Of a stretch of DNA of 64,000 nucleotides, positions 1-64,000 are shown in pieces. The notes under the pieces were generated by a model that was not told the origin of the DNA, ran no database searches, and worked only from the letters and a program-made list of their open reading frames with translations. A program made the position numbers and the translations under genes. The first letter of the stretch is position 1. Every line of letters begins with the position of its first letter. This DNA comes from a virus. Location of the stretch: the IMG/VR virus record IMGVR_UViG_3300032073_000022, positions 4,883 to 68,882 of that record; one strand, 5' to 3'.

Positions 1-3000
1 TCTTACCGTAATCAGAGACGAATGTAGCGTTTAAGTTATGATCACCAAAGTTTGATAGGGTGGAAATTGATGGTTCAACCATTCCAACATTTATGCTGCT
101 AGGTTTAATTTTCTGTTTCCACTGCCAAGGTAAAAATTCGCTAACAATATCTTTTCCACTTCCAGTTCTTTCAAAGTAGAAGGCGGCTCCAGCACCACCC
201 TGTTGGCAAAGTTCTATGCCTGAGAAGTGTGGACTATTTGCTATCTTACCAAAGCCGTTTTGTATTTCGTGCCACTGTACTATTCCGCTTATTCCACTAG
301 CGGCGGTTTCAGCTCTAAAGGCGTTAAATGGAGTACCTACAATTAACTTCTCGTTTGTTATATCCACTGAGAAGCCAAACAGGTCACCCGGACAACCGGA
401 GTTATAATGTTCAAAATCAAGATAGTCGTGACCTGTAAGCTTCATAAGCTCAGGTATACCGCCCATATTATCTGCGTCTAACAAGAAATCCTTCTCTGTA
501 CCATCTATCTCATAAAGACCTTGATTTAAGAAGTCACCGCTAAATCTTGGATATATACCCCATTCTGGAACGACATCTTCTCCAAACCTTTTTATTTCCT
601 GTTCTATTTCTGATGGGAAAATCGGATCTGCTTGTCTTTCAAATCCGGGGTTAGCAGGATGATATGTATCTTCATTGTCATAATATTGATAGAGCTTATT
701 GTTTACTCCGCCTAATTGATATAGTGGGTGTATGGTATTTTGTATGCCTGAGATAGCATAGTACTTGGCGGCACTACCTCTTTCGGGGGCACGTAATTTC
801 TGCACAAACCTAAACGCTCGACCTTCAGTATCTCTGCTTATACCTAATCCGCCACCACCTACTGGGCCACCAGCATTTCCACCGTCGCCTTCTCTAGATG
901 CAGAAGATGGATAAAGACTTCTGATGAAATCTTGGTTCTCACCCGTGGAATCAGATCTATATTGAGGGCACTGCCCTTGTATCATAGTGGAGTCAGTTAT
1001 TAGAACGATTCTAGACCTAGAGTCTCCATTGACACCTTGTGAGAAGTGCTCAAACTCCTCGGCTGCTATGACTGGACCATCCTCTATTTCTGCTATGTCT
1101 CTTGGTGGGCAACACTCTTGGTTTTTAGGTGGAGGACAAGGAGGTGCAAACGGATTACAGTAAGGAGCACTAGGATGTTTGATTGGTCTAAACTCTCCCG
1201 GTATAACCCTTCTTTTTTCTGGTTCAAACCACTTTTCACAGTGAATAGTGAAAGGTGGATCACAAGGAACCTTTTTCTTTTCAATCTTGGTAGTGATCTC
1301 TGTTATTATTGGTAGAGGGCAACCAGAAACACTCATAATTCTTGGTGTGAGAGGTGGAAGACCTCGACCCTCTTCAATTTCTTTTTCGGGTACTAGGTGT
1401 GTATGTCCAACATCAAAAACAATGGTGACAAAGTCTTTCTTGGCCACAAAGTCAAAGATCTTTTGTGCTCCAGATTTTCCGGTTTTTGTTATATTAAAGA
1501 AGCCTTCTTGTCCGGCTCCTTCTGGGTTATTTGGATCAAACGAAACCTCGTCAAATGTGCAATTAAACGGATGGTGGTCATTGTTGGTTTCAGAAACCCA
1601 GTTTACAAATAGTCTGTAGCCAGACCCCGGCAAGGTAGGAACAACTAACGCAGACTGTGCCTGTATTTTGTAGAAATCGGGAACGTGCACCCTTTCTTCA
1701 AAAATTGGATCGGCGTAAGATATAATTCTCTTAAAGTCACCACCACCAGAGACTGGTATGTAATCGGTATGTTCAAAGCCACCGCCCTGCTCTTCTCCAA
1801 AGAAATCATAACCATGAGGCCAAAGAGCTACTTTATCAACTTTTGTGTCAACAGGTTCGAGTAAATGAGGTTCATAGAATCCATATCCATTTCTACAACC
1901 CGTTGTGGGAATAGTCTCAGGATTTACTATTTGTATAGCTTCGTCAGCACCTTCTGGTCCAGAGGGTGGATAATCCTGCTCGTTTCCATTTTTAACAAAT
2001 GTACTTTGTTGAATGAAATACTCACCTAAAGATGGGACGTAAAGGGGTCTACTCTTTAGTTTTAGCTCGTTCATTATATAGTCAACGTTCTCAGCAATCT
2101 CTTGTGCGTGTGGAGCATAGAGTGCTGAATAAGTTATGACTAATTTTTTCCTACCCCTAGATAAGAAGTTTCTTATTTTATTAAGCTGAAGATCATCTGG
2201 TTTGCCAAGTGGATTAGCAATCCATAATGTTGTGACCTCAGTTCCCGTAACCTTATCTGTATCGGGGAAATCTGCTGTTGGATCGGTCTCTACAAAATTC
2301 TCTTCCACTTCTATATTGTAGGCTTCAAACCTTTCTAACAATGCGTGTACTAGCTTATCCTCATCTAATGCTGAGTAAGCATCTTTGAATGAGGTTCTCT
2401 TTGTCCAGCCACCTAATTGTAAAATTTTACCGGTTGCTGAACAATCATCCTTGACCAAGTTTACATAGAAAAGAACGTTTTGATCGTCATTCTTAGAAGG
2501 TGTTTCTTCGTCACCAGTTATACCAAAGCTTCTCTCATTTTCACCTAGCACAGAAGCTATGACAACAACATCTGAATCAGTATCCTCTTGGAAATTACCG
2601 TCTTTATCGTAAAGAAGGAAAGATTCCTCAAGGGCTAAAATGCTATCATCCAACAGCTTGACTCTTGTGCGTACTTCTTTGCCACTATATAGCTCGCCAC
2701 GCCCCTGCAAGAATGCGTCTCTTCCATTCTTAGGTTCTGGATCTATAAAGTTACCAAGGCTGAAGCTAGAATACTTACCAGACAACTCGGAATTAGCATC
2801 TTCTTCTGCCGAGAAGAAAACAAAATCCTCGTTTAAACTAGCAAACTTTTTAGTAATAACATTTCTTTCTGTTATTTTGTCTTTGAAGCAAGGTATTTTT
2901 TCACAATTCTCTCCGCTTCTTGCTGGAATTATTATCACTTCGTCTGGTAAAAACTCAGCCGCAGTTAATAAAGGAACAATATCTTCGTTAGGTCTATTTA

Positions 3001-6000
3001 TAAAAGGCTTTGGACTTTCAGGGTAATTGTCACACGTTCTTGCTGGTACTCCACTGTTAGCAAAATGGAAAGGCCAGTTGCTCTTGTAAGGAACTTTTAC
3101 CTTTCTGTCACCAACAGTTTTTATACAGGATGACTGCCACTCTGCTCTAAGATCTCCCATGTGTTTAAGTGGCAGGTTGCATACATCGCTATTAGCTTCA
3201 TCACATGGTGAATGCTGTATAAAATCTTCCAAGTCTATATCTGAAAGATCTATTCTGATATCACCTACGCCCTTAGCAAACATATTAGATCTGCTAATGC
3301 TGGTGTCTCTTCCGTATTCTGGCTTGTGAGCTTTTGTTACATTGTACCTATCATTAAATACACCTTCTGACGATACACAGTCTGGTAGAGATTCATACTG
3401 AGTAGCAGCAGGAGTAATTCTCATGCGACAACCTAGTTTTTTCAATAGTCTATTGATAATTTTATTAGATTCTGAGTATAATCCATTCTCTTCGTATATA
3501 GGATCATTACCAACTAGAACCAAGGTTCTATCACCAAGTGCTAACCAATCTTTTATGTTCTGTACTTGCTCGTCACTGTCTGCATCTACTTCAGGTGTTA
3601 TAACAAACGCCAAGCCTACATCCCTAGGAATCTCTATCTCTTCAAACTCAGTTCTTCTAAATGGTAGCTTGGAAGGTTTAAAGTACAAGCCCATTTGATC
3701 GTAGAAACCTTGTTCACGTTCTTTTTCGTGAATACTTCTATCTAGGTTTCCAAACCTTGTAAACTCTACAACGCCGCTGTGAGGGAATATCTTTCTAGAC
3801 TCAAATATTCTGACAGCTCCAGCGTGAAGGTATGAAGCCCAAGTGTTTGCACCCTTGTACCAAACGTTGGTGTCCTCGAAAAGATTCATGGAGTCTGTGG
3901 GTGCTCCAAAGGCAACCGTGTTTCCATCGTCACTAGTACTGGTACTGTAACCTAGCCTTGTGGAACCCAAGAATGCTCCGGGTATGAAGGTCCACGTACC
4001 CGTTTCACGAACGTTGCGTTGACCGTAATTGAAGATAGGTTTATAAACTTCAATTTGATATTTTGTTCTTATTTCAAATCTTTGATCTGGGTTCAATTCG
4101 TGATAACTGACCCTTCTGGCTACATCCACGCCGGAGTCTGCCAGTATCATATTGAACTTCTCTACTCCCGAGCCTAAATATTGCAAGTAGTCGAGAACGT
4201 TTTTGAACATTCTATCGTTTTCTTTTTCGTCTCTTTCATAAATCTCACAGGATTGACCAACATAAGGTGAGCCTATTGAAATAATCTCAGCATTTTTACT
4301 TATGGATACGGCGTGCCCATATCTGTCGTTGTACTTAGCACCTCGTCCAAATACGTTATCATCGCCTATTGGATCGTCACCAACATCGAATGTAGATCTA
4401 TCTGCATATGATTTTATCTCTTGGATGCAGTTGAATACGCCGCTTTCTTTTTCAAAGATATAAACTCTACCACCAGAAGATGGAGGGATTTGGAATTCAT
4501 AAGCATCTTCTTGTGCCCATTTTTGACCAACGCCACTAGTGATGTATCTAAGAGCATCTTGTCTAATAAGATTACCAGAGTCCAGCGTTTTGTTTAATAG
4601 ATCAATAGAGGTTTCGGCCCAGTCTTCCGATGCACCTAAGATTTTGTTGAAATAGCCAGACTCTTTGTTGTGAGGCGGACTAATTTCTGGATCAATAACA
4701 CCGCTTGCGTAGGCGTAGTCATTATAGAAGTCGATAAAGTCATCTACAATATTGTTATTTGTGTTCTTATTATAGAATGCACCTAATCCGGCACTATTAC
4801 TTTTCTCTCTGAAGATACCCATGATTGGTGGTATACCGCTATGTGGCCCTTTGTAATAAGGGAACATAGATAAGAACTCTTCTTTTACACCGCTTGAAAT
4901 ACGATTATAGGTATGCTGTATGCCTTCAGCATCAGTTAATTTCTTATCGTCCATTCTAGATATGTATCTGTGACGGAAGAAGTCAGAATCATGATTAACA
5001 GGAGGTGTATCCTGACCAGTCCTAACCAGTTGGAATACAACCAATTTAATATCAAGCTCTGGTTGGAATTCGTAGTCTGTACCAGCAAACCAAGGTGCTG
5101 CAAAATATTTATATAATATATCCCACTTTCTAGCTCTGGAGGATATCTTCTCTACTTTTTTCTTATTGTAGTTGAACGAGTCAGTAAATACAACCATAGA
5201 TACCGGTAATCCGGATGTGGTTATGTCGCCAAACCCTCTTGTCCACTTAGCAAAAGGAGCACCGGCTACAACAACTTCTCTATCGCCGCTTGAGCATATA
5301 TCTAAGGAATAACCTAGCTGACGACCTTCTTGACCTATATTCCATTTCTTACCCGATATCGACCACTGGTCATAAGTAATCAGATTTGCAACGGTTCTTT
5401 CTACGTAATCTTTTCTGTAGCCAGAGGGAAGCATGAGCTTATCTTCCATCTTCCAATCAGCCTTTGTTCCGGCTACATCTGGACCTCTTCTGTATAAGAA
5501 TATTGCTCCAGCGTCGTCAATCTGAGATTCTTGCCCAGTAAAATAGTCGTTGAACGGAATCTGCAACTTAGGAGAGCTGATAGCCATGAGGTCATCCACA
5601 ACAGAAACAGCTCTACCGTATTGATCTCCTAGATTTCTTCCTGAGACAGGCGTTGCGTCTCTTGCGTCAATGGGGTATGTAGAATCAACTAACGGATAAT
5701 CACCGATGAGTTTTACACCAGAGTAAACTAAACTCTTACCATCGCACCCATCGTTACAACAACCGCTATTGCCCCCAGCGTCAACAAAGTGTTCAGGACC
5801 ACAATGGCCATACTCCCAATCTTCAAACTCTCTTGGTACATCAATTGGGTTTGTATGTCCGGTTACTATGTTAAGGGTAGCTTGAAATGGTGACCCCGGA
5901 GTTAATCCAGTGTACCTTCTCATTCCGTAATAATTTCCGCTGTAACCAACAGTGTCACCAAATCCAGCAGCATTTTCATTGCTATAGGTAGCGGTTGCTC

Positions 6001-9000
6001 TAAATATACCACCCTCTTCACAAGTCTTAGGTCTCCAGATTGTATCGTGAGTTGCTATTGGTTCTTCAAATGCTTTATCAGGACTATTACCGGTGCAAGA
6101 GCCATATCCGAATAGATCAACAGCCCTTATTTCGTTACCAACAGGAACAGCAGCGTAAGCATTGTCAATCTCGCTTATCGGTGTACCATAATTATTATTA
6201 TACCACATTATGTAGTCAGAACCAGTGCCGCCGTAGTTTGCGGTGAATAGGTTTAACCCAGTAATCGTACCGCCGTCTTCGGACGCCAACTCAGTACTTG
6301 CCTCTTTCTTGACATTTAATATATGCAGAGGCATCGTAACGCTTATATTGTTTGGCGTATCTATGAAGAGAGTCATAGAAGAAGATGGGAATCTGTTTAT
6401 AGGTGAACTAGTCCCCAAGATGTTAAGTGGGGCAATACCACTAGAAGATCCATCAATACCACCAGAATGACGACCGGCTATAAAGTTATTAAACGGAATA
6501 GCTCTTAATCCAGTTGTACCGCTAGCCACGTTTCCTTCAGCCGCATAGACAAATAAGTCTAGGTAGCCTCCAGAAGGCAAATTAGTCTTGTCGCCATTTT
6601 CAATATATAAAGGAACTTTTACATTTTCATGACCAATAACTTTTGGAATGACAAGATTAAATTGATTACTATCGGGACTAATATTCCTTATTTCACCCTT
6701 GGTGTATAAGAACATACCCTTTGGATTCCAAGAGCTATCGGCTGTCGCGGTAGACTCAGAGAACAAGCTAAACTGTTCTTGTATACGATTTGCACCACTC
6801 AAGTTTAGGGGCATTACACGGTCAGGCTGAGAGAGAGCACCGGAAGCAAAAAGGATTCCAGAGTTAAAGTGCTGTATCCCGCCACCGCTAAGTGCCACGG
6901 AGAGGTGCGTATTCAGCACATTACCACCACTAGCAAATATATTTAAATTACCAAACTTGCTTTGTTTGTTTATATTTGCATGATCCATTCTAACGTGAGC
7001 ACTATGTATATTAACTGTAGACTTGAATGGTGGGCCTGATGGGTAGACAATATCATATTGCAAGAACATGTCATCTACATCGTCTGAGAAATACCTTTCC
7101 CCAAAGTCCTTATATCTAGGCTCATTAGGAAATAATGCCCACTGCTCCGACTCATCAGTAAGTGAATCATAATCAAATTTACTGCTAAACTTGATCATAC
7201 TGCTTGATGCGGGTATGTAGTGAATATCTCTATTTATCAATCCCCAGTTAGGTTCGTCAGTGCTCCATCTTGGCTCTTGACGTTTTGTGTAAAGGCTGAC
7301 AATTAACTTAGGCCCATAGAAGCTTTCATACGTATGTCTATGCTCGTCGCATATCATTTTTGCTGTAGGTAAGCACTTGCCCCAAGATATAATGTTATCA
7401 GTTTCATGTTCTAATATTGTATCTACAACAAGGGCATCTTCTGTAAACTTATAATCTTGCGGAAGACTCTTGGTGATTCTTCTGTGAACAGAATGAAAAT
7501 TACTTGGCGTATCTGACAAGTGGAATCTTAGGAAGTCGTTTTCTATTTGCGTGTGATATGCAACGCCGCTGTCTACATTTGTAGGCATAGCATAGCTTGC
7601 ACGCTCTATATATCCAGATCCATGATGGCTTATGTGGAAGCTAATAAGATCTCTACCCTTTCTCTTACCTACGGAGCTACCCAATGAAGAGAATGAGTGA
7701 GTAAATTCTTTATATTGGAAATCTCCAAGAGACCAATCTGCGGTAGTATCTTCGTTTACATAATTCCAAAGCTCATAAGTATCTGTGTTGTAATTTTCTC
7801 CCGGCTCATAAAACTTAGATCTTATACCGTTAAAGAACTCTTCTGCTGTTACTTGTTTATGTGTTCTATCGGGATTTGCTTCAACTATATTCGTTCCGGA
7901 GCCATATGGGTAGATAACTTCTGCTCCGCTATCGACACCAGACTCCCAAGTGGACATTCCAAAATCAGTAACGAACATATTAAACCCGACACCAGAACCG
8001 GGGGACCAACCTATCGTTACCTCTGGGGCGGCGGAGCCATCACTAGTTGTTACATGAGCCTTTCTGAATTTTGCTGATTCAGCTCTTAGGTAAACATGTT
8101 CACCATCAAAATCATCGCTAAACGCTTCTGTTAGGGTGTGCTTATTGGCTTCATTGTCAGTATATAATTTTAATCCGCTCTGATTGTTATCATTGTAGGT
8201 AAGAAGTATGGACAATGGATATTGATACGCGTGGTATTTCAGTGTATCCTGTATCTGTATCACATTTTCTTCAAAGTCTTTAGCGTATGCTGTGAGATAG
8301 CCATCTTTGTATCCAAGTGCCCAATCTAGATCGTTTGCAACCTCCCACTTGGAAAGAAGAACGCCGGAATCAAATAAGTTGTAATTAACACCGCTAACAT
8401 TTTGGTCTGGAGAAAATCTTAAGAATACAGAGAATCCGCCAGAAGTATCTATTATACTATCGTCGGAAGAGAGATCAAAATACTTGCCTCCAGCTTGACC
8501 GGAGACCCTAACTGCTGTATCAAACGCGTCAGCGATCTTACCGTAAAGATCGTCATTTTGGAAGTTATATATACCGGTTGCGTATGATGTCCAGTCTATA
8601 GTTTCGTACGAAGTTGTATAATCTGGAAGGTGTTTTTCAAATAGTGTTCCAGAGCTAAATCTCCAGCCAATATTTTTAACGATGTCAAACTGGTAGTTGC
8701 CATTTCTGAGTTCTAGAGTAGAATTATTATGGGTGCCAGAACCCATTAGGTTCAAACCCTTATTTCTATTTAAGAAGTTGGTTGGGCCGCTAGATGCGTC
8801 TCTATCATTGAAGTCGTAATAACCTAGTTTGAATGGGAAAGGCACATGGCGGTTTTCAAACCCAAAGTCAAACATATCCACATCGAATGGGCCGACAACG
8901 GTTCCAACTTGACCACGCCATCTTCTTGAGTAATTGGTCTTTATACTAGACGGTGTTGTGTAGGCATTAGGTATGCCGGATATGAACGAGATAGGGTGAT

Positions 9001-11290
9001 AACCAGAGCCAGCATTGAGGATAGCATCATCAGATGAACCTCTAGGTATTGGGAATATCTTAGTTTCAGATCTCTCCCTGTTAACCGTTCGGATATGCTC
9101 ACCACCCTGTATAGACATCATGAAGGCGTCTTGAGGTGCGAACCTTACAAGAAGGTGAATATCCGCTATTGTGGCACCGCTTGGAAGTGGGTATATATCT
9201 AAATACAAATGCTCAAACATTGAGCTAATATCATATCTTCTCGATAGCCCGACTTTAACCTTGTCGTCAAATATTTTTAGGGGAACCTCGTAGTCTACAA
9301 AGTCAGTAGTAGAAACGATTGGGTAAGTAGCTAATGAGTAGTGATCTCCCCCAGCGTTCCCGCTAGCTCTAAAGTGTTCATCTTTTTCAGACAAGCTGTC
9401 GCCGCCTAGAGCAAAATCATTACTATGATGCTTGAACCCTGAAGAGAATGGGTGGTATCCCTCACTGGCGAAGATAACGTTGTTTACTTGAACACCGGAG
9501 GGGTTTTGCAAAAATCCACTTGGTGCCTTGGTTACGTTTAAGATTTTGTCGTCACTGTAACCTACAACATCTAAGGCAAAGTTTCTAACGTCAGAGTTCT
9601 CTTTCTTCGCTTTTACCTTTAATGTAACAGAGTCTACAGTAAAGTAACCGTTCTTGCCAGCTACACGCTTTTTGTTTTCTGTCTTAAACGCACCGCTGGG
9701 TGAGTACCAAGAATTAGCAAGTGACTGATCAAAACCATAATGGAACGGCCCCTGAGTAACCTCGTTTAGAAGATCATTACTTGGTGTAAACTTTAACGTT
9801 AACTTACCAGAGTCTAAATGCGGACCAATAGTGTGTAGGGTAGCGTATGTTTCTTTTCTGCCGTCAGAGATATTTTTAACAATGTGTTCTGAACCGCACT
9901 CATCTTGATTGGTTGTAGAGGTAAGATCGTTGGGATACCATATACTACTAACTGAAGGCCAGATACCAGTGTCGAATGTGGCTATAGGCATGAAGTTAGG
10001 ATAAATCTTTTTCTCTAATCTTCTACCCTTTACAGGAACCTGCGTAAACAATCTGAGGTAATTTTCTGGTCTAGGACCATGACCCTCACCAAAAGCGAAG
10101 AGACCACTATTGCAAATTTCTATAGCGGTTATGCGTATATTGTTAGCTGGATTTATTAGGGTGGAGTCCTGAGTGGACATCGGCGTGCCATCTAGGGCAA
10201 GATAATCACTACCACTAGCATGACTGTTAACCAGAAGATGTCTATCTTCAAAACCTCCATCAAAACCTTCTGTAAAAGCCTCGTCAAGTGCTTCAATATT
10301 AACATCAAATGTTATTACGTAATCTTGTTTTTGATGCATGGAAGGATAGCCGTCCTGCCATTCATAAAGATCTCTGACTAAGTTTTTCTTTGGTGCTGAA
10401 GAAAATACGGTAAGGTTAACGTCTGTATGTCTTGGTTTTGAAAAAGCCTTACTAAATCTAGACTTTGAGAAATGACCCGGATGAGAGTCCATCTTAGACT
10501 GATCACTGTCACCACGAAACACAATGTCTTCGTAGTGGACAATGAGTTTGCCGTTGGGATCTAATAATTTAATATTACTAACGGTGTATCTAGGTGGCCT
10601 TTCGGAAACATAGTTCGTAAGGGGTGCCGACGCACGCATCCTGAATCTTGTTTCATCTGGTCTTATCAATACATTACTGACCTTAGCTTTGTATTGAAAA
10701 TCACCGTCTGTATCAAAGGTGAGAGGTTGAATAAAATCTGAGTCGTCTGCAACAACAAGACCTTGACCTAGGTGTTCATCATAGTCTTTTGTAAAAACAC
10801 CTTCATCTATAAGTGTATATAAGTTTTCAGTCTCTTTGTAAGGACCAACAAACTTTCCAAACTTTACATCTGTGGCGACATCTGAGACAGGGAAAAGTTT
10901 TTGAAGGCAATTGTAGTCACCAAAATCACCAACATATTTTTCTACATTTGTATTTTTAAGCTCAGTTTCCGCAAATATTTGTTGCCTGTCTGAATAATTT
11001 GCTGTCAGACCATGTTTGTATATATCTCCCTCACCAACTGGGTTGATTGGTAGATTGTATCCAGCACTCAAGTGTTTTCTATGAAGACTGCCTTCAGCAG
11101 TAATCACTTGCTTTGCAGTTCTTACACGGGTGGCATTATCAGAAATTGTTGCTTCCGCAACGAGTTTTGCCCTCAGAGCGGCGGGTTTACAAGTTAATTT
11201 ACCTGAGAGTGCAGCGGTGGACGAAAAGGTTTTTGAAGCCTTTTTCACGCATAGACACTCTAAAAATACTAGTTCTTTTCTAGGTTCCAT
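1..11290 (-). CDS. Giant tail-tip/adhesin protein (>3,760 aa, C-terminus beyond left edge) with FG-GAP repeats, LamG-like and GIFT/DUF4350-like segments
   Basis: Absent from the ORF track. ATG at 11290 (MEPRKELVFLECLCVKK...), 12 nt after the tape measure stop. Every segment I translated is in the same frame, down to the edge (...NFGDHNLNATFVSDYGK). FG-GAP-like motifs: GDQYGRAVSVVDDLMAISSP (~5600), LGYSLDICSSGDREVVVAGAP (~5290), RYGHAVSIVKNAEIISIGSPY (~4300), LGYSTSTSDDGNTVAFGAP (~3930), GDLFGFSVDITNEKLIVGTP (~370). LamG-like FSVFLRFSP...LLSKW...LKLYTD at ~8150-8450. Confidence 0.8.
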   Translation of the reverse strand, partial: MEPRKELVFLECLCVKKASKTFSSTAALSGKLTCKPAALRAKLVAEATISDNATRVRTAKQVITAEGSLHRKHLSAGYNLPINPVGEGDIYKHGLTANYSDRQQIFAETELKNTNVEKYVGDFGDYNCLQKLFPVSDVATDVKFGKFVGPYKETENLYTLIDEGVFTKDYDEHLGQGLVVADDSDFIQPLTFDTDGDFQYKAKVSNVLIRPDETRFRMRASAPLTNYVSERPPRYTVSNIKLLDPNGKLIVHYEDIVFRGDSDQSKMDSHPGHFSKSRFSKAFSKPRHTDVNLTVFSSAPKKNLVRDLYEWQDGYPSMHQKQDYVITFDVNIEALDEAFTEGFDGGFEDRHLLVNSHASGSDYLALDGTPMSTQDSTLINPANNIRITAIEICNSGLFAFGEGHGPRPENYLRLFTQVPVKGRRLEKKIYPNFMPIATFDTGIWPSVSSIWYPNDLTSTTNQDECGSEHIVKNISDGRKETYATLHTIGPHLDSGKLTLKFTPSNDLLNEVTQGPFHYGFDQSLANSWYSPSGAFKTENKKRVAGKNGYFTVDSVTLKVKAKKENSDVRNFALDVVGYSDDKILNVTKAPSGFLQNPSGVQVNNVIFASEGYHPFSSGFKHHSNDFALGGDSLSEKDEHFRASGNAGGDHYSLATYPIVSTTDFVDYEVPLKIFDDKVKVGLSRRYDISSMFEHLYLDIYPLPSGATIADIHLLVRFAPQDAFMMSIQGGEHIRTVNRERSETKIFPIPRGSSDDAILNAGSGYHPISFISGIPNAYTTPSSIKTNYSRRWRGQVGTVVGPFDVDMFDFGFENRHVPFPFKLGYYDFNDRDASSGPTNFLNRNKGLNLMGSGTHNNSTLELRNGNYQFDIVKNIGWRFSSGTLFEKHLPDYTTSYETIDWTSYATGIYNFQNDDLYGKIADAFDTAVRVSGQAGGKYFDLSSDDSIIDTSGGFSVFLRFSPDQNVSGVNYNLFDSGVLLSKWEVANDLDWALGYKDGYLTAYAKDFEENVIQIQDTLKYHAYQYPLSILLTYNDNNQSGLKLYTDNEANKHTLTEAFSDDFDGEHVYLRAESAKFRKAHVTTSDGSAAPEVTIGWSPGSGVGFNMFVTDFGMSTWESGVDSGAEVIYPYGSGTNIVEANPDRTHKQVTAEEFFNGIRSKFYEPGENYNTDTYELWNYVNEDTTADWSLGDFQYKEFTHSFSSLGSSVGKRKGRDLISFHISHHGSGYIERASYAMPTNVDSGVAYHTQIENDFLRFHLSDTPSNFHSVHRRITKSLPQDYKFTEDALVVDTILEHETDNIISWGKCLPTAKMICDEHRHTYESFYGPKLIVSLYTKRQEPRWSTDEPNWGLINRDIHYIPASSSMIKFSSKFDYDSLTDESEQWALFPNEPRYKDFGERYFSDDVDDMFLQYDIVYPSGPPFKSTVNIHSAHVRMDHANINKQSKFGNLNIFASGGNVLNTHLSVALSGGGIQHFNSGILFASGALSQPDRVMPLNLSGANRIQEQFSLFSESTATADSSWNPKGMFLYTKGEIRNISPDSNQFNLVIPKVIGHENVKVPLYIENGDKTNLPSGGYLDLFVYAAEGNVASGTTGLRAIPFNNFIAGRHSGGIDGSSSGIAPLNILGTSSPINRFPSSSMTLFIDTPNNISVTMPLHILNVKKEASTELASEDGGTITGLNLFTANYGGTGSDYIMWYNNNYGTPISEIDNAYAAVPVGNEIRAVDLFGYGSCTGNSPDKAFEEPIATHDTIWRPKTCEEGGIFRATATYSNENAAGFGDTVGYSGNYYGMRRYTGLTPGSPFQATLNIVTGHTNPIDVPREFEDWEYGHCGPEHFVDAGGNSGCCNDGCDGKSLVYSGVKLIGDYPLVDSTYPIDARDATPVSGRNLGDQYGRAVSVVDDLMAISSPKLQIPFNDYFTGQESQIDDAGAIFLYRRGPDVAGTKADWKMEDKLMLPSGYRKDYVERTVANLITYDQWSISGKKWNIGQEGRQLGYSLDICSSGDREVVVAGAPFAKWTRGFGDITTSGLPVSMVVFTDSFNYNKKKVEKISSRARKWDILYKYFAAPWFAGTDYEFQPELDIKLVVFQLVRTGQDTPPVNHDSDFFRHRYISRMDDKKLTDAEGIQHTYNRISSGVKEEFLSMFPYYKGPHSGIPPIMGIFREKSNSAGLGAFYNKNTNNNIVDDFIDFYNDYAYASGVIDPEISPPHNKESGYFNKILGASEDWAETSIDLLNKTLDSGNLIRQDALRYITSGVGQKWAQEDAYEFQIPPSSGGRVYIFEKESGVFNCIQEIKSYADRSTFDVGDDPIGDDNVFGRGAKYNDRYGHAVSISKNAEIISIGSPYVGQSCEIYERDEKENDRMFKNVLDYLQYLGSGVEKFNMILADSGVDVARRVSYHELNPDQRFEIRTKYQIEVYKPIFNYGQRNVRETGTWTFIPGAFLGSTRLGYSTSTSDDGNTVAFGAPTDSMNLFEDTNVWYKGANTWASYLHAGAVRIFESRKIFPHSGVVEFTRFGNLDRSIHEKEREQGFYDQMGLYFKPSKLPFRRTEFEEIEIPRDVGLAFVITPEVDADSDEQVQNIKDWLALGDRTLVLVGNDPIYEENGLYSESNKIINRLLKKLGCRMRITPAATQYESLPDCVSSEGVFNDRYNVTKAHKPEYGRDTSISRSNMFAKGVGDIRIDLSDIDLEDFIQHSPCDEANSDVCNLPLKHMGDLRAEWQSSCIKTVGDRKVKVPYKSNWPFHFANSGVPARTCDNYPESPKPFINRPNEDIVPLLTAAEFLPDEVIIIPARSGENCEKIPCFKDKITERNVITKKFASLNEDFVFFSAEEDANSELSGKYSSFSLGNFIDPEPKNGRDAFLQGRGELYSGKEVRTRVKLLDDSILALEESFLLYDKDGNFQEDTDSDVVVIASVLGENERSFGITGDEETPSKNDDQNVLFYVNLVKDDCSATGKILQLGGWTKRTSFKDAYSALDEDKLVHALLERFEAYNIEVEENFVETDPTADFPDTDKVTGTEVTTLWIANPLGKPDDLQLNKIRNFLSRGRKKLVITYSALYAPHAQEIAENVDYIMNELKLKSRPLYVPSLGEYFIQQSTFVKNGNEQDYPPSGPEGADEAIQIVNPETIPTTGCRNGYGFYEPHLLEPVDTKVDKVALWPHGYDFFGEEQGGGFEHTDYIPVSGGGDFKRIISYADPIFEERVHVPDFYKIQAQSALVVPTLPGSGYRLFVNWVSETNNDHHPFNCTFDEVSFDPNNPEGAGQEGFFNITKTGKSGAQKIFDFVAKKDFVTIVFDVGHTHLVPEKEIEEGRGLPPLTPRIMSVSGCPLPIITEITTKIEKKKVPCDPPFTIHCEKWFEPEKRRVIPGEFRPIKHPSAPYCNPFAPPCPPPKNQECCPPRDIAEIEDGPVIAAEEFEHFSQGVNGDSRSRIVLITDSTMIQGQCPQYRSDSTGENQDFIRSLYPSSASREGDGGNAGGPVGGGGLGISRDTEGRAFRFVQKLRAPERGSAAKYYAISGIQNTIHPLYQLGGVNNKLYQYYDNEDTYHPANPGFERQADPIFPSEIEQEIKRFGEDVVPEWGIYPRFSGDFLNQGLYEIDGTEKDFLLDADNMGGIPELMKLTGHDYLDFEHYNSGCPGDLFGFSVDITNEKLIVGTPFNAFRAETAASGISGIVQWHEIQNGFGKIANSPHFSGIELCQQGGAGAAFYFERTGSGKDIVSEFLPWQWKQKIKPSSINVGMVEPSISTLSNFGDHNLNATFVSDYGK

Positions 11291-11302
11291 ATCCCTACCT
11301 GA

Positions 11303-14300
11303 TTACATTCCCGTATTTGTTCTAATTTCACCGGTTTCATCAAATTTAGCATTAGTTAGTTCTTGTTTAACTTTCTCTATTAACTCATTTCTGATGTCAT
11401 CTTTTAGTCCTTGCAGGAAGTTTGCACCATTAAAGTTTACATTTACGTTGGTTGGATCAACTTTAACCTGTAATTGGAAGTCAAGTAGCTTATTCACACT
11501 TTGATCAAACTGACTAAAAGCTCCCGCTAATCCGGTTGGATCAGTGATTAACTTTTTCATCGGGTCAATGACGTTTGAAGATATTGCATCGCCAACAGCG
11601 TTGACTCCGTCTTCAGCCATCTTACCAATATCTGGACCTCCAAGCATCTTAAGGGCAGTTCCACCGGATGCGTTTGCCATAAATTTAGCAACTTTACCAA
11701 GGAATCCACCCTCTTTCATGTAGACCATTCCACCCGCTGACATACCCATTCCGCCAGCACCCATTCCACCATTCATAGATTTTAATAAGGAAAGATTATT
11801 ACCCCTTCTAACGGCGGCGGCATTTACAACAAACTCTCCGGGTGTAAGCATAGCTGGAACAGTGTCTGTGCCGCGAGGTACAAACATTCCTCTGTTTGCA
11901 TAAACCATTCCACCTCGTCGGAATCCTGCTGCACCAGCATTCTTGTTTTCAAATTTGTCTATCTCCATATTGGCAGCTTTAATAATAACGTTGGCTGCTG
12001 TCACATCCATATTTTCTAGCTGTGCTGCGTCAGAACCAAGATCACCAAGAACACCTGCTAATTCTCTAGCTTCTGATTTTATCGCTGATTCCTCAGCCGT
12101 AGTGCCAGCCATAACTTGTGCTGCTCTAGGATCAGAAACGCCTACAGAGCCAAGAGTCATAGCAGCCGCTGATTGATAAGCCTGATCACCCATTGTTTTT
12201 GGATCAAGAGTTTGGAATCCAGCGGCTAAGGCACCAGCACCAAAAGAGCCAGCTAGTGAAGAGTCACCGCTTCTTAGGGCTGCACCAGCAGAAGCTGCCA
12301 TTTGACCTTCAAGATAACCCTCAATGTCTCCAGCTAATAAGCTATCAAGAGCATCTTTCTCTGCCTTGTTCTTTTGTTGTGCTATGGCAAGCTCCTCCCT
12401 GAGCAAGCCGACTCTTTGTTTAGTAAATTCTATGAGTGCTTTGTTTGCTTCTTTTTGCTGAGGTCTTGTGTCTTCATCTAAGCCAGCAGCACCAGCGAAA
12501 GCTGCGTCAGCACTAGCTCCAGTAGCCTGACCCAGCACTGCTGCGTTAGCTCTATCGTTAAGATTTCTTGCGTTCGCTTTTATGGCTTCTGAGGCAGCTC
12601 TAATTTCTTTTGCTGAACCGGTGTTTAAACCGCCTACACCAGCAGCACCCAAAGATAAATTAGCTTGTGCTGTTCTCGCACCAAGTTTCTGTCCACCAGT
12701 AAGTTTTGCTCCACCAAATTCTTCAAATATGCCAGCAGCTTCTAGCTGTGTATCAATAGCAGCTTTTTGTGCTTGTAGATATTCTTGCTCTTGTTGTATG
12801 CGTTTTTTGGTAGCATTGATTAATTGATTTTCTAGCTCACCACGTTTTTTGACAAGGGCGACAGCTTCTTCAGCCGCAGCTTTAGTAATTGGATCTAAGG
12901 TTTGCTTCAATACACTGTCTAAGTTTCCAGCTTTGATCTCTGCACGTACATTTTCATCAATCTTCATGTTGTCAATAGCTGCTTCTAGTTTTTCTGCTGC
13001 TGGGCCTTCAATGTTATCTAAAAGACCTTCTTTCAGTGCGTCTTTAACAGCAGCAGGATCACCGGCACCGCCACTTTTCAAAAGTGCGGCCTGTGCCTTT
13101 TCAAGAGCTAAACCGGTGTTGCCCTGTGCATCTCTTAATCCTCTGACAGTACCCGTGGTTTCCCCTATCTTTTTCTCATCTACGCCAAATGTTCTTAATG
13201 AACTTTCTAAGTCGCCCAGTGCTGCATCCATCTGAGTGTCACTAATGTTTTTACCAGCAGACGTAACAGAGGCTTCAAGGATGGCAGCGGATGCAGTAAA
13301 GTTATTGAAACCTGCTTCACCGGCTGCAACAATATTATTCATGGTTACGCCCATTGCGTTTGCGGCAGCGGTAGCATCTCTAAGACCAAAGTTTAAAGCT
13401 TTGATGTAAGCTATCTGCCTTTCCATTTCTTGTGCATTTTGCTCAAACCTTGTTTTGAGTGTATCTAACTGTTCAGCAGAAAGATAGGCAGCAGTGCCGT
13501 TATCTTTTAGAGCTTGTTCAAAATCTTCTACACTACCTCCGCTCGCTGTAATACTTTTGCCTAGTGAAGTGAAAGCTGGTTGCATACTATCAAACTCTTC
13601 CTCAAACTTCTTTTTACTTTCCTCGCTTTTAGCGACTGTTGCGTCTATTCTCTGATTTCTTTCATCACCAGATTCAAGCCCCGCCATTCCAGCGAGACCA
13701 AGGGTTCCCCATCGAGCTATGAATCGCCCCGCTTTGCCAAAGGCTCCTGATTTATTTTCTTTACCTCCAGTGGCCGCAAGAGCTTCTTGTTGCTTTTTAT
13801 TAGCTTCACCAAAGTTTTTGAAGTTTTTAGATTGTGAATCAAACAGTTTTGAGGCACTGATATTCCCTAGCTCAAAATCTTTTAAGGCGTCGGCGGCATC
13901 TCTATTATTTTGAGTAACGTTTTTCATTGCCGCAGCCATCATTGCGGCGGCTTGACCAATTTTTCTTGAAGCACTGAAAATATCACCGGAAAGTATGTCA
14001 AGTCCTTTAGCGACAAAACTTCCAGCGGTGCCCAGTTCATCTGTGCCTTCAATTAGTCCATCGGTTCTTTCTATTTTTGGGTTATCTGTTCCAAATAAGC
14101 TATCGATCCCGTTAGCCAAATATTGAGCACCTTGAGCAAGAGCCTGCTGAAAGTTACCAGTAAGCCAATTATCAAAGTTTTGACTAGCTGCTAATGATCC
14201 TGCTTCGGCTGCGGCCCCAGCTTCTATAGCATCTTTCTTTCTTCCTTCTGTATCTATAAGTGCTCCAGTGACGTCATTCAGAAGTTTAAGAGCACCCACA

Positions 14301-17300
14301 ACAGCAATAGCTGGCCCAGCAATAGCAGCGACTCCAGCAGCAGCACCAGCCATACCACCTCCAGCGGCAGCACTTGCACCAATAAACGCAGTAGCACCCT
14401 TGCTTACCAGTCCGCCAACCATTTTGCCTCCGGGGATCTTCTGAGCAATTCTTCCTAGGCCTCCGCCAAAACCTTTTCCTTTTGGCATAGCTGGACCTTG
14501 GACGCCTTTACCTAACCCTTTAAATTTAAAGCCCTTCGAGAAGTTGTCGCCAAACCCCTTAAACCTTTTAGTAAGACCTTCCATCGTTTTGCTGCCCATT
14601 ACTCTTTCTTTCATTTTAGCAGCTATGAGTTTGTAGCTTTCTATTCTTTCTAAAACTTTTGCTGGTATCAACTTTTTAACAGCAGCTTGTGCGTCAGAAA
14701 ATGCTTTTCCGACCATCTGTGATTTTCGTGCTAATTCTGAGTCAGCGGCAACTGTCCCAGCTCCAGTGCCTAACGTTTTTTGTTGCATTGGGCCGATGAA
14801 ACCCTTTGGTCTTTTTTCTGTAAAGCTAGTTTGATTAGCTTTTGTAAAACCTGTTTTATCCCGCAGCCTGAAGCCTGTAGATTTACCCTGTCTTACGTCT
14901 AGACCTTCTTCTCTAAAACCTGCTCCACCCGACTTAAATTTACCCTGTTCATCTTTTGGTCTAAATATTTTCTTTCCTTTTTTATCTTTTTTGCCTGTGT
15001 CAAATACTTGCGTCTCCTCGCCGCCCGGACCTTTTTTGAAGTATTCTTTCTCAAAACCCTCTTTGCTCTCAAAACCTTGAGAACCGGCCTTCACATTATC
15101 AGCCACCACGGTCGCGGCTTCACTAATTTTTTCTAACCCTGCTTTAAAGTTTTGTACGGGATTTTTTAATTTGTCAATTACTGTTTGGAAAGTAAGGGTC
15201 TTGCCAGTCATCTTGCCCCAAATAGCTACGGCGGCAACAATTGCTACCGTGTATTTAGTAAGAACGTCTGTTACTCTGCCGAATGCGTTTTTCGTGCCGT
15301 CTGCCTCTGTGCCCAAATCTTGGAGCGAAGCTGTAACAGTGGAGAACACAGTGGCGGCAATACCAAACATAGCGGTTTGAGCCATGCCACCCTGATTAAA
15401 CTTTTGAACCCCAACGGCTCCGCCTCTATTAAATTTGGCTATACCAGATTTATTCATAGAGTTAAGATTACTATACCCTATAGCTTGGGCAGAACTTTTA
15501 TTTATTACAAACTCACCGGGAGTTAGAAGGGCTGGTACAGTATCTTGTACTGATCCGCCTTTGGCATATTTTTTCATGCCAGTAAAGACGCCCTTCTCCA
15601 AATCCTGTACTATCTTAGATTTAATGCCACCTTTAGCATCAGTTGCACCACCGTAACTTCTTTTGACATCAGCCTTTTTTAACTTTGAAGCTGACGCACC
15701 AAAAATAGATTTAATACGTTTTCTGTTTTTACCCGTCATATTTGGAAGGTCAAACGAAGCGTCTTCGCCAGCAAGTTTAGCACCTGTTATAGCCGAAAAC
15801 AGTCCTTCAAGAATATAACCCTCGGTTGTTTGGACTGCACCCTTATCGTCTTTGGCAATAGCGTTTGCAGACTTTCTAATTGAATTACTGTCTATTGTTG
15901 TTCCGGGTAATTTACCTTTGGCAGACATACCAGTGATGGTGTCTGTTACAGCTCTTTTAAGGCCAATTTTTGTTCCAGCTTTTATGGATCTTTGCATGGC
16001 CTTATTAGCCGCCAAATTACTTTTAGAGGCGGGAAAAGCACCCCAGCTAGATCCACTAAGTAAAAGACCTTTGTTTGCTTTGTCTTTAATTCCATCTTTA
16101 TACCAAGTTGTCGATGAAATACCTGTCTTGCTAGGTTCAGTTTCATTCTGGGTGCCTCCTTTTTTGAATCCCGGTTTAAGGATTAAAGCTCCGATTTTTT
16201 GGTAATCTGTGCCATAAACACCAGCGGGATTATCTTTATTTTGGTCTGCGTAATATTGACCTCTTGCTTTTTTAAGTATGTCTTTTTTTGCTTTGCCGAC
16301 TCCGGGTTTACCGGCATGTGTGGAGTTAAATAACTGTTTGTTTGTAAGGCCTTGCACATTCGACTGTGCGTTAGGGTCTAAACCAGCAAGACCGATAATA
16401 CCACCGGAAGATCCCCTATCATCAAACTTACCGCCTTTAGAATATCTATTGTTGTTCATAGCCGCAAGATTGGAAGCACCCATTTTCTTGACGCTACTCT
16501 TACGCATAACAAATTCTCCCGGCTGAAGCATAGCCGGAACTGTATCTCTGTTGCCCTGACCGGGAACCATTCCACCCCTAGCAAACGCTAGTATCTTACC
16601 GCCTTGATTTTTACCGGCTGCACCACGAAGAGCACCGCCCACACCGGCTGCAAAACCGCCTAGAGATTTTGCTATTTTAAAGGTAGCTAAAGCACCAAGA
16701 AGTGGCAGTAAGGGTCTTATAGAATCAGCAACCTTAATAAGTGCAGATGCTAGACCAAGAGAAGTTTTAACAAAAGCTTGGAATACAGTAGAGTTAGAGA
16801 TATTTTGTATAAGCTCTGAAAACTCTTGTTTAACTTTATTTATCTGGACGGCGAGTGTTTGTTGTGCTTTTGCAGCATCTTCAGAGAGGCTGTTACCACC
16901 CTCTATCGCAGCTTGTCTGGCTCTTTCAGCCAACTCAAACTCTTTGATAAGTGGAATAACTTTACCAATTTGACGGAATCCACCAAGCTCTTCAGCTACT
17001 CTAATAAAGGTCAGGTCGCCCTGTTCAAGACCAGCAAATGCTTGATTTAACCTTCTTACGGCTTCATAAGTTCCAACGAACTGACCGTCAAGGTTTGTAA
17101 GCTCTACGCCGTACTGTCTCAAAAACTCTATCGTTCTAGGACGTTGAATACGTGTAAAGATGGTACGAAGACCGGTAGCAATAGACTCTGAGCTTTCACG
17201 GGTCGTAGCACGAATAGACGTGAACAAAGCCAAGAATTCTTCTAGGTCACCGCCAGACTCTTTGAACACACCACCAGTACGACGAATCGCACCAATAAGG

Positions 17301-17959
17301 TCTCCAGACTCAACGGCAAACTGTCCAGCTACGGCATTGATAGAACCAAGCTGATTTTCTAAAGCACCAACACCACTCTTAAACTGTGCTAAAATAGCGA
17401 TAGCACCTTCAGCGGTTTTCTCTATGTCTTCAAATGTTGGAGCTAGAGTGGTCTTAGCCAAAGCAGCAAGGGCGACCTCTAAATCCCTCGCTCTGATACC
17501 AGCCTGAGACAAGATTCTGGTAGTAGATAGCAACTCTCTATTATTAACACCGAGAGTTTTTGAAAGCCTGAATATAGTTCTTTCAAGACCTTGTAAGTCC
17601 TTTACAGCCGTACCGGTAACCTGAGAGATTTTTACAATCTCTCTTTGAAAGTCTATAGCTTCATCAATAGCGTTTGCAAGCGTGTTGGTGAACAAGCTAA
17701 CGGCTCTACTGGCTACTGTAAATGCAGCAAAACGCTTAAAGGCCAAACCAAAGCTTCTACCCATATCTTGGGCTGCTTTGCTGGCCTGAGCGGTTGATTT
17801 TGCTACATTTTGAACCTGCTTTTGAGCCTTAGCCGCACCAGTAACAGTAACAGGCACATTCAAGCCACCAGCTAACTGGTTGCGTAAATTGTTTATTACC
17901 TGTGTCGTATTTCTAGGAGGCTGAAGCTGTAATTGTGCAGTCAGTACAAATTTTGACAT
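11303..17959 (-). CDS. Tail tape measure protein (2218 aa)
   Basis: TP901-type core (INAVAGQFAVESGDLIGAIRRTGG...SESIATGLRTIFTR), Ala/Gly-rich helical body, hydrophobic segments, three DTVPAxLxPGEFV motifs. Position downstream of tail tube and chaperones. Confidence 0.93.
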   Translation of the reverse strand: MSKFVLTAQLQLQPPRNTTQVINNLRNQLAGGLNVPVTVTGAAKAQKQVQNVAKSTAQASKAAQDMGRSFGLAFKRFAAFTVASRAVSLFTNTLANAIDEAIDFQREIVKISQVTGTAVKDLQGLERTIFRLSKTLGVNNRELLSTTRILSQAGIRARDLEVALAALAKTTLAPTFEDIEKTAEGAIAILAQFKSGVGALENQLGSINAVAGQFAVESGDLIGAIRRTGGVFKESGGDLEEFLALFTSIRATTRESSESIATGLRTIFTRIQRPRTIEFLRQYGVELTNLDGQFVGTYEAVRRLNQAFAGLEQGDLTFIRVAEELGGFRQIGKVIPLIKEFELAERARQAAIEGGNSLSEDAAKAQQTLAVQINKVKQEFSELIQNISNSTVFQAFVKTSLGLASALIKVADSIRPLLPLLGALATFKIAKSLGGFAAGVGGALRGAAGKNQGGKILAFARGGMVPGQGNRDTVPAMLQPGEFVMRKSSVKKMGASNLAAMNNNRYSKGGKFDDRGSSGGIIGLAGLDPNAQSNVQGLTNKQLFNSTHAGKPGVGKAKKDILKKARGQYYADQNKDNPAGVYGTDYQKIGALILKPGFKKGGTQNETEPSKTGISSTTWYKDGIKDKANKGLLLSGSSWGAFPASKSNLAANKAMQRSIKAGTKIGLKRAVTDTITGMSAKGKLPGTTIDSNSIRKSANAIAKDDKGAVQTTEGYILEGLFSAITGAKLAGEDASFDLPNMTGKNRKRIKSIFGASASKLKKADVKRSYGGATDAKGGIKSKIVQDLEKGVFTGMKKYAKGGSVQDTVPALLTPGEFVINKSSAQAIGYSNLNSMNKSGIAKFNRGGAVGVQKFNQGGMAQTAMFGIAATVFSTVTASLQDLGTEADGTKNAFGRVTDVLTKYTVAIVAAVAIWGKMTGKTLTFQTVIDKLKNPVQNFKAGLEKISEAATVVADNVKAGSQGFESKEGFEKEYFKKGPGGEETQVFDTGKKDKKGKKIFRPKDEQGKFKSGGAGFREEGLDVRQGKSTGFRLRDKTGFTKANQTSFTEKRPKGFIGPMQQKTLGTGAGTVAADSELARKSQMVGKAFSDAQAAVKKLIPAKVLERIESYKLIAAKMKERVMGSKTMEGLTKRFKGFGDNFSKGFKFKGLGKGVQGPAMPKGKGFGGGLGRIAQKIPGGKMVGGLVSKGATAFIGASAAAGGGMAGAAAGVAAIAGPAIAVVGALKLLNDVTGALIDTEGRKKDAIEAGAAAEAGSLAASQNFDNWLTGNFQQALAQGAQYLANGIDSLFGTDNPKIERTDGLIEGTDELGTAGSFVAKGLDILSGDIFSASRKIGQAAAMMAAAMKNVTQNNRDAADALKDFELGNISASKLFDSQSKNFKNFGEANKKQQEALAATGGKENKSGAFGKAGRFIARWGTLGLAGMAGLESGDERNQRIDATVAKSEESKKKFEEEFDSMQPAFTSLGKSITASGGSVEDFEQALKDNGTAAYLSAEQLDTLKTRFEQNAQEMERQIAYIKALNFGLRDATAAANAMGVTMNNIVAAGEAGFNNFTASAAILEASVTSAGKNISDTQMDAALGDLESSLRTFGVDEKKIGETTGTVRGLRDAQGNTGLALEKAQAALLKSGGAGDPAAVKDALKEGLLDNIEGPAAEKLEAAIDNMKIDENVRAEIKAGNLDSVLKQTLDPITKAAAEEAVALVKKRGELENQLINATKKRIQQEQEYLQAQKAAIDTQLEAAGIFEEFGGAKLTGGQKLGARTAQANLSLGAAGVGGLNTGSAKEIRAASEAIKANARNLNDRANAAVLGQATGASADAAFAGAAGLDEDTRPQQKEANKALIEFTKQRVGLLREELAIAQQKNKAEKDALDSLLAGDIEGYLEGQMAASAGAALRSGDSSLAGSFGAGALAAGFQTLDPKTMGDQAYQSAAAMTLGSVGVSDPRAAQVMAGTTAEESAIKSEARELAGVLGDLGSDAAQLENMDVTAANVIIKAANMEIDKFENKNAGAAGFRRGGMVYANRGMFVPRGTDTVPAMLTPGEFVVNAAAVRRGNNLSLLKSMNGGMGAGGMGMSAGGMVYMKEGGFLGKVAKFMANASGGTALKMLGGPDIGKMAEDGVNAVGDAISSNVIDPMKKLITDPTGLAGAFSQFDQSVNKLLDFQLQVKVDPTNVNVNFNGANFLQGLKDDIRNELIEKVKQELTNAKFDETGEIRTNTGM

Positions 17960-17995
17960 TTTATTTCTCTGTAGTGGTGACTACACTATCTATAA

Positions 17996-18886
17996 CTATC
18001 CGTTGTTACTGGTTTCTTTTTCTACTTGTGTATCTTCTTTCTTAGCTGTTTTTTTAGGTGTTCTTTTTTTAGGTGCTCTTTTTGGTTTTGGTTTCTCAAA
18101 AAGATCGTCCTCATATTCTACTCTTTCATAGAGACCGTCTTCGTCAATAGGGTTTCCATCTATATCTACACGGTTTCCGTCTTCATCTACATAGTGTCCT
18201 AGTTTGTTTATTCTTCTTCCTTCTGGGTCGATAAGCTCTTTGGTTTTTGGATCTATTAGATCTCCAGATTCATCAACAAGATTAAAATCTTTCAAGAATT
18301 GATTTTCTGGAAGTCTGTCTTCAAAACCATTATCTAAATCATACATCATTCTTGCTAGTAGTTGTGCTGAAGTAATGGCAATCAAGCTACTACCTTTATT
18401 GCTATAGTCTTGAAATGATTCAAAGAGTCTTTCGCCTGTTTGTTCATTAAAACTACATGCAAACACCAAGTAATCAAATCTAGCATTATCTGCTAATGAC
18501 TCAGCAGTGTTTTCGTCAAAGGAGATTCTTTCCTGAATAAGGTCTCTCAGTTCTGATCTACACTGTCTCATCTCTATAGCAATGTCTCTACCCTTAGAAA
18601 GTTTTGGCTTGCCTTTTCCATCGCCTCTATAAAGCTTTCTTTCCAACTGCAATATTTGTGTAGTTAGAAAAGCTTCTCTTTCTGACTTTTGATCTGTCCA
18701 AACCCCACGCTTTCGCATGACTTTCTCTACCTCAGCTTTAGTCATAACGCCCTCTTTAAACGCTATGTTCCAAGCTTTAGCACGTTCGATATCTGCTGCT
18801 TTTATGTCTTCATTAGTTGGTTTGTTGACGGTTACTACGATTGTATTTCCGTCTTGGTCTATTACTGTTTGTGTAAAATTACTCAT
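17996..18886 (-). CDS. Probable tail assembly chaperone (paralog of 19259..20311)
   Basis: Lies between tail tube and tape measure. Helical N-domain homologous to the 350-aa gene; C-terminal [VI]DxxG repeats and a basic tail. Confidence 0.6.
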   Translation of the reverse strand: MSNFTQTVIDQDGNTIVVTVNKPTNEDIKAADIERAKAWNIAFKEGVMTKAEVEKVMRKRGVWTDQKSEREAFLTTQILQLERKLYRGDGKGKPKLSKGRDIAIEMRQCRSELRDLIQERISFDENTAESLADNARFDYLVFACSFNEQTGERLFESFQDYSNKGSSLIAITSAQLLARMMYDLDNGFEDRLPENQFLKDFNLVDESGDLIDPKTKELIDPEGRRINKLGHYVDEDGNRVDIDGNPIDEDGLYERVEYEDDLFEKPKPKRAPKKRTPKKTAKKEDTQVEKETSNNG

Positions 18887-19253
18887 CTTCCTTATCTCCT
18901 CCCAAGTTCGTTTTCACTGGTATATCCATGCTGTACCTTAACCATTTGACCTCATATTGATTAAGTTCAGCGTCTACGTTTCTTGCTTGTGTATTACCTT
19001 TGTCTAATATCTCAGATCTAACCTTTTGAAAAAGTTCATACATAAACTTCTTCTCTTCAGTCATTTGCGAATCTTCGGCAGTCCAAAGAAAAGCAAAGTG
19101 GTCCTCTAGTGAGGATATAGCCCCAATCATAGTAGTCTCAACTTTCTTTCTTAGTATTTTAGAAAGTCTGTCTTTTGAGTCGTACTTGTATTTTTCTGTG
19201 CGGGCTTCTCTGTACTGAGATTTATTTCTTATAAATTCATCGAAATTTTCCAT
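18879..19253 (-). CDS. Hypothetical protein in tail chaperone region
   Basis: 124-aa ORF tightly packed between neighbours, with an AGGAG-type RBS. Confidence 0.6.
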   Translation of the reverse strand: MENFDEFIRNKSQYREARTEKYKYDSKDRLSKILRKKVETTMIGAISSLEDHFAFLWTAEDSQMTEEKKFMYELFQKVRSEILDKGNTQARNVDAELNQYEVKWLRYSMDIPVKTNLGGDKEDE

Positions 19254-19258
19254 CTTTC

Positions 19259-20311
19259 TTAACTCCTAAATTTATTTTTGTACATTTGGTTTTGCTGTTG
19301 TCTGACCTTGAGTTGTTGATCTTGGAAGTCAAGGTCTTTGGCTTCTCCTTGTTTATTAATGGTAACTTGCCGTTGTTTCTTTACATGTTGAACATGTACA
19401 CTGTTTGCTTGGTTAATCTTATCGGCACGCTCCTGAGTGTCAGCCATGACAAATATTTCTTCTGAGTTTGCTATCTTTGAATTTCCTGTGACTTGTTCTA
19501 TTTCTGCTTCCAATTTCTCTTGCTCTCTTTTCTTTCTCTGTACTATAAACCATCCGTCTAGCATATCGTCGTCTTCTATAACTTCTTCCGGAGGAGAATC
19601 CATTGACTCGTGAACACTGTCGTACATCTTAGACCAAACAAGTAAACTTGCCTGTTCTTGTGTCATTTTCTCATTATTGGAAAACAACTTGTATGCCTGT
19701 GTTTCGTTGAGCATCCAGTTACTCCTCCACGGCTCCGTTCTCGCTAACTCCCTTAGTGATTGCTCAGTTAACATCTGCATAGAATACATCTTAACTACCA
19801 CCTCTACGGGAACCTCTTTGAAGTCGTAGAGTTCCAAACTTCCATCTTTTAGTCTTTTGTGGCAGGCTAACTGCATCATCTTTTTAACTTTGCTTATCTG
19901 TGACATTCCCTCGCAAGATGTTTCAAAGTACTGAGACTTCTTTTCTAATAATTCTACTTGTGCATTTCTTGCGGCATCTAAATATTTCCTTGCTGTATCT
20001 ACTACTTTTTGCTTATGTCTATTCTTAAATAGTTGGACTTTAAGTTTATCTATATCTTCTTCTATTGTCTTTAATTTTTCGTCCTCCTCTTCTGACCACA
20101 AACCTCTTTCTCTAAGAGAATCTAAAAGATCCTCAGAGGTAAGAAATCCATCTTTCTTGGCTTCGGCGTAGGCTGTAAGGGTGTGTTCTTGAAGATAAAA
20201 ATCCTGCTCAAGCGTAAGTGGTTTAATAACCAAATTTAAATCTTCTAAGTCTACCTTTATAAGTCCAGACCTTATCCTAGATGTAAAATACTCCCGCTCA
20301 TGTTGTTTCAT
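19259..20311 (-). CDS. Probable tail assembly chaperone (long form)
   Basis: First gene after the tail tube; charged helical protein. Shares A[YW]xxAxK[DE]GxxT...RxRG[LV]W with 17996..18886. Confidence 0.6.
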   Translation of the reverse strand: MKQHEREYFTSRIRSGLIKVDLEDLNLVIKPLTLEQDFYLQEHTLTAYAEAKKDGFLTSEDLLDSLRERGLWSEEEDEKLKTIEEDIDKLKVQLFKNRHKQKVVDTARKYLDAARNAQVELLEKKSQYFETSCEGMSQISKVKKMMQLACHKRLKDGSLELYDFKEVPVEVVVKMYSMQMLTEQSLRELARTEPWRSNWMLNETQAYKLFSNNEKMTQEQASLLVWSKMYDSVHESMDSPPEEVIEDDDMLDGWFIVQRKKREQEKLEAEIEQVTGNSKIANSEEIFVMADTQERADKINQANSVHVQHVKKQRQVTINKQGEAKDLDFQDQQLKVRQQQNQMYKNKFRS

Positions 20312-20338
20312 ATTACAAACCTCATGGCGGGAGTTTTT
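20285..20338 (-). promoter_or_regulatory. RNA hairpin enclosing the RBS and start codon of 19259..20311
   Basis: mRNA reads ACUCCCGC-CAUG-AG-GUUU-GUAAUAUG-AAAC-AA-CAUG-A-GCGGGAGU. GAGG (20320-20323) and AUG (20309-20311) lie inside the stem-loop. Confidence 0.6.
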
Positions 20339-20424
20339 ATATTGTGCATCAAAATCCTTCCAAAACTACAACTCCACTTGCCTTTCCTAAAAATTTAGCT
20401 ATCGCAAAAGTCGTAATCAAGTCC

Positions 20425-20449
20425 ACTAGTGAGCAAACCCCCCACTAGT
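20425..20449 (-). terminator. Stem-loop directly after the tail tube stop (no U-tract; attenuator or mRNA-stabilising)
   Basis: ACUAGUGGG/CUCACUAGU 9-bp stem with one G-U pair. Confidence 0.4.
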
Positions 20450-20450
20450 A

Positions 20451-21623
20451 TTATAGGTCGGCTGGGAATGGACCACCTTCTGCATCCGTAGATTTATGAG
20501 GTGCAGTACCACCACCCTTCTTAACAGCTTCAAAACCAATGTAACCATTTGCTCTCATTTGAACATCAAGGTCATTGTAGGTTACATAGCTGTAAGTACT
20601 AGAGGCATTACCTCCGCCAGCGTCACCCCCTCCATAACTAACACTAGTAAGTCTGTTTTTAGATCCAAGGTCAAGACCTAGACCGTTTCTAGTGTAGATG
20701 AAGATACATTCGTCTGGAGTATTGTTACCAGATGCTGTAGTAGTATAGAGGTCGTAATCGCCATCTTCAGTAGCTTGTACAAAGTCACCCGAAACAGAGA
20801 TGACCTCAATATCACACGTTACTTCAATTGGGAACGAAGCTGGACGAGCGTAAGGCGTTTTCTTTCCGAGTTCAAAAATATCTTCACGAGAGAAGTCGGT
20901 GCTAACGCTAATGCTTTGTGCGTGAAGTTTGTCTATAGCGTTACCATAGCCACTTCCAGCCAGACCTAAACCAAAGATACTTCTTGGGAAGATGCATCCT
21001 GAAATTATGACATCTTCTTTTTGTGAAATACCACCAGAAGGATTAGTGTCGCTACCAAGACCTGCTGGAGTATCGCTACCATTAAATGCGTCTGCGGATA
21101 GAGCTACCATCTTACCGTTGGCGTTGTCGAACCATTTCTTGTTGTTACCAACTAAGGTGACAGACTCAGTATGACTACCGTCAACACCAAGACTATAAGA
21201 AATACTACTGACATACATACCAGACATGTATACTTCTACCGGTGCTGGATTATTATGTCCACCAATATTGTTGATAGCGTCTGGGAAAATACCCAGTCTA
21301 ACATCACATCGCTGCTTGGATCTATTAACAAGGCCTGAGCCTTCTGCTGACGCTGTTACGCCAGTAGTAGCCAAGTGGTAAATTAGTGGATCACCATCGA
21401 GAACCTTTTCTAGGGTAACTTCAATATCTGGAGTACCTTCGATGTTCTCGTAAATTTCGATTTGTCCAAGCTCAAAAGCTTGCTCTAGACTAAAATTCGT
21501 AGTTATACCCACGCTTTGTAGACCATGCACCATCTCTGTGGCGTCTATATTTGCCACCTTAGCATGGTTTTGGATACCTACACCTTGACAGGCGTAGAAA
21601 ATTCTATCATTTGCTTGAGCCAT
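20451..21623 (-). CDS. Major tail (tube) protein
   Basis: Two internally repeated beta-rich halves (GLQSVGITTNFSLEQAFELGQ / HAQSISVSTDFSREDIFELGK). Own promoter motif, strong RBS (AAGGAGAG) and downstream hairpin. Position before chaperones and tape measure. Confidence 0.75.
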   Translation of the reverse strand: MAQANDRIFYACQGVGIQNHAKVANIDATEMVHGLQSVGITTNFSLEQAFELGQIEIYENIEGTPDIEVTLEKVLDGDPLIYHLATTGVTASAEGSGLVNRSKQRCDVRLGIFPDAINNIGGHNNPAPVEVYMSGMYVSSISYSLGVDGSHTESVTLVGNNKKWFDNANGKMVALSADAFNGSDTPAGLGSDTNPSGGISQKEDVIISGCIFPRSIFGLGLAGSGYGNAIDKLHAQSISVSTDFSREDIFELGKKTPYARPASFPIEVTCDIEVISVSGDFVQATEDGDYDLYTTTASGNNTPDECIFIYTRNGLGLDLGSKNRLTSVSYGGGDAGGGNASSTYSYVTYNDLDVQMRANGYIGFEAVKKGGGTAPHKSTDAEGGPFPADL

Positions 21624-21663
21624 TATTTCTCTCCTTTAGATTTATAAAGAGGTTTTCTATTGA

Positions 21664-21678
21664 ATTATACACAAAAAA
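21664..21678 (-). promoter_or_regulatory. Putative late promoter TTTTTTGTGTATAAT
   Basis: Exact GTGTATAAT recurs in five short intergenic gaps; this one is upstream of the tail tube gene. Confidence 0.65.
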
Positions 21679-21680
21679 CG

Positions 21681-22661
21681 TTAAATATTCGTTTTAACTC
21701 CCTCAGTTGTCATCCTCACTATTCCTCCAAAGAAATTAGTATTGTGCATAACCATTTCTTGGACCACAGTCTTTGTGAGACGTAACTTTCCGCCATTATA
21801 CTGGCTTATTAGGTCTGGATACCTGAGAGCACCAGCAACTGGAACACCCCTATAATCTAGCGGAAAATCACCATTTGTATTTATTTTATTGCTATTTAAT
21901 AAGTGGATAACCTTATCATTTTGCAATGAAACTATATCTACCAACTTATTTCTAGTCATTTCATCTTCAGCTATACAGTGAAAAAGTATATCTGTATAAA
22001 CGAACTGACCTCCTCCAAGTTGATATCCTTTAAAAGTCCTAGTGGGAACAACCTCTACAGCAATGAGCGGTAATTGTGCTCTACTCTCTGGCGGTACGTT
22101 CCAAGGGCCATCATCTGTATCCAAAAAAGCCTTTGAAGGCTGTAGTGTATTTGCTTGTAATTGCTTATACCAAGGTATGTTATTAGCGTATAATACGTTT
22201 ATATACTTGTAACTATATTCTGCTTTGACAACTGAACCAGTTGGAATGGGGTTGTCAAATATAACTTGGCCATTGAAGTAGTCTACATGATGCGAGTAAC
22301 CCCCCGTCGTCGTTGTTGGATAAAAAGATCCGTCTACATAAACTCCTGAAATTCCGGGTTTTGCGTTGTTATCTCCAACTAGAGGTGAATCAAAACCATT
22401 CACTGATACACCACTCTGCCACACCCAGTTCTTCCTGAAGCCTTCCCATACTCTACCTTTAGCATAATAATCGCTTGAGGACATTCTTAAACGACTCATA
22501 TCTTCGCCGTTGTTAGCAGTCTCATTAGCAGTTACGTTAAAGTAATTGCCTTTAGCAAGTAATGCCCAGTCAAAGTATTCTATAAGGCCATCCTGAATGT
22601 CGTTATTCAGTGTAGAGTCAAATACTCCACTTATTCCTTTTAGCGGTTGAAAAGTTGACAT
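21681..22661 (-). CDS. Probable tail terminator/tail completion protein with inserted beta domain
   Basis: LPLIAVEV...GYQLGGG...DILFHCIAEDEMTRNKLVDIV pattern; immediately upstream of the tail tube. Confidence 0.55.
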   Translation of the reverse strand: MSTFQPLKGISGVFDSTLNNDIQDGLIEYFDWALLAKGNYFNVTANETANNGEDMSRLRMSSSDYYAKGRVWEGFRKNWVWQSGVSVNGFDSPLVGDNNAKPGISGVYVDGSFYPTTTTGGYSHHVDYFNGQVIFDNPIPTGSVVKAEYSYKYINVLYANNIPWYKQLQANTLQPSKAFLDTDDGPWNVPPESRAQLPLIAVEVVPTRTFKGYQLGGGQFVYTDILFHCIAEDEMTRNKLVDIVSLQNDKVIHLLNSNKINTNGDFPLDYRGVPVAGALRYPDLISQYNGGKLRLTKTVVQEMVMHNTNFFGGIVRMTTEGVKTNI

Positions 22662-23299
22662 TATAAAAACAAGCCTTTTAGTATGTTAGAGATTTCTGAC
22701 TCCTTACCGTCAAAAGATCTCGTTATAAAGTTATTGTCGTTAGTTCCGGAGAACTCAGGGGGAACTCTCCAAATTCCACCAATATTCATTTCTCCGCCTC
22801 CGGATCTACCAAGCGGTCCTGCTATATAGTTATATCCCACTACTATTGTCTTGTCACCCTCTTGTAATAACCAGTTCAGCCAGTGTAAGTCCGCTCCCTT
22901 TTCTGTTACAACATGACCTTCTGGTAATGTTAATAAGTTTTGAAAGTCTTTGGTTTGGAAGTTAAACTGTAAATTGCCTTTTAGGTTTTTTTTAAAGGGT
23001 TTTATATCTATTGTTATTGCTTTGGAGACAGCATCGACTATTTGGTTTATGATGCCATCTGAGGTTCCTGCTGGTATTCCAAATTGAGCACTAAGTGAAC
23101 CCGGAACACCATTTGCTAACAAGCTGGAAACTTCCGGCTGTCCATAAACCCAAGTTTTTATAGCTGCTCTAAGTTTCTCCGTAGTCTTTTTTTTATTTTT
23201 TATTATGCTACTGTTTACTTCCTCTGCTATTGCTTTATATATCTTATCCTGAATTTGTCTGTTTGTTTCGAGTAGTTTTAATGAAATTGAACCTGTCAC
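22661..23299 (-). CDS. Probable neck/tail completion protein
   Basis: Synteny between head-closure and terminator-like genes; C-terminal NNFITRSF motif; 1-nt overlaps with both neighbours. Confidence 0.5.
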   Translation of the reverse strand: MTGSISLKLLETNRQIQDKIYKAIAEEVNSSIIKNKKKTTEKLRAAIKTWVYGQPEVSSLLANGVPGSLSAQFGIPAGTSDGIINQIVDAVSKAITIDIKPFKKNLKGNLQFNFQTKDFQNLLTLPEGHVVTEKGADLHWLNWLLQEGDKTIVVGYNYIAGPLGRSGGGEMNIGGIWRVPPEFSGTNDNNFITRSFDGKESEISNILKGLFL

Positions 23300-23781
23300 T
23301 ATGACGACCTTTCCCAGAAGCAGCCAAAGTATCTGTTCTGCCTCAGCCCCATTGGGAACGGTTCGCCAAACTTTTTAAATCTCATCTCTTTTAAATCTTT
23401 AATATCTTTATGAACTATAAGTTCTTTTGCTCTCATTATCTTTCCATGATCTGTAGCAAAGAAAATTGTCTGGATAGAATTATCGGGTATAACCATGTCG
23501 GCACCAACCTTTGTCCAGCTTTTGCTGTCCCAATAAACCTTTATTTTTATGTCTTCAATTTTTTCAACCTCTTTTACTACTTTATTGTTTCTAGTATATT
23601 GAGGTTGCGTCCTTCTGTGTGCGTTAACGGATCTGTTGTCGGGTATATTATCTGTTGTGGAAACTATTTGCTCGACTTGTTCTACGTATACTAATTGACA
23701 TGTAACTCCAAATATATTAAATGTGGAGTCAACTACGTCGTAGTATTTATCGAAAACGCTTTCTGGAATATTAACCGGCAT
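23299..23781 (-). CDS. Probable head closure (stopper) protein
   Basis: 160-aa beta-rich protein ending PFPMGLRQNRYFGCFWER; synteny. Confidence 0.5.
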   Translation of the reverse strand: MPVNIPESVFDKYYDVVDSTFNIFGVTCQLVYVEQVEQIVSTTDNIPDNRSVNAHRRTQPQYTRNNKVVKEVEKIEDIKIKVYWDSKSWTKVGADMVIPDNSIQTIFFATDHGKIMRAKELIVHKDIKDLKEMRFKKFGEPFPMGLRQNRYFGCFWERSS

Positions 23782-23791
23782 ATTTACAACC

Positions 23792-24601
23792 TTATATTGT
23801 TATTTCTAATTGTGGAGCGTCATCTCCTGAGTCATCATAAAATTCAATGTATGGCATAGCATGTCCACCGCTATATGCAGTTTTTGTGTAGAACATAAGC
23901 ACTATGCTGTTGCCCGAAGACCATCCTGACCTGTCTAATATCTCTTGAATTACAGTTTTAATATCGGGAGAGCTTAAGACAGTTCCATCAGCTGCACTTC
24001 TAAGTGTTCCATTCCCGGTGTCTGTATTGTTACCCCAAGCGACTTCGGCTGTAGTGAAGTTGCTGTGGTTAAGATGACTTGCGGCTGTTGGAGCAGCTTG
24101 ATTATCTGCATCAAGAGCAGCTACATAGAAATCATGATTACTCGAACCACCTGCATATCCTCTCTTATTTAACTTCAAGTAAGCACTCTGAACGGTAGCT
24201 CCTTGTGCTGCAACAATACTATTAAACCTAAAGTATCCTGCTATGTAATCGTATTCTCCCTCTTCATCATCAAACTGCGTACCAAGGTATGCTTTAGTCG
24301 AATTATGTGCAAATTGTGTGTTATAGGTTGAAACACTGGTAGCACTAGTCCCCCTTCTAGCTGCTTTACCATCGTCTGCACCAGCAGCTATGGTATAAGT
24401 ATTAGTGCTTTGTAGTCCGGTTTCGTCGCCAGTGTAAAACCTGTACACGTCAGCCCTGTCTTGTATAACGCCAGAATGTTTAATACTATTAAGTGAGATA
24501 TTTGCAGGCAAAATTTCAGAATTTCCAAGCTGATCGGTAAAAGTCACGGCAGAACCGTGTTTTATATCATTAGCACTAATTATTTTTAAAAAGGTGGTCA
24601 T
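23792..24601 (-). CDS. Virion decoration protein with C-terminal DNRLRE/CBM-like beta-sandwich
   Basis: IAAGADDG...GYFRF...GATVQSAYLKL...SPDIKTVIQEILDRSGWSSGNSI...PQLEIT. N-terminus resembles 24617..24844. Confidence 0.5.
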   Translation of the reverse strand: MTTFLKIISANDIKHGSAVTFTDQLGNSEILPANISLNSIKHSGVIQDRADVYRFYTGDETGLQSTNTYTIAAGADDGKAARRGTSATSVSTYNTQFAHNSTKAYLGTQFDDEEGEYDYIAGYFRFNSIVAAQGATVQSAYLKLNKRGYAGGSSNHDFYVAALDADNQAAPTAASHLNHSNFTTAEVAWGNNTDTGNGTLRSAADGTVLSSPDIKTVIQEILDRSGWSSGNSIVLMFYTKTAYSGGHAMPYIEFYDDSGDDAPQLEITI

Positions 24602-24616
24602 AGTCTATTATAGCCT

Positions 24617-24844
24617 CTAGTTGTTGGTGTCGCCGCTGTAATATCTAACATCGTCAAAACGAGTGTTATAGCGGGAGAACATAGTACCAGAGGGAACAAA
24701 TTGATTGACCGTAGGATGAATTCTAAGCCCACTAGCTGGTGCTCCGTTTTCATCTAATGCAGGTATTTCGCCAATAGAGACAATGACACTGCCATTTTTT
24801 ATATCAGTGCTGCTTTTTGCTTTAATGACTATCTCGTCAGACAT
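24617..24844 (-). CDS. Small virion-associated protein
   Basis: 75 aa with GGAG RBS; DIKNGSV...DVRYYSGD matches the N-terminus of the next gene. Confidence 0.55.
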   Translation of the reverse strand: MSDEIVIKAKSSTDIKNGSVIVSIGEIPALDENGAPASGLRIHPTVNQFVPSGTMFSRYNTRFDDVRYYSGDTNN

Positions 24845-24909
24845 GTTATATATCTCCGTTTAAAGATTTATTTAAGTTATTCTATCCTAAAGTTGATTAA
24901 TCTGGTACG

Positions 24910-27900
24910 TTAGCTTGGTACGTTAGAAAATACTGAGTACTTCCACTGACCATCGCTTCTGACAGCAAACCCTTTTATGCCATGCAAGCGAGTATGACTT
25001 CCAAAGTCATTGTTTGCTTTTGAGTAATTATACATGTTAAGCACACACACAACCCCGTCCGTGTTTGGTATTTTTTGTCCAGTCTCATCATAAAGGTTTC
25101 CGCTCTTACTGTATCTAGCGACCGGCATTTGCAAATAACCATATTTGTTGATGATCGTCTGCTTTGTATCACCAGCAAAACCCACATTAAATCCATCGTT
25201 TTGGATGTCTGCTTGTAGCATATCGGAGGTGTGAGATAACGTTCTGTTTAACTTTAATACTATTTTAGAAGTTATTTCAGGTTTAATTGTAACTGTCGCC
25301 TCTTGTAGTTCAAACAAGCTTCCCGGTTGTTTACCAAGCATAAGGTGTCTAGCAATACTTGAGTGAGAATCATTGTACCTCATAGCGGTACTATAGCCAT
25401 GTATTATACTACCAATACTTACAATATAATCGTCATAGTCGCCAGCCCATATGTCAGCTCTTTCTTCTGCTGAGTCTGGTTCAAGTATCAGGTTCCAACT
25501 TCCTAATCTTCTTCTTGATGTGCTACCTCCGGTAGTGCCGCCAACGGCAAAGCCAAGTGCTATGGTATTTTGTATGGTCGAAGTTTGGGTGTTATCTGTT
25601 ACACCTTCCTCCCACCTCATAGCGTTCGCACCTAGAATTATAGAGTCGTCAACACCTGAAGATCTAGCACCCGCGTTTAATCCAGCGAAGAATGATTGGT
25701 CGGCATCAAAAGATGTTTTTCCAGCTTCACGACCTATAAACACTGACTCATTAACACCAGATGACTGACATCCAGCCTCTGTACCAATAAAATTAGCGTA
25801 ATCCACTTCGGCAGAAGAAGCACCAGCTTGATAGCCAATGGCGTTGGCAACCGTCACTCTGTTTGCATTATTAAAGGAGTGGGAACCAACCCCCGCTGTG
25901 TAGATTAATGTCCGACCATTGGTAAGGGCACCAAAACCCAAGGCAATGCTTCTAGTGGACGTTTTTAAACCAGTTGCTGCCGAGTGACCAACCATCACAG
26001 TGTCCGAAATACCACTAGAAGCTTGAGCGGCGTACGAACCCAAAGTAACAGAATTAGTGTGTCTGAAAGAATCTTTTGCTGAAGCATCACCAATAGCCAC
26101 ACTTTGCTGAAACAGGTAAGAATTACGAGCTGAATTTCTTCCCATAGAAACCGTTCCATAGTGTCTCCAGCCGCTAGAAGCAGCGTTGACGCCTATGAAT
26201 ACATTGCCACCGATATGATCTCCATAGCCAAGCAATTGACTAGCGGCTGTACCATCGACACCAGCACGATAACCAATCATCACTTCGTTCTGACCGTTTT
26301 TCAAACCAGACCCAGCACTTCGACCTATAAAGATACTTTTTCTAATACCAGATGTGGCATGACCAGCTCTTACACCAATTGCTATAATATCTTCTGCTCC
26401 AGAGGCTCCAATAAGTGCTCCTCGACCGATCCCAATAGCTGTACTAAGACCACTAGCATCAAGACCGGCATTTGTACCCAAGAACAAGCCGTTGTCTACT
26501 TTAATAGTTTCTCTACCTGCATTATAACCTATACCAATATTTTTATGGGTTTGGCTTCCAGCAATACCGCCCGCAACAGACTGAAGACCAGCTCTGTGAC
26601 CAATGAAAACGGAGTCTTGAAGACCACTAGTCGAAGCACCAGCTAGGAATCCTATATAAGTACCGGAAGTATTATATAGATTGTTGCAACCAGAAAGAGC
26701 TTGATAACCTACTATAACATTTTCAGATAGTTCTGTTACTTTATTACTTCGTACTCCAGCACCATCTCCAAGTCTAACCGCTTGATGGAATCTAAGATGT
26801 TTAAGGGTTCCGCTGCCATCATGTCTAAAGTCAATAACTCTAGCCTGTCTTGTTAAGCCACTTCCAACAAAGTCAGAGAAGGCGGCGTCAGCGTATCCAC
26901 TAACTTGCAGATGTAAACCTAAATTGTAGCCACTCAATGCTACGCCGCTTATATCTGAGTAAAGCTTCGCATCGTACAAGGCGTTTCCACTAGATACTGA
27001 AGTATGAGTGTTTACCCATCCACTAATAGCTACTCCGCTCACGTCGGAGTAAAGTTTTGACTCGTGAACAGCGTTTCCGCTAGTTACTGAAGTATGAGTA
27101 TCCACCCAACCACTGATAGCCACACCACTCACATCGGAATAAAGCTTTGCGTCGAAGACTGCGTTTCCACTGATAGCTACACCGCTTACATCTGAGTAAA
27201 GCTTTGCATCGTAAAGAGCGTTTCCGCTAGCAACTGAGGTGTGAGTATTCACCCACCCACTGAGGGCTACACCACTCACATCAGAGTAAAGTTTTGACTC
27301 CTGAACAGCGTTTCCGCTAGCTACCGAGGTGTGGGTGTCTACCCAACCGCTGATAACTACACCGCTCACGTCAGAATAGAGCTTCGCGTCGTAGAGTGCA
27401 TTTCCACTAGCTACTGAAACGTGGGTGTTTACCCATCCACTACCGGGAGAAAAGTCAATTGAAATTGTGTCTGTGGCATTTCTATGAGTTCTGATACCCG
27501 TTGCACCAAGTATGTTAAGGGCTTCACTATCTGTTATAGTGTCAGCACTTCCAGCGTCGGCAGCTATATTAAAGCTATTCATAGTACCGCCACCAGCAGC
27601 AGTAATGGCATCTATTTGATCTTGGAATGACTTACCACTAACAGCATGATCTATCAGGTGATATGCCGCCCAACCACTAATACGCACGCCGCTCACATCG
27701 GAGTAAAGCTTTGCATCGTAAAGAGCGTTTCCGCTAGCAACTGAGGTGTGAGTATTCACCCACCCACTGAGGGCTACACCACTCACGTCAGAATAGAGCT
27801 TCGCGTCGTAGAGTGCATTTCCACTAGCGACGGAGGTGTGAGTATTTACCCAGCCGCTGATAACTACACCGCTTACATCGGAATAAAGCTTTGCATCGTG

Positions 27901-30768
27901 CAAGGCGTTTCCGCTAGCGACGGAGGTGTGAGTATTTACCCAGCCGCTGATAACTACACCGCTTACATCGGAATAAAGCTTTGCATCGTGCAAGGCGTTT
28001 CCGCTAGCAACTGATACGTGAGTTTCTACCCATCCACTACCGGGGGAGAAGTCAATTGAAATTGTGTCTGTAGCACTACCTTTCGTGGTTATGCCTGTTA
28101 CCCCAGCTATGGTTAAAGTGTTTCCATCTGAGATTGTTTGATTCGCTCCAGTGTCTCCAGCAAGAGTAAATGTGGTCGATCCACCCCCCATGCCGCCACC
28201 GGTTCCGTTAGCTGCCGATGTAATTCTTCCCTGAGCATCAACGGTAATATCTGCATTTGTGTAACTCCCAGCGGTTACCGTTGTGTGAGCAAGGTGAGAA
28301 GCTCCGATGCCGTCTGCCTTAACTCTTAGTGTATCAGAATCTATTTCTATAGTTGAATCGTCAACATTTACAGAGAAAGAACGATTAGCAGAAAGGTCAC
28401 CACCCCCAGCTAAACCATCTCCAGCGGTCAAAGTTCGGGCGTGAAGTGCTTCAACCGCAAATCCACTAGCAACAACTTGTGCTCTATTACCAGAAGCTAT
28501 GGCAAAGGTTTTGGCGGCTTCATAAGCAAAACCACTAGCGACAACTTGTGCTCTATTACCAGAAGCTATAGCAAAGGTTTTAGCTGCCTCATAAGCAAAA
28601 CCACTAGCAACAACCTGTGCCCTGTTACCAGAAGCTATGATGATTGGATGTAGCACATTATGAGCAAACCCACTAGCGACCACCTGTGCTCTATTGCCAG
28701 AAGCTATAGCAAAGGTTTTTGCAGCTTCATAAGCAAATCCGCTGGCAACAACTTGTGCCCTGTTTCCAGACGCGATTATAATTGGGTGTAGTACGCCGTA
28801 AGCAAATCCACTAGCAACAACTTGTGCTCTATTACCAGAGGCTATAACATTAGCCATAGTTGCAGCTCCGCCACCACCAGTTGCCATATTAGCAACATCG
28901 TCTACGTAACCGCTAACCTGATTATATTTACCAACAGTATAACCACTATGTGCAGTAAGTGCATAAGTAGGATCTATAACTAATTGACCACTATTACCTG
29001 CTGAATGCTCAAAGAAGTTTGCATGTATACCGCTAACACCACTAACAATAAATAGATGGTCTTGATGAACGTGTCCGGTATGAATATCCCAATTGCCAGA
29101 CACTCTAAACATGTCGCCAATAGCAAATGTCATATCTCTATTAATAAGGGATAATCCACTACCAGCTTGATAAGCACCACTAATTACACTAAGGTCATCA
29201 AATATAACGCCACTAACGTCAATTTTTTCTGTTGTCGTCCAAGCATCTGTAGCGTTACGCCATGTCCATTTCTTATCATAGTTTTTACTTTTGATAATAA
29301 CACCGGCATCGTCAATTTGTGCATCGGTGTTTATAGGATCTCCACTTTGAGAAGCAAGCTCAATGTTTATATCCTTCATGGTAACGACTGTACTATCTAA
29401 GAAAGTCTTAGAACCACTGACGATCAGGTTACCTACAGCGTGAATATCTCCACCAAAATGTGCATCTCCACTAACATGAAGTAAGCCGCTAACGCCAACA
29501 GAACTGCCGACATCTAGACCGTAAGAAGGGGCGACAGGTATTCCAATACCAAGTTGGTTTGTCCCCTTTTCGTAGCGAAGCTCTTTATCAAACTCTATTT
29601 TTCCGCTAGCGGTTGTAAACGCAACGGCACCTGCTGGAATCTCTGAAGTGTAGTCCACATAGTTTTGTTGAACTACATATAAAGAAGAAAGATCTGGAAC
29701 GTCTTCTAACTCCAAATACCTAAACACTGGCGGGTTTTCTGGACAGGTCGCAGAAGATTCGTCGCAACCACTGGCCGGTCCAGCAAAAACTTGACCCTTA
29801 AGCTGTTTCTTGAAAAGCAGTCTCTGATCAACAAGTCCACTAAGTGAGAACACCTGATCTGTGTGCGTTTGGTTATCAAGTTCAGTTCTGAAAAACGGTT
29901 CTAGCTGCCTACCGCCAGAAGCCGTCTTAAGGAGAGATTGGGGCAACGCTTGCCCGCCTGAGAATTGAACACCAGAGCCACCACCAATAAAACCAGAAGC
30001 TCTAACTAATGAGTAAGATACTTTACCACCTACATCAACTGCAAATTTAGGGTTGGGCTGAGAGACGCCAATCGAATTAGTTCCGGTTGACCAAACAATG
30101 TCTACATCGTAGTCTAAAGTTTGCTCATTTCCCCAGAATGCAATTCCAGCTTTCTTTGGTTCGCTAAACCCACTTACGCCACCAGCAGAAAATACTGAGT
30201 ACTTTCCGGGATAGGTAACAAACACCTCAGTAACACCCTGAAAATCTACGGGTGCTCCAGATACAGCATAATTAACACCGCTAACGCCTGCATGATAAGC
30301 CCCTGCAACTCCAGCATAATGCCCCTGATGATTATTAGGCATATAGAAAGTAACGCCCGGATAACCAGAGAATTTATGCTCATGAACAGAGGTTGGAACA
30401 TCGGCTAGAGTTGGGGTTGCGTAACCTCTCAAGCCACTAGCGGCAGATTTTGTCAAATACAAAGGGTAAAAGAATCCTTCACGACCCCTAGTGGGGCCGC
30501 TAGCACTCTCGTCGTTTACGAAGTAAGGGCCAGAAGAGATGTTATTACTACGAAGAGGGTATCTGGTTAAAGTATTTGAATTGTACTCTCCAGAACCAAC
30601 CTCGTACCTCGTTCCGTCAGTAGCAGCGTAGAATACAACGTCGCCATCCTCATAGAAATCTCTAAAAGGACTAAACCCAGTAGCTACACTGTCTAATGCA
30701 AAGGCATTAGTTGATGGATCAAATGATAACTGTTTTACTCTATCTGAAAGTCTAACTTCTCTTGACAT
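24910..30768 (-). CDS. Long fibre protein (1952 aa) with coiled repeats and a C-terminal beta-helix
   Basis: N-terminal SDRVK...YEVGSG anchor; 23-aa and 30-aa tandem repeats; AGDGLAGGGDLSANR and YTNADITVDAQGRITSA fibre motifs; many xxIGxxAG beta-roll repeats. Confidence 0.8.
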   Translation of the reverse strand: MSREVRLSDRVKQLSFDPSTNAFALDSVATGFSPFRDFYEDGDVVFYAATDGTRYEVGSGEYNSNTLTRYPLRSNNISSGPYFVNDESASGPTRGREGFFYPLYLTKSAASGLRGYATPTLADVPTSVHEHKFSGYPGVTFYMPNNHQGHYAGVAGAYHAGVSGVNYAVSGAPVDFQGVTEVFVTYPGKYSVFSAGGVSGFSEPKKAGIAFWGNEQTLDYDVDIVWSTGTNSIGVSQPNPKFAVDVGGKVSYSLVRASGFIGGGSGVQFSGGQALPQSLLKTASGGRQLEPFFRTELDNQTHTDQVFSLSGLVDQRLLFKKQLKGQVFAGPASGCDESSATCPENPPVFRYLELEDVPDLSSLYVVQQNYVDYTSEIPAGAVAFTTASGKIEFDKELRYEKGTNQLGIGIPVAPSYGLDVGSSVGVSGLLHVSGDAHFGGDIHAVGNLIVSGSKTFLDSTVVTMKDINIELASQSGDPINTDAQIDDAGVIIKSKNYDKKWTWRNATDAWTTTEKIDVSGVIFDDLSVISGAYQAGSGLSLINRDMTFAIGDMFRVSGNWDIHTGHVHQDHLFIVSGVSGIHANFFEHSAGNSGQLVIDPTYALTAHSGYTVGKYNQVSGYVDDVANMATGGGGAATMANVIASGNRAQVVASGFAYGVLHPIIIASGNRAQVVASGFAYEAAKTFAIASGNRAQVVASGFAHNVLHPIIIASGNRAQVVASGFAYEAAKTFAIASGNRAQVVASGFAYEAAKTFAIASGNRAQVVASGFAVEALHARTLTAGDGLAGGGDLSANRSFSVNVDDSTIEIDSDTLRVKADGIGASHLAHTTVTAGSYTNADITVDAQGRITSAANGTGGGMGGGSTTFTLAGDTGANQTISDGNTLTIAGVTGITTKGSATDTISIDFSPGSGWVETHVSVASGNALHDAKLYSDVSGVVISGWVNTHTSVASGNALHDAKLYSDVSGVVISGWVNTHTSVASGNALYDAKLYSDVSGVALSGWVNTHTSVASGNALYDAKLYSDVSGVRISGWAAYHLIDHAVSGKSFQDQIDAITAAGGGTMNSFNIAADAGSADTITDSEALNILGATGIRTHRNATDTISIDFSPGSGWVNTHVSVASGNALYDAKLYSDVSGVVISGWVDTHTSVASGNAVQESKLYSDVSGVALSGWVNTHTSVASGNALYDAKLYSDVSGVAISGNAVFDAKLYSDVSGVAISGWVDTHTSVTSGNAVHESKLYSDVSGVAISGWVNTHTSVSSGNALYDAKLYSDISGVALSGYNLGLHLQVSGYADAAFSDFVGSGLTRQARVIDFRHDGSGTLKHLRFHQAVRLGDGAGVRSNKVTELSENVIVGYQALSGCNNLYNTSGTYIGFLAGASTSGLQDSVFIGHRAGLQSVAGGIAGSQTHKNIGIGYNAGRETIKVDNGLFLGTNAGLDASGLSTAIGIGRGALIGASGAEDIIAIGVRAGHATSGIRKSIFIGRSAGSGLKNGQNEVMIGYRAGVDGTAASQLLGYGDHIGGNVFIGVNAASSGWRHYGTVSMGRNSARNSYLFQQSVAIGDASAKDSFRHTNSVTLGSYAAQASSGISDTVMVGHSAATGLKTSTRSIALGFGALTNGRTLIYTAGVGSHSFNNANRVTVANAIGYQAGASSAEVDYANFIGTEAGCQSSGVNESVFIGREAGKTSFDADQSFFAGLNAGARSSGVDDSIILGANAMRWEEGVTDNTQTSTIQNTIALGFAVGGTTGGSTSRRRLGSWNLILEPDSAEERADIWAGDYDDYIVSIGSIIHGYSTAMRYNDSHSSIARHLMLGKQPGSLFELQEATVTIKPEITSKIVLKLNRTLSHTSDMLQADIQNDGFNVGFAGDTKQTIINKYGYLQMPVARYSKSGNLYDETGQKIPNTDGVVCVLNMYNYSKANNDFGSHTRLHGIKGFAVRSDGQWKYSVFSNVPS
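26930..28040 (-). repeat. Coding 90-bp (30-aa) tandem repeat SGWVNTHTSVASGNALYDAKLYSDVSGVxI, in two blocks
   Basis: 4 copies, then 5 copies plus 1 truncated copy. Two adjacent units at ~27823-28008 are nearly identical in DNA. Confidence 0.9.
28460..28850 (-). repeat. Coding 69-bp (23-aa) tandem repeat IASGNRAQVVASGFA(YEAAKTFA/xxVLHPII) x6
   Basis: Read directly from translation and DNA. Confidence 0.9.
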
Positions 30769-30811
30769 TTATGTTACCCTTGAATTGGTTTGATATTCAC
30801 AAAAAATTAAT

Positions 30812-31855
30812 TTAGAATGAGTCTTGCGAAACACTTGCTGTTACAGGAGGGCTACCAGAGGCAACATTTTTACCTAGACCATAGAATACTATATCAATTA
30901 ACTCTGAATCAACATAGTCACCGGTCTCAGATCTAACCACAACAGAGCACATATGTCTATCTTTGTTGTTGTCTACACGCTGTCTCATGGTTGTTAACAC
31001 GGTGTTGACTACACCGTCTTCTATACTACCTGAAGCTGTAGTGGCATTCGCATGACCTATGGCAATAAAGTGTGGGAAGCTTGCTCCACCATCATCTCTG
31101 AAAATTCCAGATGCCAAGTGAATTTCATACTTACCTTCTGCCGATCTATAAATTCCACTGACATTATGGAAGCTTCTTACGGACGGTACTCCAGCACCAC
31201 CGTTTCCATCAAACTGAACCCATGCTTGAGCAACACCTTTGGCGGTATTTGGAATAACAGATTGATCGCTAAACCTCATGTTACCAGAAACGTAGATTTC
31301 TTGGTCGTGACCTTGAACCGTCTCGCCATAACCAGATGGTCCGACTGGAACAAACTTAAGGCCAATTCTTTCATAACCCGATGCGTTTATCCAATTGTTG
31401 CCAAGTTTAAAATCATCAGTACAAGGATTGGTACCATCAACATGATAGTATTGTGTATGTGGATTTCCAACATCTTTGTTGGCTAGGTCATTATGGTTTA
31501 TATTATTTATTCCGGGGAATGGTTGAATTTGAGTATTACTTGTAATACCCGCAACCGTAATCGGCCAGTTTGGAAATGCTATGCCTGACTCAGCAATGAA
31601 AATACCCTGAGAAGCATCACCGGCAGACGTTTGCCTAGCTCTAACGTTCTTGTAGAACGGGAATCCATGTCCAGTCTGAGTGCCGATATCGCTACCGCCA
31701 TCTGTATTTCCACTACAAATAATTTTATTGATGGAGTACGCAAGGTCTTCCATATTGTGACGAACATCTTCTGCTGAAATTAATCCAGCGTTGTTGTCCG
31801 CTAAGTCGGTGCTGATACTTGTAATCAGGTCACCAGAGTTCTTCATAGTAGGCAT
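30812..31855 (-). CDS. Virion fibre/decoration protein
   Basis: N-terminal LADNNAGLISAEDVR domain shared with 49283..50950; NPHTQY and AWVQFDG...RSFHNVSGIYR..GKYEI fibre-type motifs. Confidence 0.65.
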   Translation of the reverse strand: MPTMKNSGDLITSISTDLADNNAGLISAEDVRHNMEDLAYSINKIICSGNTDGGSDIGTQTGHGFPFYKNVRARQTSAGDASQGIFIAESGIAFPNWPITVAGITSNTQIQPFPGINNINHNDLANKDVGNPHTQYYHVDGTNPCTDDFKLGNNWINASGYERIGLKFVPVGPSGYGETVQGHDQEIYVSGNMRFSDQSVIPNTAKGVAQAWVQFDGNGGAGVPSVRSFHNVSGIYRSAEGKYEIHLASGIFRDDGGASFPHFIAIGHANATTASGSIEDGVVNTVLTTMRQRVDNNKDRHMCSVVVRSETGDYVDSELIDIVFYGLGKNVASGSPPVTASVSQDSF

Positions 31856-31868
31856 TTAAAGTTCTCCT

Positions 31869-32390
31869 TTAATAATTGAAATATCCACCAGATCTATTGT
31901 CTGAATACATTCCTCTTCTTACATAATCCGAGCCGGGACTATAAGGTCCGAGGATAGACTGGCCACTAACACTGTTGCCAGCCCTATAATCTATTAACGC
32001 TTCGTCGTATTTTTTGCACAAATCCTGATATAAAACGGTAAGTGTGGAGGTTACACCTCTTAGGTCTATGGCGGAAGGGCCATCTTTGATACTTATCGCA
32101 TTACCAGATTCTTTTCTTATCTCGCTACCCACTATTATGCAGGAGGCTCTGAGACAAGCAAGTGCTATAAATGGGTCATCTTTTGTTCCAGAATCGGTGG
32201 GGTCTGGAGACAAGGTTGATGCTTCTACATTTATATCGTAGGTATTATTAAAATCTACGTTCATGATTAAAAGTTGTGCGGCCACCAAAATAGTGGTTTC
32301 AACCCTGTCAGTAGAAAAAGTGTAATTTGAGGAGTCAACATCGTTAATAAGATGTCTAACTACGGTTGTCATTTGGCCTTGCCACGACAT
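31869..32390 (-). CDS. Probable head-tail adaptor (connector) protein
   Basis: VRHLINDVDSSNYTFSTDRV helical start and internal beta hairpin (ISIKDGPSAIDL) typical of gp6/gp15-like adaptors; size fits. Confidence 0.6.
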   Translation of the reverse strand: MSWQGQMTTVVRHLINDVDSSNYTFSTDRVETTILVAAQLLIMNVDFNNTYDINVEASTLSPDPTDSGTKDDPFIALACLRASCIIVGSEIRKESGNAISIKDGPSAIDLRGVTSTLTVLYQDLCKKYDEALIDYRAGNSVSGQSILGPYSPGSDYVRRGMYSDNRSGGYFNY

Positions 32391-32397
32391 GTTTCAC

Positions 32398-32712
32398 CTA
32401 TATATTGCTATGTACTTTGAATGTGTAAATGTCTGTAAAAAATGTTCCGCTTGGTATAATAACTCTTGCTTGCAATTTATAAACACCAGCTTCATCCAAG
32501 TCTCCAGCCACTGTGTCGTAAAACATGACACCTGAAATACCGTAGTCTTTAAGTGTTGCGTTTCTGTCTATAACAGAGTCGCTAGGCTTCCTAAAACTAA
32601 GTTGGTGAATTGATCCACCATCAATGCCGGATATATTAACAATATTACCGTCATCTTTGATGGTTATCTCAAATCTAGTTCCAACATCGTTTTGATGTAT
32701 TTCACTCGCCAT
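32398..32712 (-). CDS. BppU-N-like Ig-fold virion protein
   Basis: DVGTRFEITIKD...FRKPS...YDTVAGDLDEAGVYKLQARV...FKVHSNI pattern. Confidence 0.55.
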   Translation of the reverse strand: MASEIHQNDVGTRFEITIKDDGNIVNISGIDGGSIHQLSFRKPSDSVIDRNATLKDYGISGVMFYDTVAGDLDEAGVYKLQARVIIPSGTFFTDIYTFKVHSNI

Positions 32713-32716
32713 TGCA

Positions 32717-32839
32717 TTACCTTATTAAGATTATCGGATCTTTTTGTTTAATATTCATGTCAAACTTAAAAAGTGCCCCCTCGATCAAGAGGATGGGCTG
32801 TTTAGACATTTGTATGTTTAATACTAGATCTATCTTCAT
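32717..32839 (-). CDS. 40-aa microprotein (not in ORF track)
   Basis: MKIDLVLNIQMSKQPILLIEGALFKFDMNIKQKDPIILIR*. ATGA overlap with the upstream ORF; ends 4 nt before the next ATG. Confidence 0.55.
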   Translation of the reverse strand: MKIDLVLNIQMSKQPILLIEGALFKFDMNIKQKDPIILIR

Positions 32840-32973
32840 TTTTTAAGCACTAACGTAATATTTATACACGGTTGTAGCGATAAGGTCACCAAAAAAACCT
32901 CTCCATTGGATTTCTTTTCCATGCTGGATGAAGATCCGGAGGGAACATCGCTAAATGGGAATTCGCCAAACAT
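32836..32973 (-). CDS. 45-aa microprotein (not in ORF track)
   Basis: MFGEFPFSDVPSGSSSSMEKKSNGEVFLVTLSLQPCINITLVLKK*. TAATG overlap with the upstream gene. Confidence 0.6.
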   Translation of the reverse strand: MFGEFPFSDVPSGSSSSMEKKSNGEVFLVTLSLQPCINITLVLKK

Positions 32974-33332
32974 TATAGCTGAGGATCACTAATAACAATG
33001 GTGGTGTCCAAACCTTGAGCCGCCTGATCTTTAGCAATCTGGGTCTCATAAGCTCTGACGTGTTCAGCCAAAAACTGTCTCACGATTCTATTGCAAAATT
33101 GTGCTGTAGTTTCCGGGTTGTCAATTAATGCAACCTGATTTGGGTCAGGTATTGTAGATGGATTGGTAAGTAGATCTTCTGGAATGGTATCATCGTAGTC
33201 CGGATTGGCGATGGTGGCATCCTCGTCATAGTCTGGATTAGCAATCTGTTGTGGCCTGTTATAGTTAACAGCTACAGCCGTCAAGACTCTCGCTACATCA
33301 GCGTCGTCTATTTCTACTGAAAAAACTGCCAT
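32973..33332 (-). CDS. Hypothetical protein (possible fibre assembly factor)
   Basis: 119 aa with internal IANPDYD repeats; AGGAGAG RBS and promoter motif upstream. Confidence 0.6.
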   Translation of the reverse strand: MAVFSVEIDDADVARVLTAVAVNYNRPQQIANPDYDEDATIANPDYDDTIPEDLLTNPSTIPDPNQVALIDNPETTAQFCNRIVRQFLAEHVRAYETQIAKDQAAQGLDTTIVISDPQL

Positions 33333-33373
33333 TGTTTCTCTCCTGTAAAACTAAAGTTATGTGTACACAATGA

Positions 33374-33382
33374 ATTATACAC
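33374..33382 (-). promoter_or_regulatory. Putative late promoter GTGTATAAT
   Basis: GTGTATAATTCA is identical to the 21664 site; intergenic. Confidence 0.6.
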
Positions 33383-33406
33383 TTTTTTCTGTAAAATGTT
33401 AATAAA

Positions 33407-33940
33407 TCAACTCCCCTTGTTCAAATGGGGGAGTTCGCACCTAGGAATTTGGCATTTATCGCATATTTCATGCCATCTGTCTGGTAAATCTTCAAATTTG
33501 TAAACTTCTACGCCAAGATCTTCACCGTAGTGACCCTGTGTAAAGAATTGAGTGGTATGCTCCATCCAGTTATCTTCAAAAAATTTCATATGATCTTCAA
33601 TCGCTAGAAAGTCTTTTATCTCGTCAGCAATTGGCTCTAGTATCTTGTGTTGATTTGATTTTAATCTTTGTACCCAATTGTTCATGCTGACAAATCTATC
33701 TTTAATAGGCCTGTGGATAGCAAACCTGTATATATCGTTCCAATCTTTAATGTACCCCTTAAGGACTGCTGCCGTTTGATGGCCCTGACATCTTTCAAAC
33801 TCTCTGACAAACATGGGAACCGTACTGATCAAGGACGGTACTCCATGTCCAACACAAGTAGATGCGATAGCGTTTTTTATGGAATTACCACCAGTTCTGG
33901 GGATGTGAATAAAAACTGCTCTTTTAGGTAGGTATATCAT
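33407..33940 (-). CDS. Sulfotransferase (Sulfotransfer_2 / carbohydrate sulfotransferase-like)
   Basis: 5'-PSB motif FIHIPRTGGNSI, 3'-PB-like FAIHRPIKDRFVS, C-terminal LPHLN. Confidence 0.8.
   Translation of the reverse strand: MIYLPKRAVFIHIPRTGGNSIKNAIASTCVGHGVPSLISTVPMFVREFERCQGHQTAAVLKGYIKDWNDIYRFAIHRPIKDRFVSMNNWVQRLKSNQHKILEPIADEIKDFLAIEDHMKFFEDNWMEHTTQFFTQGHYGEDLGVEVYKFEDLPDRWHEICDKCQIPRCELPHLNKGS
33409..33435 (-). terminator. Possible terminator hairpin at the end of the sulfotransferase gene
   Basis: AACUCCCC/GGGGAGUU stem followed by GAUUUAUU; weak U-tract. Confidence 0.3.
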
Positions 33941-34521
33941 AGCACTTCACACATATAGCTAGGGTATTTTTCTAAACTTATTCCAATCATCTTCATTTTG
34001 CCAGCCTGAATGTTCTCGTTAACAGCTCTTATTACACCCGCTTTCCAAACTTGACAGTTTGTCACATAATCATGTCCCATTATTAGACCTCCCTTTTTAA
34101 CTTTCAATAATGCGGATTCAATCTCTATTGATACAGATTTGTAATCATGGCAGGCATCTATGTATATCCAGTCTAGATAATTATCTTCTAGCGAATACAA
34201 AAAATTACCACCGTATTCTCTATGTAGCTCAACTTTGTAGGCTTCTATTTCTCTTTGAAAAAGTTTTCCTACTAAACGTCTGTGGTCGTCTTCCCACAAG
34301 GACGGGGCATCTATTAGGCAGGCGTTGGGATGTCTTTCCCTCCAAATGTCACATAGGTGCAGTTTTTTAGGTTTAGCTACATGATACAGAGATACAGAAT
34401 TGCGACCTTTGCAAACGCCTATCTCTGCACCAATACCATCCTTCGGGATATCTAAATATAGTTCGTTAACTGTTTCGTATTCTTTTATTTTATCCATCTT
34501 TCTCCTCTGGGCAGATGACAA
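33937..34521 (-). CDS. Class I SAM-dependent methyltransferase (Methyltransf_24-like)
   Basis: GAEIGVCKG motif I; LDWIYIDACHDY; KVKKGGLIMGHDY. The true start may be the second Met. Confidence 0.85.
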   Translation of the reverse strand: MSSAQRRKMDKIKEYETVNELYLDIPKDGIGAEIGVCKGRNSVSLYHVAKPKKLHLCDIWRERHPNACLIDAPSLWEDDHRRLVGKLFQREIEAYKVELHREYGGNFLYSLEDNYLDWIYIDACHDYKSVSIEIESALLKVKKGGLIMGHDYVTNCQVWKAGVIRAVNENIQAGKMKMIGISLEKYPSYMCEVL

Positions 34522-35512
34522 ACTTGCCGCTTTTCTTTCTTATCCTAACCGCTTCTGCGATTTCACTTTCTATAAAAAACTTAGCGTCTGACTGGGAAAA
34601 TATTTTAGCTTTAAAAGTAGAAGCTTCTTCTACATGATTTTTATCTCTCTTGGCTTCATCTTCTGTTGGGTACATTTGAAGGAAGCCATACTTAATGCCA
34701 TGTCGTCTCAGCCAATCTTCTGTGATTGAACGGTATTTCTCTAGACGTGCGGTTACAATTCCTTTGCAGTGTGTTTTGGGGATTCTATGAAGAAAGGGCT
34801 TTACATTTTTTATATATTCAACATATCTTTCTTCGTCTATACATATTTCATAGGGGACATTGGGAGAAAATATTCCATCAAAATCTAGTAATGCGTGTTC
34901 TATATATGTGCAATTAAAAAGATTCCACTCTAATAAATGAGGAGGGCTTAAGTCTCTAGCATAGAAATCCGGTTTAAACTCTGACGCTGGCCTACAGTAG
35001 ACAGAGCAAAAGTAGGCGTCTTCCATAAGCCTGCTCTTAACATTGTTCATGGCAGTTCCTGCGTATACCGTGTCGTCTACCACTAATAGGCTACCGTTAC
35101 AACCTTTGTAATTGAGCATTCTTATTCCGCCAAACTTGCTGACTCCAGAAAGGGGAATTAAATTGTTTTGGGGGTCTAAAAAGTAAAGTGGTAAGTTGAG
35201 CCACATGGCAATCATGCTGGCTGGAAGCATTCCCGATCTAGGGATGCCAACTACTCCCTTTAGTTTTAACCCTGCGAGCTGGGGTAATAATAAGTTTTTA
35301 CAATCTCTTATAAGCTGTGCGGTTGTGATGTACTCACCGGCAAGAAAAGCTTTTCTTCTCTCGTGTTTTTTATCACAGTCAATTTTATACCTAGCTCTCT
35401 CTTCCTCGCTGGCCTTTTGACACCACTGCCAGTTCGGTGGGTCGTATGTCATTTCCTGTTTAAAATATTCGCAATACCCAGCTTGAGGGCATTTACATTT
35501 TTCCAATCCCAT
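34490..35512 (-). CDS. Phosphoribosyltransferase-HAD phosphatase fusion with a Cys-rich N-terminus
   Basis: VVGIPRSG and PRPP-binding LLVVDDTVYAGTAM; HAD motifs LLDFDG, IVTAR, K, FFIES. Confidence 0.8.
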   Translation of the reverse strand: MGLEKCKCPQAGYCEYFKQEMTYDPPNWQWCQKASEEERARYKIDCDKKHERRKAFLAGEYITTAQLIRDCKNLLLPQLAGLKLKGVVGIPRSGMLPASMIAMWLNLPLYFLDPQNNLIPLSGVSKFGGIRMLNYKGCNGSLLVVDDTVYAGTAMNNVKSRLMEDAYFCSVYCRPASEFKPDFYARDLSPPHLLEWNLFNCTYIEHALLDFDGIFSPNVPYEICIDEERYVEYIKNVKPFLHRIPKTHCKGIVTARLEKYRSITEDWLRRHGIKYGFLQMYPTEDEAKRDKNHVEEASTFKAKIFSQSDAKFFIESEIAEAVRIRKKSGKFVICPEEKDG

Positions 35513-35515
35513 TTT

Positions 35516-35923
35516 TTACTCCATAAACATCTCAAAACCCGTTCCTAATATCATTACTATATCATGAGTGGCTTTATTGGGTGATCCAGAACTACCTGTA
35601 CCTGAAGGTAAGTCACAGGGAGAGTCGTCGCCAGTACCAGCGGTATCATAAAGATACTTAATTGTTAATTGGGTTTGTCCTGCTCCCATTTCCATTCCAC
35701 CACCGCCACCGCCACCAACTGCGGTCACAACGTATACGTATGTAGATAGAACAGTACTGCTACCACCGTCGCCAGCTCCTCTTTTTTCAACATAGACATA
35801 ATGGCCAATTTTAGCGTTGGCGTACTCATCATCATAAGTGATGGTATAGCTTGGTCCAGAGCCACTACAGGAGTCAACCCCTGCATTGTCGTGAATTACA
35901 ACATGATTTCTTAGGTTAGCCAT
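35516..35923 (-). CDS. Small virion/fibre-associated protein
   Basis: 135 aa, Gly-rich; 1-nt overlap with the upstream fibre gene. Confidence 0.55.
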   Translation of the reverse strand: MANLRNHVVIHDNAGVDSCSGSGPSYTITYDDEYANAKIGHYVYVEKRGAGDGGSSTVLSTYVYVVTAVGGGGGGGMEMGAGQTQLTIKYLYDTAGTGDDSPCDLPSGTGSSGSPNKATHDIVMILGTGFEMFME

Positions 35924-38900
35924 TAGTTTGGTATATCTTGTCCTATGATGAAGCCATCAAATTTAGTGTCGTTTGCACTACCTCCGGTCGCCGTGCATAA
36001 AAATCCATATACATCTTTATGTCCCTGATGGGAAGTTCCGTCGTTTCCAGTCATTGTTGGTGAAATATTTCCAGCCCATTTTAATTCAGCGGCGGTACTT
36101 CCATCTATTCTCACTGTTGACCAACTTATTCCGTGTCCAGTACCGCTAGTGGCTTGGATAAATCGAATAACAAACTTTTGCCCTATTGTGGCATTTTCAA
36201 ACTGTACGGCTGTGATATCGGCACCCAAGAGTATGTTGAAATAATTACCTTTGCTTAGGTCTATCTGCAATGTAGCGTCTTCTGTTGTGGTTCCGGTGGC
36301 TGGAACTGGCTGATTAACATATGCTCCTTGTACTAAGTGGAGTCTGTTTTCGCTTTCATCCCATTCTACATAAGAGCCGCTTCTAGCACCAAAGAACTTA
36401 ACATCTTTACCTGTGTCATCAACACCAACCGTAAGGGTTCCATCTAACTGAACATTACCATCAATGTCTACAGCATCTAGATTTGTTGTGCCGTCTACAT
36501 CTAAATCACCGTCAACATCAGTATTTCCTGTAACAGTTATGCTATCGACATAAGCATCTTTCCATCTTTTTGCACTAGTACCAAGATCTACATCGCTGTC
36601 GGCTTCTGGCCCAAACACGTTGTCAATTAAGCTAACTTGGTCAACGTTATTTGCTCTAAGTATAATCTTATTGTTTGTCGTAGCAAAGTCAATTAAGTTC
36701 TCAGTGCCTCTACCCATCTTGAGGGAGGCGTTGTATACAGAAGTAATTGTAGTTTGTGCGGCAGTAATTGCTATGTCGTTAGCGTTCGCTGTAATGCCAT
36801 CGCCACCAACAACGTTTAGTGTTGCGTCTCCAGTAGTGGCTCCGCCTGTTAAACCGTCACCAGCAACTACAGATGTGATATCTCCTCCGCCTCCTCCACC
36901 AGAAGCATCCTCCCATTGAGGTGCGTTTCCAGCATCGTTGACAGTTAAGACTTGACCATCACTACCTATTCCCAATCTAACGTAGTCAGTACCATTGTAG
37001 TACATTATATCGCCCGCAGCATCAGAGCCAAGGGCTATCTTTGCACCAGTAATTCCATTGTCTGCAATATAAGCACTGGCAATTGCAGTGCCATTCCAAA
37101 CTCCAGTGTCGATAGTGCCTACCGTAGTGATTGCTAACCCGTTGATATCAGCTTTAGTTTGGTCTGCTGTAGCATTGGCTTCAATAGCATCTAATTTGCT
37201 TTCTTGAGCGTCTGTCATAAACCTTTTATTTGAGGCGTCTGACATATTGGCTGTTGTGAAGTTTGGAGAAGAGCCAGATATTACAGACTGATCTAAAGCT
37301 TTCACGTCTGCTATGCTCGCTAGCTCACTATCCATTAATGCTCCAGCCGCTGTCACGTTAGTAGTGTCTGTCACATCTGCACTAGCCTCTATAGCATCTA
37401 GCTTGGTTTTGTCCCCATCTGCAAATGCTCCTTCAGAAGGTTTGACTTGTAGAGTAGAAATGGTGACCCCTTTGACGCCAGCTAGGTCAGTCAGCTCACT
37501 GTCCATCAAGGCTCCAGCCGCAGTAACATTGGTGGCATCCGTAACATCCGCACCGTCTTCAACATTCAGTGCTGTTCGTACTTCGGTTGCTGTTAAACCC
37601 TCTACTTCTGTACCATTGATTCTAAGGAAGTCATTGTCTGCTACTGCATCGTTAGCTGTTAGAACGTTTCCGTCTGAAATACCCTTTGTTAAGGCTTTTA
37701 CAAATGCGAGATTTGTTACCTCTGAATCCATCAAGGCTCCAGCAGCAGTTACATTGGTCGCATCAGTCACATCGGCATTTGCTTCAATACCATCTAGTTT
37801 GGTATGATCAGCGTTTGTAAAATCATTAGTTGTTAACCCACCGTCACCTACGGAATAAGTAGTATTAGTATCAACAGCCGAACCATTAAATTTAAGGGTT
37901 CCGCCGTCGTTGTAGAGCTTGTTTGTAGTAGAGGAAGGAGCATTATCTGGTAAGACTACACCACCATCTGGACCAACAGCTACGACCTCGGTGCCATCAC
38001 TTTTTTGGAAAGTTTGCATGTTAGCAGATTGAGAAGCGTGAGCCTTTACTTTAATCCCAATATCGGAGGCTGTATGCATATTTACATCCATAGCGGCGGA
38101 GTAAACATCTGCCCATCTTAGCGTACTTGCTCCAAGGGATCTTCCATTGTCGTTGTTTGGGTAAAGGGCGGCGTGTACTCTCCAAGTATTGGAACTTGCG
38201 TGGAACTGGAGCCTATCTGTTCCTCCGTTTTGGAACATTATGTCGCGGGCTGTTCCGTCTCCAGCGGTGGTATTTATTACAAATTCATTAGCTTTCCAAC
38301 CCATCTTCAGGGTTTCATTGTCTGTGTTAGCCGAGTTTATAAAATGAATGTTAGGAGGAGTGTCATTATCTCCACTGTTCATTATAATGTTAGAAAGACT
38401 AGTTAACTGGCCTCTATTTAGATCTCCAGCGAAAAACGATAAACCGGAGGGGACGCCAGTAGACAGGGCTACATCGTTAGCGTTGACAGTTATGCCATTA
38501 CCAGCTCCGACAGCAAAACTTCTGTTGGAAGAAATGTCTCCACCACCTGTTAATCCATCACCAGCAGTTAGGGTTACAGAAGTGTGGTCTATGTGTTCAT
38601 TAGCTACAAAATTACTAGCCGTGTCATGGTCAACAACAAAGTCCATGTCACCGTTAGTATCATCATAGGTTATTGCGATCCCTGTCTTTGTTCCCCCGGT
38701 TGCCACTAGCGGGCCTGCAATATCCTGAACTTCTTCTGTTGTAAGGGTAGCTGTAATGAAAGCAGAAGACGAGTTATCGTAGTTAGATAGGTCGTTATCA
38801 ACCGTCAAGTCGATTGCACCATCGCCAGCGTCATCGTAAGCTGCTGTAATGAGGGTGTGACTACCATTAGTGACAAATTGAGCACCGACGATATCTTGGG

Positions 38901-41900
38901 CTTCTTCTGATGTTAAACCACCTCCACCACCACCAGCGGTCCAAGGTACGTTTACAACCAGCTTGTCACTGCTATCCACCTGTACGGCGTAAGTTCTAGA
39001 CGCGGTAGTTGTGCGACTCTCAGCGGCTGTTGTTTGAACAGTATAGTCTACTAAGTTTGCATTAAATTTAGTACCTTGTAATATAACTCCGCTATCACTA
39101 GTGTAGGTAGTATTGGTATCGCTATTAACAGCAGAACCGTTAAACTTCAGTGTACCCCCGTCATTATAAAGTCTATTAGTGGTAGAAGAGGGTACATGAT
39201 TTGCTAACTCAACGCCACTAGCAGTTAATCCACTAGCAAGTATTTGGCCTAGTTTTGCTCTGTCGTCGGTAACGGCAGATCCATGAACAGCAATTATACC
39301 AGCAGAATATCTTTTAAGGTTAGTATCTGTGCCGTCTTGTGCTTCACCAACAGAGCTGCTAGACCAACCAATATAACTGGCATTACCAACTTGAAGGCGG
39401 TCATCGCCTATGATAAGTCTATTTCTTCCACCGGCACAAAATGCTATTTGTTGATCGCTAAACTTTTCGTAAAATCCAACACGTCTATTGCTAGAGCCTG
39501 TAAAACAAAGAGTTGGGGCGGAAGTGCCTCCTCCTCCGGGTAAGAATATTTGACCACTAGCAGAAGTGATATCACCACTGGTTAAAATATGTCCTTGGCT
39601 AGATATCTCAGCCTTAATCGTACCGGCACTATCTTGCCACTCGGTTAGATTCGCAGACTGAGCAGCTTTCCCTTTTATAACTACACCTTTATAAGCAGCA
39701 GCCAACGGATATGCGGTAAATCCCCTGTTAAAGTGAGGTACAGAGCTTCCAATCTCACCATCGGGACTCTGCCTTGAATCAAAGACCTCAGTAACTCCAA
39801 CATATAATTTAGTTCTATAATAACTTTTTAGTTCTTGTATATTACCATCTACATGTAAACTATGATCTCCACCATTTGTTGTCATGGTAATTCCACCACA
39901 GTCGGTAACTGCACTGCTTGTAGAACCGTCAAGTGTTATACCTCTGGTGGCACTAGCGTATATAAACCCATCACCACTAGTTAGAACCCCGTCATCTCCG
40001 AAAAACGCAACACCAGATGGACCGCCAACCCCGCTAGCTGAATTGGCGAGTATGTCGGCGGCGTGATTAGCTCCGCTAGCAGCAAGACGAATTATGTCAT
40101 TGGCGTGATTAACACCACTAGCAGATTCAGTTCTAAGCTCTGTTGTCAGATTGGTGACGGATGTGTTGGTGGCTGTACCGCTGGCAGCGTTGCGGATAAT
40201 ATCAGCGGCATGGTTTGTACCGCTAGTAGCAAGATGGGTAATGTCGGCGGCGTGGTTCGTTCCACTGGCGGCTAACCTGATTATATCGTTAGCATGATTT
40301 ACACCACTTGCAGACTCTGTCCTTAACTCAGTAGTTAAATTTGTCACAGAAGTGTTGGTGGCTGTACCGCTGGCAGCGTTGCGGATAATATCAGCAGCAT
40401 GATTGGTTCCACTGGCGGCTAATCTGATTATGTCATTAGCGTGGTTTACACCGCTAGCCGACTCTGTTCTCAACTCAGTGGTTAAATTTGTTACAGACGT
40501 ATTGGTTGCAGTTCCACTCGCTGAATTCCTAATAATATCAGCGGCGTGGTTTGTGCCGCTAGTAGCGAGACGAATAATGTCGGCGGCGTGATTCGTTCCG
40601 CTGGCGGCAAGCCGGATTATGTCATTAGCATGGTTGACACCGCTAGCTGACTCTGTTCTTAGTTCGGCGGTTAAATTAGTTATAGAAGTGTTGGTTGCGG
40701 TGCCGCTCGCAGAATTTCTGATAATGTCCGCAGCGTGATTGGTTCCGCTTGAAGCTAGTCTTGTGATATCATTAGCATTATTAAGACCGCTAGCAGAATT
40801 TGTGCGGATTTCAGTAGTGTTTGCAGTTATTAAATTAGTAAGTGTAGTGGAGATGTTTGCATCGTCATTAATAGCAGCCGCTAGCTCATTTAGCGTGTTC
40901 AGTGTAGCGGGAGCACTATCTACTAAGGCTGCTACTTTAATATCTGTATAAGATTGATTGTATCCAGAGACTGCATTGCCAGAACCAAAGTCTAGGTGAA
41001 ACTTATTATTCTGTAGAATTAAACCGCTTCCCGCTGTATATGTTGTGCCTCCGCCGCCGCCGCCAGCAGTGGTTTGAGTGGTACCATCATTAAACCTTAA
41101 ACCGCTAAGACCAATGTTAATACCGCTAGCTGAAAGTATTGAACTAGTGTAGCTTGGGACATTGGAGTCTGTGTAATGCTCTGCCCAACCACTAACAGCA
41201 GCAATATAATCTTTATTGGATTGGCCGGAGGCGTTGAGTTTATTAGTGTTTTGATTTATATTAATTTGTAAGGTAGATGTTTTGTTATCTATTCTATCTT
41301 GAAGATAACCGCTAACATTATCAATTTTAGTTCTATTAAAATTACCAGAACTCATAAATGTGTAGTGGTCATTTGTTATACTTGTTGAGTTTGCAGATAT
41401 CAGTGCTAAGTTTGCATTACCTGAAGCTATTGCTGTAGTAGCTCCCGTGTGATCGTCAGAGGCCAAGTGACTAGCAACATGACCAATTACCCAACCACTA
41501 ATAGAGCTATCACCCTGTGAAGATTTTTGTGTTGATATATCCAAAGCCCAGCCGCTAATGGATGCCGAATAGTCTTTATTAGCATTTCCTGAAGCGTTTA
41601 AAGCAGATAAGTTGGAGGTTATTTGTGGCTGTAGATAGCCACTAACTGCTGTAGCGTCTGCTATGCCATCAATAACAGACTGGAAGTACCCACTAACTGC
41701 TGTTCCAGATAGATCGCTATCAACGTAATATTTTGCCCATCCACTAATATCTACGCCGCTCGCAGAATTACTTCTAATGTCGTCTAATACGTCTGTTCCA
41801 GCTAAGACTAAAGATCCATCGCTCTTTATTTTTGCCAGAACTGTGTCTGAGCTATTTCTCCACTCTTGTATGTTAGCGGCTTGTGCTGGTGCAGACTTTA

Positions 41901-42696
41901 GTATTAATGCTGGGTAAGCGGCAGTTTTTCCAATTATGGAAGTACCGGTTGTGCTAGCTGCACTAAAAATAACATTAGATTTATTGGTGACTTGAAAGCC
42001 AGCACCGTGAGTGAGATTAAGGCTGTTTTGACTATTGGCGTATAAACCAACATTTCCATCAGCACCAAAAACGTAAGCGTATGTGGGTGCAGAAGTAGGG
42101 CTGCTTGGCCCAGATTTTAAGCCAAGCTTCCACTCTGGAGAAGAAGAACCATCGGTATGGAGTGAAACAGTTTTATTAATACCGTCATCAAGGTACGCTT
42201 GAAAGAAATTACCGGCATTTGGTCTACTCAGTGTTAGCATCCCACTGCTGATCATACCGCTAGAGGATGTAATAAAGTTAGCCCCTGCAAAGCTAGATGC
42301 TGTTAGATTATTTGTTGTTATGTCGCCATTGGTTGTTGAAAGGCTACCGCTGCCTAAAATTATATCACCGCTTATGACAACGTTACCGTCAAGATTTTTG
42401 AATACGCTTTTTTCCGACGACAGTGCTATAAAAACAAAGGAGACGCCACTCAAAGATATTTTGGAGCCGCCTGAAGAGCTAGATATAACGGTATCTCTAG
42501 AAAGCGAACCAGCGGAGTAAGTACCAATACCCACTTCCCATCTGGTATCATTTTCTATCACGTAATAAGTCTGGTTACCTTCTCCAACGGCGGAGCCAAA
42601 CGAAACAAAGCCACCAATAGCACCACCTAGAGTTAAGGTGCCGGTACCCGCTGTGATTGTTGTTTCTTTGACTCTATCTGATAGTATTAACGACAT
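35923..42696 (-). CDS. Long fibre protein (2257 aa)
   Basis: SDRVKETT...WEVGIGTY anchor; APATLNTLNELAAAIND, AGDGLTGGGDISSNR and DVTDATNVTAAGALMDSE fibre motifs; C-terminal IDLSKGNYF...WAGNISPT...DVYGF tip domain. Confidence 0.85.
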   Translation of the reverse strand: MSLILSDRVKETTITAGTGTLTLGGAIGGFVSFGSAVGEGNQTYYVIENDTRWEVGIGTYSAGSLSRDTVISSSSGGSKISLSGVSFVFIALSSEKSVFKNLDGNVVISGDIILGSGSLSTTNGDITTNNLTASSFAGANFITSSSGMISSGMLTLSRPNAGNFFQAYLDDGINKTVSLHTDGSSSPEWKLGLKSGPSSPTSAPTYAYVFGADGNVGLYANSQNSLNLTHGAGFQVTNKSNVIFSAASTTGTSIIGKTAAYPALILKSAPAQAANIQEWRNSSDTVLAKIKSDGSLVLAGTDVLDDIRSNSASGVDISGWAKYYVDSDLSGTAVSGYFQSVIDGIADATAVSGYLQPQITSNLSALNASGNANKDYSASISGWALDISTQKSSQGDSSISGWVIGHVASHLASDDHTGATTAIASGNANLALISANSTSITNDHYTFMSSGNFNRTKIDNVSGYLQDRIDNKTSTLQININQNTNKLNASGQSNKDYIAAVSGWAEHYTDSNVPSYTSSILSASGINIGLSGLRFNDGTTQTTAGGGGGGTTYTAGSGLILQNNKFHLDFGSGNAVSGYNQSYTDIKVAALVDSAPATLNTLNELAAAINDDANISTTLTNLITANTTEIRTNSASGLNNANDITRLASSGTNHAADIIRNSASGTATNTSITNLTAELRTESASGVNHANDIIRLAASGTNHAADIIRLATSGTNHAADIIRNSASGTATNTSVTNLTTELRTESASGVNHANDIIRLAASGTNHAADIIRNAASGTATNTSVTNLTTELRTESASGVNHANDIIRLAASGTNHAADITHLATSGTNHAADIIRNAASGTATNTSVTNLTTELRTESASGVNHANDIIRLAASGANHAADILANSASGVGGPSGVAFFGDDGVLTSGDGFIYASATRGITLDGSTSSAVTDCGGITMTTNGGDHSLHVDGNIQELKSYYRTKLYVGVTEVFDSRQSPDGEIGSSVPHFNRGFTAYPLAAAYKGVVIKGKAAQSANLTEWQDSAGTIKAEISSQGHILTSGDITSASGQIFLPGGGGTSAPTLCFTGSSNRRVGFYEKFSDQQIAFCAGGRNRLIIGDDRLQVGNASYIGWSSSSVGEAQDGTDTNLKRYSAGIIAVHGSAVTDDRAKLGQILASGLTASGVELANHVPSSTTNRLYNDGGTLKFNGSAVNSDTNTTYTSDSGVILQGTKFNANLVDYTVQTTAAESRTTTASRTYAVQVDSSDKLVVNVPWTAGGGGGGLTSEEAQDIVGAQFVTNGSHTLITAAYDDAGDGAIDLTVDNDLSNYDNSSSAFITATLTTEEVQDIAGPLVATGGTKTGIAITYDDTNGDMDFVVDHDTASNFVANEHIDHTSVTLTAGDGLTGGGDISSNRSFAVGAGNGITVNANDVALSTGVPSGLSFFAGDLNRGQLTSLSNIIMNSGDNDTPPNIHFINSANTDNETLKMGWKANEFVINTTAGDGTARDIMFQNGGTDRLQFHASSNTWRVHAALYPNNDNGRSLGASTLRWADVYSAAMDVNMHTASDIGIKVKAHASQSANMQTFQKSDGTEVVAVGPDGGVVLPDNAPSSTTNKLYNDGGTLKFNGSAVDTNTTYSVGDGGLTTNDFTNADHTKLDGIEANADVTDATNVTAAGALMDSEVTNLAFVKALTKGISDGNVLTANDAVADNDFLRINGTEVEGLTATEVRTALNVEDGADVTDATNVTAAGALMDSELTDLAGVKGVTISTLQVKPSEGAFADGDKTKLDAIEASADVTDTTNVTAAGALMDSELASIADVKALDQSVISGSSPNFTTANMSDASNKRFMTDAQESKLDAIEANATADQTKADINGLAITTVGTIDTGVWNGTAIASAYIADNGITGAKIALGSDAAGDIMYYNGTDYVRLGIGSDGQVLTVNDAGNAPQWEDASGGGGGGDITSVVAGDGLTGGATTGDATLNVVGGDGITANANDIAITAAQTTITSVYNASLKMGRGTENLIDFATTNNKIILRANNVDQVSLIDNVFGPEADSDVDLGTSAKRWKDAYVDSITVTGNTDVDGDLDVDGTTNLDAVDIDGNVQLDGTLTVGVDDTGKDVKFFGARSGSYVEWDESENRLHLVQGAYVNQPVPATGTTTEDATLQIDLSKGNYFNILLGADITAVQFENATIGQKFVIRFIQATSGTGHGISWSTVRIDGSTAAELKWAGNISPTMTGNDGTSHQGHKDVYGFLCTATGGSANDTKFDGFIIGQDIPN
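37330..37790 (-). repeat. Coding repeat DVTD[AT]TNVTAAGALMDSE x3
   Basis: Read from translation. Confidence 0.85.
40040..40800 (-). repeat. Coding 14/22-aa tandem repeats (ASGTNHAADIIRL / ASGTATNTSVTNLTTELRTES)
   Basis: Read from translation; coiled-coil-like periodicity with SG at each unit. Confidence 0.9.
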
Positions 42697-42707
42697 AATA
42701 TCTCTCT

Positions 42708-43868
42708 TTATTTACATCTTTTTTTACAGCATTTCCCAGTTTTTGAGTTAGCCTTCGACTGAAGTTGTTTTAATTTTAATTTTAATTGATCTATCTCACT
42801 TAGCACTTCGGGGTCTATAGTTGATTCACCCCTGTATATACTCCTACATTCATCTACGATTCGATTGTAATCATCAAGGTCGAGATTTTGCTCTTCCACA
42901 AAATGTTTTTTGATTGGAGACAAATCCATGTTAAGCTCTAAGAACTCTAATACGTAATTTCTAACTTTGTTACCTAGTGTTAAGGGGTAAGAAACTCCAT
43001 CCGGTCTATCAAACCTATGAAGCCATCTTAAAAATGGAAGATAAATAACTTTTCTGTCATTCATTCTATACTTTTCATGTATGTAGCATTCTTCTCCACC
43101 AAAACCCTCGGCATATTCATTAAATCCAAGCCAAGCATTTTTTCTAGTAAAAAAGCAGCCTAACCCTTGAGCAAAAACCTCAAATGGTTTTTCACTTGCA
43201 TTTCTGCCGACTAAGCTGTAACCTTGGCTATTAAGTGTCTGATTTATAAGTTTCCATTCCACATCTTTAGGAAACTCTCTATTACAATATACACATTTAT
43301 CAATACTTTCCCCTGTATCCAACTTAGAAAAGGCGGCTTTGCCATTTACGTTTTTTATTGAAAAATTAAATGACTCACAAACACACTGCCAAGCGTTGGC
43401 CCATTGACCCCACATGCCACTACCCCACGTATCTTTAAAGTGAGTGGAGATAGCAAGGCAATTATCGTGGACTAAAGGGCCGCAAAATAAGTCGTTGGAA
43501 TCTGCATTGTATTCCATGTAGGTAAATAATCTGTCTAGAGTGTCAACAACTGGACAGAGTAGTACATGACAATCCAGAACTAAAACAAAGTTGGTTCTAG
43601 CTTCCTCTATTACTTTATTTCTAGTGGCCGAAGTACCTTTTTTATCAGTAAAATCTACTACTCTTAATGAGTTTATTTTTTTCTCTAGAGATTTTACCGA
43701 TTTTCCATGTTTACTATTTGGATTATTCTCTACTACTAAAAACTCTATCTTTTGCAATAGATCTTGTCTATTGTTAAAAGTAAGCTCTTTTATAATATCT
43801 TGAATTGTAAAATACACACCATTAAAATCATCGTGATGTGCCATTCCTATTGTTAGTGTTTGTTCCAT
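42708..43868 (-). CDS. GT-A fold glycosyltransferase, polypeptide-HexNAc transferase-like (GT27/GT60-type motifs)
   Basis: TLTIGMAHHD; IEFLVVENN; GTSATRNKVIEEARTNFVLVLDCH (DxH); GLGCFFTRKNAWLGFNEYAEGFGGEE; WLHRF. Contains a CxC...CxxC insertion. Confidence 0.8.
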   Translation of the reverse strand: MEQTLTIGMAHHDDFNGVYFTIQDIIKELTFNNRQDLLQKIEFLVVENNPNSKHGKSVKSLEKKINSLRVVDFTDKKGTSATRNKVIEEARTNFVLVLDCHVLLCPVVDTLDRLFTYMEYNADSNDLFCGPLVHDNCLAISTHFKDTWGSGMWGQWANAWQCVCESFNFSIKNVNGKAAFSKLDTGESIDKCVYCNREFPKDVEWKLINQTLNSQGYSLVGRNASEKPFEVFAQGLGCFFTRKNAWLGFNEYAEGFGGEECYIHEKYRMNDRKVIYLPFLRWLHRFDRPDGVSYPLTLGNKVRNYVLEFLELNMDLSPIKKHFVEEQNLDLDDYNRIVDECRSIYRGESTIDPEVLSEIDQLKLKLKQLQSKANSKTGKCCKKRCK

Positions 43869-43891
43869 CTTTTTTCTCCTAAAGTTAAAAA

Positions 43892-46435
43892 TTAATATGG
43901 TCCACTTGGATCTCCACCTCCGGGGCTATCTCCATCGCCTTCGCCATCCGGACTTGATCCTCCTCCGGGGTCGTCGCCATCTCCGTCGCCGTCGCCATCC
44001 GGACTTGATCCTCCGCCGGGGTCGTCGCCATCTCCGTCGCCATCGCTAGGGCTTTCATCGGGGTCGTCGCCATCTCCGTCGCCGCCGCCGGTTGGGTCAT
44101 CGTCAGGAACGTCAGGGTTGTCAGGATCGTCACCCGGTCCATCTGGACCATCTGGATCATCTGGATCATCTGGATCATCTGGATCTTCGGTGGTCGTAGT
44201 AGTGCAATTTTCTGGGCGGTCTTCTGGGTTTTTTTCCCACCACGGTTGTTGCTCCCATTCTGCACAACAGTCAATACCAGTGCTATCAGTGTCTGCCCCC
44301 GATGCCGTCTCAGAATTAGTTTTACAAGAAGCTGGGTCCATTGGGTAGAAATTACGTCCGAAACGAGCAATTGATTGGGTGGGGCAGTTCCCGAGACAGT
44401 CTATTCCCGTAGTATGTCCTAAGTAGGGGTGCGTATCCCCGCATTGACTATGGTTTACCCCAGCGTTTGCGGCTTCGCAATTGTGTTCTCTCATAGGATA
44501 ACCGGGATTTGGGCCTCCACCGGGATTAGCTAACCATCTATCTGTACACACGAGGTATACTTTTAAAACGTTGCTCCCAACCGTTTCGTCGAACTCACAA
44601 CGCTTCTCTGTGAAGCAACATATACCAACAGGACCATCTGTAGTCGTTGTTGTTGAAGTGCATGGTTCTGGTGGGTTAGCATGACTCTGACCTTCTTTTC
44701 TGCCTCCCGATTTTCTATCATCGAACCATTGACCACAGCAAGAAATTTCCTCAATCAGGTCTTCCAGATCATCACCTTCGCTTCCCGGACAAACTTTAAA
44801 TTTTCCTTCGAGTGGTTTACCTGCTCTTGTGTATATACCCTCGTTCACACCGAGGAAATCGCACTGAGCTTGGGTTACCCAATCATGGCACGTTAATTCC
44901 TCAGTGTGCGGATGCATATAGCAACACATACCAACTGGCTCTTCCGTGGTTGATGTTGTTGTTCCATCGCAAGCCCCCAACGTTCCGTTGAAGTCTTCAC
45001 AGTAAACACAGCATCCCGGAGTGCCGTCAATTATAAGAGTTGATCCGTTAACACAGCAAGTAGCAGTTCCGCATTCACCGACTGTTCCATCTGCGGCTAT
45101 ACAGTCGCTATCACCGAAGCAAGTTTGACATGGCCTCTCTGTTGTGGTTGTCGTACCTTCTAGCGTTGTGGTTGTTGTTGGTTCCAATGTGGTTGTGGTT
45201 GTGGTTGTTGGTTCATCACCACAGCTTCCATTGACTGTTGCCCCAATCGAATACGCCCAGCAAAAGTCATTATGCCTAATGGTTTCGCCCCATGCCGTAA
45301 TGTGCTCACATGGACACTCACTTTTACAAGGAGGAGATGCTACCCAAGTCTTGCCAACAAAGCCAGAAATACAAGTCAAAACACAGTCACTGCCACAGGG
45401 TGACGGCGTTGTGGTTGTTGTAGTGGTAGGGTCGCTACAAGGATCTACCCCTTGGCAACCATTTGGTAAAAATCTTCCCCCTAAATTATTGCATTGATTC
45501 TCGGTGGTCGGGAAACAAAAGGAACCAAAGCAACATCCGCCTAGCGGATTGTCCGTGGTTGTTGTGGTTGTTGTTGGTTCCAATGTTGTTGTTGTTGTTG
45601 TTGGAACGGGACACTCATCGCAAAAACTGCGGTCTAGACCTGAGTAGTTTGTCTTTCCGGGAAATTGGTTTTCACAGCAATTAGCCATGCGAGATGTTGA
45701 ATTTGGAGGTCCACATATGGTTTCAGGTGCATTCGCCGCACAACCTAAAAACTCTGTGTTGCCTGAAGAATTGTCTGCATAACAGCAAATTACACCATAC
45801 CTACAGTTATGAAAAACAAACCCGTTAACAAAGTAAAGATGATTGCCATCTAAGGATAGATCATAAAGTATAGTGTCAGGACTGTAATATCCTAAACTAA
45901 TTTGGTCAACCTTTACTTCTCCGTCCTCACTGTATATGATATCTCCAACGGAGAGATTTTCAACAAAATTAATCTCAGGATACAGATTTCTAGATAGTTC
46001 AACATCAAAAGATTTGAAGCCTTCTTTCGTGAGAACGGGATGGTCATAACTAAAAAACATTGGCTTGTTGTTAATAGAAGCCATCTTCCTGTCACCAAGA
46101 TGGACTTTCTCTATTTCAACAACCTCGTTGACTAGACCATTTATAGATCTGACTTTTTCGCCAATAGAGATCTCTGATATTTTTTTATGACTACCATTCT
46201 CCATCAAGACTAATGAGTTAGGGAGAAAGCATGAGGGAGGGAGGTCTAGGCAGTTGTTTCGTTGGGCACATGTCAGAGTAGAAAATGAACCGTCTAATCT
46301 TACTTCACAATCATTAACTGTAACATTGTCTTCGCACACTTTATGTGTTAAAGATTGAGCTGGATCAATATAGCAACAAGACCCCACTGGAGGTGGTGGT
46401 GGCGTAACACCGTCACATTGACAGCAATTGGTCAT
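43892..46435 (-). CDS. Cys-rich, poly-Thr mucin-like protein with a mini-intein and an acidic Asp/Gly/Pro tail
   Basis: Repeated GxCC modules separated by PTTTTTT linkers; Hint domain at aa 69-210; DPD/GDGDGDD tail; GGAGG RBS. Confidence 0.8.
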   Translation of the reverse strand: MTNCCQCDGVTPPPPPVGSCCYIDPAQSLTHKVCEDNVTVNDCEVRLDGSFSTLTCAQRNNCLDLPPSCFLPNSLVLMENGSHKKISEISIGEKVRSINGLVNEVVEIEKVHLGDRKMASINNKPMFFSYDHPVLTKEGFKSFDVELSRNLYPEINFVENLSVGDIIYSEDGEVKVDQISLGYYSPDTILYDLSLDGNHLYFVNGFVFHNCRYGVICCYADNSSGNTEFLGCAANAPETICGPPNSTSRMANCCENQFPGKTNYSGLDRSFCDECPVPTTTTTTLEPTTTTTTTDNPLGGCCFGSFCFPTTENQCNNLGGRFLPNGCQGVDPCSDPTTTTTTTPSPCGSDCVLTCISGFVGKTWVASPPCKSECPCEHITAWGETIRHNDFCWAYSIGATVNGSCGDEPTTTTTTTLEPTTTTTLEGTTTTTERPCQTCFGDSDCIAADGTVGECGTATCCVNGSTLIIDGTPGCCVYCEDFNGTLGACDGTTTSTTEEPVGMCCYMHPHTEELTCHDWVTQAQCDFLGVNEGIYTRAGKPLEGKFKVCPGSEGDDLEDLIEEISCCGQWFDDRKSGGRKEGQSHANPPEPCTSTTTTTDGPVGICCFTEKRCEFDETVGSNVLKVYLVCTDRWLANPGGGPNPGYPMREHNCEAANAGVNHSQCGDTHPYLGHTTGIDCLGNCPTQSIARFGRNFYPMDPASCKTNSETASGADTDSTGIDCCAEWEQQPWWEKNPEDRPENCTTTTTEDPDDPDDPDDPDGPDGPGDDPDNPDVPDDDPTGGGDGDGDDPDESPSDGDGDGDDPGGGSSPDGDGDGDGDDPGGGSSPDGEGDGDSPGGGDPSGPY
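43915..44190 (-). repeat. Coding low-complexity tandem repeats (9-bp TCTGGATCA units; GDGDGDDPGGGSSPD units)
   Basis: Direct DNA repeats visible. Confidence 0.85.
45806..46231 (-). mobile_element. Mini-intein / Hint domain (142 aa, no endonuclease)
   Basis: Block A CFLPNSLV; block B FSYDHPV; blocks F/G LYDLSLDGNHLYFVNGFVFHN followed by +1 Cys (45803-45805). Confidence 0.88.
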
Positions 46436-46445
46436 AAAAACCTCC

Positions 46446-49271
46446 TTAGCTACCGTCGCCAGAGCAACTTATGTATATAGGTCTGTGTTCACCGTTTACT
46501 AAATTAGTTACAACAAAAGCTGTTCCACCAACAGCACCGGGGCCATGAATATCCATTCTAGTGTCTCTATTTACTACTAGTATTCTTCTATCTGTACCAA
46601 ACCCTTTTTCATATGTACGGGTTACCATCCAGCCGCTAGTTGGATTAGTGTAGCTTGTTGGAGCATAAATGTATTCTTCCATAAAGCCTTCGTTATTTCC
46701 AAACCAAGCATCGCAAGTATCATTTGGCTCAGAGTCGTGATTTACAGATACAACCCTATTAACGAAATGACCAGAATTATTTACTCTGGCAATATTAATG
46801 GTTGATGGATTTATAGTAGTATCGGCAACCACAAAACTTTGTAAGTCAACACCGTGTTCATGTCCGGAATGATTATACGTGCTCGTAGTACTTTTTCTAA
46901 CCTCAAGGATTCCGGTTGGAGTGTGATGTGCTACGCCAACAGAAATCTTGGCGGCACTAGTATCCCCAGCAATAGTATTTTGTATATTAAGTCTGTTAGA
47001 TAGGTCACCACGGGTATAAAGAATTCTATCATTGTCGTCTAAGCCAGCAACGATCTCTATGTTTCTAGAACCACCTTCGTTCTCGGAAATTTCACCCTCA
47101 AGTGCGTGAGCACCGATACCAATAGAGTTTGCATTTGTACTGTTTTGTCCAGCACCGGGACCAATAAATATTGACTTTATAGAGTTGTCTGCGTTTTTAC
47201 CAGCACCATTACCTATAAAGATAGCGTTGTCAGTATTTGAAGCCGTATGTCCAGCCTGAAGACCCATGTATATACAAGCGGTGTCAACACTAAGACTTGG
47301 GTTTGATGTTGTCGAATCTTTACCAGCCTCTGTGCCTATGAAAATACCGTGTTTCCAACCAGTAGCACTAGAGGCTACGTCGCATCCTATGAAAACAGAA
47401 CTTTCATTCTTAGCCGTATTGACACTTGAGAAGTTATCAGGATTTGTAAATACAGCGTTACATTTATCAGCGAAAGTAGCTGTTCCGCTGGTGATGTAGG
47501 CACCCATAGCAGTCAAGCTCATTTTGCCAAGTGCGTTACTGTTGCTTAAATCGACGGCGACGAAAGACTCATCTGGATTTACTTCCGCTACCTGATTTTC
47601 AGCTAGAGGTACACCGTCATAATCTAGACCGTAGTAATGAATACCATTTAGTATGGTTCGTTTGAGACCGGAAACACTAAACGGTCTTACTTCAAGAGGA
47701 GAAGTGTTTAGGGTTGTTCCGTCTGCAAATCTAAAATCACCTAAAAGTCTAAGATCGCCACTGATCGAAACTGTAGGTCTCTTAAATGTAGGATTTGCAA
47801 AACTTGGCGTTACATTTATAGTCCCGCTTGGGTCAAAATCCATCAGTGTCTGTTGATAGTTTGAATTGTTCCTAAGTCCAAACCTCATGGACATCATCGA
47901 CTTTGCTTGGTTGCCAGCTACGGAGTTAGTGACAAGGTCTTGACTACCAAATGTTACTATATTTCTATTGTTCTCTTCTACAATGCCAACGTTATAATCA
48001 AAGTTGCCCTGCTTAACTTTAAACTTTGCTGGATTGGATGGGGAGGACATTAAGGTTAAGTGTGAGCCTGCACCCTTCATTTTGCCTAATAAAAACGGGT
48101 CTGCATCAGTACCAATCGCTAGAGTGTTATCTGAAGGAACTTCGTCGGTAAAAAGCTTGTTACCTATAATGATTGCGTCGTGTATGTCAAAGTCGGGGTC
48201 GTCTAGTGGATCGTTAGTTTTTAGATTATCATAACCTATAACAATATTACCATCACTTCCATCTAATTTTTGGAAGGAGTTAGAGCCTATTATTGTATTG
48301 CCTTTAGGTCTAACACAACCGCTACCAGCTTGAAAACCTATAATCGTGTTGTCAATTTCACTGGTGGTACCAGCCATGATAAGATCTATGCCATAGCCAT
48401 ACAGTGTGTTTCTTTTAACAGTAGAGCTTGAGGTTCTACTTCTAGGTGTATACCAACCTCCATAGGCGGCACCATATTGATCACCAAAGATATGACCACC
48501 TATAGAGTCACTATCTGAAGCTGTGATGTTATGTTCATTTCCTCCATCATCAAGGAAATATAATGATTGAGTTTGATTTGGTTTATCGTAAGGCTTTACG
48601 TATATCTTACCAAAGTTATTAGATGTAGCTGGGGTGATAGGTTGCTCTCTAAGAGCTACTGTCCCGCTGTGACTAACTCCCGAACTAGAAACGGCAAGAA
48701 CAGTGTGTGTAATTGATTCGGAATAGCCGTGAGAATGGTTATGCGAGATATCATTATCAATTTTAGACGTACCTATAATGGTTACTCTGTCTTCCGCTCG
48801 ATATCTAAAGAAAGAGCTAAAAAAGCCGTGACCAGTGCTGTCATTTATAATGGGTTCGTCGGAGGAATCTCTATGGGTTTCAGCGAGAAGAAAATCTCCC
48901 CTTAATCCTTCGTATCCATCCCTTATTATACTAAACCTTCTATCTTCAGAACCCGCCGTTTTTAACTCAATGAAAGCACGATCTTCAGTTCTTACGATGC
49001 CGCCGAGACTATTGTGTCTGGCGTTGAATACGTTTTCTACTCTAAGTCTCGCTCGACGATCTGGCCAGCCGCCGGTGGCTCCACCACCAGAACCCATGAC
49101 ATGAAGGGCAATCTCTGGTAGATATGCTGTATCTGAAGGTTGAGCAAAATTAACGATACCAACGTGCCCACTAGGACTGCTTATAACGAGAGATTCATGT
49201 CTCATATCCGCTGATTGATTGTCTGGATCAACGTGTATTGATAATCTGTTTGTATTAGGTCTATTTGACAT
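46446..49271 (-). CDS. Fibre/spike protein with beta-helix repeats (941 aa)
   Basis: NTIIGFQAG, AIFIGNGAG and SIFIGPGAG repeats; GKIYVK...SLYFLDDGGNE motif. Confidence 0.7.
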   Translation of the reverse strand: MSNRPNTNRLSIHVDPDNQSADMRHESLVISSPSGHVGIVNFAQPSDTAYLPEIALHVMGSGGGATGGWPDRRARLRVENVFNARHNSLGGIVRTEDRAFIELKTAGSEDRRFSIIRDGYEGLRGDFLLAETHRDSSDEPIINDSTGHGFFSSFFRYRAEDRVTIIGTSKIDNDISHNHSHGYSESITHTVLAVSSSGVSHSGTVALREQPITPATSNNFGKIYVKPYDKPNQTQSLYFLDDGGNEHNITASDSDSIGGHIFGDQYGAAYGGWYTPRSRTSSSTVKRNTLYGYGIDLIMAGTTSEIDNTIIGFQAGSGCVRPKGNTIIGSNSFQKLDGSDGNIVIGYDNLKTNDPLDDPDFDIHDAIIIGNKLFTDEVPSDNTLAIGTDADPFLLGKMKGAGSHLTLMSSPSNPAKFKVKQGNFDYNVGIVEENNRNIVTFGSQDLVTNSVAGNQAKSMMSMRFGLRNNSNYQQTLMDFDPSGTINVTPSFANPTFKRPTVSISGDLRLLGDFRFADGTTLNTSPLEVRPFSVSGLKRTILNGIHYYGLDYDGVPLAENQVAEVNPDESFVAVDLSNSNALGKMSLTAMGAYITSGTATFADKCNAVFTNPDNFSSVNTAKNESSVFIGCDVASSATGWKHGIFIGTEAGKDSTTSNPSLSVDTACIYMGLQAGHTASNTDNAIFIGNGAGKNADNSIKSIFIGPGAGQNSTNANSIGIGAHALEGEISENEGGSRNIEIVAGLDDNDRILYTRGDLSNRLNIQNTIAGDTSAAKISVGVAHHTPTGILEVRKSTTSTYNHSGHEHGVDLQSFVVADTTINPSTINIARVNNSGHFVNRVVSVNHDSEPNDTCDAWFGNNEGFMEEYIYAPTSYTNPTSGWMVTRTYEKGFGTDRRILVVNRDTRMDIHGPGAVGGTAFVVTNLVNGEHRPIYISCSGDGS

Positions 49272-49282
49272 TATGTTCCTCT

Positions 49283-50950
49283 TTAATTTCCAAACTCGTC
49301 ATGAAAGACAATGCTGAAGCCACGTTTGTCATTAGCTTTGTTGATTCTACTAGCAAAATTCTGAATAACCTTAACTCCTGAGTCAACCGTTGCGTATGAA
49401 ACGCTGTAGTCGTTTCCAGAAGGGTTTCCTGCTACAAGATGGGTTCCAGAATCTGCTATAAAGCTTACATTGGACTTGTCTGTAAGGGAATAATTATGTT
49501 CCAAGTGAGACTCAGATCCCACAGTCATCCTAGTGCCTGAAGGAGTAGTGTGCTGCCCCAGTTTCACAGACTCCATGAAAATCCCGTAGCAACCACTTTG
49601 TTTAACTAGTGCGACACTTTCGTCAAACAAAACCCTATCTGTCTGTAGGTGGCATCCACTAGCTATTTCCATACTTATATTGGAAACCCAGCGTGTTCTT
49701 GAGAATTTAGAGTCATACTCTAGGCAGGTTAGCGTTGGATCGGAATTTCTAAATATAAATTCATAATCATGTTGATAATCATAACCGCTTGCGTGGAGAA
49801 CAAGACCCCCTCCATCGACAAGCTCGTCACTCATGTATCCACAAACATTGTCATTATGGAAGCCTGCGTTTTCACCTCCAGCAGACTCGCAAACACCACT
49901 AGTCGCTAAGTGTAAAGTTTTGCAATCGTACAAACACTCATTAATTGTATTGTATTGAAGGTCGTTTATTATGGCGTTACCAGCTACTAGTAAGTCATTA
50001 AAATAACCATCCCATAATAGTTTATCGGGGTGAGATCCGGGGCCAGTTCCATCTCCAGACCAGCCTATTGAGTAGATAGCATTTTCTTTGGGAACAATGC
50101 TTCCATCAATGGTCATTAAGGCCTGTTTAGGTCCAGCACCAAGAACGCCAGACATCTCGCTTGTTCCAACCCCAATAAAGGTTTTATTGTGCTTACCGCC
50201 AGAAAAATAGATAGACTCGTTTACAGAGTTCCAAGGCGTGTGCGAATTTCCAACATTGAACAATCCGCTGTGAGATGGTGTTATATCACCGGAAACTTGG
50301 AGAGTGGCATGACTGTGCAACTGTTGTATACCAACAGCTAACCTTCTGCTTTGTAGGTCTCCATAAAGAAGAGGTATTGCACCAGAGGTATCAGTATAAT
50401 CATTACAGTCATAACCACTATCAATTGGGTCTATACCTAAGAAAAACTTAAAGTCATGATCTTTAGGGATGTGACTACCAGCACCATGACCTATAGCTAT
50501 GTTGAAGGAGCCAGTTCTTAGACTTTGTAGAGAAAGTGAACCAATGGAAGTATTTCCAGATCCAACAGTTATTCCAGCAGAACTATTAAAACCCGCCGCA
50601 GTATTGTAAGTACCGTTTAGATTACACCCAAGAGAGTGTGAGCCTAATGCAGTATTTTGAGACCCTTGAAAGTTAGCCCCAAGTGCATAGTAACCAAATG
50701 CAGAGTTATCCACACTGGTTCTATCTGCGTACTTAAGTTTTGATAGGGCTTTATCACCAGCTAATACACTCCTAGTTTGAGGAGTAGCAAAATTGGTGCT
50801 TACTATATTGTGTTCAGAAGTTAATAAATGCACAGAATCCGCTAGGTCTCTAAGAGAGATTCTTAGATCTAGCGGAGAAATTAATTGCTGTGAATTATCT
50901 TTTAATAGAGAGTTAATCTTCTCTATATACTCAGATTTTGATAGTATCAT
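49283..50950 (-). CDS. Fibre/spike protein with beta-helix repeats (555 aa)
   Basis: NSAFGYYAL / NTALGSHSL / NIAIGHGAG repeats; N-terminal domain shared with 30812..31855. Confidence 0.7.
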   Translation of the reverse strand: MILSKSEYIEKINSLLKDNSQQLISPLDLRISLRDLADSVHLLTSEHNIVSTNFATPQTRSVLAGDKALSKLKYADRTSVDNSAFGYYALGANFQGSQNTALGSHSLGCNLNGTYNTAAGFNSSAGITVGSGNTSIGSLSLQSLRTGSFNIAIGHGAGSHIPKDHDFKFFLGIDPIDSGYDCNDYTDTSGAIPLLYGDLQSRRLAVGIQQLHSHATLQVSGDITPSHSGLFNVGNSHTPWNSVNESIYFSGGKHNKTFIGVGTSEMSGVLGAGPKQALMTIDGSIVPKENAIYSIGWSGDGTGPGSHPDKLLWDGYFNDLLVAGNAIINDLQYNTINECLYDCKTLHLATSGVCESAGGENAGFHNDNVCGYMSDELVDGGGLVLHASGYDYQHDYEFIFRNSDPTLTCLEYDSKFSRTRWVSNISMEIASGCHLQTDRVLFDESVALVKQSGCYGIFMESVKLGQHTTPSGTRMTVGSESHLEHNYSLTDKSNVSFIADSGTHLVAGNPSGNDYSVSYATVDSGVKVIQNFASRINKANDKRGFSIVFHDEFGN

Positions 50951-50964
50951 AACTGGCCTGTAAA

Positions 50965-51462
50965 CTAATTAAAGCGTATTTGTAACGTGGAAGTATCAAA
51001 TTTTACAGTATCACCCAGATAAATAATTCTTGGATTATCTAGCTGTGCGTACATTAAAAGATTTCCAGTCCCATACTCTCCTGAGTCTACTACGGCTACA
51101 CCTGAAACCCAACCCCAATCAACTAGGGCTGCACTACCTTCACCCTCATCAAAGTTGAATGAACCTGCATTTTTTATTAATCCACTTCCAGCGTTGTGAT
51201 CGTCTAGGTTGTAATCCCAGATTTTATTGCCTTTAGAGGAGGGGTCTCCAAGGTTTATTCTGGCATACCCTGTTCTTGTTTGCGTTGTCCCGTCAGTCGG
51301 GGAAGTTCCAGAGGGTAACTCTGGAATTGTGACACCAGTATCTGATTCTGATGGCACTCCGGAACATAGTGCTATTGCTATGTTTTCTGGCTTTGAAAAA
51401 CTTTGACCCCTAAAAAGGTGGTGCAATAGTCCGGATTCTAAGTAATCTGATAAAGAAGCCAT
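50965..51462 (-). CDS. Conserved small virion structural protein
   Basis: SDYLE..LLHHLFRG...IAL...GYAR...WG.V...D...GNLL pattern, which I recognise from phage structural modules. Confidence 0.65.
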   Translation of the reverse strand: MASLSDYLESGLLHHLFRGQSFSKPENIAIALCSGVPSESDTGVTIPELPSGTSPTDGTTQTRTGYARINLGDPSSKGNKIWDYNLDDHNAGSGLIKNAGSFNFDEGEGSAALVDWGWVSGVAVVDSGEYGTGNLLMYAQLDNPRIIYLGDTVKFDTSTLQIRFN

Positions 51463-51497
51463 TTATAAAACCTCCTAAAAGTCCTGTTTAGACTGTG

Positions 51498-51518
51498 ATT
51501 ATACATCTTATTATACAC
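51498..51518 (-). promoter_or_regulatory. Putative late promoter, tandem GTGTATAAT + ATGTATAAT
   Basis: Directly after the capsid-gene terminator U-tract, upstream of the fibre block. Confidence 0.65.
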
Positions 51519-51519
51519 G

Positions 51520-51560
51520 AAAAAAGAGCCATCCCCAATAATATGAGAATGACTCTTTCT
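51520..51560 (-). terminator. Intrinsic terminator after the major capsid gene
   Basis: GAGUCAUUCUCA/UGGGGAUGGCUC 12-bp stem (3 G-U pairs) followed by a U-run. Confidence 0.75.
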
Positions 51561-51582
51561 GATTGGAAAACTAGGAAGGGGA

Positions 51583-52590
51583 TTAGAATGAACCTAAGAT
51601 AACCCTTCTGTTGTCCAGAACTGCGAAGCCAAGTTCAGCAAATCCGTAGTATCCAGCACGCTGCTGTCTATGCAGTGCAGGATCTTCAAATACCTGAACC
51701 TGTTGCTTCATTGGCATGATGAAGCTGTCGTTGGCACCTTGATCTAGGCCAACAACCAACTCAGCGTCGGCTGACTGAACAGCACCGCCAAGACCATCTG
51801 TGAAGAAGGACTGGTATTCCTGACCTTCTCCAAGTTCATCAAGATCATGCAGATTGACCCCAAAGATTCGAGTAATTGGAGCACCGCCTTCAGCAGCAGT
51901 GTAAATTTCTCGACGGGTAACTTCGTCAATCTGATCCAGACCCCAGTTGCGAACGTCTTCCAGAGCTTCTGGAGAAACATAGAGGTCCGTCAAGCGACCG
52001 CGATTAGCGGAGCCTGTGTTACCGCCAGCATTACGACGCATAGTCGTTTGCATGAGAGAGACAAGTCTCTTGCTGAACATACCAGCGGTTGCATCACCGT
52101 CGTAAACCAAGATGTTTCTGTCAACGCCAGCGGCCAACAATGTGTGCCATCCGTCGTCATTCATCTTCTTGGTAAAGCCAGCTTCAAGAGCTTGCATCGC
52201 ACGACCAACGATATCCCAACGTGCTTCACGAGCATAACGGAGCAAGTAATCAATGCTCGATGTAATGCTGTATGTTGGAATCGTTACGTAGTCGCTTTCG
52301 ACTGCTCGTTCTGGAACACGACCGTGACCGGGATTGGTATAAGCAACATGCTCACCTTCAAGCCCCGGAGAAATCAAGTCGAGGGGATACTCAGTGGAAG
52401 CTCCCGGCTCAACGTTGATAGTTTCAAAAATATCACCAAGGATATTTCCGACAAGAACACCCTTACGCAAAGGAAGTTCTAATGCTTTAGCGAATTCTCG
52501 CTGTGCGGCGTAAGCAACATTTTGGTCGCCATCGCCCGATTTTTTCAGAAGTGCGATGAATTCATCGCTAGGTCTTTCTGTATATGACAT
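51583..52590 (-). CDS. Major capsid protein (HK97-fold expected)
   Basis: 335 aa after protease/scaffold and decoration genes. E-loop-like HVAYTNPGHGRVP, backbone helix DIVGRAMQALEAGFTKKMND, C-terminal YGFAELGFAVLDNRRV. Strong RBS (AAAGGAGA) and terminator. Confidence 0.85.
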   Translation of the reverse strand: MSYTERPSDEFIALLKKSGDGDQNVAYAAQREFAKALELPLRKGVLVGNILGDIFETINVEPGASTEYPLDLISPGLEGEHVAYTNPGHGRVPERAVESDYVTIPTYSITSSIDYLLRYAREARWDIVGRAMQALEAGFTKKMNDDGWHTLLAAGVDRNILVYDGDATAGMFSKRLVSLMQTTMRRNAGGNTGSANRGRLTDLYVSPEALEDVRNWGLDQIDEVTRREIYTAAEGGAPITRIFGVNLHDLDELGEGQEYQSFFTDGLGGAVQSADAELVVGLDQGANDSFIMPMKQQVQVFEDPALHRQQRAGYYGFAELGFAVLDNRRVILGSF

Positions 52591-52617
52591 TATTAAAGTC
52601 TCCTTTAGTTAGGTTGA

Positions 52618-53130
52618 TCAGTCGGCTTTAGAGGCACCGGCGTTTGGAAGGTTGACGTAAACTTTTGCGTATCCGTCTGCATCCTTACGGGACATGAATC
52701 GTCCAATCGCAAGTTCTCCAGACTGAGCTACAAATTGTGTACCATTACAAATAGCACCTGCCGTTGCGTGGGACGCGTAAGCCGTGTCTCCAGCTTTTGG
52801 AGTACCGTCAATATTGCTTGTTACAACCCAACCACGAGTCATTACAGTGACTTTGCCACCCTTCTGAACTTCGTCTTTGAATTGATTAAGGTGAGTTCTA
52901 GTCAAGTCTTTGTTGACAACGTCGTTCAACAAAATTCCAACTGGAACATCGGTTGCCGAATCCACGTTAGCGTACTTGACAAGGTTTTCACCCTGATCAA
53001 GAGCTGCACCAGAAGCACCGGCGAGAGCTGCTGCGTCTAAAACGACAACACCACCCCTAGTTGCAGTACCAGCATTATAGAAAAAGCTGATATCTGTTGA
53101 TTCTTCATATCTATCTGCTTTGAGAGCCAT
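52618..53130 (-). CDS. Capsid decoration/cement protein
   Basis: PVGILLNDV...KVTVMTRGWVVT...PKAGDTAY...AIGRF beta-tulip-like pattern; located between scaffold and capsid. Confidence 0.7.
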   Translation of the reverse strand: MALKADRYEESTDISFFYNAGTATRGGVVVLDAAALAGASGAALDQGENLVKYANVDSATDVPVGILLNDVVNKDLTRTHLNQFKDEVQKGGKVTVMTRGWVVTSNIDGTPKAGDTAYASHATAGAICNGTQFVAQSGELAIGRFMSRKDADGYAKVYVNLPNAGASKAD

Positions 53131-53148
53131 AGTTAAATCTCCTATAAA

Positions 53149-54651
53149 TTATTTGTTTGAAAGGACATGGGTTTCGAGCCAATCGGCAACACTAGCACGG
53201 GTTGCTTCGATAGGATCATGCTCATCAGCTTCGACTAAAGCTGCCTCCGAAGTTTCTACTTCTTCAAAAGCCTCTGGAGTAATTTCTGCTTCAGTTTCTT
53301 CTACTTCAGCTTCTTCTACTTCAGCTTCTGACTCTTCCGCTTTTGGCTTTTTCATCATAGCTTCTTCGTCTTTTTCTTCCTTTTTGCCTTTCTTTTTCAT
53401 AAGAGCGACAACGGATTCAAAAGCTTCATCAGCAAGAGCGTCAAAGCTTGCAAGAGATTCTTCTACATCTTCTTCACTGATACCAGCTTCTACAAGTGCA
53501 GCCTTTCTCTTTTCCATTTTTTCTTTCTTCTTCATCTCTTCCATGTCCTTCATGGCTTCTGCCAATTCGGTTTGAGAAGTTTGAAGAGCATCTTCAAGTT
53601 CGGCAATCTTAGCTTGAGTGGACTTAACGGTTTCGTTAAGCTCATCAATGGTTGCTTGACTTTGTTCTGCATCTTTCTCAAAAGCTTCGATAGTAGAAGC
53701 AAACTCTTTGTCTTTTGCTTCTTCAATCTTTGCTTTGATAGCTTCATTTTCAGTCTTAGCCTCTGTAAGCTGAGTCTGAACTTCTGCCAACTGCTTTTCT
53801 AAAAGCGTACTATCTGACATATTAAGTTCTCCTATTGAAAGTTGAGGATCAGATTCTTTTAAATTAAATTTTACACTGGCGGAACTTTTTTGGTCTCTCT
53901 TAAGTATAATACTTCTTGAGTTGGCTGGTTTGGAAACCAAGCCTTTTCCAGAGAAGGATATGTTAGCTAAAGCTCGACCAATCTTATAGCCTTCGTATTC
54001 GCCAGTTCCACCATATGCTCTAAGATGTTTAGTTAGAAAAGAAGATTCCTCATCTCTAGCTAGTATCTTAGCTTCTCCTTTGTCATTTATAACCGCATAA
54101 TTAAATCCGGCAAACAAACATTCCATAGATACATACCACTTATCATCTTCTATCTCGGAGATGATCTTCTGCATACGTTCTCTGTTTTCTTCGTCAGTCC
54201 AACTGTTATATAGGACTGCCTGAGTCACAATGTCAAACTCGTCTGGTCTGGCAACGTCGTCATCTGCAACAGCCTTCCCATCCTTTGTTAAAACATAACT
54301 ACCAGTTATATGGCCAATTATGTCATTTTCATCATGCATGAAATTGAACTGTTTATCTTCTGGGGTGCTTCTAGCGGCCCAAGTAGCCTCTGATAGAAAC
54401 ACATCGTCGTTCTTATTCCAACCAGTAGAAACCAATACAGATTCGAGATAGTACAGGTCAATCTGATTTTTATTCTCTGCAACAACTTTGTCTAAAACGT
54501 CGTCACTACAGTTTCTAGAAATAACTTCTTTTGCCGCCTCAACTGAGTTTTTATGGACGGTTGCGGGCGAACAATAAGCAACGCTAGCTTGACTTTTTAC
54601 AAGCTCGCCAACGCCGTCAGAGATTTCTTTTGGATATATTTTTATTGACAT
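53149..54651 (-). CDS. Prohead protease fused to a coiled-coil scaffold
   Basis: N-domain with WNKNDDVF, FNFMHD (candidate His) and YVSMECLF (candidate Ser); long Glu/Lys coiled-coil C-terminus. Position between portal and capsid. Confidence 0.75.
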   Translation of the reverse strand: MSIKIYPKEISDGVGELVKSQASVAYCSPATVHKNSVEAAKEVISRNCSDDVLDKVVAENKNQIDLYYLESVLVSTGWNKNDDVFLSEATWAARSTPEDKQFNFMHDENDIIGHITGSYVLTKDGKAVADDDVARPDEFDIVTQAVLYNSWTDEENRERMQKIISEIEDDKWYVSMECLFAGFNYAVINDKGEAKILARDEESSFLTKHLRAYGGTGEYEGYKIGRALANISFSGKGLVSKPANSRSIILKRDQKSSASVKFNLKESDPQLSIGELNMSDSTLLEKQLAEVQTQLTEAKTENEAIKAKIEEAKDKEFASTIEAFEKDAEQSQATIDELNETVKSTQAKIAELEDALQTSQTELAEAMKDMEEMKKKEKMEKRKAALVEAGISEEDVEESLASFDALADEAFESVVALMKKKGKKEEKDEEAMMKKPKAEESEAEVEEAEVEETEAEITPEAFEEVETSEAALVEADEHDPIEATRASVADWLETHVLSNK

Positions 54652-54667
54652 ATTTTTACCTCAGAGG

Positions 54668-54683
54668 ATTATACACAAAAAAA
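54668..54683 (-). promoter_or_regulatory. Putative late promoter TTTTTTTGTGTATAAT
   Basis: Intergenic, upstream of the protease/scaffold-capsid genes. Confidence 0.65.
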
Positions 54684-54704
54684 TAAAATTTATAAAAAAA
54701 CGTG

Positions 54705-56738
54705 TTAAAAACCGCCCGAAAAATACTCGACGAGTATGGCAACCACCTTTTTCTTGTAGGTATTTATTGGCATATCGGAAACAGAAATACCATCATTGAT
54801 TAATCTTTCCTTTATTTCCGAGGGGGTTGTATTACTTGATGATACACATTTAAAGATAGATTTTTCATCTACATCTTCCATTATGTCTAGATTGGCTACA
54901 ACTTGGACCTTTAGTTTCTCTAGGTCGCAGATCTCTGATTTTGTTAGTTGTCTGAGGTTTTTCTTGTTATGAGAGCCTAGATAGGCTTTGTTTACCGTTT
55001 CTGAAACAAAGTCAAATGTGTCGCTAGCCCACACGAATAAGTTCGCGAGTCCGGGTTTGGATTTTGGTGTATCAACTCTTCGTTTTCTTGGCCCCTCATC
55101 CTTTTTAAAGGGAGGTCTACCATTATCCTTTATTTCTGGTTTTTCTTTTTTCTGTGGAAGCTTTGCTTGATCCTGCTTTTCGCTGATATCTGCTTGCTTA
55201 TCCATTTTTTCTAGGTCTTGCTTGTGGTTTGCGTTATGGAATGGGCTTGCTTTGTCAGGCATTTTATCTCTATTTCTTTCTTTACCTTCTCTTTGAAGCC
55301 TCATTTTTTCAACGCTTGGTATTTCTTTGAATCTTTCAAGAACGGTTTCATGGCTTATTATGTCTCTATCTGCTAATTGTATTAACAGGTTCTTTTCTGC
55401 TGATTCATCAGAAAGGCTCATTTGGTCAAAAGTTATATGTGCTGGTTTTCTAAAGCCCATTGATTTGCGAACAAATTCTACCTCAGCCTCCCAGAACTTT
55501 CTTAGTTGGTCTCTTCCGTATTGAAGTCGTTCAACCAGAGTTTTTAATGATATAAAGTTATTGGTAAATCCACCGCCGTTGCTAGCCATACCGGTAAGGG
55601 TTGGGGGTACGCCTAGTCCAGCGTATATACTATTTAATACAGACTGGTATTTTTCAGAGCCTAAGAATTTATACACTTGGCTGTTTGACTCTGTGTAGCT
55701 AAGTTCTGGACCCCAAACAAGCTCCATAGTACCTCCCCCAACATTGCTAGCGAGAATATTTCTTAGCTTATTTATAGCAGATCTATTTGGAAGAATTTTG
55801 TGGTCTAGATTACCAAGAGTCCAAAGCCTAATATTAGAAATAGCCCCATCTAAAGCAGAAAGATCCGCTAGCCTCATTTTTTCCAGCATTATGATATCGT
55901 CTAATATAGCATATGTCAGAGGGTGTGCCCACTGCTGCCAGTCATCTTTCTTATAGAAAAATGTACTTAACCTTTCTTCATCTAGATCTATCTTTTTCTT
56001 GCCGTCCTTTATTGCTTGCCTAACATTTGGAGGCATTGTCTCTAGCATTCTCTTTGGCACACCGCCGTCTTTAAAATTATCAAAGAAAGTATTAGCTGTG
56101 AGTTCATAGTTTTTTACGCCTAGAAACAAACTTATGGCACCATTCTTCATTTCTAAGTTTAGTGGATTTATAAAATTATATCTCCAAGGAACCGTGTTTT
56201 TAGATATATCTGGAACTTCTAGCTTTATATCATTTGCTAATGATTTGATATAAGTGTTTATTTCAGGGGTTATATTTGCATAACTCTTGTATACAAATAC
56301 TTGTCCGGTTCTGTATAAATTGTTTAGGAATCTTTCAGATCTCTCTTTTCCATTACACTTTTTAAACCATTGTTGGTAGAATTTTTCAACGCTTTTGTTT
56401 TCATGTACAATATTTATACCTTGACACCCAAAATCACCCATCAGGTCTATAACATTTCTTACTATACCAACCTTATCGTACGCGTCCATGCACATCTTAA
56501 TTATTCGCTTGGCACGTTTTGGTGTTTGCTCTTCAGGTCTAAATGCATAGTAGTCTCTATTGCTAAATCCCGGCCTTACGGACCTATTTGGTTCTACATC
56601 AAGATAATCTCTGTGGTAAGCTTTAGAGACACCCTCGTACGCATCGAGGCATTCTGAGTGCTGCTCAAAAGCTTTAGCTCTACCAGCTAGATCTGAGTCG
56701 TTCCAAGTTATTAGGTGATCTGAATTTTCTTTAGTCAT
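54705..56738 (-). CDS. Portal protein
   Basis: 677 aa directly after the terminase; GIVRNVIDLMGDF, IYAGLGVPPTL, LIQLADRDIISHET portal-like segments. Confidence 0.85.
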   Translation of the reverse strand: MTKENSDHLITWNDSDLAGRAKAFEQHSECLDAYEGVSKAYHRDYLDVEPNRSVRPGFSNRDYYAFRPEEQTPKRAKRIIKMCMDAYDKVGIVRNVIDLMGDFGCQGINIVHENKSVEKFYQQWFKKCNGKERSERFLNNLYRTGQVFVYKSYANITPEINTYIKSLANDIKLEVPDISKNTVPWRYNFINPLNLEMKNGAISLFLGVKNYELTANTFFDNFKDGGVPKRMLETMPPNVRQAIKDGKKKIDLDEERLSTFFYKKDDWQQWAHPLTYAILDDIIMLEKMRLADLSALDGAISNIRLWTLGNLDHKILPNRSAINKLRNILASNVGGGTMELVWGPELSYTESNSQVYKFLGSEKYQSVLNSIYAGLGVPPTLTGMASNGGGFTNNFISLKTLVERLQYGRDQLRKFWEAEVEFVRKSMGFRKPAHITFDQMSLSDESAEKNLLIQLADRDIISHETVLERFKEIPSVEKMRLQREGKERNRDKMPDKASPFHNANHKQDLEKMDKQADISEKQDQAKLPQKKEKPEIKDNGRPPFKKDEGPRKRRVDTPKSKPGLANLFVWASDTFDFVSETVNKAYLGSHNKKNLRQLTKSEICDLEKLKVQVVANLDIMEDVDEKSIFKCVSSSNTTPSEIKERLINDGISVSDMPINTYKKKVVAILVEYFSGGF

Positions 56739-56784
56739 TTGGATTCCTATTCAATTAATTGAAATGCATTGTGAATGTCAATAC

Positions 56785-56793
56785 ATTATACAC
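56785..56793 (-). promoter_or_regulatory. Putative late promoter GTGTATAAT
   Basis: Intergenic, upstream of the portal gene. Confidence 0.65.
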
Positions 56794-56807
56794 AATATCT
56801 CTCTATT

Positions 56808-58793
56808 TTAGTAAATATCCTTCATGGAGTCTGTAAACCAATTTGGTCCGGAATACATATCTCCATTTTTCTCAGTTTTTTCCATTGTAGCGAAGCCTCC
56901 ATAGAAGTTGTATATCGTGGCTTCTGGAAGTCTTGCTAGAGTTCTAGCGGCCATGTTAGCCATGATCAAGGAGGAGTAACGGTCTTTTCTTTGTTTACCC
57001 TTCTTCCCTGTTCCAATTACGGTTTCCGGCGTATCCCATTTATCCCTGCCTGTAGCGGTCTGGGTTATTTGTATCATGGTGAGTTCGTCCTTTAGATCTT
57101 CTATTTCTAGAACACATTGTTCAAGCGTGTCAAACACTCTGCCTTTTAATCCGTCTTCTGCATTAGAAAGCCCTAATGTTATTGCGTCAAATCTAGGAAA
57201 TAAAATAGCTTTATCTTCGAGGTCTTTTCTCAAGCCATGATTAGCTTCTGATAGCCAGTCATATTTAGCGAACTGGCACATTTCTAAAATATGGAGACCT
57301 CTATTATCATCCGTGTCCTTTGCTTTGTCTGGATCTATGGTTGGCCATATTGCAACTTCTCCGTCTTGTAGTTTGTCTGAGTCGTGTAGCGACTCCATGA
57401 CAGCGATTCCACCGCCTTGTGCATCCATAGCTATATGTACACATGGGTACAATCTCATAAGGTCTCTGATTTTTCTTGCACAATAAGCATAAAAATCTGA
57501 CTCGCTAGAAAAACCGGTCTTGACTTTCTTCTTGTGTTGCTCTCTATTTGTAGTCCAGCAATGAACTATACGTCTATGGTCCTCGTTTATTTCTAAAACC
57601 ACAATACTAAAATTATCAACCTCAGATGCTGGGTCAACGCCAAATATATACCTTTTATTTGTATCCCCTCTCAGACTAGCTTCAAATACTATATCTTCAC
57701 CTTTGTTATTTTTTATTATTGTTGAGTCATTAGATCCGTCGTTAGCAACGCAGGACTCAATGAGGGTACGCTTGAAGAACCCCTGAGAATCGCGTGTAAA
57801 GCACGCTCCGAACTCCATTTGATATATTCCGGCGTGGACGGTTGCCTTCGATCTGGCGACCTGTGAGGCGTCCATAAAGCCTTCTGGCAAAAGCTCGTAG
57901 GGAACTCTGATGATTGAGTAATCTTTCCAGTTAAAGTCTTTTGGTGGATCTTCTCCAAATATCTCCCTAAGTCTATTCTCTTTACCCTGACTTTTGATTA
58001 TAGTCTTCCATTTTTTCCAGTATTCAGCAAAATGATTGAAGTCATAATAAGCGGTTCCGGACAATATGATTTGGTTATTTTTTTTCTCTAGTACTGCGTC
58101 GGTCTCTTCATCCATTTCTATGCCAAGCTCTTTTGCCTTTTTCTTGGCTGCTATCTTTTTAACATTTTCTATAGGATCAGAGCTAACAGCAGCAAAGCCA
58201 GCGACAACTGTTTCAAAGATATCCCTAGGAATGGAAGCGAACTCATCGCTAATAATATCATTAGCTCTCTGACCTCTAATCTTTTGTCCGTCACCCAAAG
58301 GGAGGCAAGTGACCCTAGAGCCATTGATACGCATAACACAACGGTCAACATCTCGTCTTGGTCCACTGTTTGCATCGCACATACTCCTTAGAACCGGTGA
58401 ATTATTCCAGATTGTTTCCATATACTCAAAGAGGACTTTTGACTGACGAAAAGCGGCACCAACAACAACAACCTTTCTTTCAGGAAGAAGTAGTGCTCTT
58501 ATCATAGAGTACAAGGATAGGATAAATGACTTACCAAAACCACGGCTAGCTATAAGCATTGGAAAACGTCTATTCCACATCTCGCATAAGAACAACGCTT
58601 GAGATGGGAGTATGTTTATATTGAAAACCTGTTTACAAAGAAAGGAGAAGTATTCTGGTCTTGTCATAAGCCAGAGCATCTTGTAATGATAATCGTCGTC
58701 GTTAAAGTTTACAAAATTGAATGGGTTAAATAGTTTAGATGTATCAGTATCTAAATTTAGCCAAGCTTCATCTATTTTTTTAAGGTCACTCAT
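56808..58793 (-). CDS. terL: Terminase large subunit
   Basis: Q motif (ILPSQ), Walker A ASRGFGKS, IRGQRA, Walker B IISDE, motif III LSGTA, RNase H-like nuclease FGVDPA...MDAQGGG...KDRYSSL. Confidence 0.95.
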   Translation of the reverse strand: MSDLKKIDEAWLNLDTDTSKLFNPFNFVNFNDDDYHYKMLWLMTRPEYFSFLCKQVFNINILPSQALFLCEMWNRRFPMLIASRGFGKSFILSLYSMIRALLLPERKVVVVGAAFRQSKVLFEYMETIWNNSPVLRSMCDANSGPRRDVDRCVMRINGSRVTCLPLGDGQKIRGQRANDIISDEFASIPRDIFETVVAGFAAVSSDPIENVKKIAAKKKAKELGIEMDEETDAVLEKKNNQIILSGTAYYDFNHFAEYWKKWKTIIKSQGKENRLREIFGEDPPKDFNWKDYSIIRVPYELLPEGFMDASQVARSKATVHAGIYQMEFGACFTRDSQGFFKRTLIESCVANDGSNDSTIIKNNKGEDIVFEASLRGDTNKRYIFGVDPASEVDNFSIVVLEINEDHRRIVHCWTTNREQHKKKVKTGFSSESDFYAYCARKIRDLMRLYPCVHIAMDAQGGGIAVMESLHDSDKLQDGEVAIWPTIDPDKAKDTDDNRGLHILEMCQFAKYDWLSEANHGLRKDLEDKAILFPRFDAITLGLSNAEDGLKGRVFDTLEQCVLEIEDLKDELTMIQITQTATGRDKWDTPETVIGTGKKGKQRKDRYSSLIMANMAARTLARLPEATIYNFYGGFATMEKTEKNGDMYSGPNWFTDSMKDIY

Positions 58794-64000: not shown

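Follow-up and report, generated by a model that had tools for sequence, protein, structure and literature searches.

A GT27-like glycosyltransferase gene adjoins the gene for a threonine-rich, mucin-like protein in an uncultured marine tailed phage

Two adjacent genes of an uncultured marine tailed phage encode a soluble GT-A glycosyltransferase, whose nearest fold is the catalytic domain of the GT27 polypeptide GalNAc-transferases (ppGalNAc-Ts, or GALNTs), and a modular protein in which threonine runs link cysteine-rich modules. The two genes probably constitute an enzyme-substrate pair, in which the enzyme glycosylates threonines of its mucin-like neighbour. The window analyzed here is the whole 64,000-nt stretch at positions 4,883 to 68,882 of IMG/VR record IMGVR_UViG_3300032073_000022, and carries 37 genes; its parent viral contig is 68.9 kb long and about 41% complete, and a related genome measures 163 kb. 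The pair is located among head and fibre genes and, judged only from this position, the 847-aa protein is most likely a fibre or decoration displayed by the virion. The features of the pair, in window coordinates, are as follows.

42708..43868 (-), soluble GT-A glycosyltransferase, 386 aa, with the GT27 ppGalNAc-T catalytic domain as nearest fold (Pfam PF00535, AF2, Foldseek, VIA-align)
43017..43019 (-), H284, candidate third metal ligand (C-His; invariance, and spacing compared with GalNAc-T2)
43089..43106 (-), G255-F-G-G-E-E260, counterpart of GT27 W331-G-G-E334 by spacing only, not superposition
43284..43385 (-), four-Cys insertion C162, C164, C192, C195, in a beta-rich insert at aa 143-200 (alignment)
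43566..43574 (-), DxH motif D99-C100-H101, predicted to bind metal, at the end of strand 94-99 (alignment of 37 sequences)
43869..43891 (-), 23-nt spacer, no terminator, AGGAG as the ribosome-binding site (sequence inspection)
43892..46435 (-), mucin-like modular protein, 847 aa (ORF and composition)
43895..44188 (-), acidic Asp/Gly/Pro-rich low-complexity tail, aa 750-847 (composition)
44189..45805 (-), Cys-rich modules linked by P-T(5-7)-x-x-P, aa 211-749 (sequence and module alignment)
45806..46231 (-), mini-intein/Hint domain, 142 aa, aa 69-210 (TIGR01443, residue pattern)
46250..46384 (-), N-terminal six-Cys "CC" module, aa 18-62 (alignment of 29 modules)

The spacer consists of the TAA stop codon, then TTTTTAACTTTAGGAGAAAAAAG, which carries the AGGAG Shine-Dalgarno sequence, and is followed by the enzyme ATG. 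No terminator-like site was found within these 23 nt, indicating that the two genes are co-transcribed. The translations contain no hydrophobic segment at the N-terminus of either protein: that of the 847-aa protein, MTNCCQCDGVTPPPPP, lacks the hydrophobic core of a secretory signal peptide, and the enzyme model opens directly with a strand at residues 5-11. The first-pass annotation, made from the sequence before this analysis, had placed the enzyme gene 23 nt downstream and had seen no signal peptide, and both statements were borne out.

The catalytic motifs of the enzyme are strictly conserved. D99, H101, G255-E260, and H284 were invariant in 37 aligned homologues, and C100 was nearly so, with Ser in two; the DCH in place of DxD, the GFGGEE, and the distal HRF (H284-R-F) noticed earlier are all present. 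According to PMC4432651, the Mn ion of GalNAc-T2 is held by D224, H226, and H359, and W331 and E334 line the active site. The phage enzyme likewise has a DxH, an (aromatic)-G-G-E, and a distal His, and the distance from E259 to H284 (25 residues) equals that from E334 to H359 in GalNAc-T2. PMC7185993 reports that DxH in place of DxD is restricted to GT27 and GT60. These are the two families of polypeptide Ser/Thr O-glycosyltransferases, and they share one clade with GT7 and chondroitin-type GT2.

Structural comparisons were made with an AlphaFold (AF2) model of the enzyme (pLDDT 90.7). The 33 Foldseek matches listed against the PDB (ranks 1-49) were all GT27 ppGalNAc-Ts, the best with an E of 5.6e-13. 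VIA-align, run exhaustively over 48,161 chains, likewise gave GT27 as the best fold match by a clear margin, with mouse GalNAc-T1 at Z 22.2 (rmsd 3.0, 262 residues aligned) and Toxoplasma GalNAc-T3 at Z 21.6, followed by K4 chondroitin polymerase (Z 17.2), which the scheme of PMC7185993 puts in the same clade as GT27/GT60, and B4GALNT1 (Z 17.0). No GT60 entry was recognized among the PDB fold-search matches of Foldseek and VIA-align. Among viral structures, several phage proteins named "Glycosyltransferase, GlcNAc" were matched at ranks 4, 6, 7, 12, and 22 (E about 1e-9).

At the sequence level, identity to GT27 is about 13%, and neither phmmer nor a 37-sequence profile matched GT27 among all PDB chains at E up to 1-10; the best chain for the profile was TarS (E 0.034, not significant). 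The generic GT2 model PF00535 (Glycos_transf_2) was matched by all 37 family members, in the phage enzyme with 25.5 bits (cut-off 23.3) and over aa 37-120 only. Although F-G-G-E-E is invariant, none of the 37 matched PF02709 (the Gal/GalNAc-T motif region, W-G-G-E-N). The DxH is also a GT60 trait, and PMC7185993 groups these polypeptide Ser/Thr O-glycosyltransferases with GT27 and reports them from prokaryotes; unlike GT60 (polypeptide alpha-GlcNAc-transferases of protists and prokaryotes), however, the family showed no match to the GT60 model PF11397 in any of its 37 members at E up to 10. Taken together, the modelled fold and the motifs place the enzyme in the GT27/GT60-like branch as a metal-dependent GT-A glycosyltransferase, with metal binding predicted.

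The phage enzyme also differs from GT27 in its accessory parts. It has no type II membrane anchor, and Pfam found no lectin domain in its 386 residues, whereas GT27 has a C-terminal ricin-type lectin. It has instead the four-Cys insertion, in which C162, C192, and C195 are invariant and C164 is kept in at least 90% of homologues, and a coiled-coil/helical C-terminus that ends in a basic, Cys-rich tail (KTGKCCKKRCK). The insertion is probably a zinc ribbon and would bind zinc; zinc-ribbon Pfam matches were weak and came from single family members. The family is essentially viral: a tblastn search of the phage GenBank set gave zero matches, 185,579 prokaryote species genomes gave only five, all in MAG contigs, and the Atlas clusters of the family, over 1,100 at 50% identity, are 90-100% viral.

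The enzyme might act on another target, such as the 2257-aa fibre encoded just downstream or a surface glycan of the host linked to lipid or polysaccharide, with the mucin-like protein only a co-functioning neighbour. We consider this unlikely. Its weak sequence matches are to polysaccharide GT2s such as TuaG, EpsD, and PgaC (E 4e-4 to 7e-2, far under cut-offs), but in VIA-align polysaccharide GT2s score at least 5 Z units under GT27, and the enzyme has no membrane segment. Grouping with polysaccharide GT2s, which the first-pass annotation had named as the outcome that would count against its reading, was not found. The downstream fibre is itself Ser/Thr-rich (11.3% Thr, 10.5% Ser), and in a clade with a 349-aa enzyme a spike-like protein on the other side also has Thr runs. 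A 98%-complete relative (G001; 162.7 kb, 157 ORFs) encodes the enzyme beside a Cys-module orthologue and has no run of four Thr anywhere, indicating that Thr runs are not the only acceptor. Against another target, two unrelated phage backgrounds both have the enzyme gene within late structural operons and always beside a Cys-module protein, and the T-x-x-P rule described below is specific to the neighbours of the enzyme.

The proposed substrate contains 11.2% Thr and 7.4% Cys (63 Cys). Its eight runs of 5-7 Thr, at aa 279-284, 288-294, 337-343, 410-416, 420-424, 428-432, 595-599, and 745-749 (plus one TTT), are flanked by Pro and agree with the roughly eight runs linking Cys-rich modules that had been reported. 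Eight of the nine runs of at least four Thr in the 37 genes of the window fall in this one gene, a concentration that is therefore far beyond chance, and the mixed use of ACA, ACC, ACG, and ACT codons points to selection acting on the protein, as opposed to a microsatellite in the DNA. The six-Cys module has a strand-strand-helix-strand structure without a clear PDB match (best Z 2.8), and is new. The N-terminal module is preceded by a conserved M-T-x-C-C-Q-C-x-G-V-T-P-P-P-P-P (13 orthologue N-termini), with TPPP in 11 of the 13, and further G-x-C-C modules lie at aa 299, 502, and 604. In a 99%-identical relative (P0121), a hydrophobic helix takes the place of the acidic tail, a poor match to the picture of a simple virion fibre.

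The Cys modules are the more constant trait of the neighbour, being kept without Thr runs in L028-30 and G001. They might be the part that is modified, either on Ser/Thr, as in EGF repeats, or on Cys sulphur, as by SunS-type glycocin S-glycosyltransferases, but we regard this as quite improbable. SunS is among the structural matches (Z 14.0) yet scores 8 Z units under GT27, and no Ser/Thr column is invariant in the alignment of 29 modules. In favour of module modification, though as a lead only, GT2 is combined with LanC-like peptide-modifying domains in 36-38% of the members of some distant Atlas clusters. A phage with Cys-module, collagen-like proteins and without Thr runs has no such enzyme in the 13.6 kb available (n=1), which tells against the modules as the modified part.

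The pairing of the two genes recurs in related viruses. Of 48 related viral loci, 38 have a poly-Thr ORF directly beside the enzyme gene, whereas only 7 of 318 non-adjacent ORFs are poly-Thr; many of the 48 are related by descent and are not independent events. In non-redundant lineages (90% enzyme identity), 24 of 29 have such a neighbour and five do not. In relatives the mucin-like gene is linked, contrary to the other outcome held to tell against the pair, and the linkage extends to phages with no other BLASTP-detectable gene in common with the window. The poly-Thr partner occurs in three arrangements: upstream, downstream, and ahead of an enzyme in fused form. In the clade with the fused form, the enzyme alone of 19 window genes shows BLASTP similarity, and the partner gene is placed after the tape-measure gene. 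Adjacency spans the deepest split of the enzyme tree, and four lineages without a poly-Thr neighbour are scattered among those with one.

Most loci with a stand-alone enzyme keep the whole structural gene order of the window (L019, L029), as expected if functional coupling were absent, adjacency being inherited phage gene order and the Thr runs unglycosylated flexible linkers. Such linkers are indeed common in viral proteins without an enzyme nearby: none of 49 control viral loci has the enzyme within 2 kb of an in-frame run of at least seven Thr, so Thr runs exist without it. Nonetheless, we give the absence of coupling the least credence of the readings considered, since adjacency holds where no other gene is detectably related, in three arrangements, and across the deepest split of the tree.

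The sequence context of the Thr runs also argues for coupling. In the neighbour proteins, 224 run contexts were counted from the final Thr, and Pro occupies position +3 in 81% of them (75%, 93%, and 70% by arrangement). It reaches no more than 7% at +1 and 7% at +2, the background being 8.4%. In control Thr runs (97 contexts from the 49 viral loci) Pro +3 was found in 31%, an enrichment of 2.6-fold in the neighbours. According to bioRxiv 10.1101/2020.06.25.171371, a pocket of GT27 enzymes receives the proline at +3 of a T/S-P-x-P sequon. The acceptors of GT27 are Thr-rich, and the phage pattern resembles the T-x-x-P sequon of GT27; peptides for assays could be designed directly from the T(n)-x-x-P rule.

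If the two genes are an enzyme-substrate pair, the enzyme would act in the host cytoplasm during infection, unlike the Golgi enzymes of GT27, and would use a nucleotide sugar as donor, probably a UDP-hexose or UDP-HexNAc, to glycosylate Thr hydroxyls of the protein encoded just upstream. Its preferred target may be the final Thr in every P-T(n)-x-x-P linker, with the conserved N-terminal T-P-P-P as a probable further site. The result would be a mucin-like bottle-brush, with small six-Cys modules spaced by stiff glycosylated Thr linkers. The same architecture is found in the peritrophin-type intestinal mucins of insects, in which small disulphide-rich modules alternate with Thr-rich mucin linkers, without any sequence or fold relation to the phage protein.

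Beyond the first-pass annotation, the Hint domain and the six-Cys module were found, together with three candidate accessory genes in the same window:

33937..34521 (-), Methyltransf_24 methyltransferase in the same structural operon (Pfam E 1.3e-13)
60455..61459 (-), GDP-mannose 4,6-dehydratase (Pfam PF16363, E 1e-113)
61473..61994 (-), GT29 sialyltransferase-like protein, 173 aa (Pfam PF00777, E 7.9e-20)

The best PDB sequence matches of the GT29-like protein were ST6GalNAc-II (E 1.5e-7) and ST3Gal-I (E 5.6e-6), and in relatives of the other clade the enzyme is fused to a domain of the Methyltransf_24 type. These genes might serve in the same pathway.

Mucin-type O-glycosylation counts as a trait of eukaryotes, and glycosylation of phage particles has so far been documented mainly for mycobacteriophages. 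There, phage-encoded glycosyltransferases act on phage structural proteins in the host cytoplasm, as proposed here. In mycobacteriophages, subunits of the capsid and the tail tube carry the glycans at their C-termini (Freeman et al. 2023, Cell Host Microbe, as described in PMC12619734). The pair described here differs in its presumed acceptor, a dedicated modular mucin-like protein, in its GT27-like enzyme, and in its marine hosts. A bolder reading, which we hold to be possible but doubtful, is that the viral family is a prokaryotic-virus branch of GT27/GT60 and that marine phages build genuine mucin-type glycoprotein fibres, with a Thr O-glycan in T-x-x-P that may be extended by the GT29-like enzyme and by methylation, made in the cytoplasm and processed by the intein. 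On this bolder reading, mucin biosynthesis would exist outside eukaryotes, and the phage system might be related to the ancestor from which animal mucin glycosylation arose.

Were the pairing correct, a widespread, uncharacterized marine phage group would encode a mucin-like substrate together with a GT27-like enzyme to initiate its glycosylation, offering a route to the origin of GT27/GT60 enzymes. The two-gene system would be directly testable and expressible in E. coli, with the possible use of making defined mucin-like glycoproteins in bacteria, and would help to explore the influence of glycan coats on phage adsorption, marine-gel stickiness, and particle stability.

The Hint domain behind the first module shows the residues of inteins and bacterial intein-like (BIL) domains: Cys69 comes first, block B is S-Y-D-H-P (D-H132-P), and H209-N210 at the end is followed by Cys211. 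It matched TIGR01443 (intein_Cterm) with 21.2 bits (cut-off 15.6), and the Pfam Hint families PF05203 (21.3 bits, cut-off 32.1), PF01079 (20.5, 29.7), and PF14623 (18.1, 27) under their cut-offs (E 3e-4 to 2.5e-3); the orthologues P0123-P0125 carry a precomputed PF01079 annotation. The mini-intein probably self-splices or cleaves the precursor. Unlike inteins, which occupy conserved enzyme sites, it resides in a hypervariable structural protein, and it lacks a homing endonuclease. Among orthologues it is present in some and absent in others, at one fixed site, and in L012-14 a Hint domain of this type is found close to the C-terminus of another protein, which is spike-like, a BIL-like trait.

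The genes for the 847-aa mucin-like protein and the 386-aa GT-A glycosyltransferase lie in a structural gene order headed by a terminase, with all genes of the region on the minus strand. The IMG/VR viral contig (68,882 bases, most of it covered by the window) was judged 41% complete. No deposited phage was close to the window, and the GenBank phage collection gave no match to the region (DNA search) or to the enzyme (protein search). The order is as follows:

62790-63305, minus strand: sigma-70 region-2-like protein, on the other flank of the packaging module
58794-59444, minus strand: ClpP-type protease, probably the prohead protease, after the terminase in listed order and flanking the packaging module
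56808-58793, minus strand: terminase
51583-52590, minus strand: major head protein, 21% identical to its Bacillus phage G counterpart
between the major head and head-fibre proteins in listed order, minus strand: XM1 gp53-like minor capsid protein
50965-51462, minus strand: gp80-like head-fibre protein
43892-46435, minus strand: 847-aa mucin-like protein
42708-43868, minus strand: 386-aa enzyme
35923-42696, minus strand: 2257-aa fibre-like giant structural ORF, directly past the enzyme
33937-34521, minus strand: stand-alone Methyltransf_24 protein, within the structural operon
24910-30768, minus strand: 1952-aa giant structural ORF
11303-17959, minus strand: 2218-aa tape-measure-like giant structural ORF
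2-11290, minus strand: giant structural ORF, open, >3763 aa

Past the head-fibre protein come proteins of 555 aa, 941 aa, and 847 aa, the enzyme, and the 2257-aa protein. The 23-nt spacing between the mucin-like gene and the enzyme gene, reported in the first-pass annotation, was recovered, with an AGGAG site and no terminator. The 2257-aa protein carries near-perfect tandem repeats of ~45 aa (ASGTNHAADIIR...).

The motifs on which the enzyme had been likened to polypeptide HexNAc-transferases (D99-C-H101, G255-FGGEE-260, and H284-R-F) were all present, and D99, H101, G255-FGGEE-260, and H284 were invariant among 37 homologues (46-94% identity), as were H11 and D14. A four-Cys cluster (C162, C164, C192, and C195), with three residues invariant and C164 conserved in at least 90% of these homologues, looks like a zinc ribbon. 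Sequence comparisons reached only the generic GT2 model of Pfam (25.5 bits, cut-off 23.3); no significant match among PDB chains was obtained with the enzyme alone or with the 37-sequence profile, none of the 37 family members matched the GT60 model PF11397 or PF02709, and identity to GT27 was ~13%. The AlphaFold model of the enzyme (pLDDT 90.7, pTM 0.85) was compared by Foldseek, and all 33 matches listed (ranks 1-49; best E 5.6e-13) belonged to the polypeptide GalNAc-transferases of GT27 (human, mouse, fly, and Toxoplasma enzymes), in line with the earlier assignment. Exhaustive structural alignment with 48,161 representative chains, run independently of Foldseek, ranked GalNAc-T1 highest (Z 22.2 over 262 residues, rmsd 3.0), with Toxoplasma GalNAc-T3 second (Z 21.6), followed, after a gap below GT27, by K4 chondroitin polymerase (17.2), B4GALNT1 (17.0), GT2-type enzymes (14-16.5), and SunS (14.0). 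This model-based order agrees in part with a published GT-A tree, which places GT27 and GT60 in a cluster with GT7 and chondroitin-type GT2, confines DxH in place of DxD to GT27 and GT60, both of which O-glycosylate Ser/Thr of polypeptides, and records GT60 from prokaryotes and protists (PMC7185993).

In GalNAc-T2, the Mn ligands are D224, H226, and H359, and W331 and E334 also lie in the site (PMC4432651). The distance from E259 to H284 in the phage enzyme is 25 residues, the same as that from E334 to H359, and phage F286 stands at His+2, as does F361; judged by spacing only, the two active sites would correspond. Neither the membrane anchor nor the lectin domain found in GT27 enzymes is present in the phage enzyme, which ends in a coiled coil followed by a basic CCKK-type tail. 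This Cys-rich basic tail after a long helix (42708-42740, minus strand) is echoed by CCKK and CCKNK ends in several homologues. A DNA-glycosylating enzyme was considered as another reading and rejected, since the gene lies in a structural operon and the fold resembles GT27.

The enzyme belongs to a family that is large and viral. Its homologues number 1917 in a 90%-clustered collection, and among 1.84 billion 50%-identity representatives searched, 1929 matched at E<=1e-3 and 1142 at E<=1e-30, so the profile stays clear of the millions of ordinary GT2s. Atlas clusters of the family were 90-100% viral. Only five matches were found in prokaryotes, one genome each of the 185,579 species searched, all in MAG contigs and without a mucin-like neighbour. 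Among the best 150 of the matched representatives, lengths were mostly 550-720 aa, and the extra C-terminal domain, where tested, was sugar O-methyltransferase-like: that of locus L036 (7995-9767) reached Methyltransf_24 (31.9 bits, cut-off 26.3), while that of L034 gave a sub-threshold RMNT_CmcI match (E 0.0048). In this other enzyme clade, the domain fused to the glycosyltransferase is methyltransferase-like (CmcI / rhamnosyl O-methyltransferase type); it had no PDB sequence match, and profile comparison with the stand-alone methyltransferase of the window was not significant (probability 1%).

The Thr runs noted at first reading in the 847-aa protein proved to be eight runs of 5-7 Thr, in a protein with 63 Cys, and eight of the nine runs of at least four Thr among the window's 37 genes fall inside its gene. 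The Thr codons are mixed, which argues for selection at the protein level; the same mixing ruled out DNA slippage tracts as an explanation. A module with six Cys recurs in the protein; its pattern, G-x-C-C-x(3-11)-C-x(7-8)-C-x3-G-G-x(5-8)-C-x(2-6)-C, keeps all six Cys invariant across 29 modules from two of the three arrangements described below, and the module was predicted to form a strand-strand-helix-strand miniprotein (pLDDT 83.7). Its model had no convincing relative in the PDB (best, the ADAM17 Cys-rich region, Z 2.8), its sequence had none in Pfam or PHROGs, and PHROGs held no family for the 847-aa protein or for the enzyme. A related-locus search from a single N-terminal-module protein returned two loci. 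In an unrelated viral contig (L056, 5534-8746), collagen-like G-P-T repeat proteins with similar Cys-rich modules (8.9% Cys) were seen; this single contig showed neither Thr runs nor, within 13.6 kb, a member of the enzyme family.

The 847-aa protein is a hypervariable structural protein that also hosts a Hint domain:

45806-46231, minus strand: mini-intein-like Hint domain, aa 69-210 of the 847-aa protein, with Cys69, S-Y-D-H-P, and His-Asn210, then Cys211

The domain scored above threshold for an intein C-terminal model and below it for the Pfam Hint models. Its site is fixed among orthologues, being occupied in the window and in related loci L002-4 and L020, and empty in L005, L006, L007, L010, L016, and L022; in L012-14, a Hint domain of this type occurs close to the C-terminal end of another, spike-like fibre protein. 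In P0121, a protein encoded on a different contig and 99% identical to that of the window, a hydrophobic helix, whose sequence was not found in any frame of the window, replaces the acidic Asp/Gly/Pro-rich tail (43895-44188). The C-termini of such proteins behave as swappable cassettes.

The first-pass annotation had paired the enzyme with the mucin-like protein, and this pairing was borne out in related viruses. An ORF counted as mucin-like when it had at least two runs of at least four Thr, or one such run plus a Cys content of 5% or more. Of 48 related viral loci, 38 had one directly adjoining the enzyme gene (upstream in 34, downstream in 12, and on both sides in 8), and of the non-adjacent ORFs, 7 of 318 qualified; these counts include relatives by descent, and their nominal Fisher values are descriptive only. 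After collapse at 90% enzyme identity, 24 of 29 lineages retained the linkage. The mucin-like proteins fall into three arrangements with mutually unrelated N-termini:

arrangement 1: window type, M-T-x-C-C-Q-C-x-G-V-T-P-P-P-P-P, upstream of the enzyme
arrangement 2: M-G-R-P-x-x-C-x-C-C type, downstream of a 349-aa enzyme, with Thr runs also in an upstream spike-like protein
arrangement 3: M-K-K-Y-L-L type, upstream of the fused enzyme

Four fused-enzyme loci showed BLASTP similarity to only 1 of 19 window genes, namely the enzyme. In L034, the mucin-like gene comes after the tape-measure gene and two small genes, which is the position of a tail-tip fibre. The enzyme tree separated the stand-alone and fused clades (support 100/99). 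An adjacent Thr-run ORF was missing in 5 of 29 lineages; four lineages without one are scattered inside these clades, which suggests secondary loss. One relative, G001 (98% complete, 162,690 bases), encodes the enzyme (E 1.5e-161), and beside it an orthologue of the mucin-like protein that shares its N-terminal module. This orthologue (also L028, 5299-7995) lacks Thr runs, and consists of an N-terminal Cys module, a propeller-like repeat region, and C-terminal Cys modules, with two dockerin-like D-x-N-x-D-G-R-x-T-x-S-D repeats. Throughout the G001 genome, no ORF contains four Thr in a row, and the Thr runs are therefore not the sole acceptor; the T-P-P-P N-terminus, found in 11 of 13 window-type proteins, and short Ser/Thr patches are candidate acceptors.

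A sequon-like rule absent from the first-pass annotation emerged from 224 distinct Thr-run contexts in 45 mucin-like proteins. Counted from the final Thr of a run, position +3 was Pro in 81% of contexts, and Pro stood at position -1 in 46%, compared with 6-7% at +2 and +4, a rank below the five listed residues at +1 (<=7%), and 8.4% overall. The +3 preference held in each arrangement (75%, 93%, and 70%), including runs without a further run behind (32/36, 23/25, and 27/35). As a control, 80 viral loci with seven ACN codons were sampled (L069-L148), of which 49 had in-frame runs of at least seven Thr; there, Pro at +3 was mildly enriched (31% of 97 contexts), and the enzyme was found within 2 kb in none of the 49. 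Runs of this length were common in viral ORFs of the control sample. According to a preprint, a +3 proline pocket is conserved among the GT27 isoforms able to bind the T/S-P-x-P sequon, which are all but T7 and T10; at -1 these isoforms favor Thr, Pro, Ala, or Ser (bioRxiv 10.1101/2020.06.25.171371).

The scheme favored here, held with moderate confidence, is that a Mn-dependent, GT27/GT60-like enzyme would attach an O-linked sugar to T-x-x-P sites of the adjoining modular protein in the cytoplasm, and that the glycosylated product would form a mucin-like fibre or decoration. The nearest precedent for glycosylated phage particles is that of mycobacteriophages, as recounted in PMC12619734. The literature searched contained no phage mucin, GT27-like phage enzyme, or glycosylated Thr/Cys-rich phage protein, and no description of the present system was found there.

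Two further sugar genes lie in the window:

60455-61459, minus strand: GDP-mannose 4,6-dehydratase (Pfam E 1e-113), just upstream of the packaging genes
61473-61994, minus strand: GT29 sialyltransferase-like protein, 173 aa (Pfam E 7.9e-20)

Given the dehydratase, a GDP-6-deoxyhexose precursor can probably be made by the phage. The best PDB sequence matches of the GT29-like protein were ST6GalNAc-II and ST3Gal-I, enzymes that add sialic acid to mucin-type O-glycans, and its motifs L and S were recognizable, although it is far shorter than eukaryotic catalytic domains. GT29 is known from bacteria (PMC5811610), and a literature search for GT29 in phages yielded nothing past bacterial GT29. Among three related records searched, the gene was absent from G003, weakly matched in G001, and present in G002. 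The methyltransferase, the dehydratase, and the GT29-like protein may act on one shared glycan.
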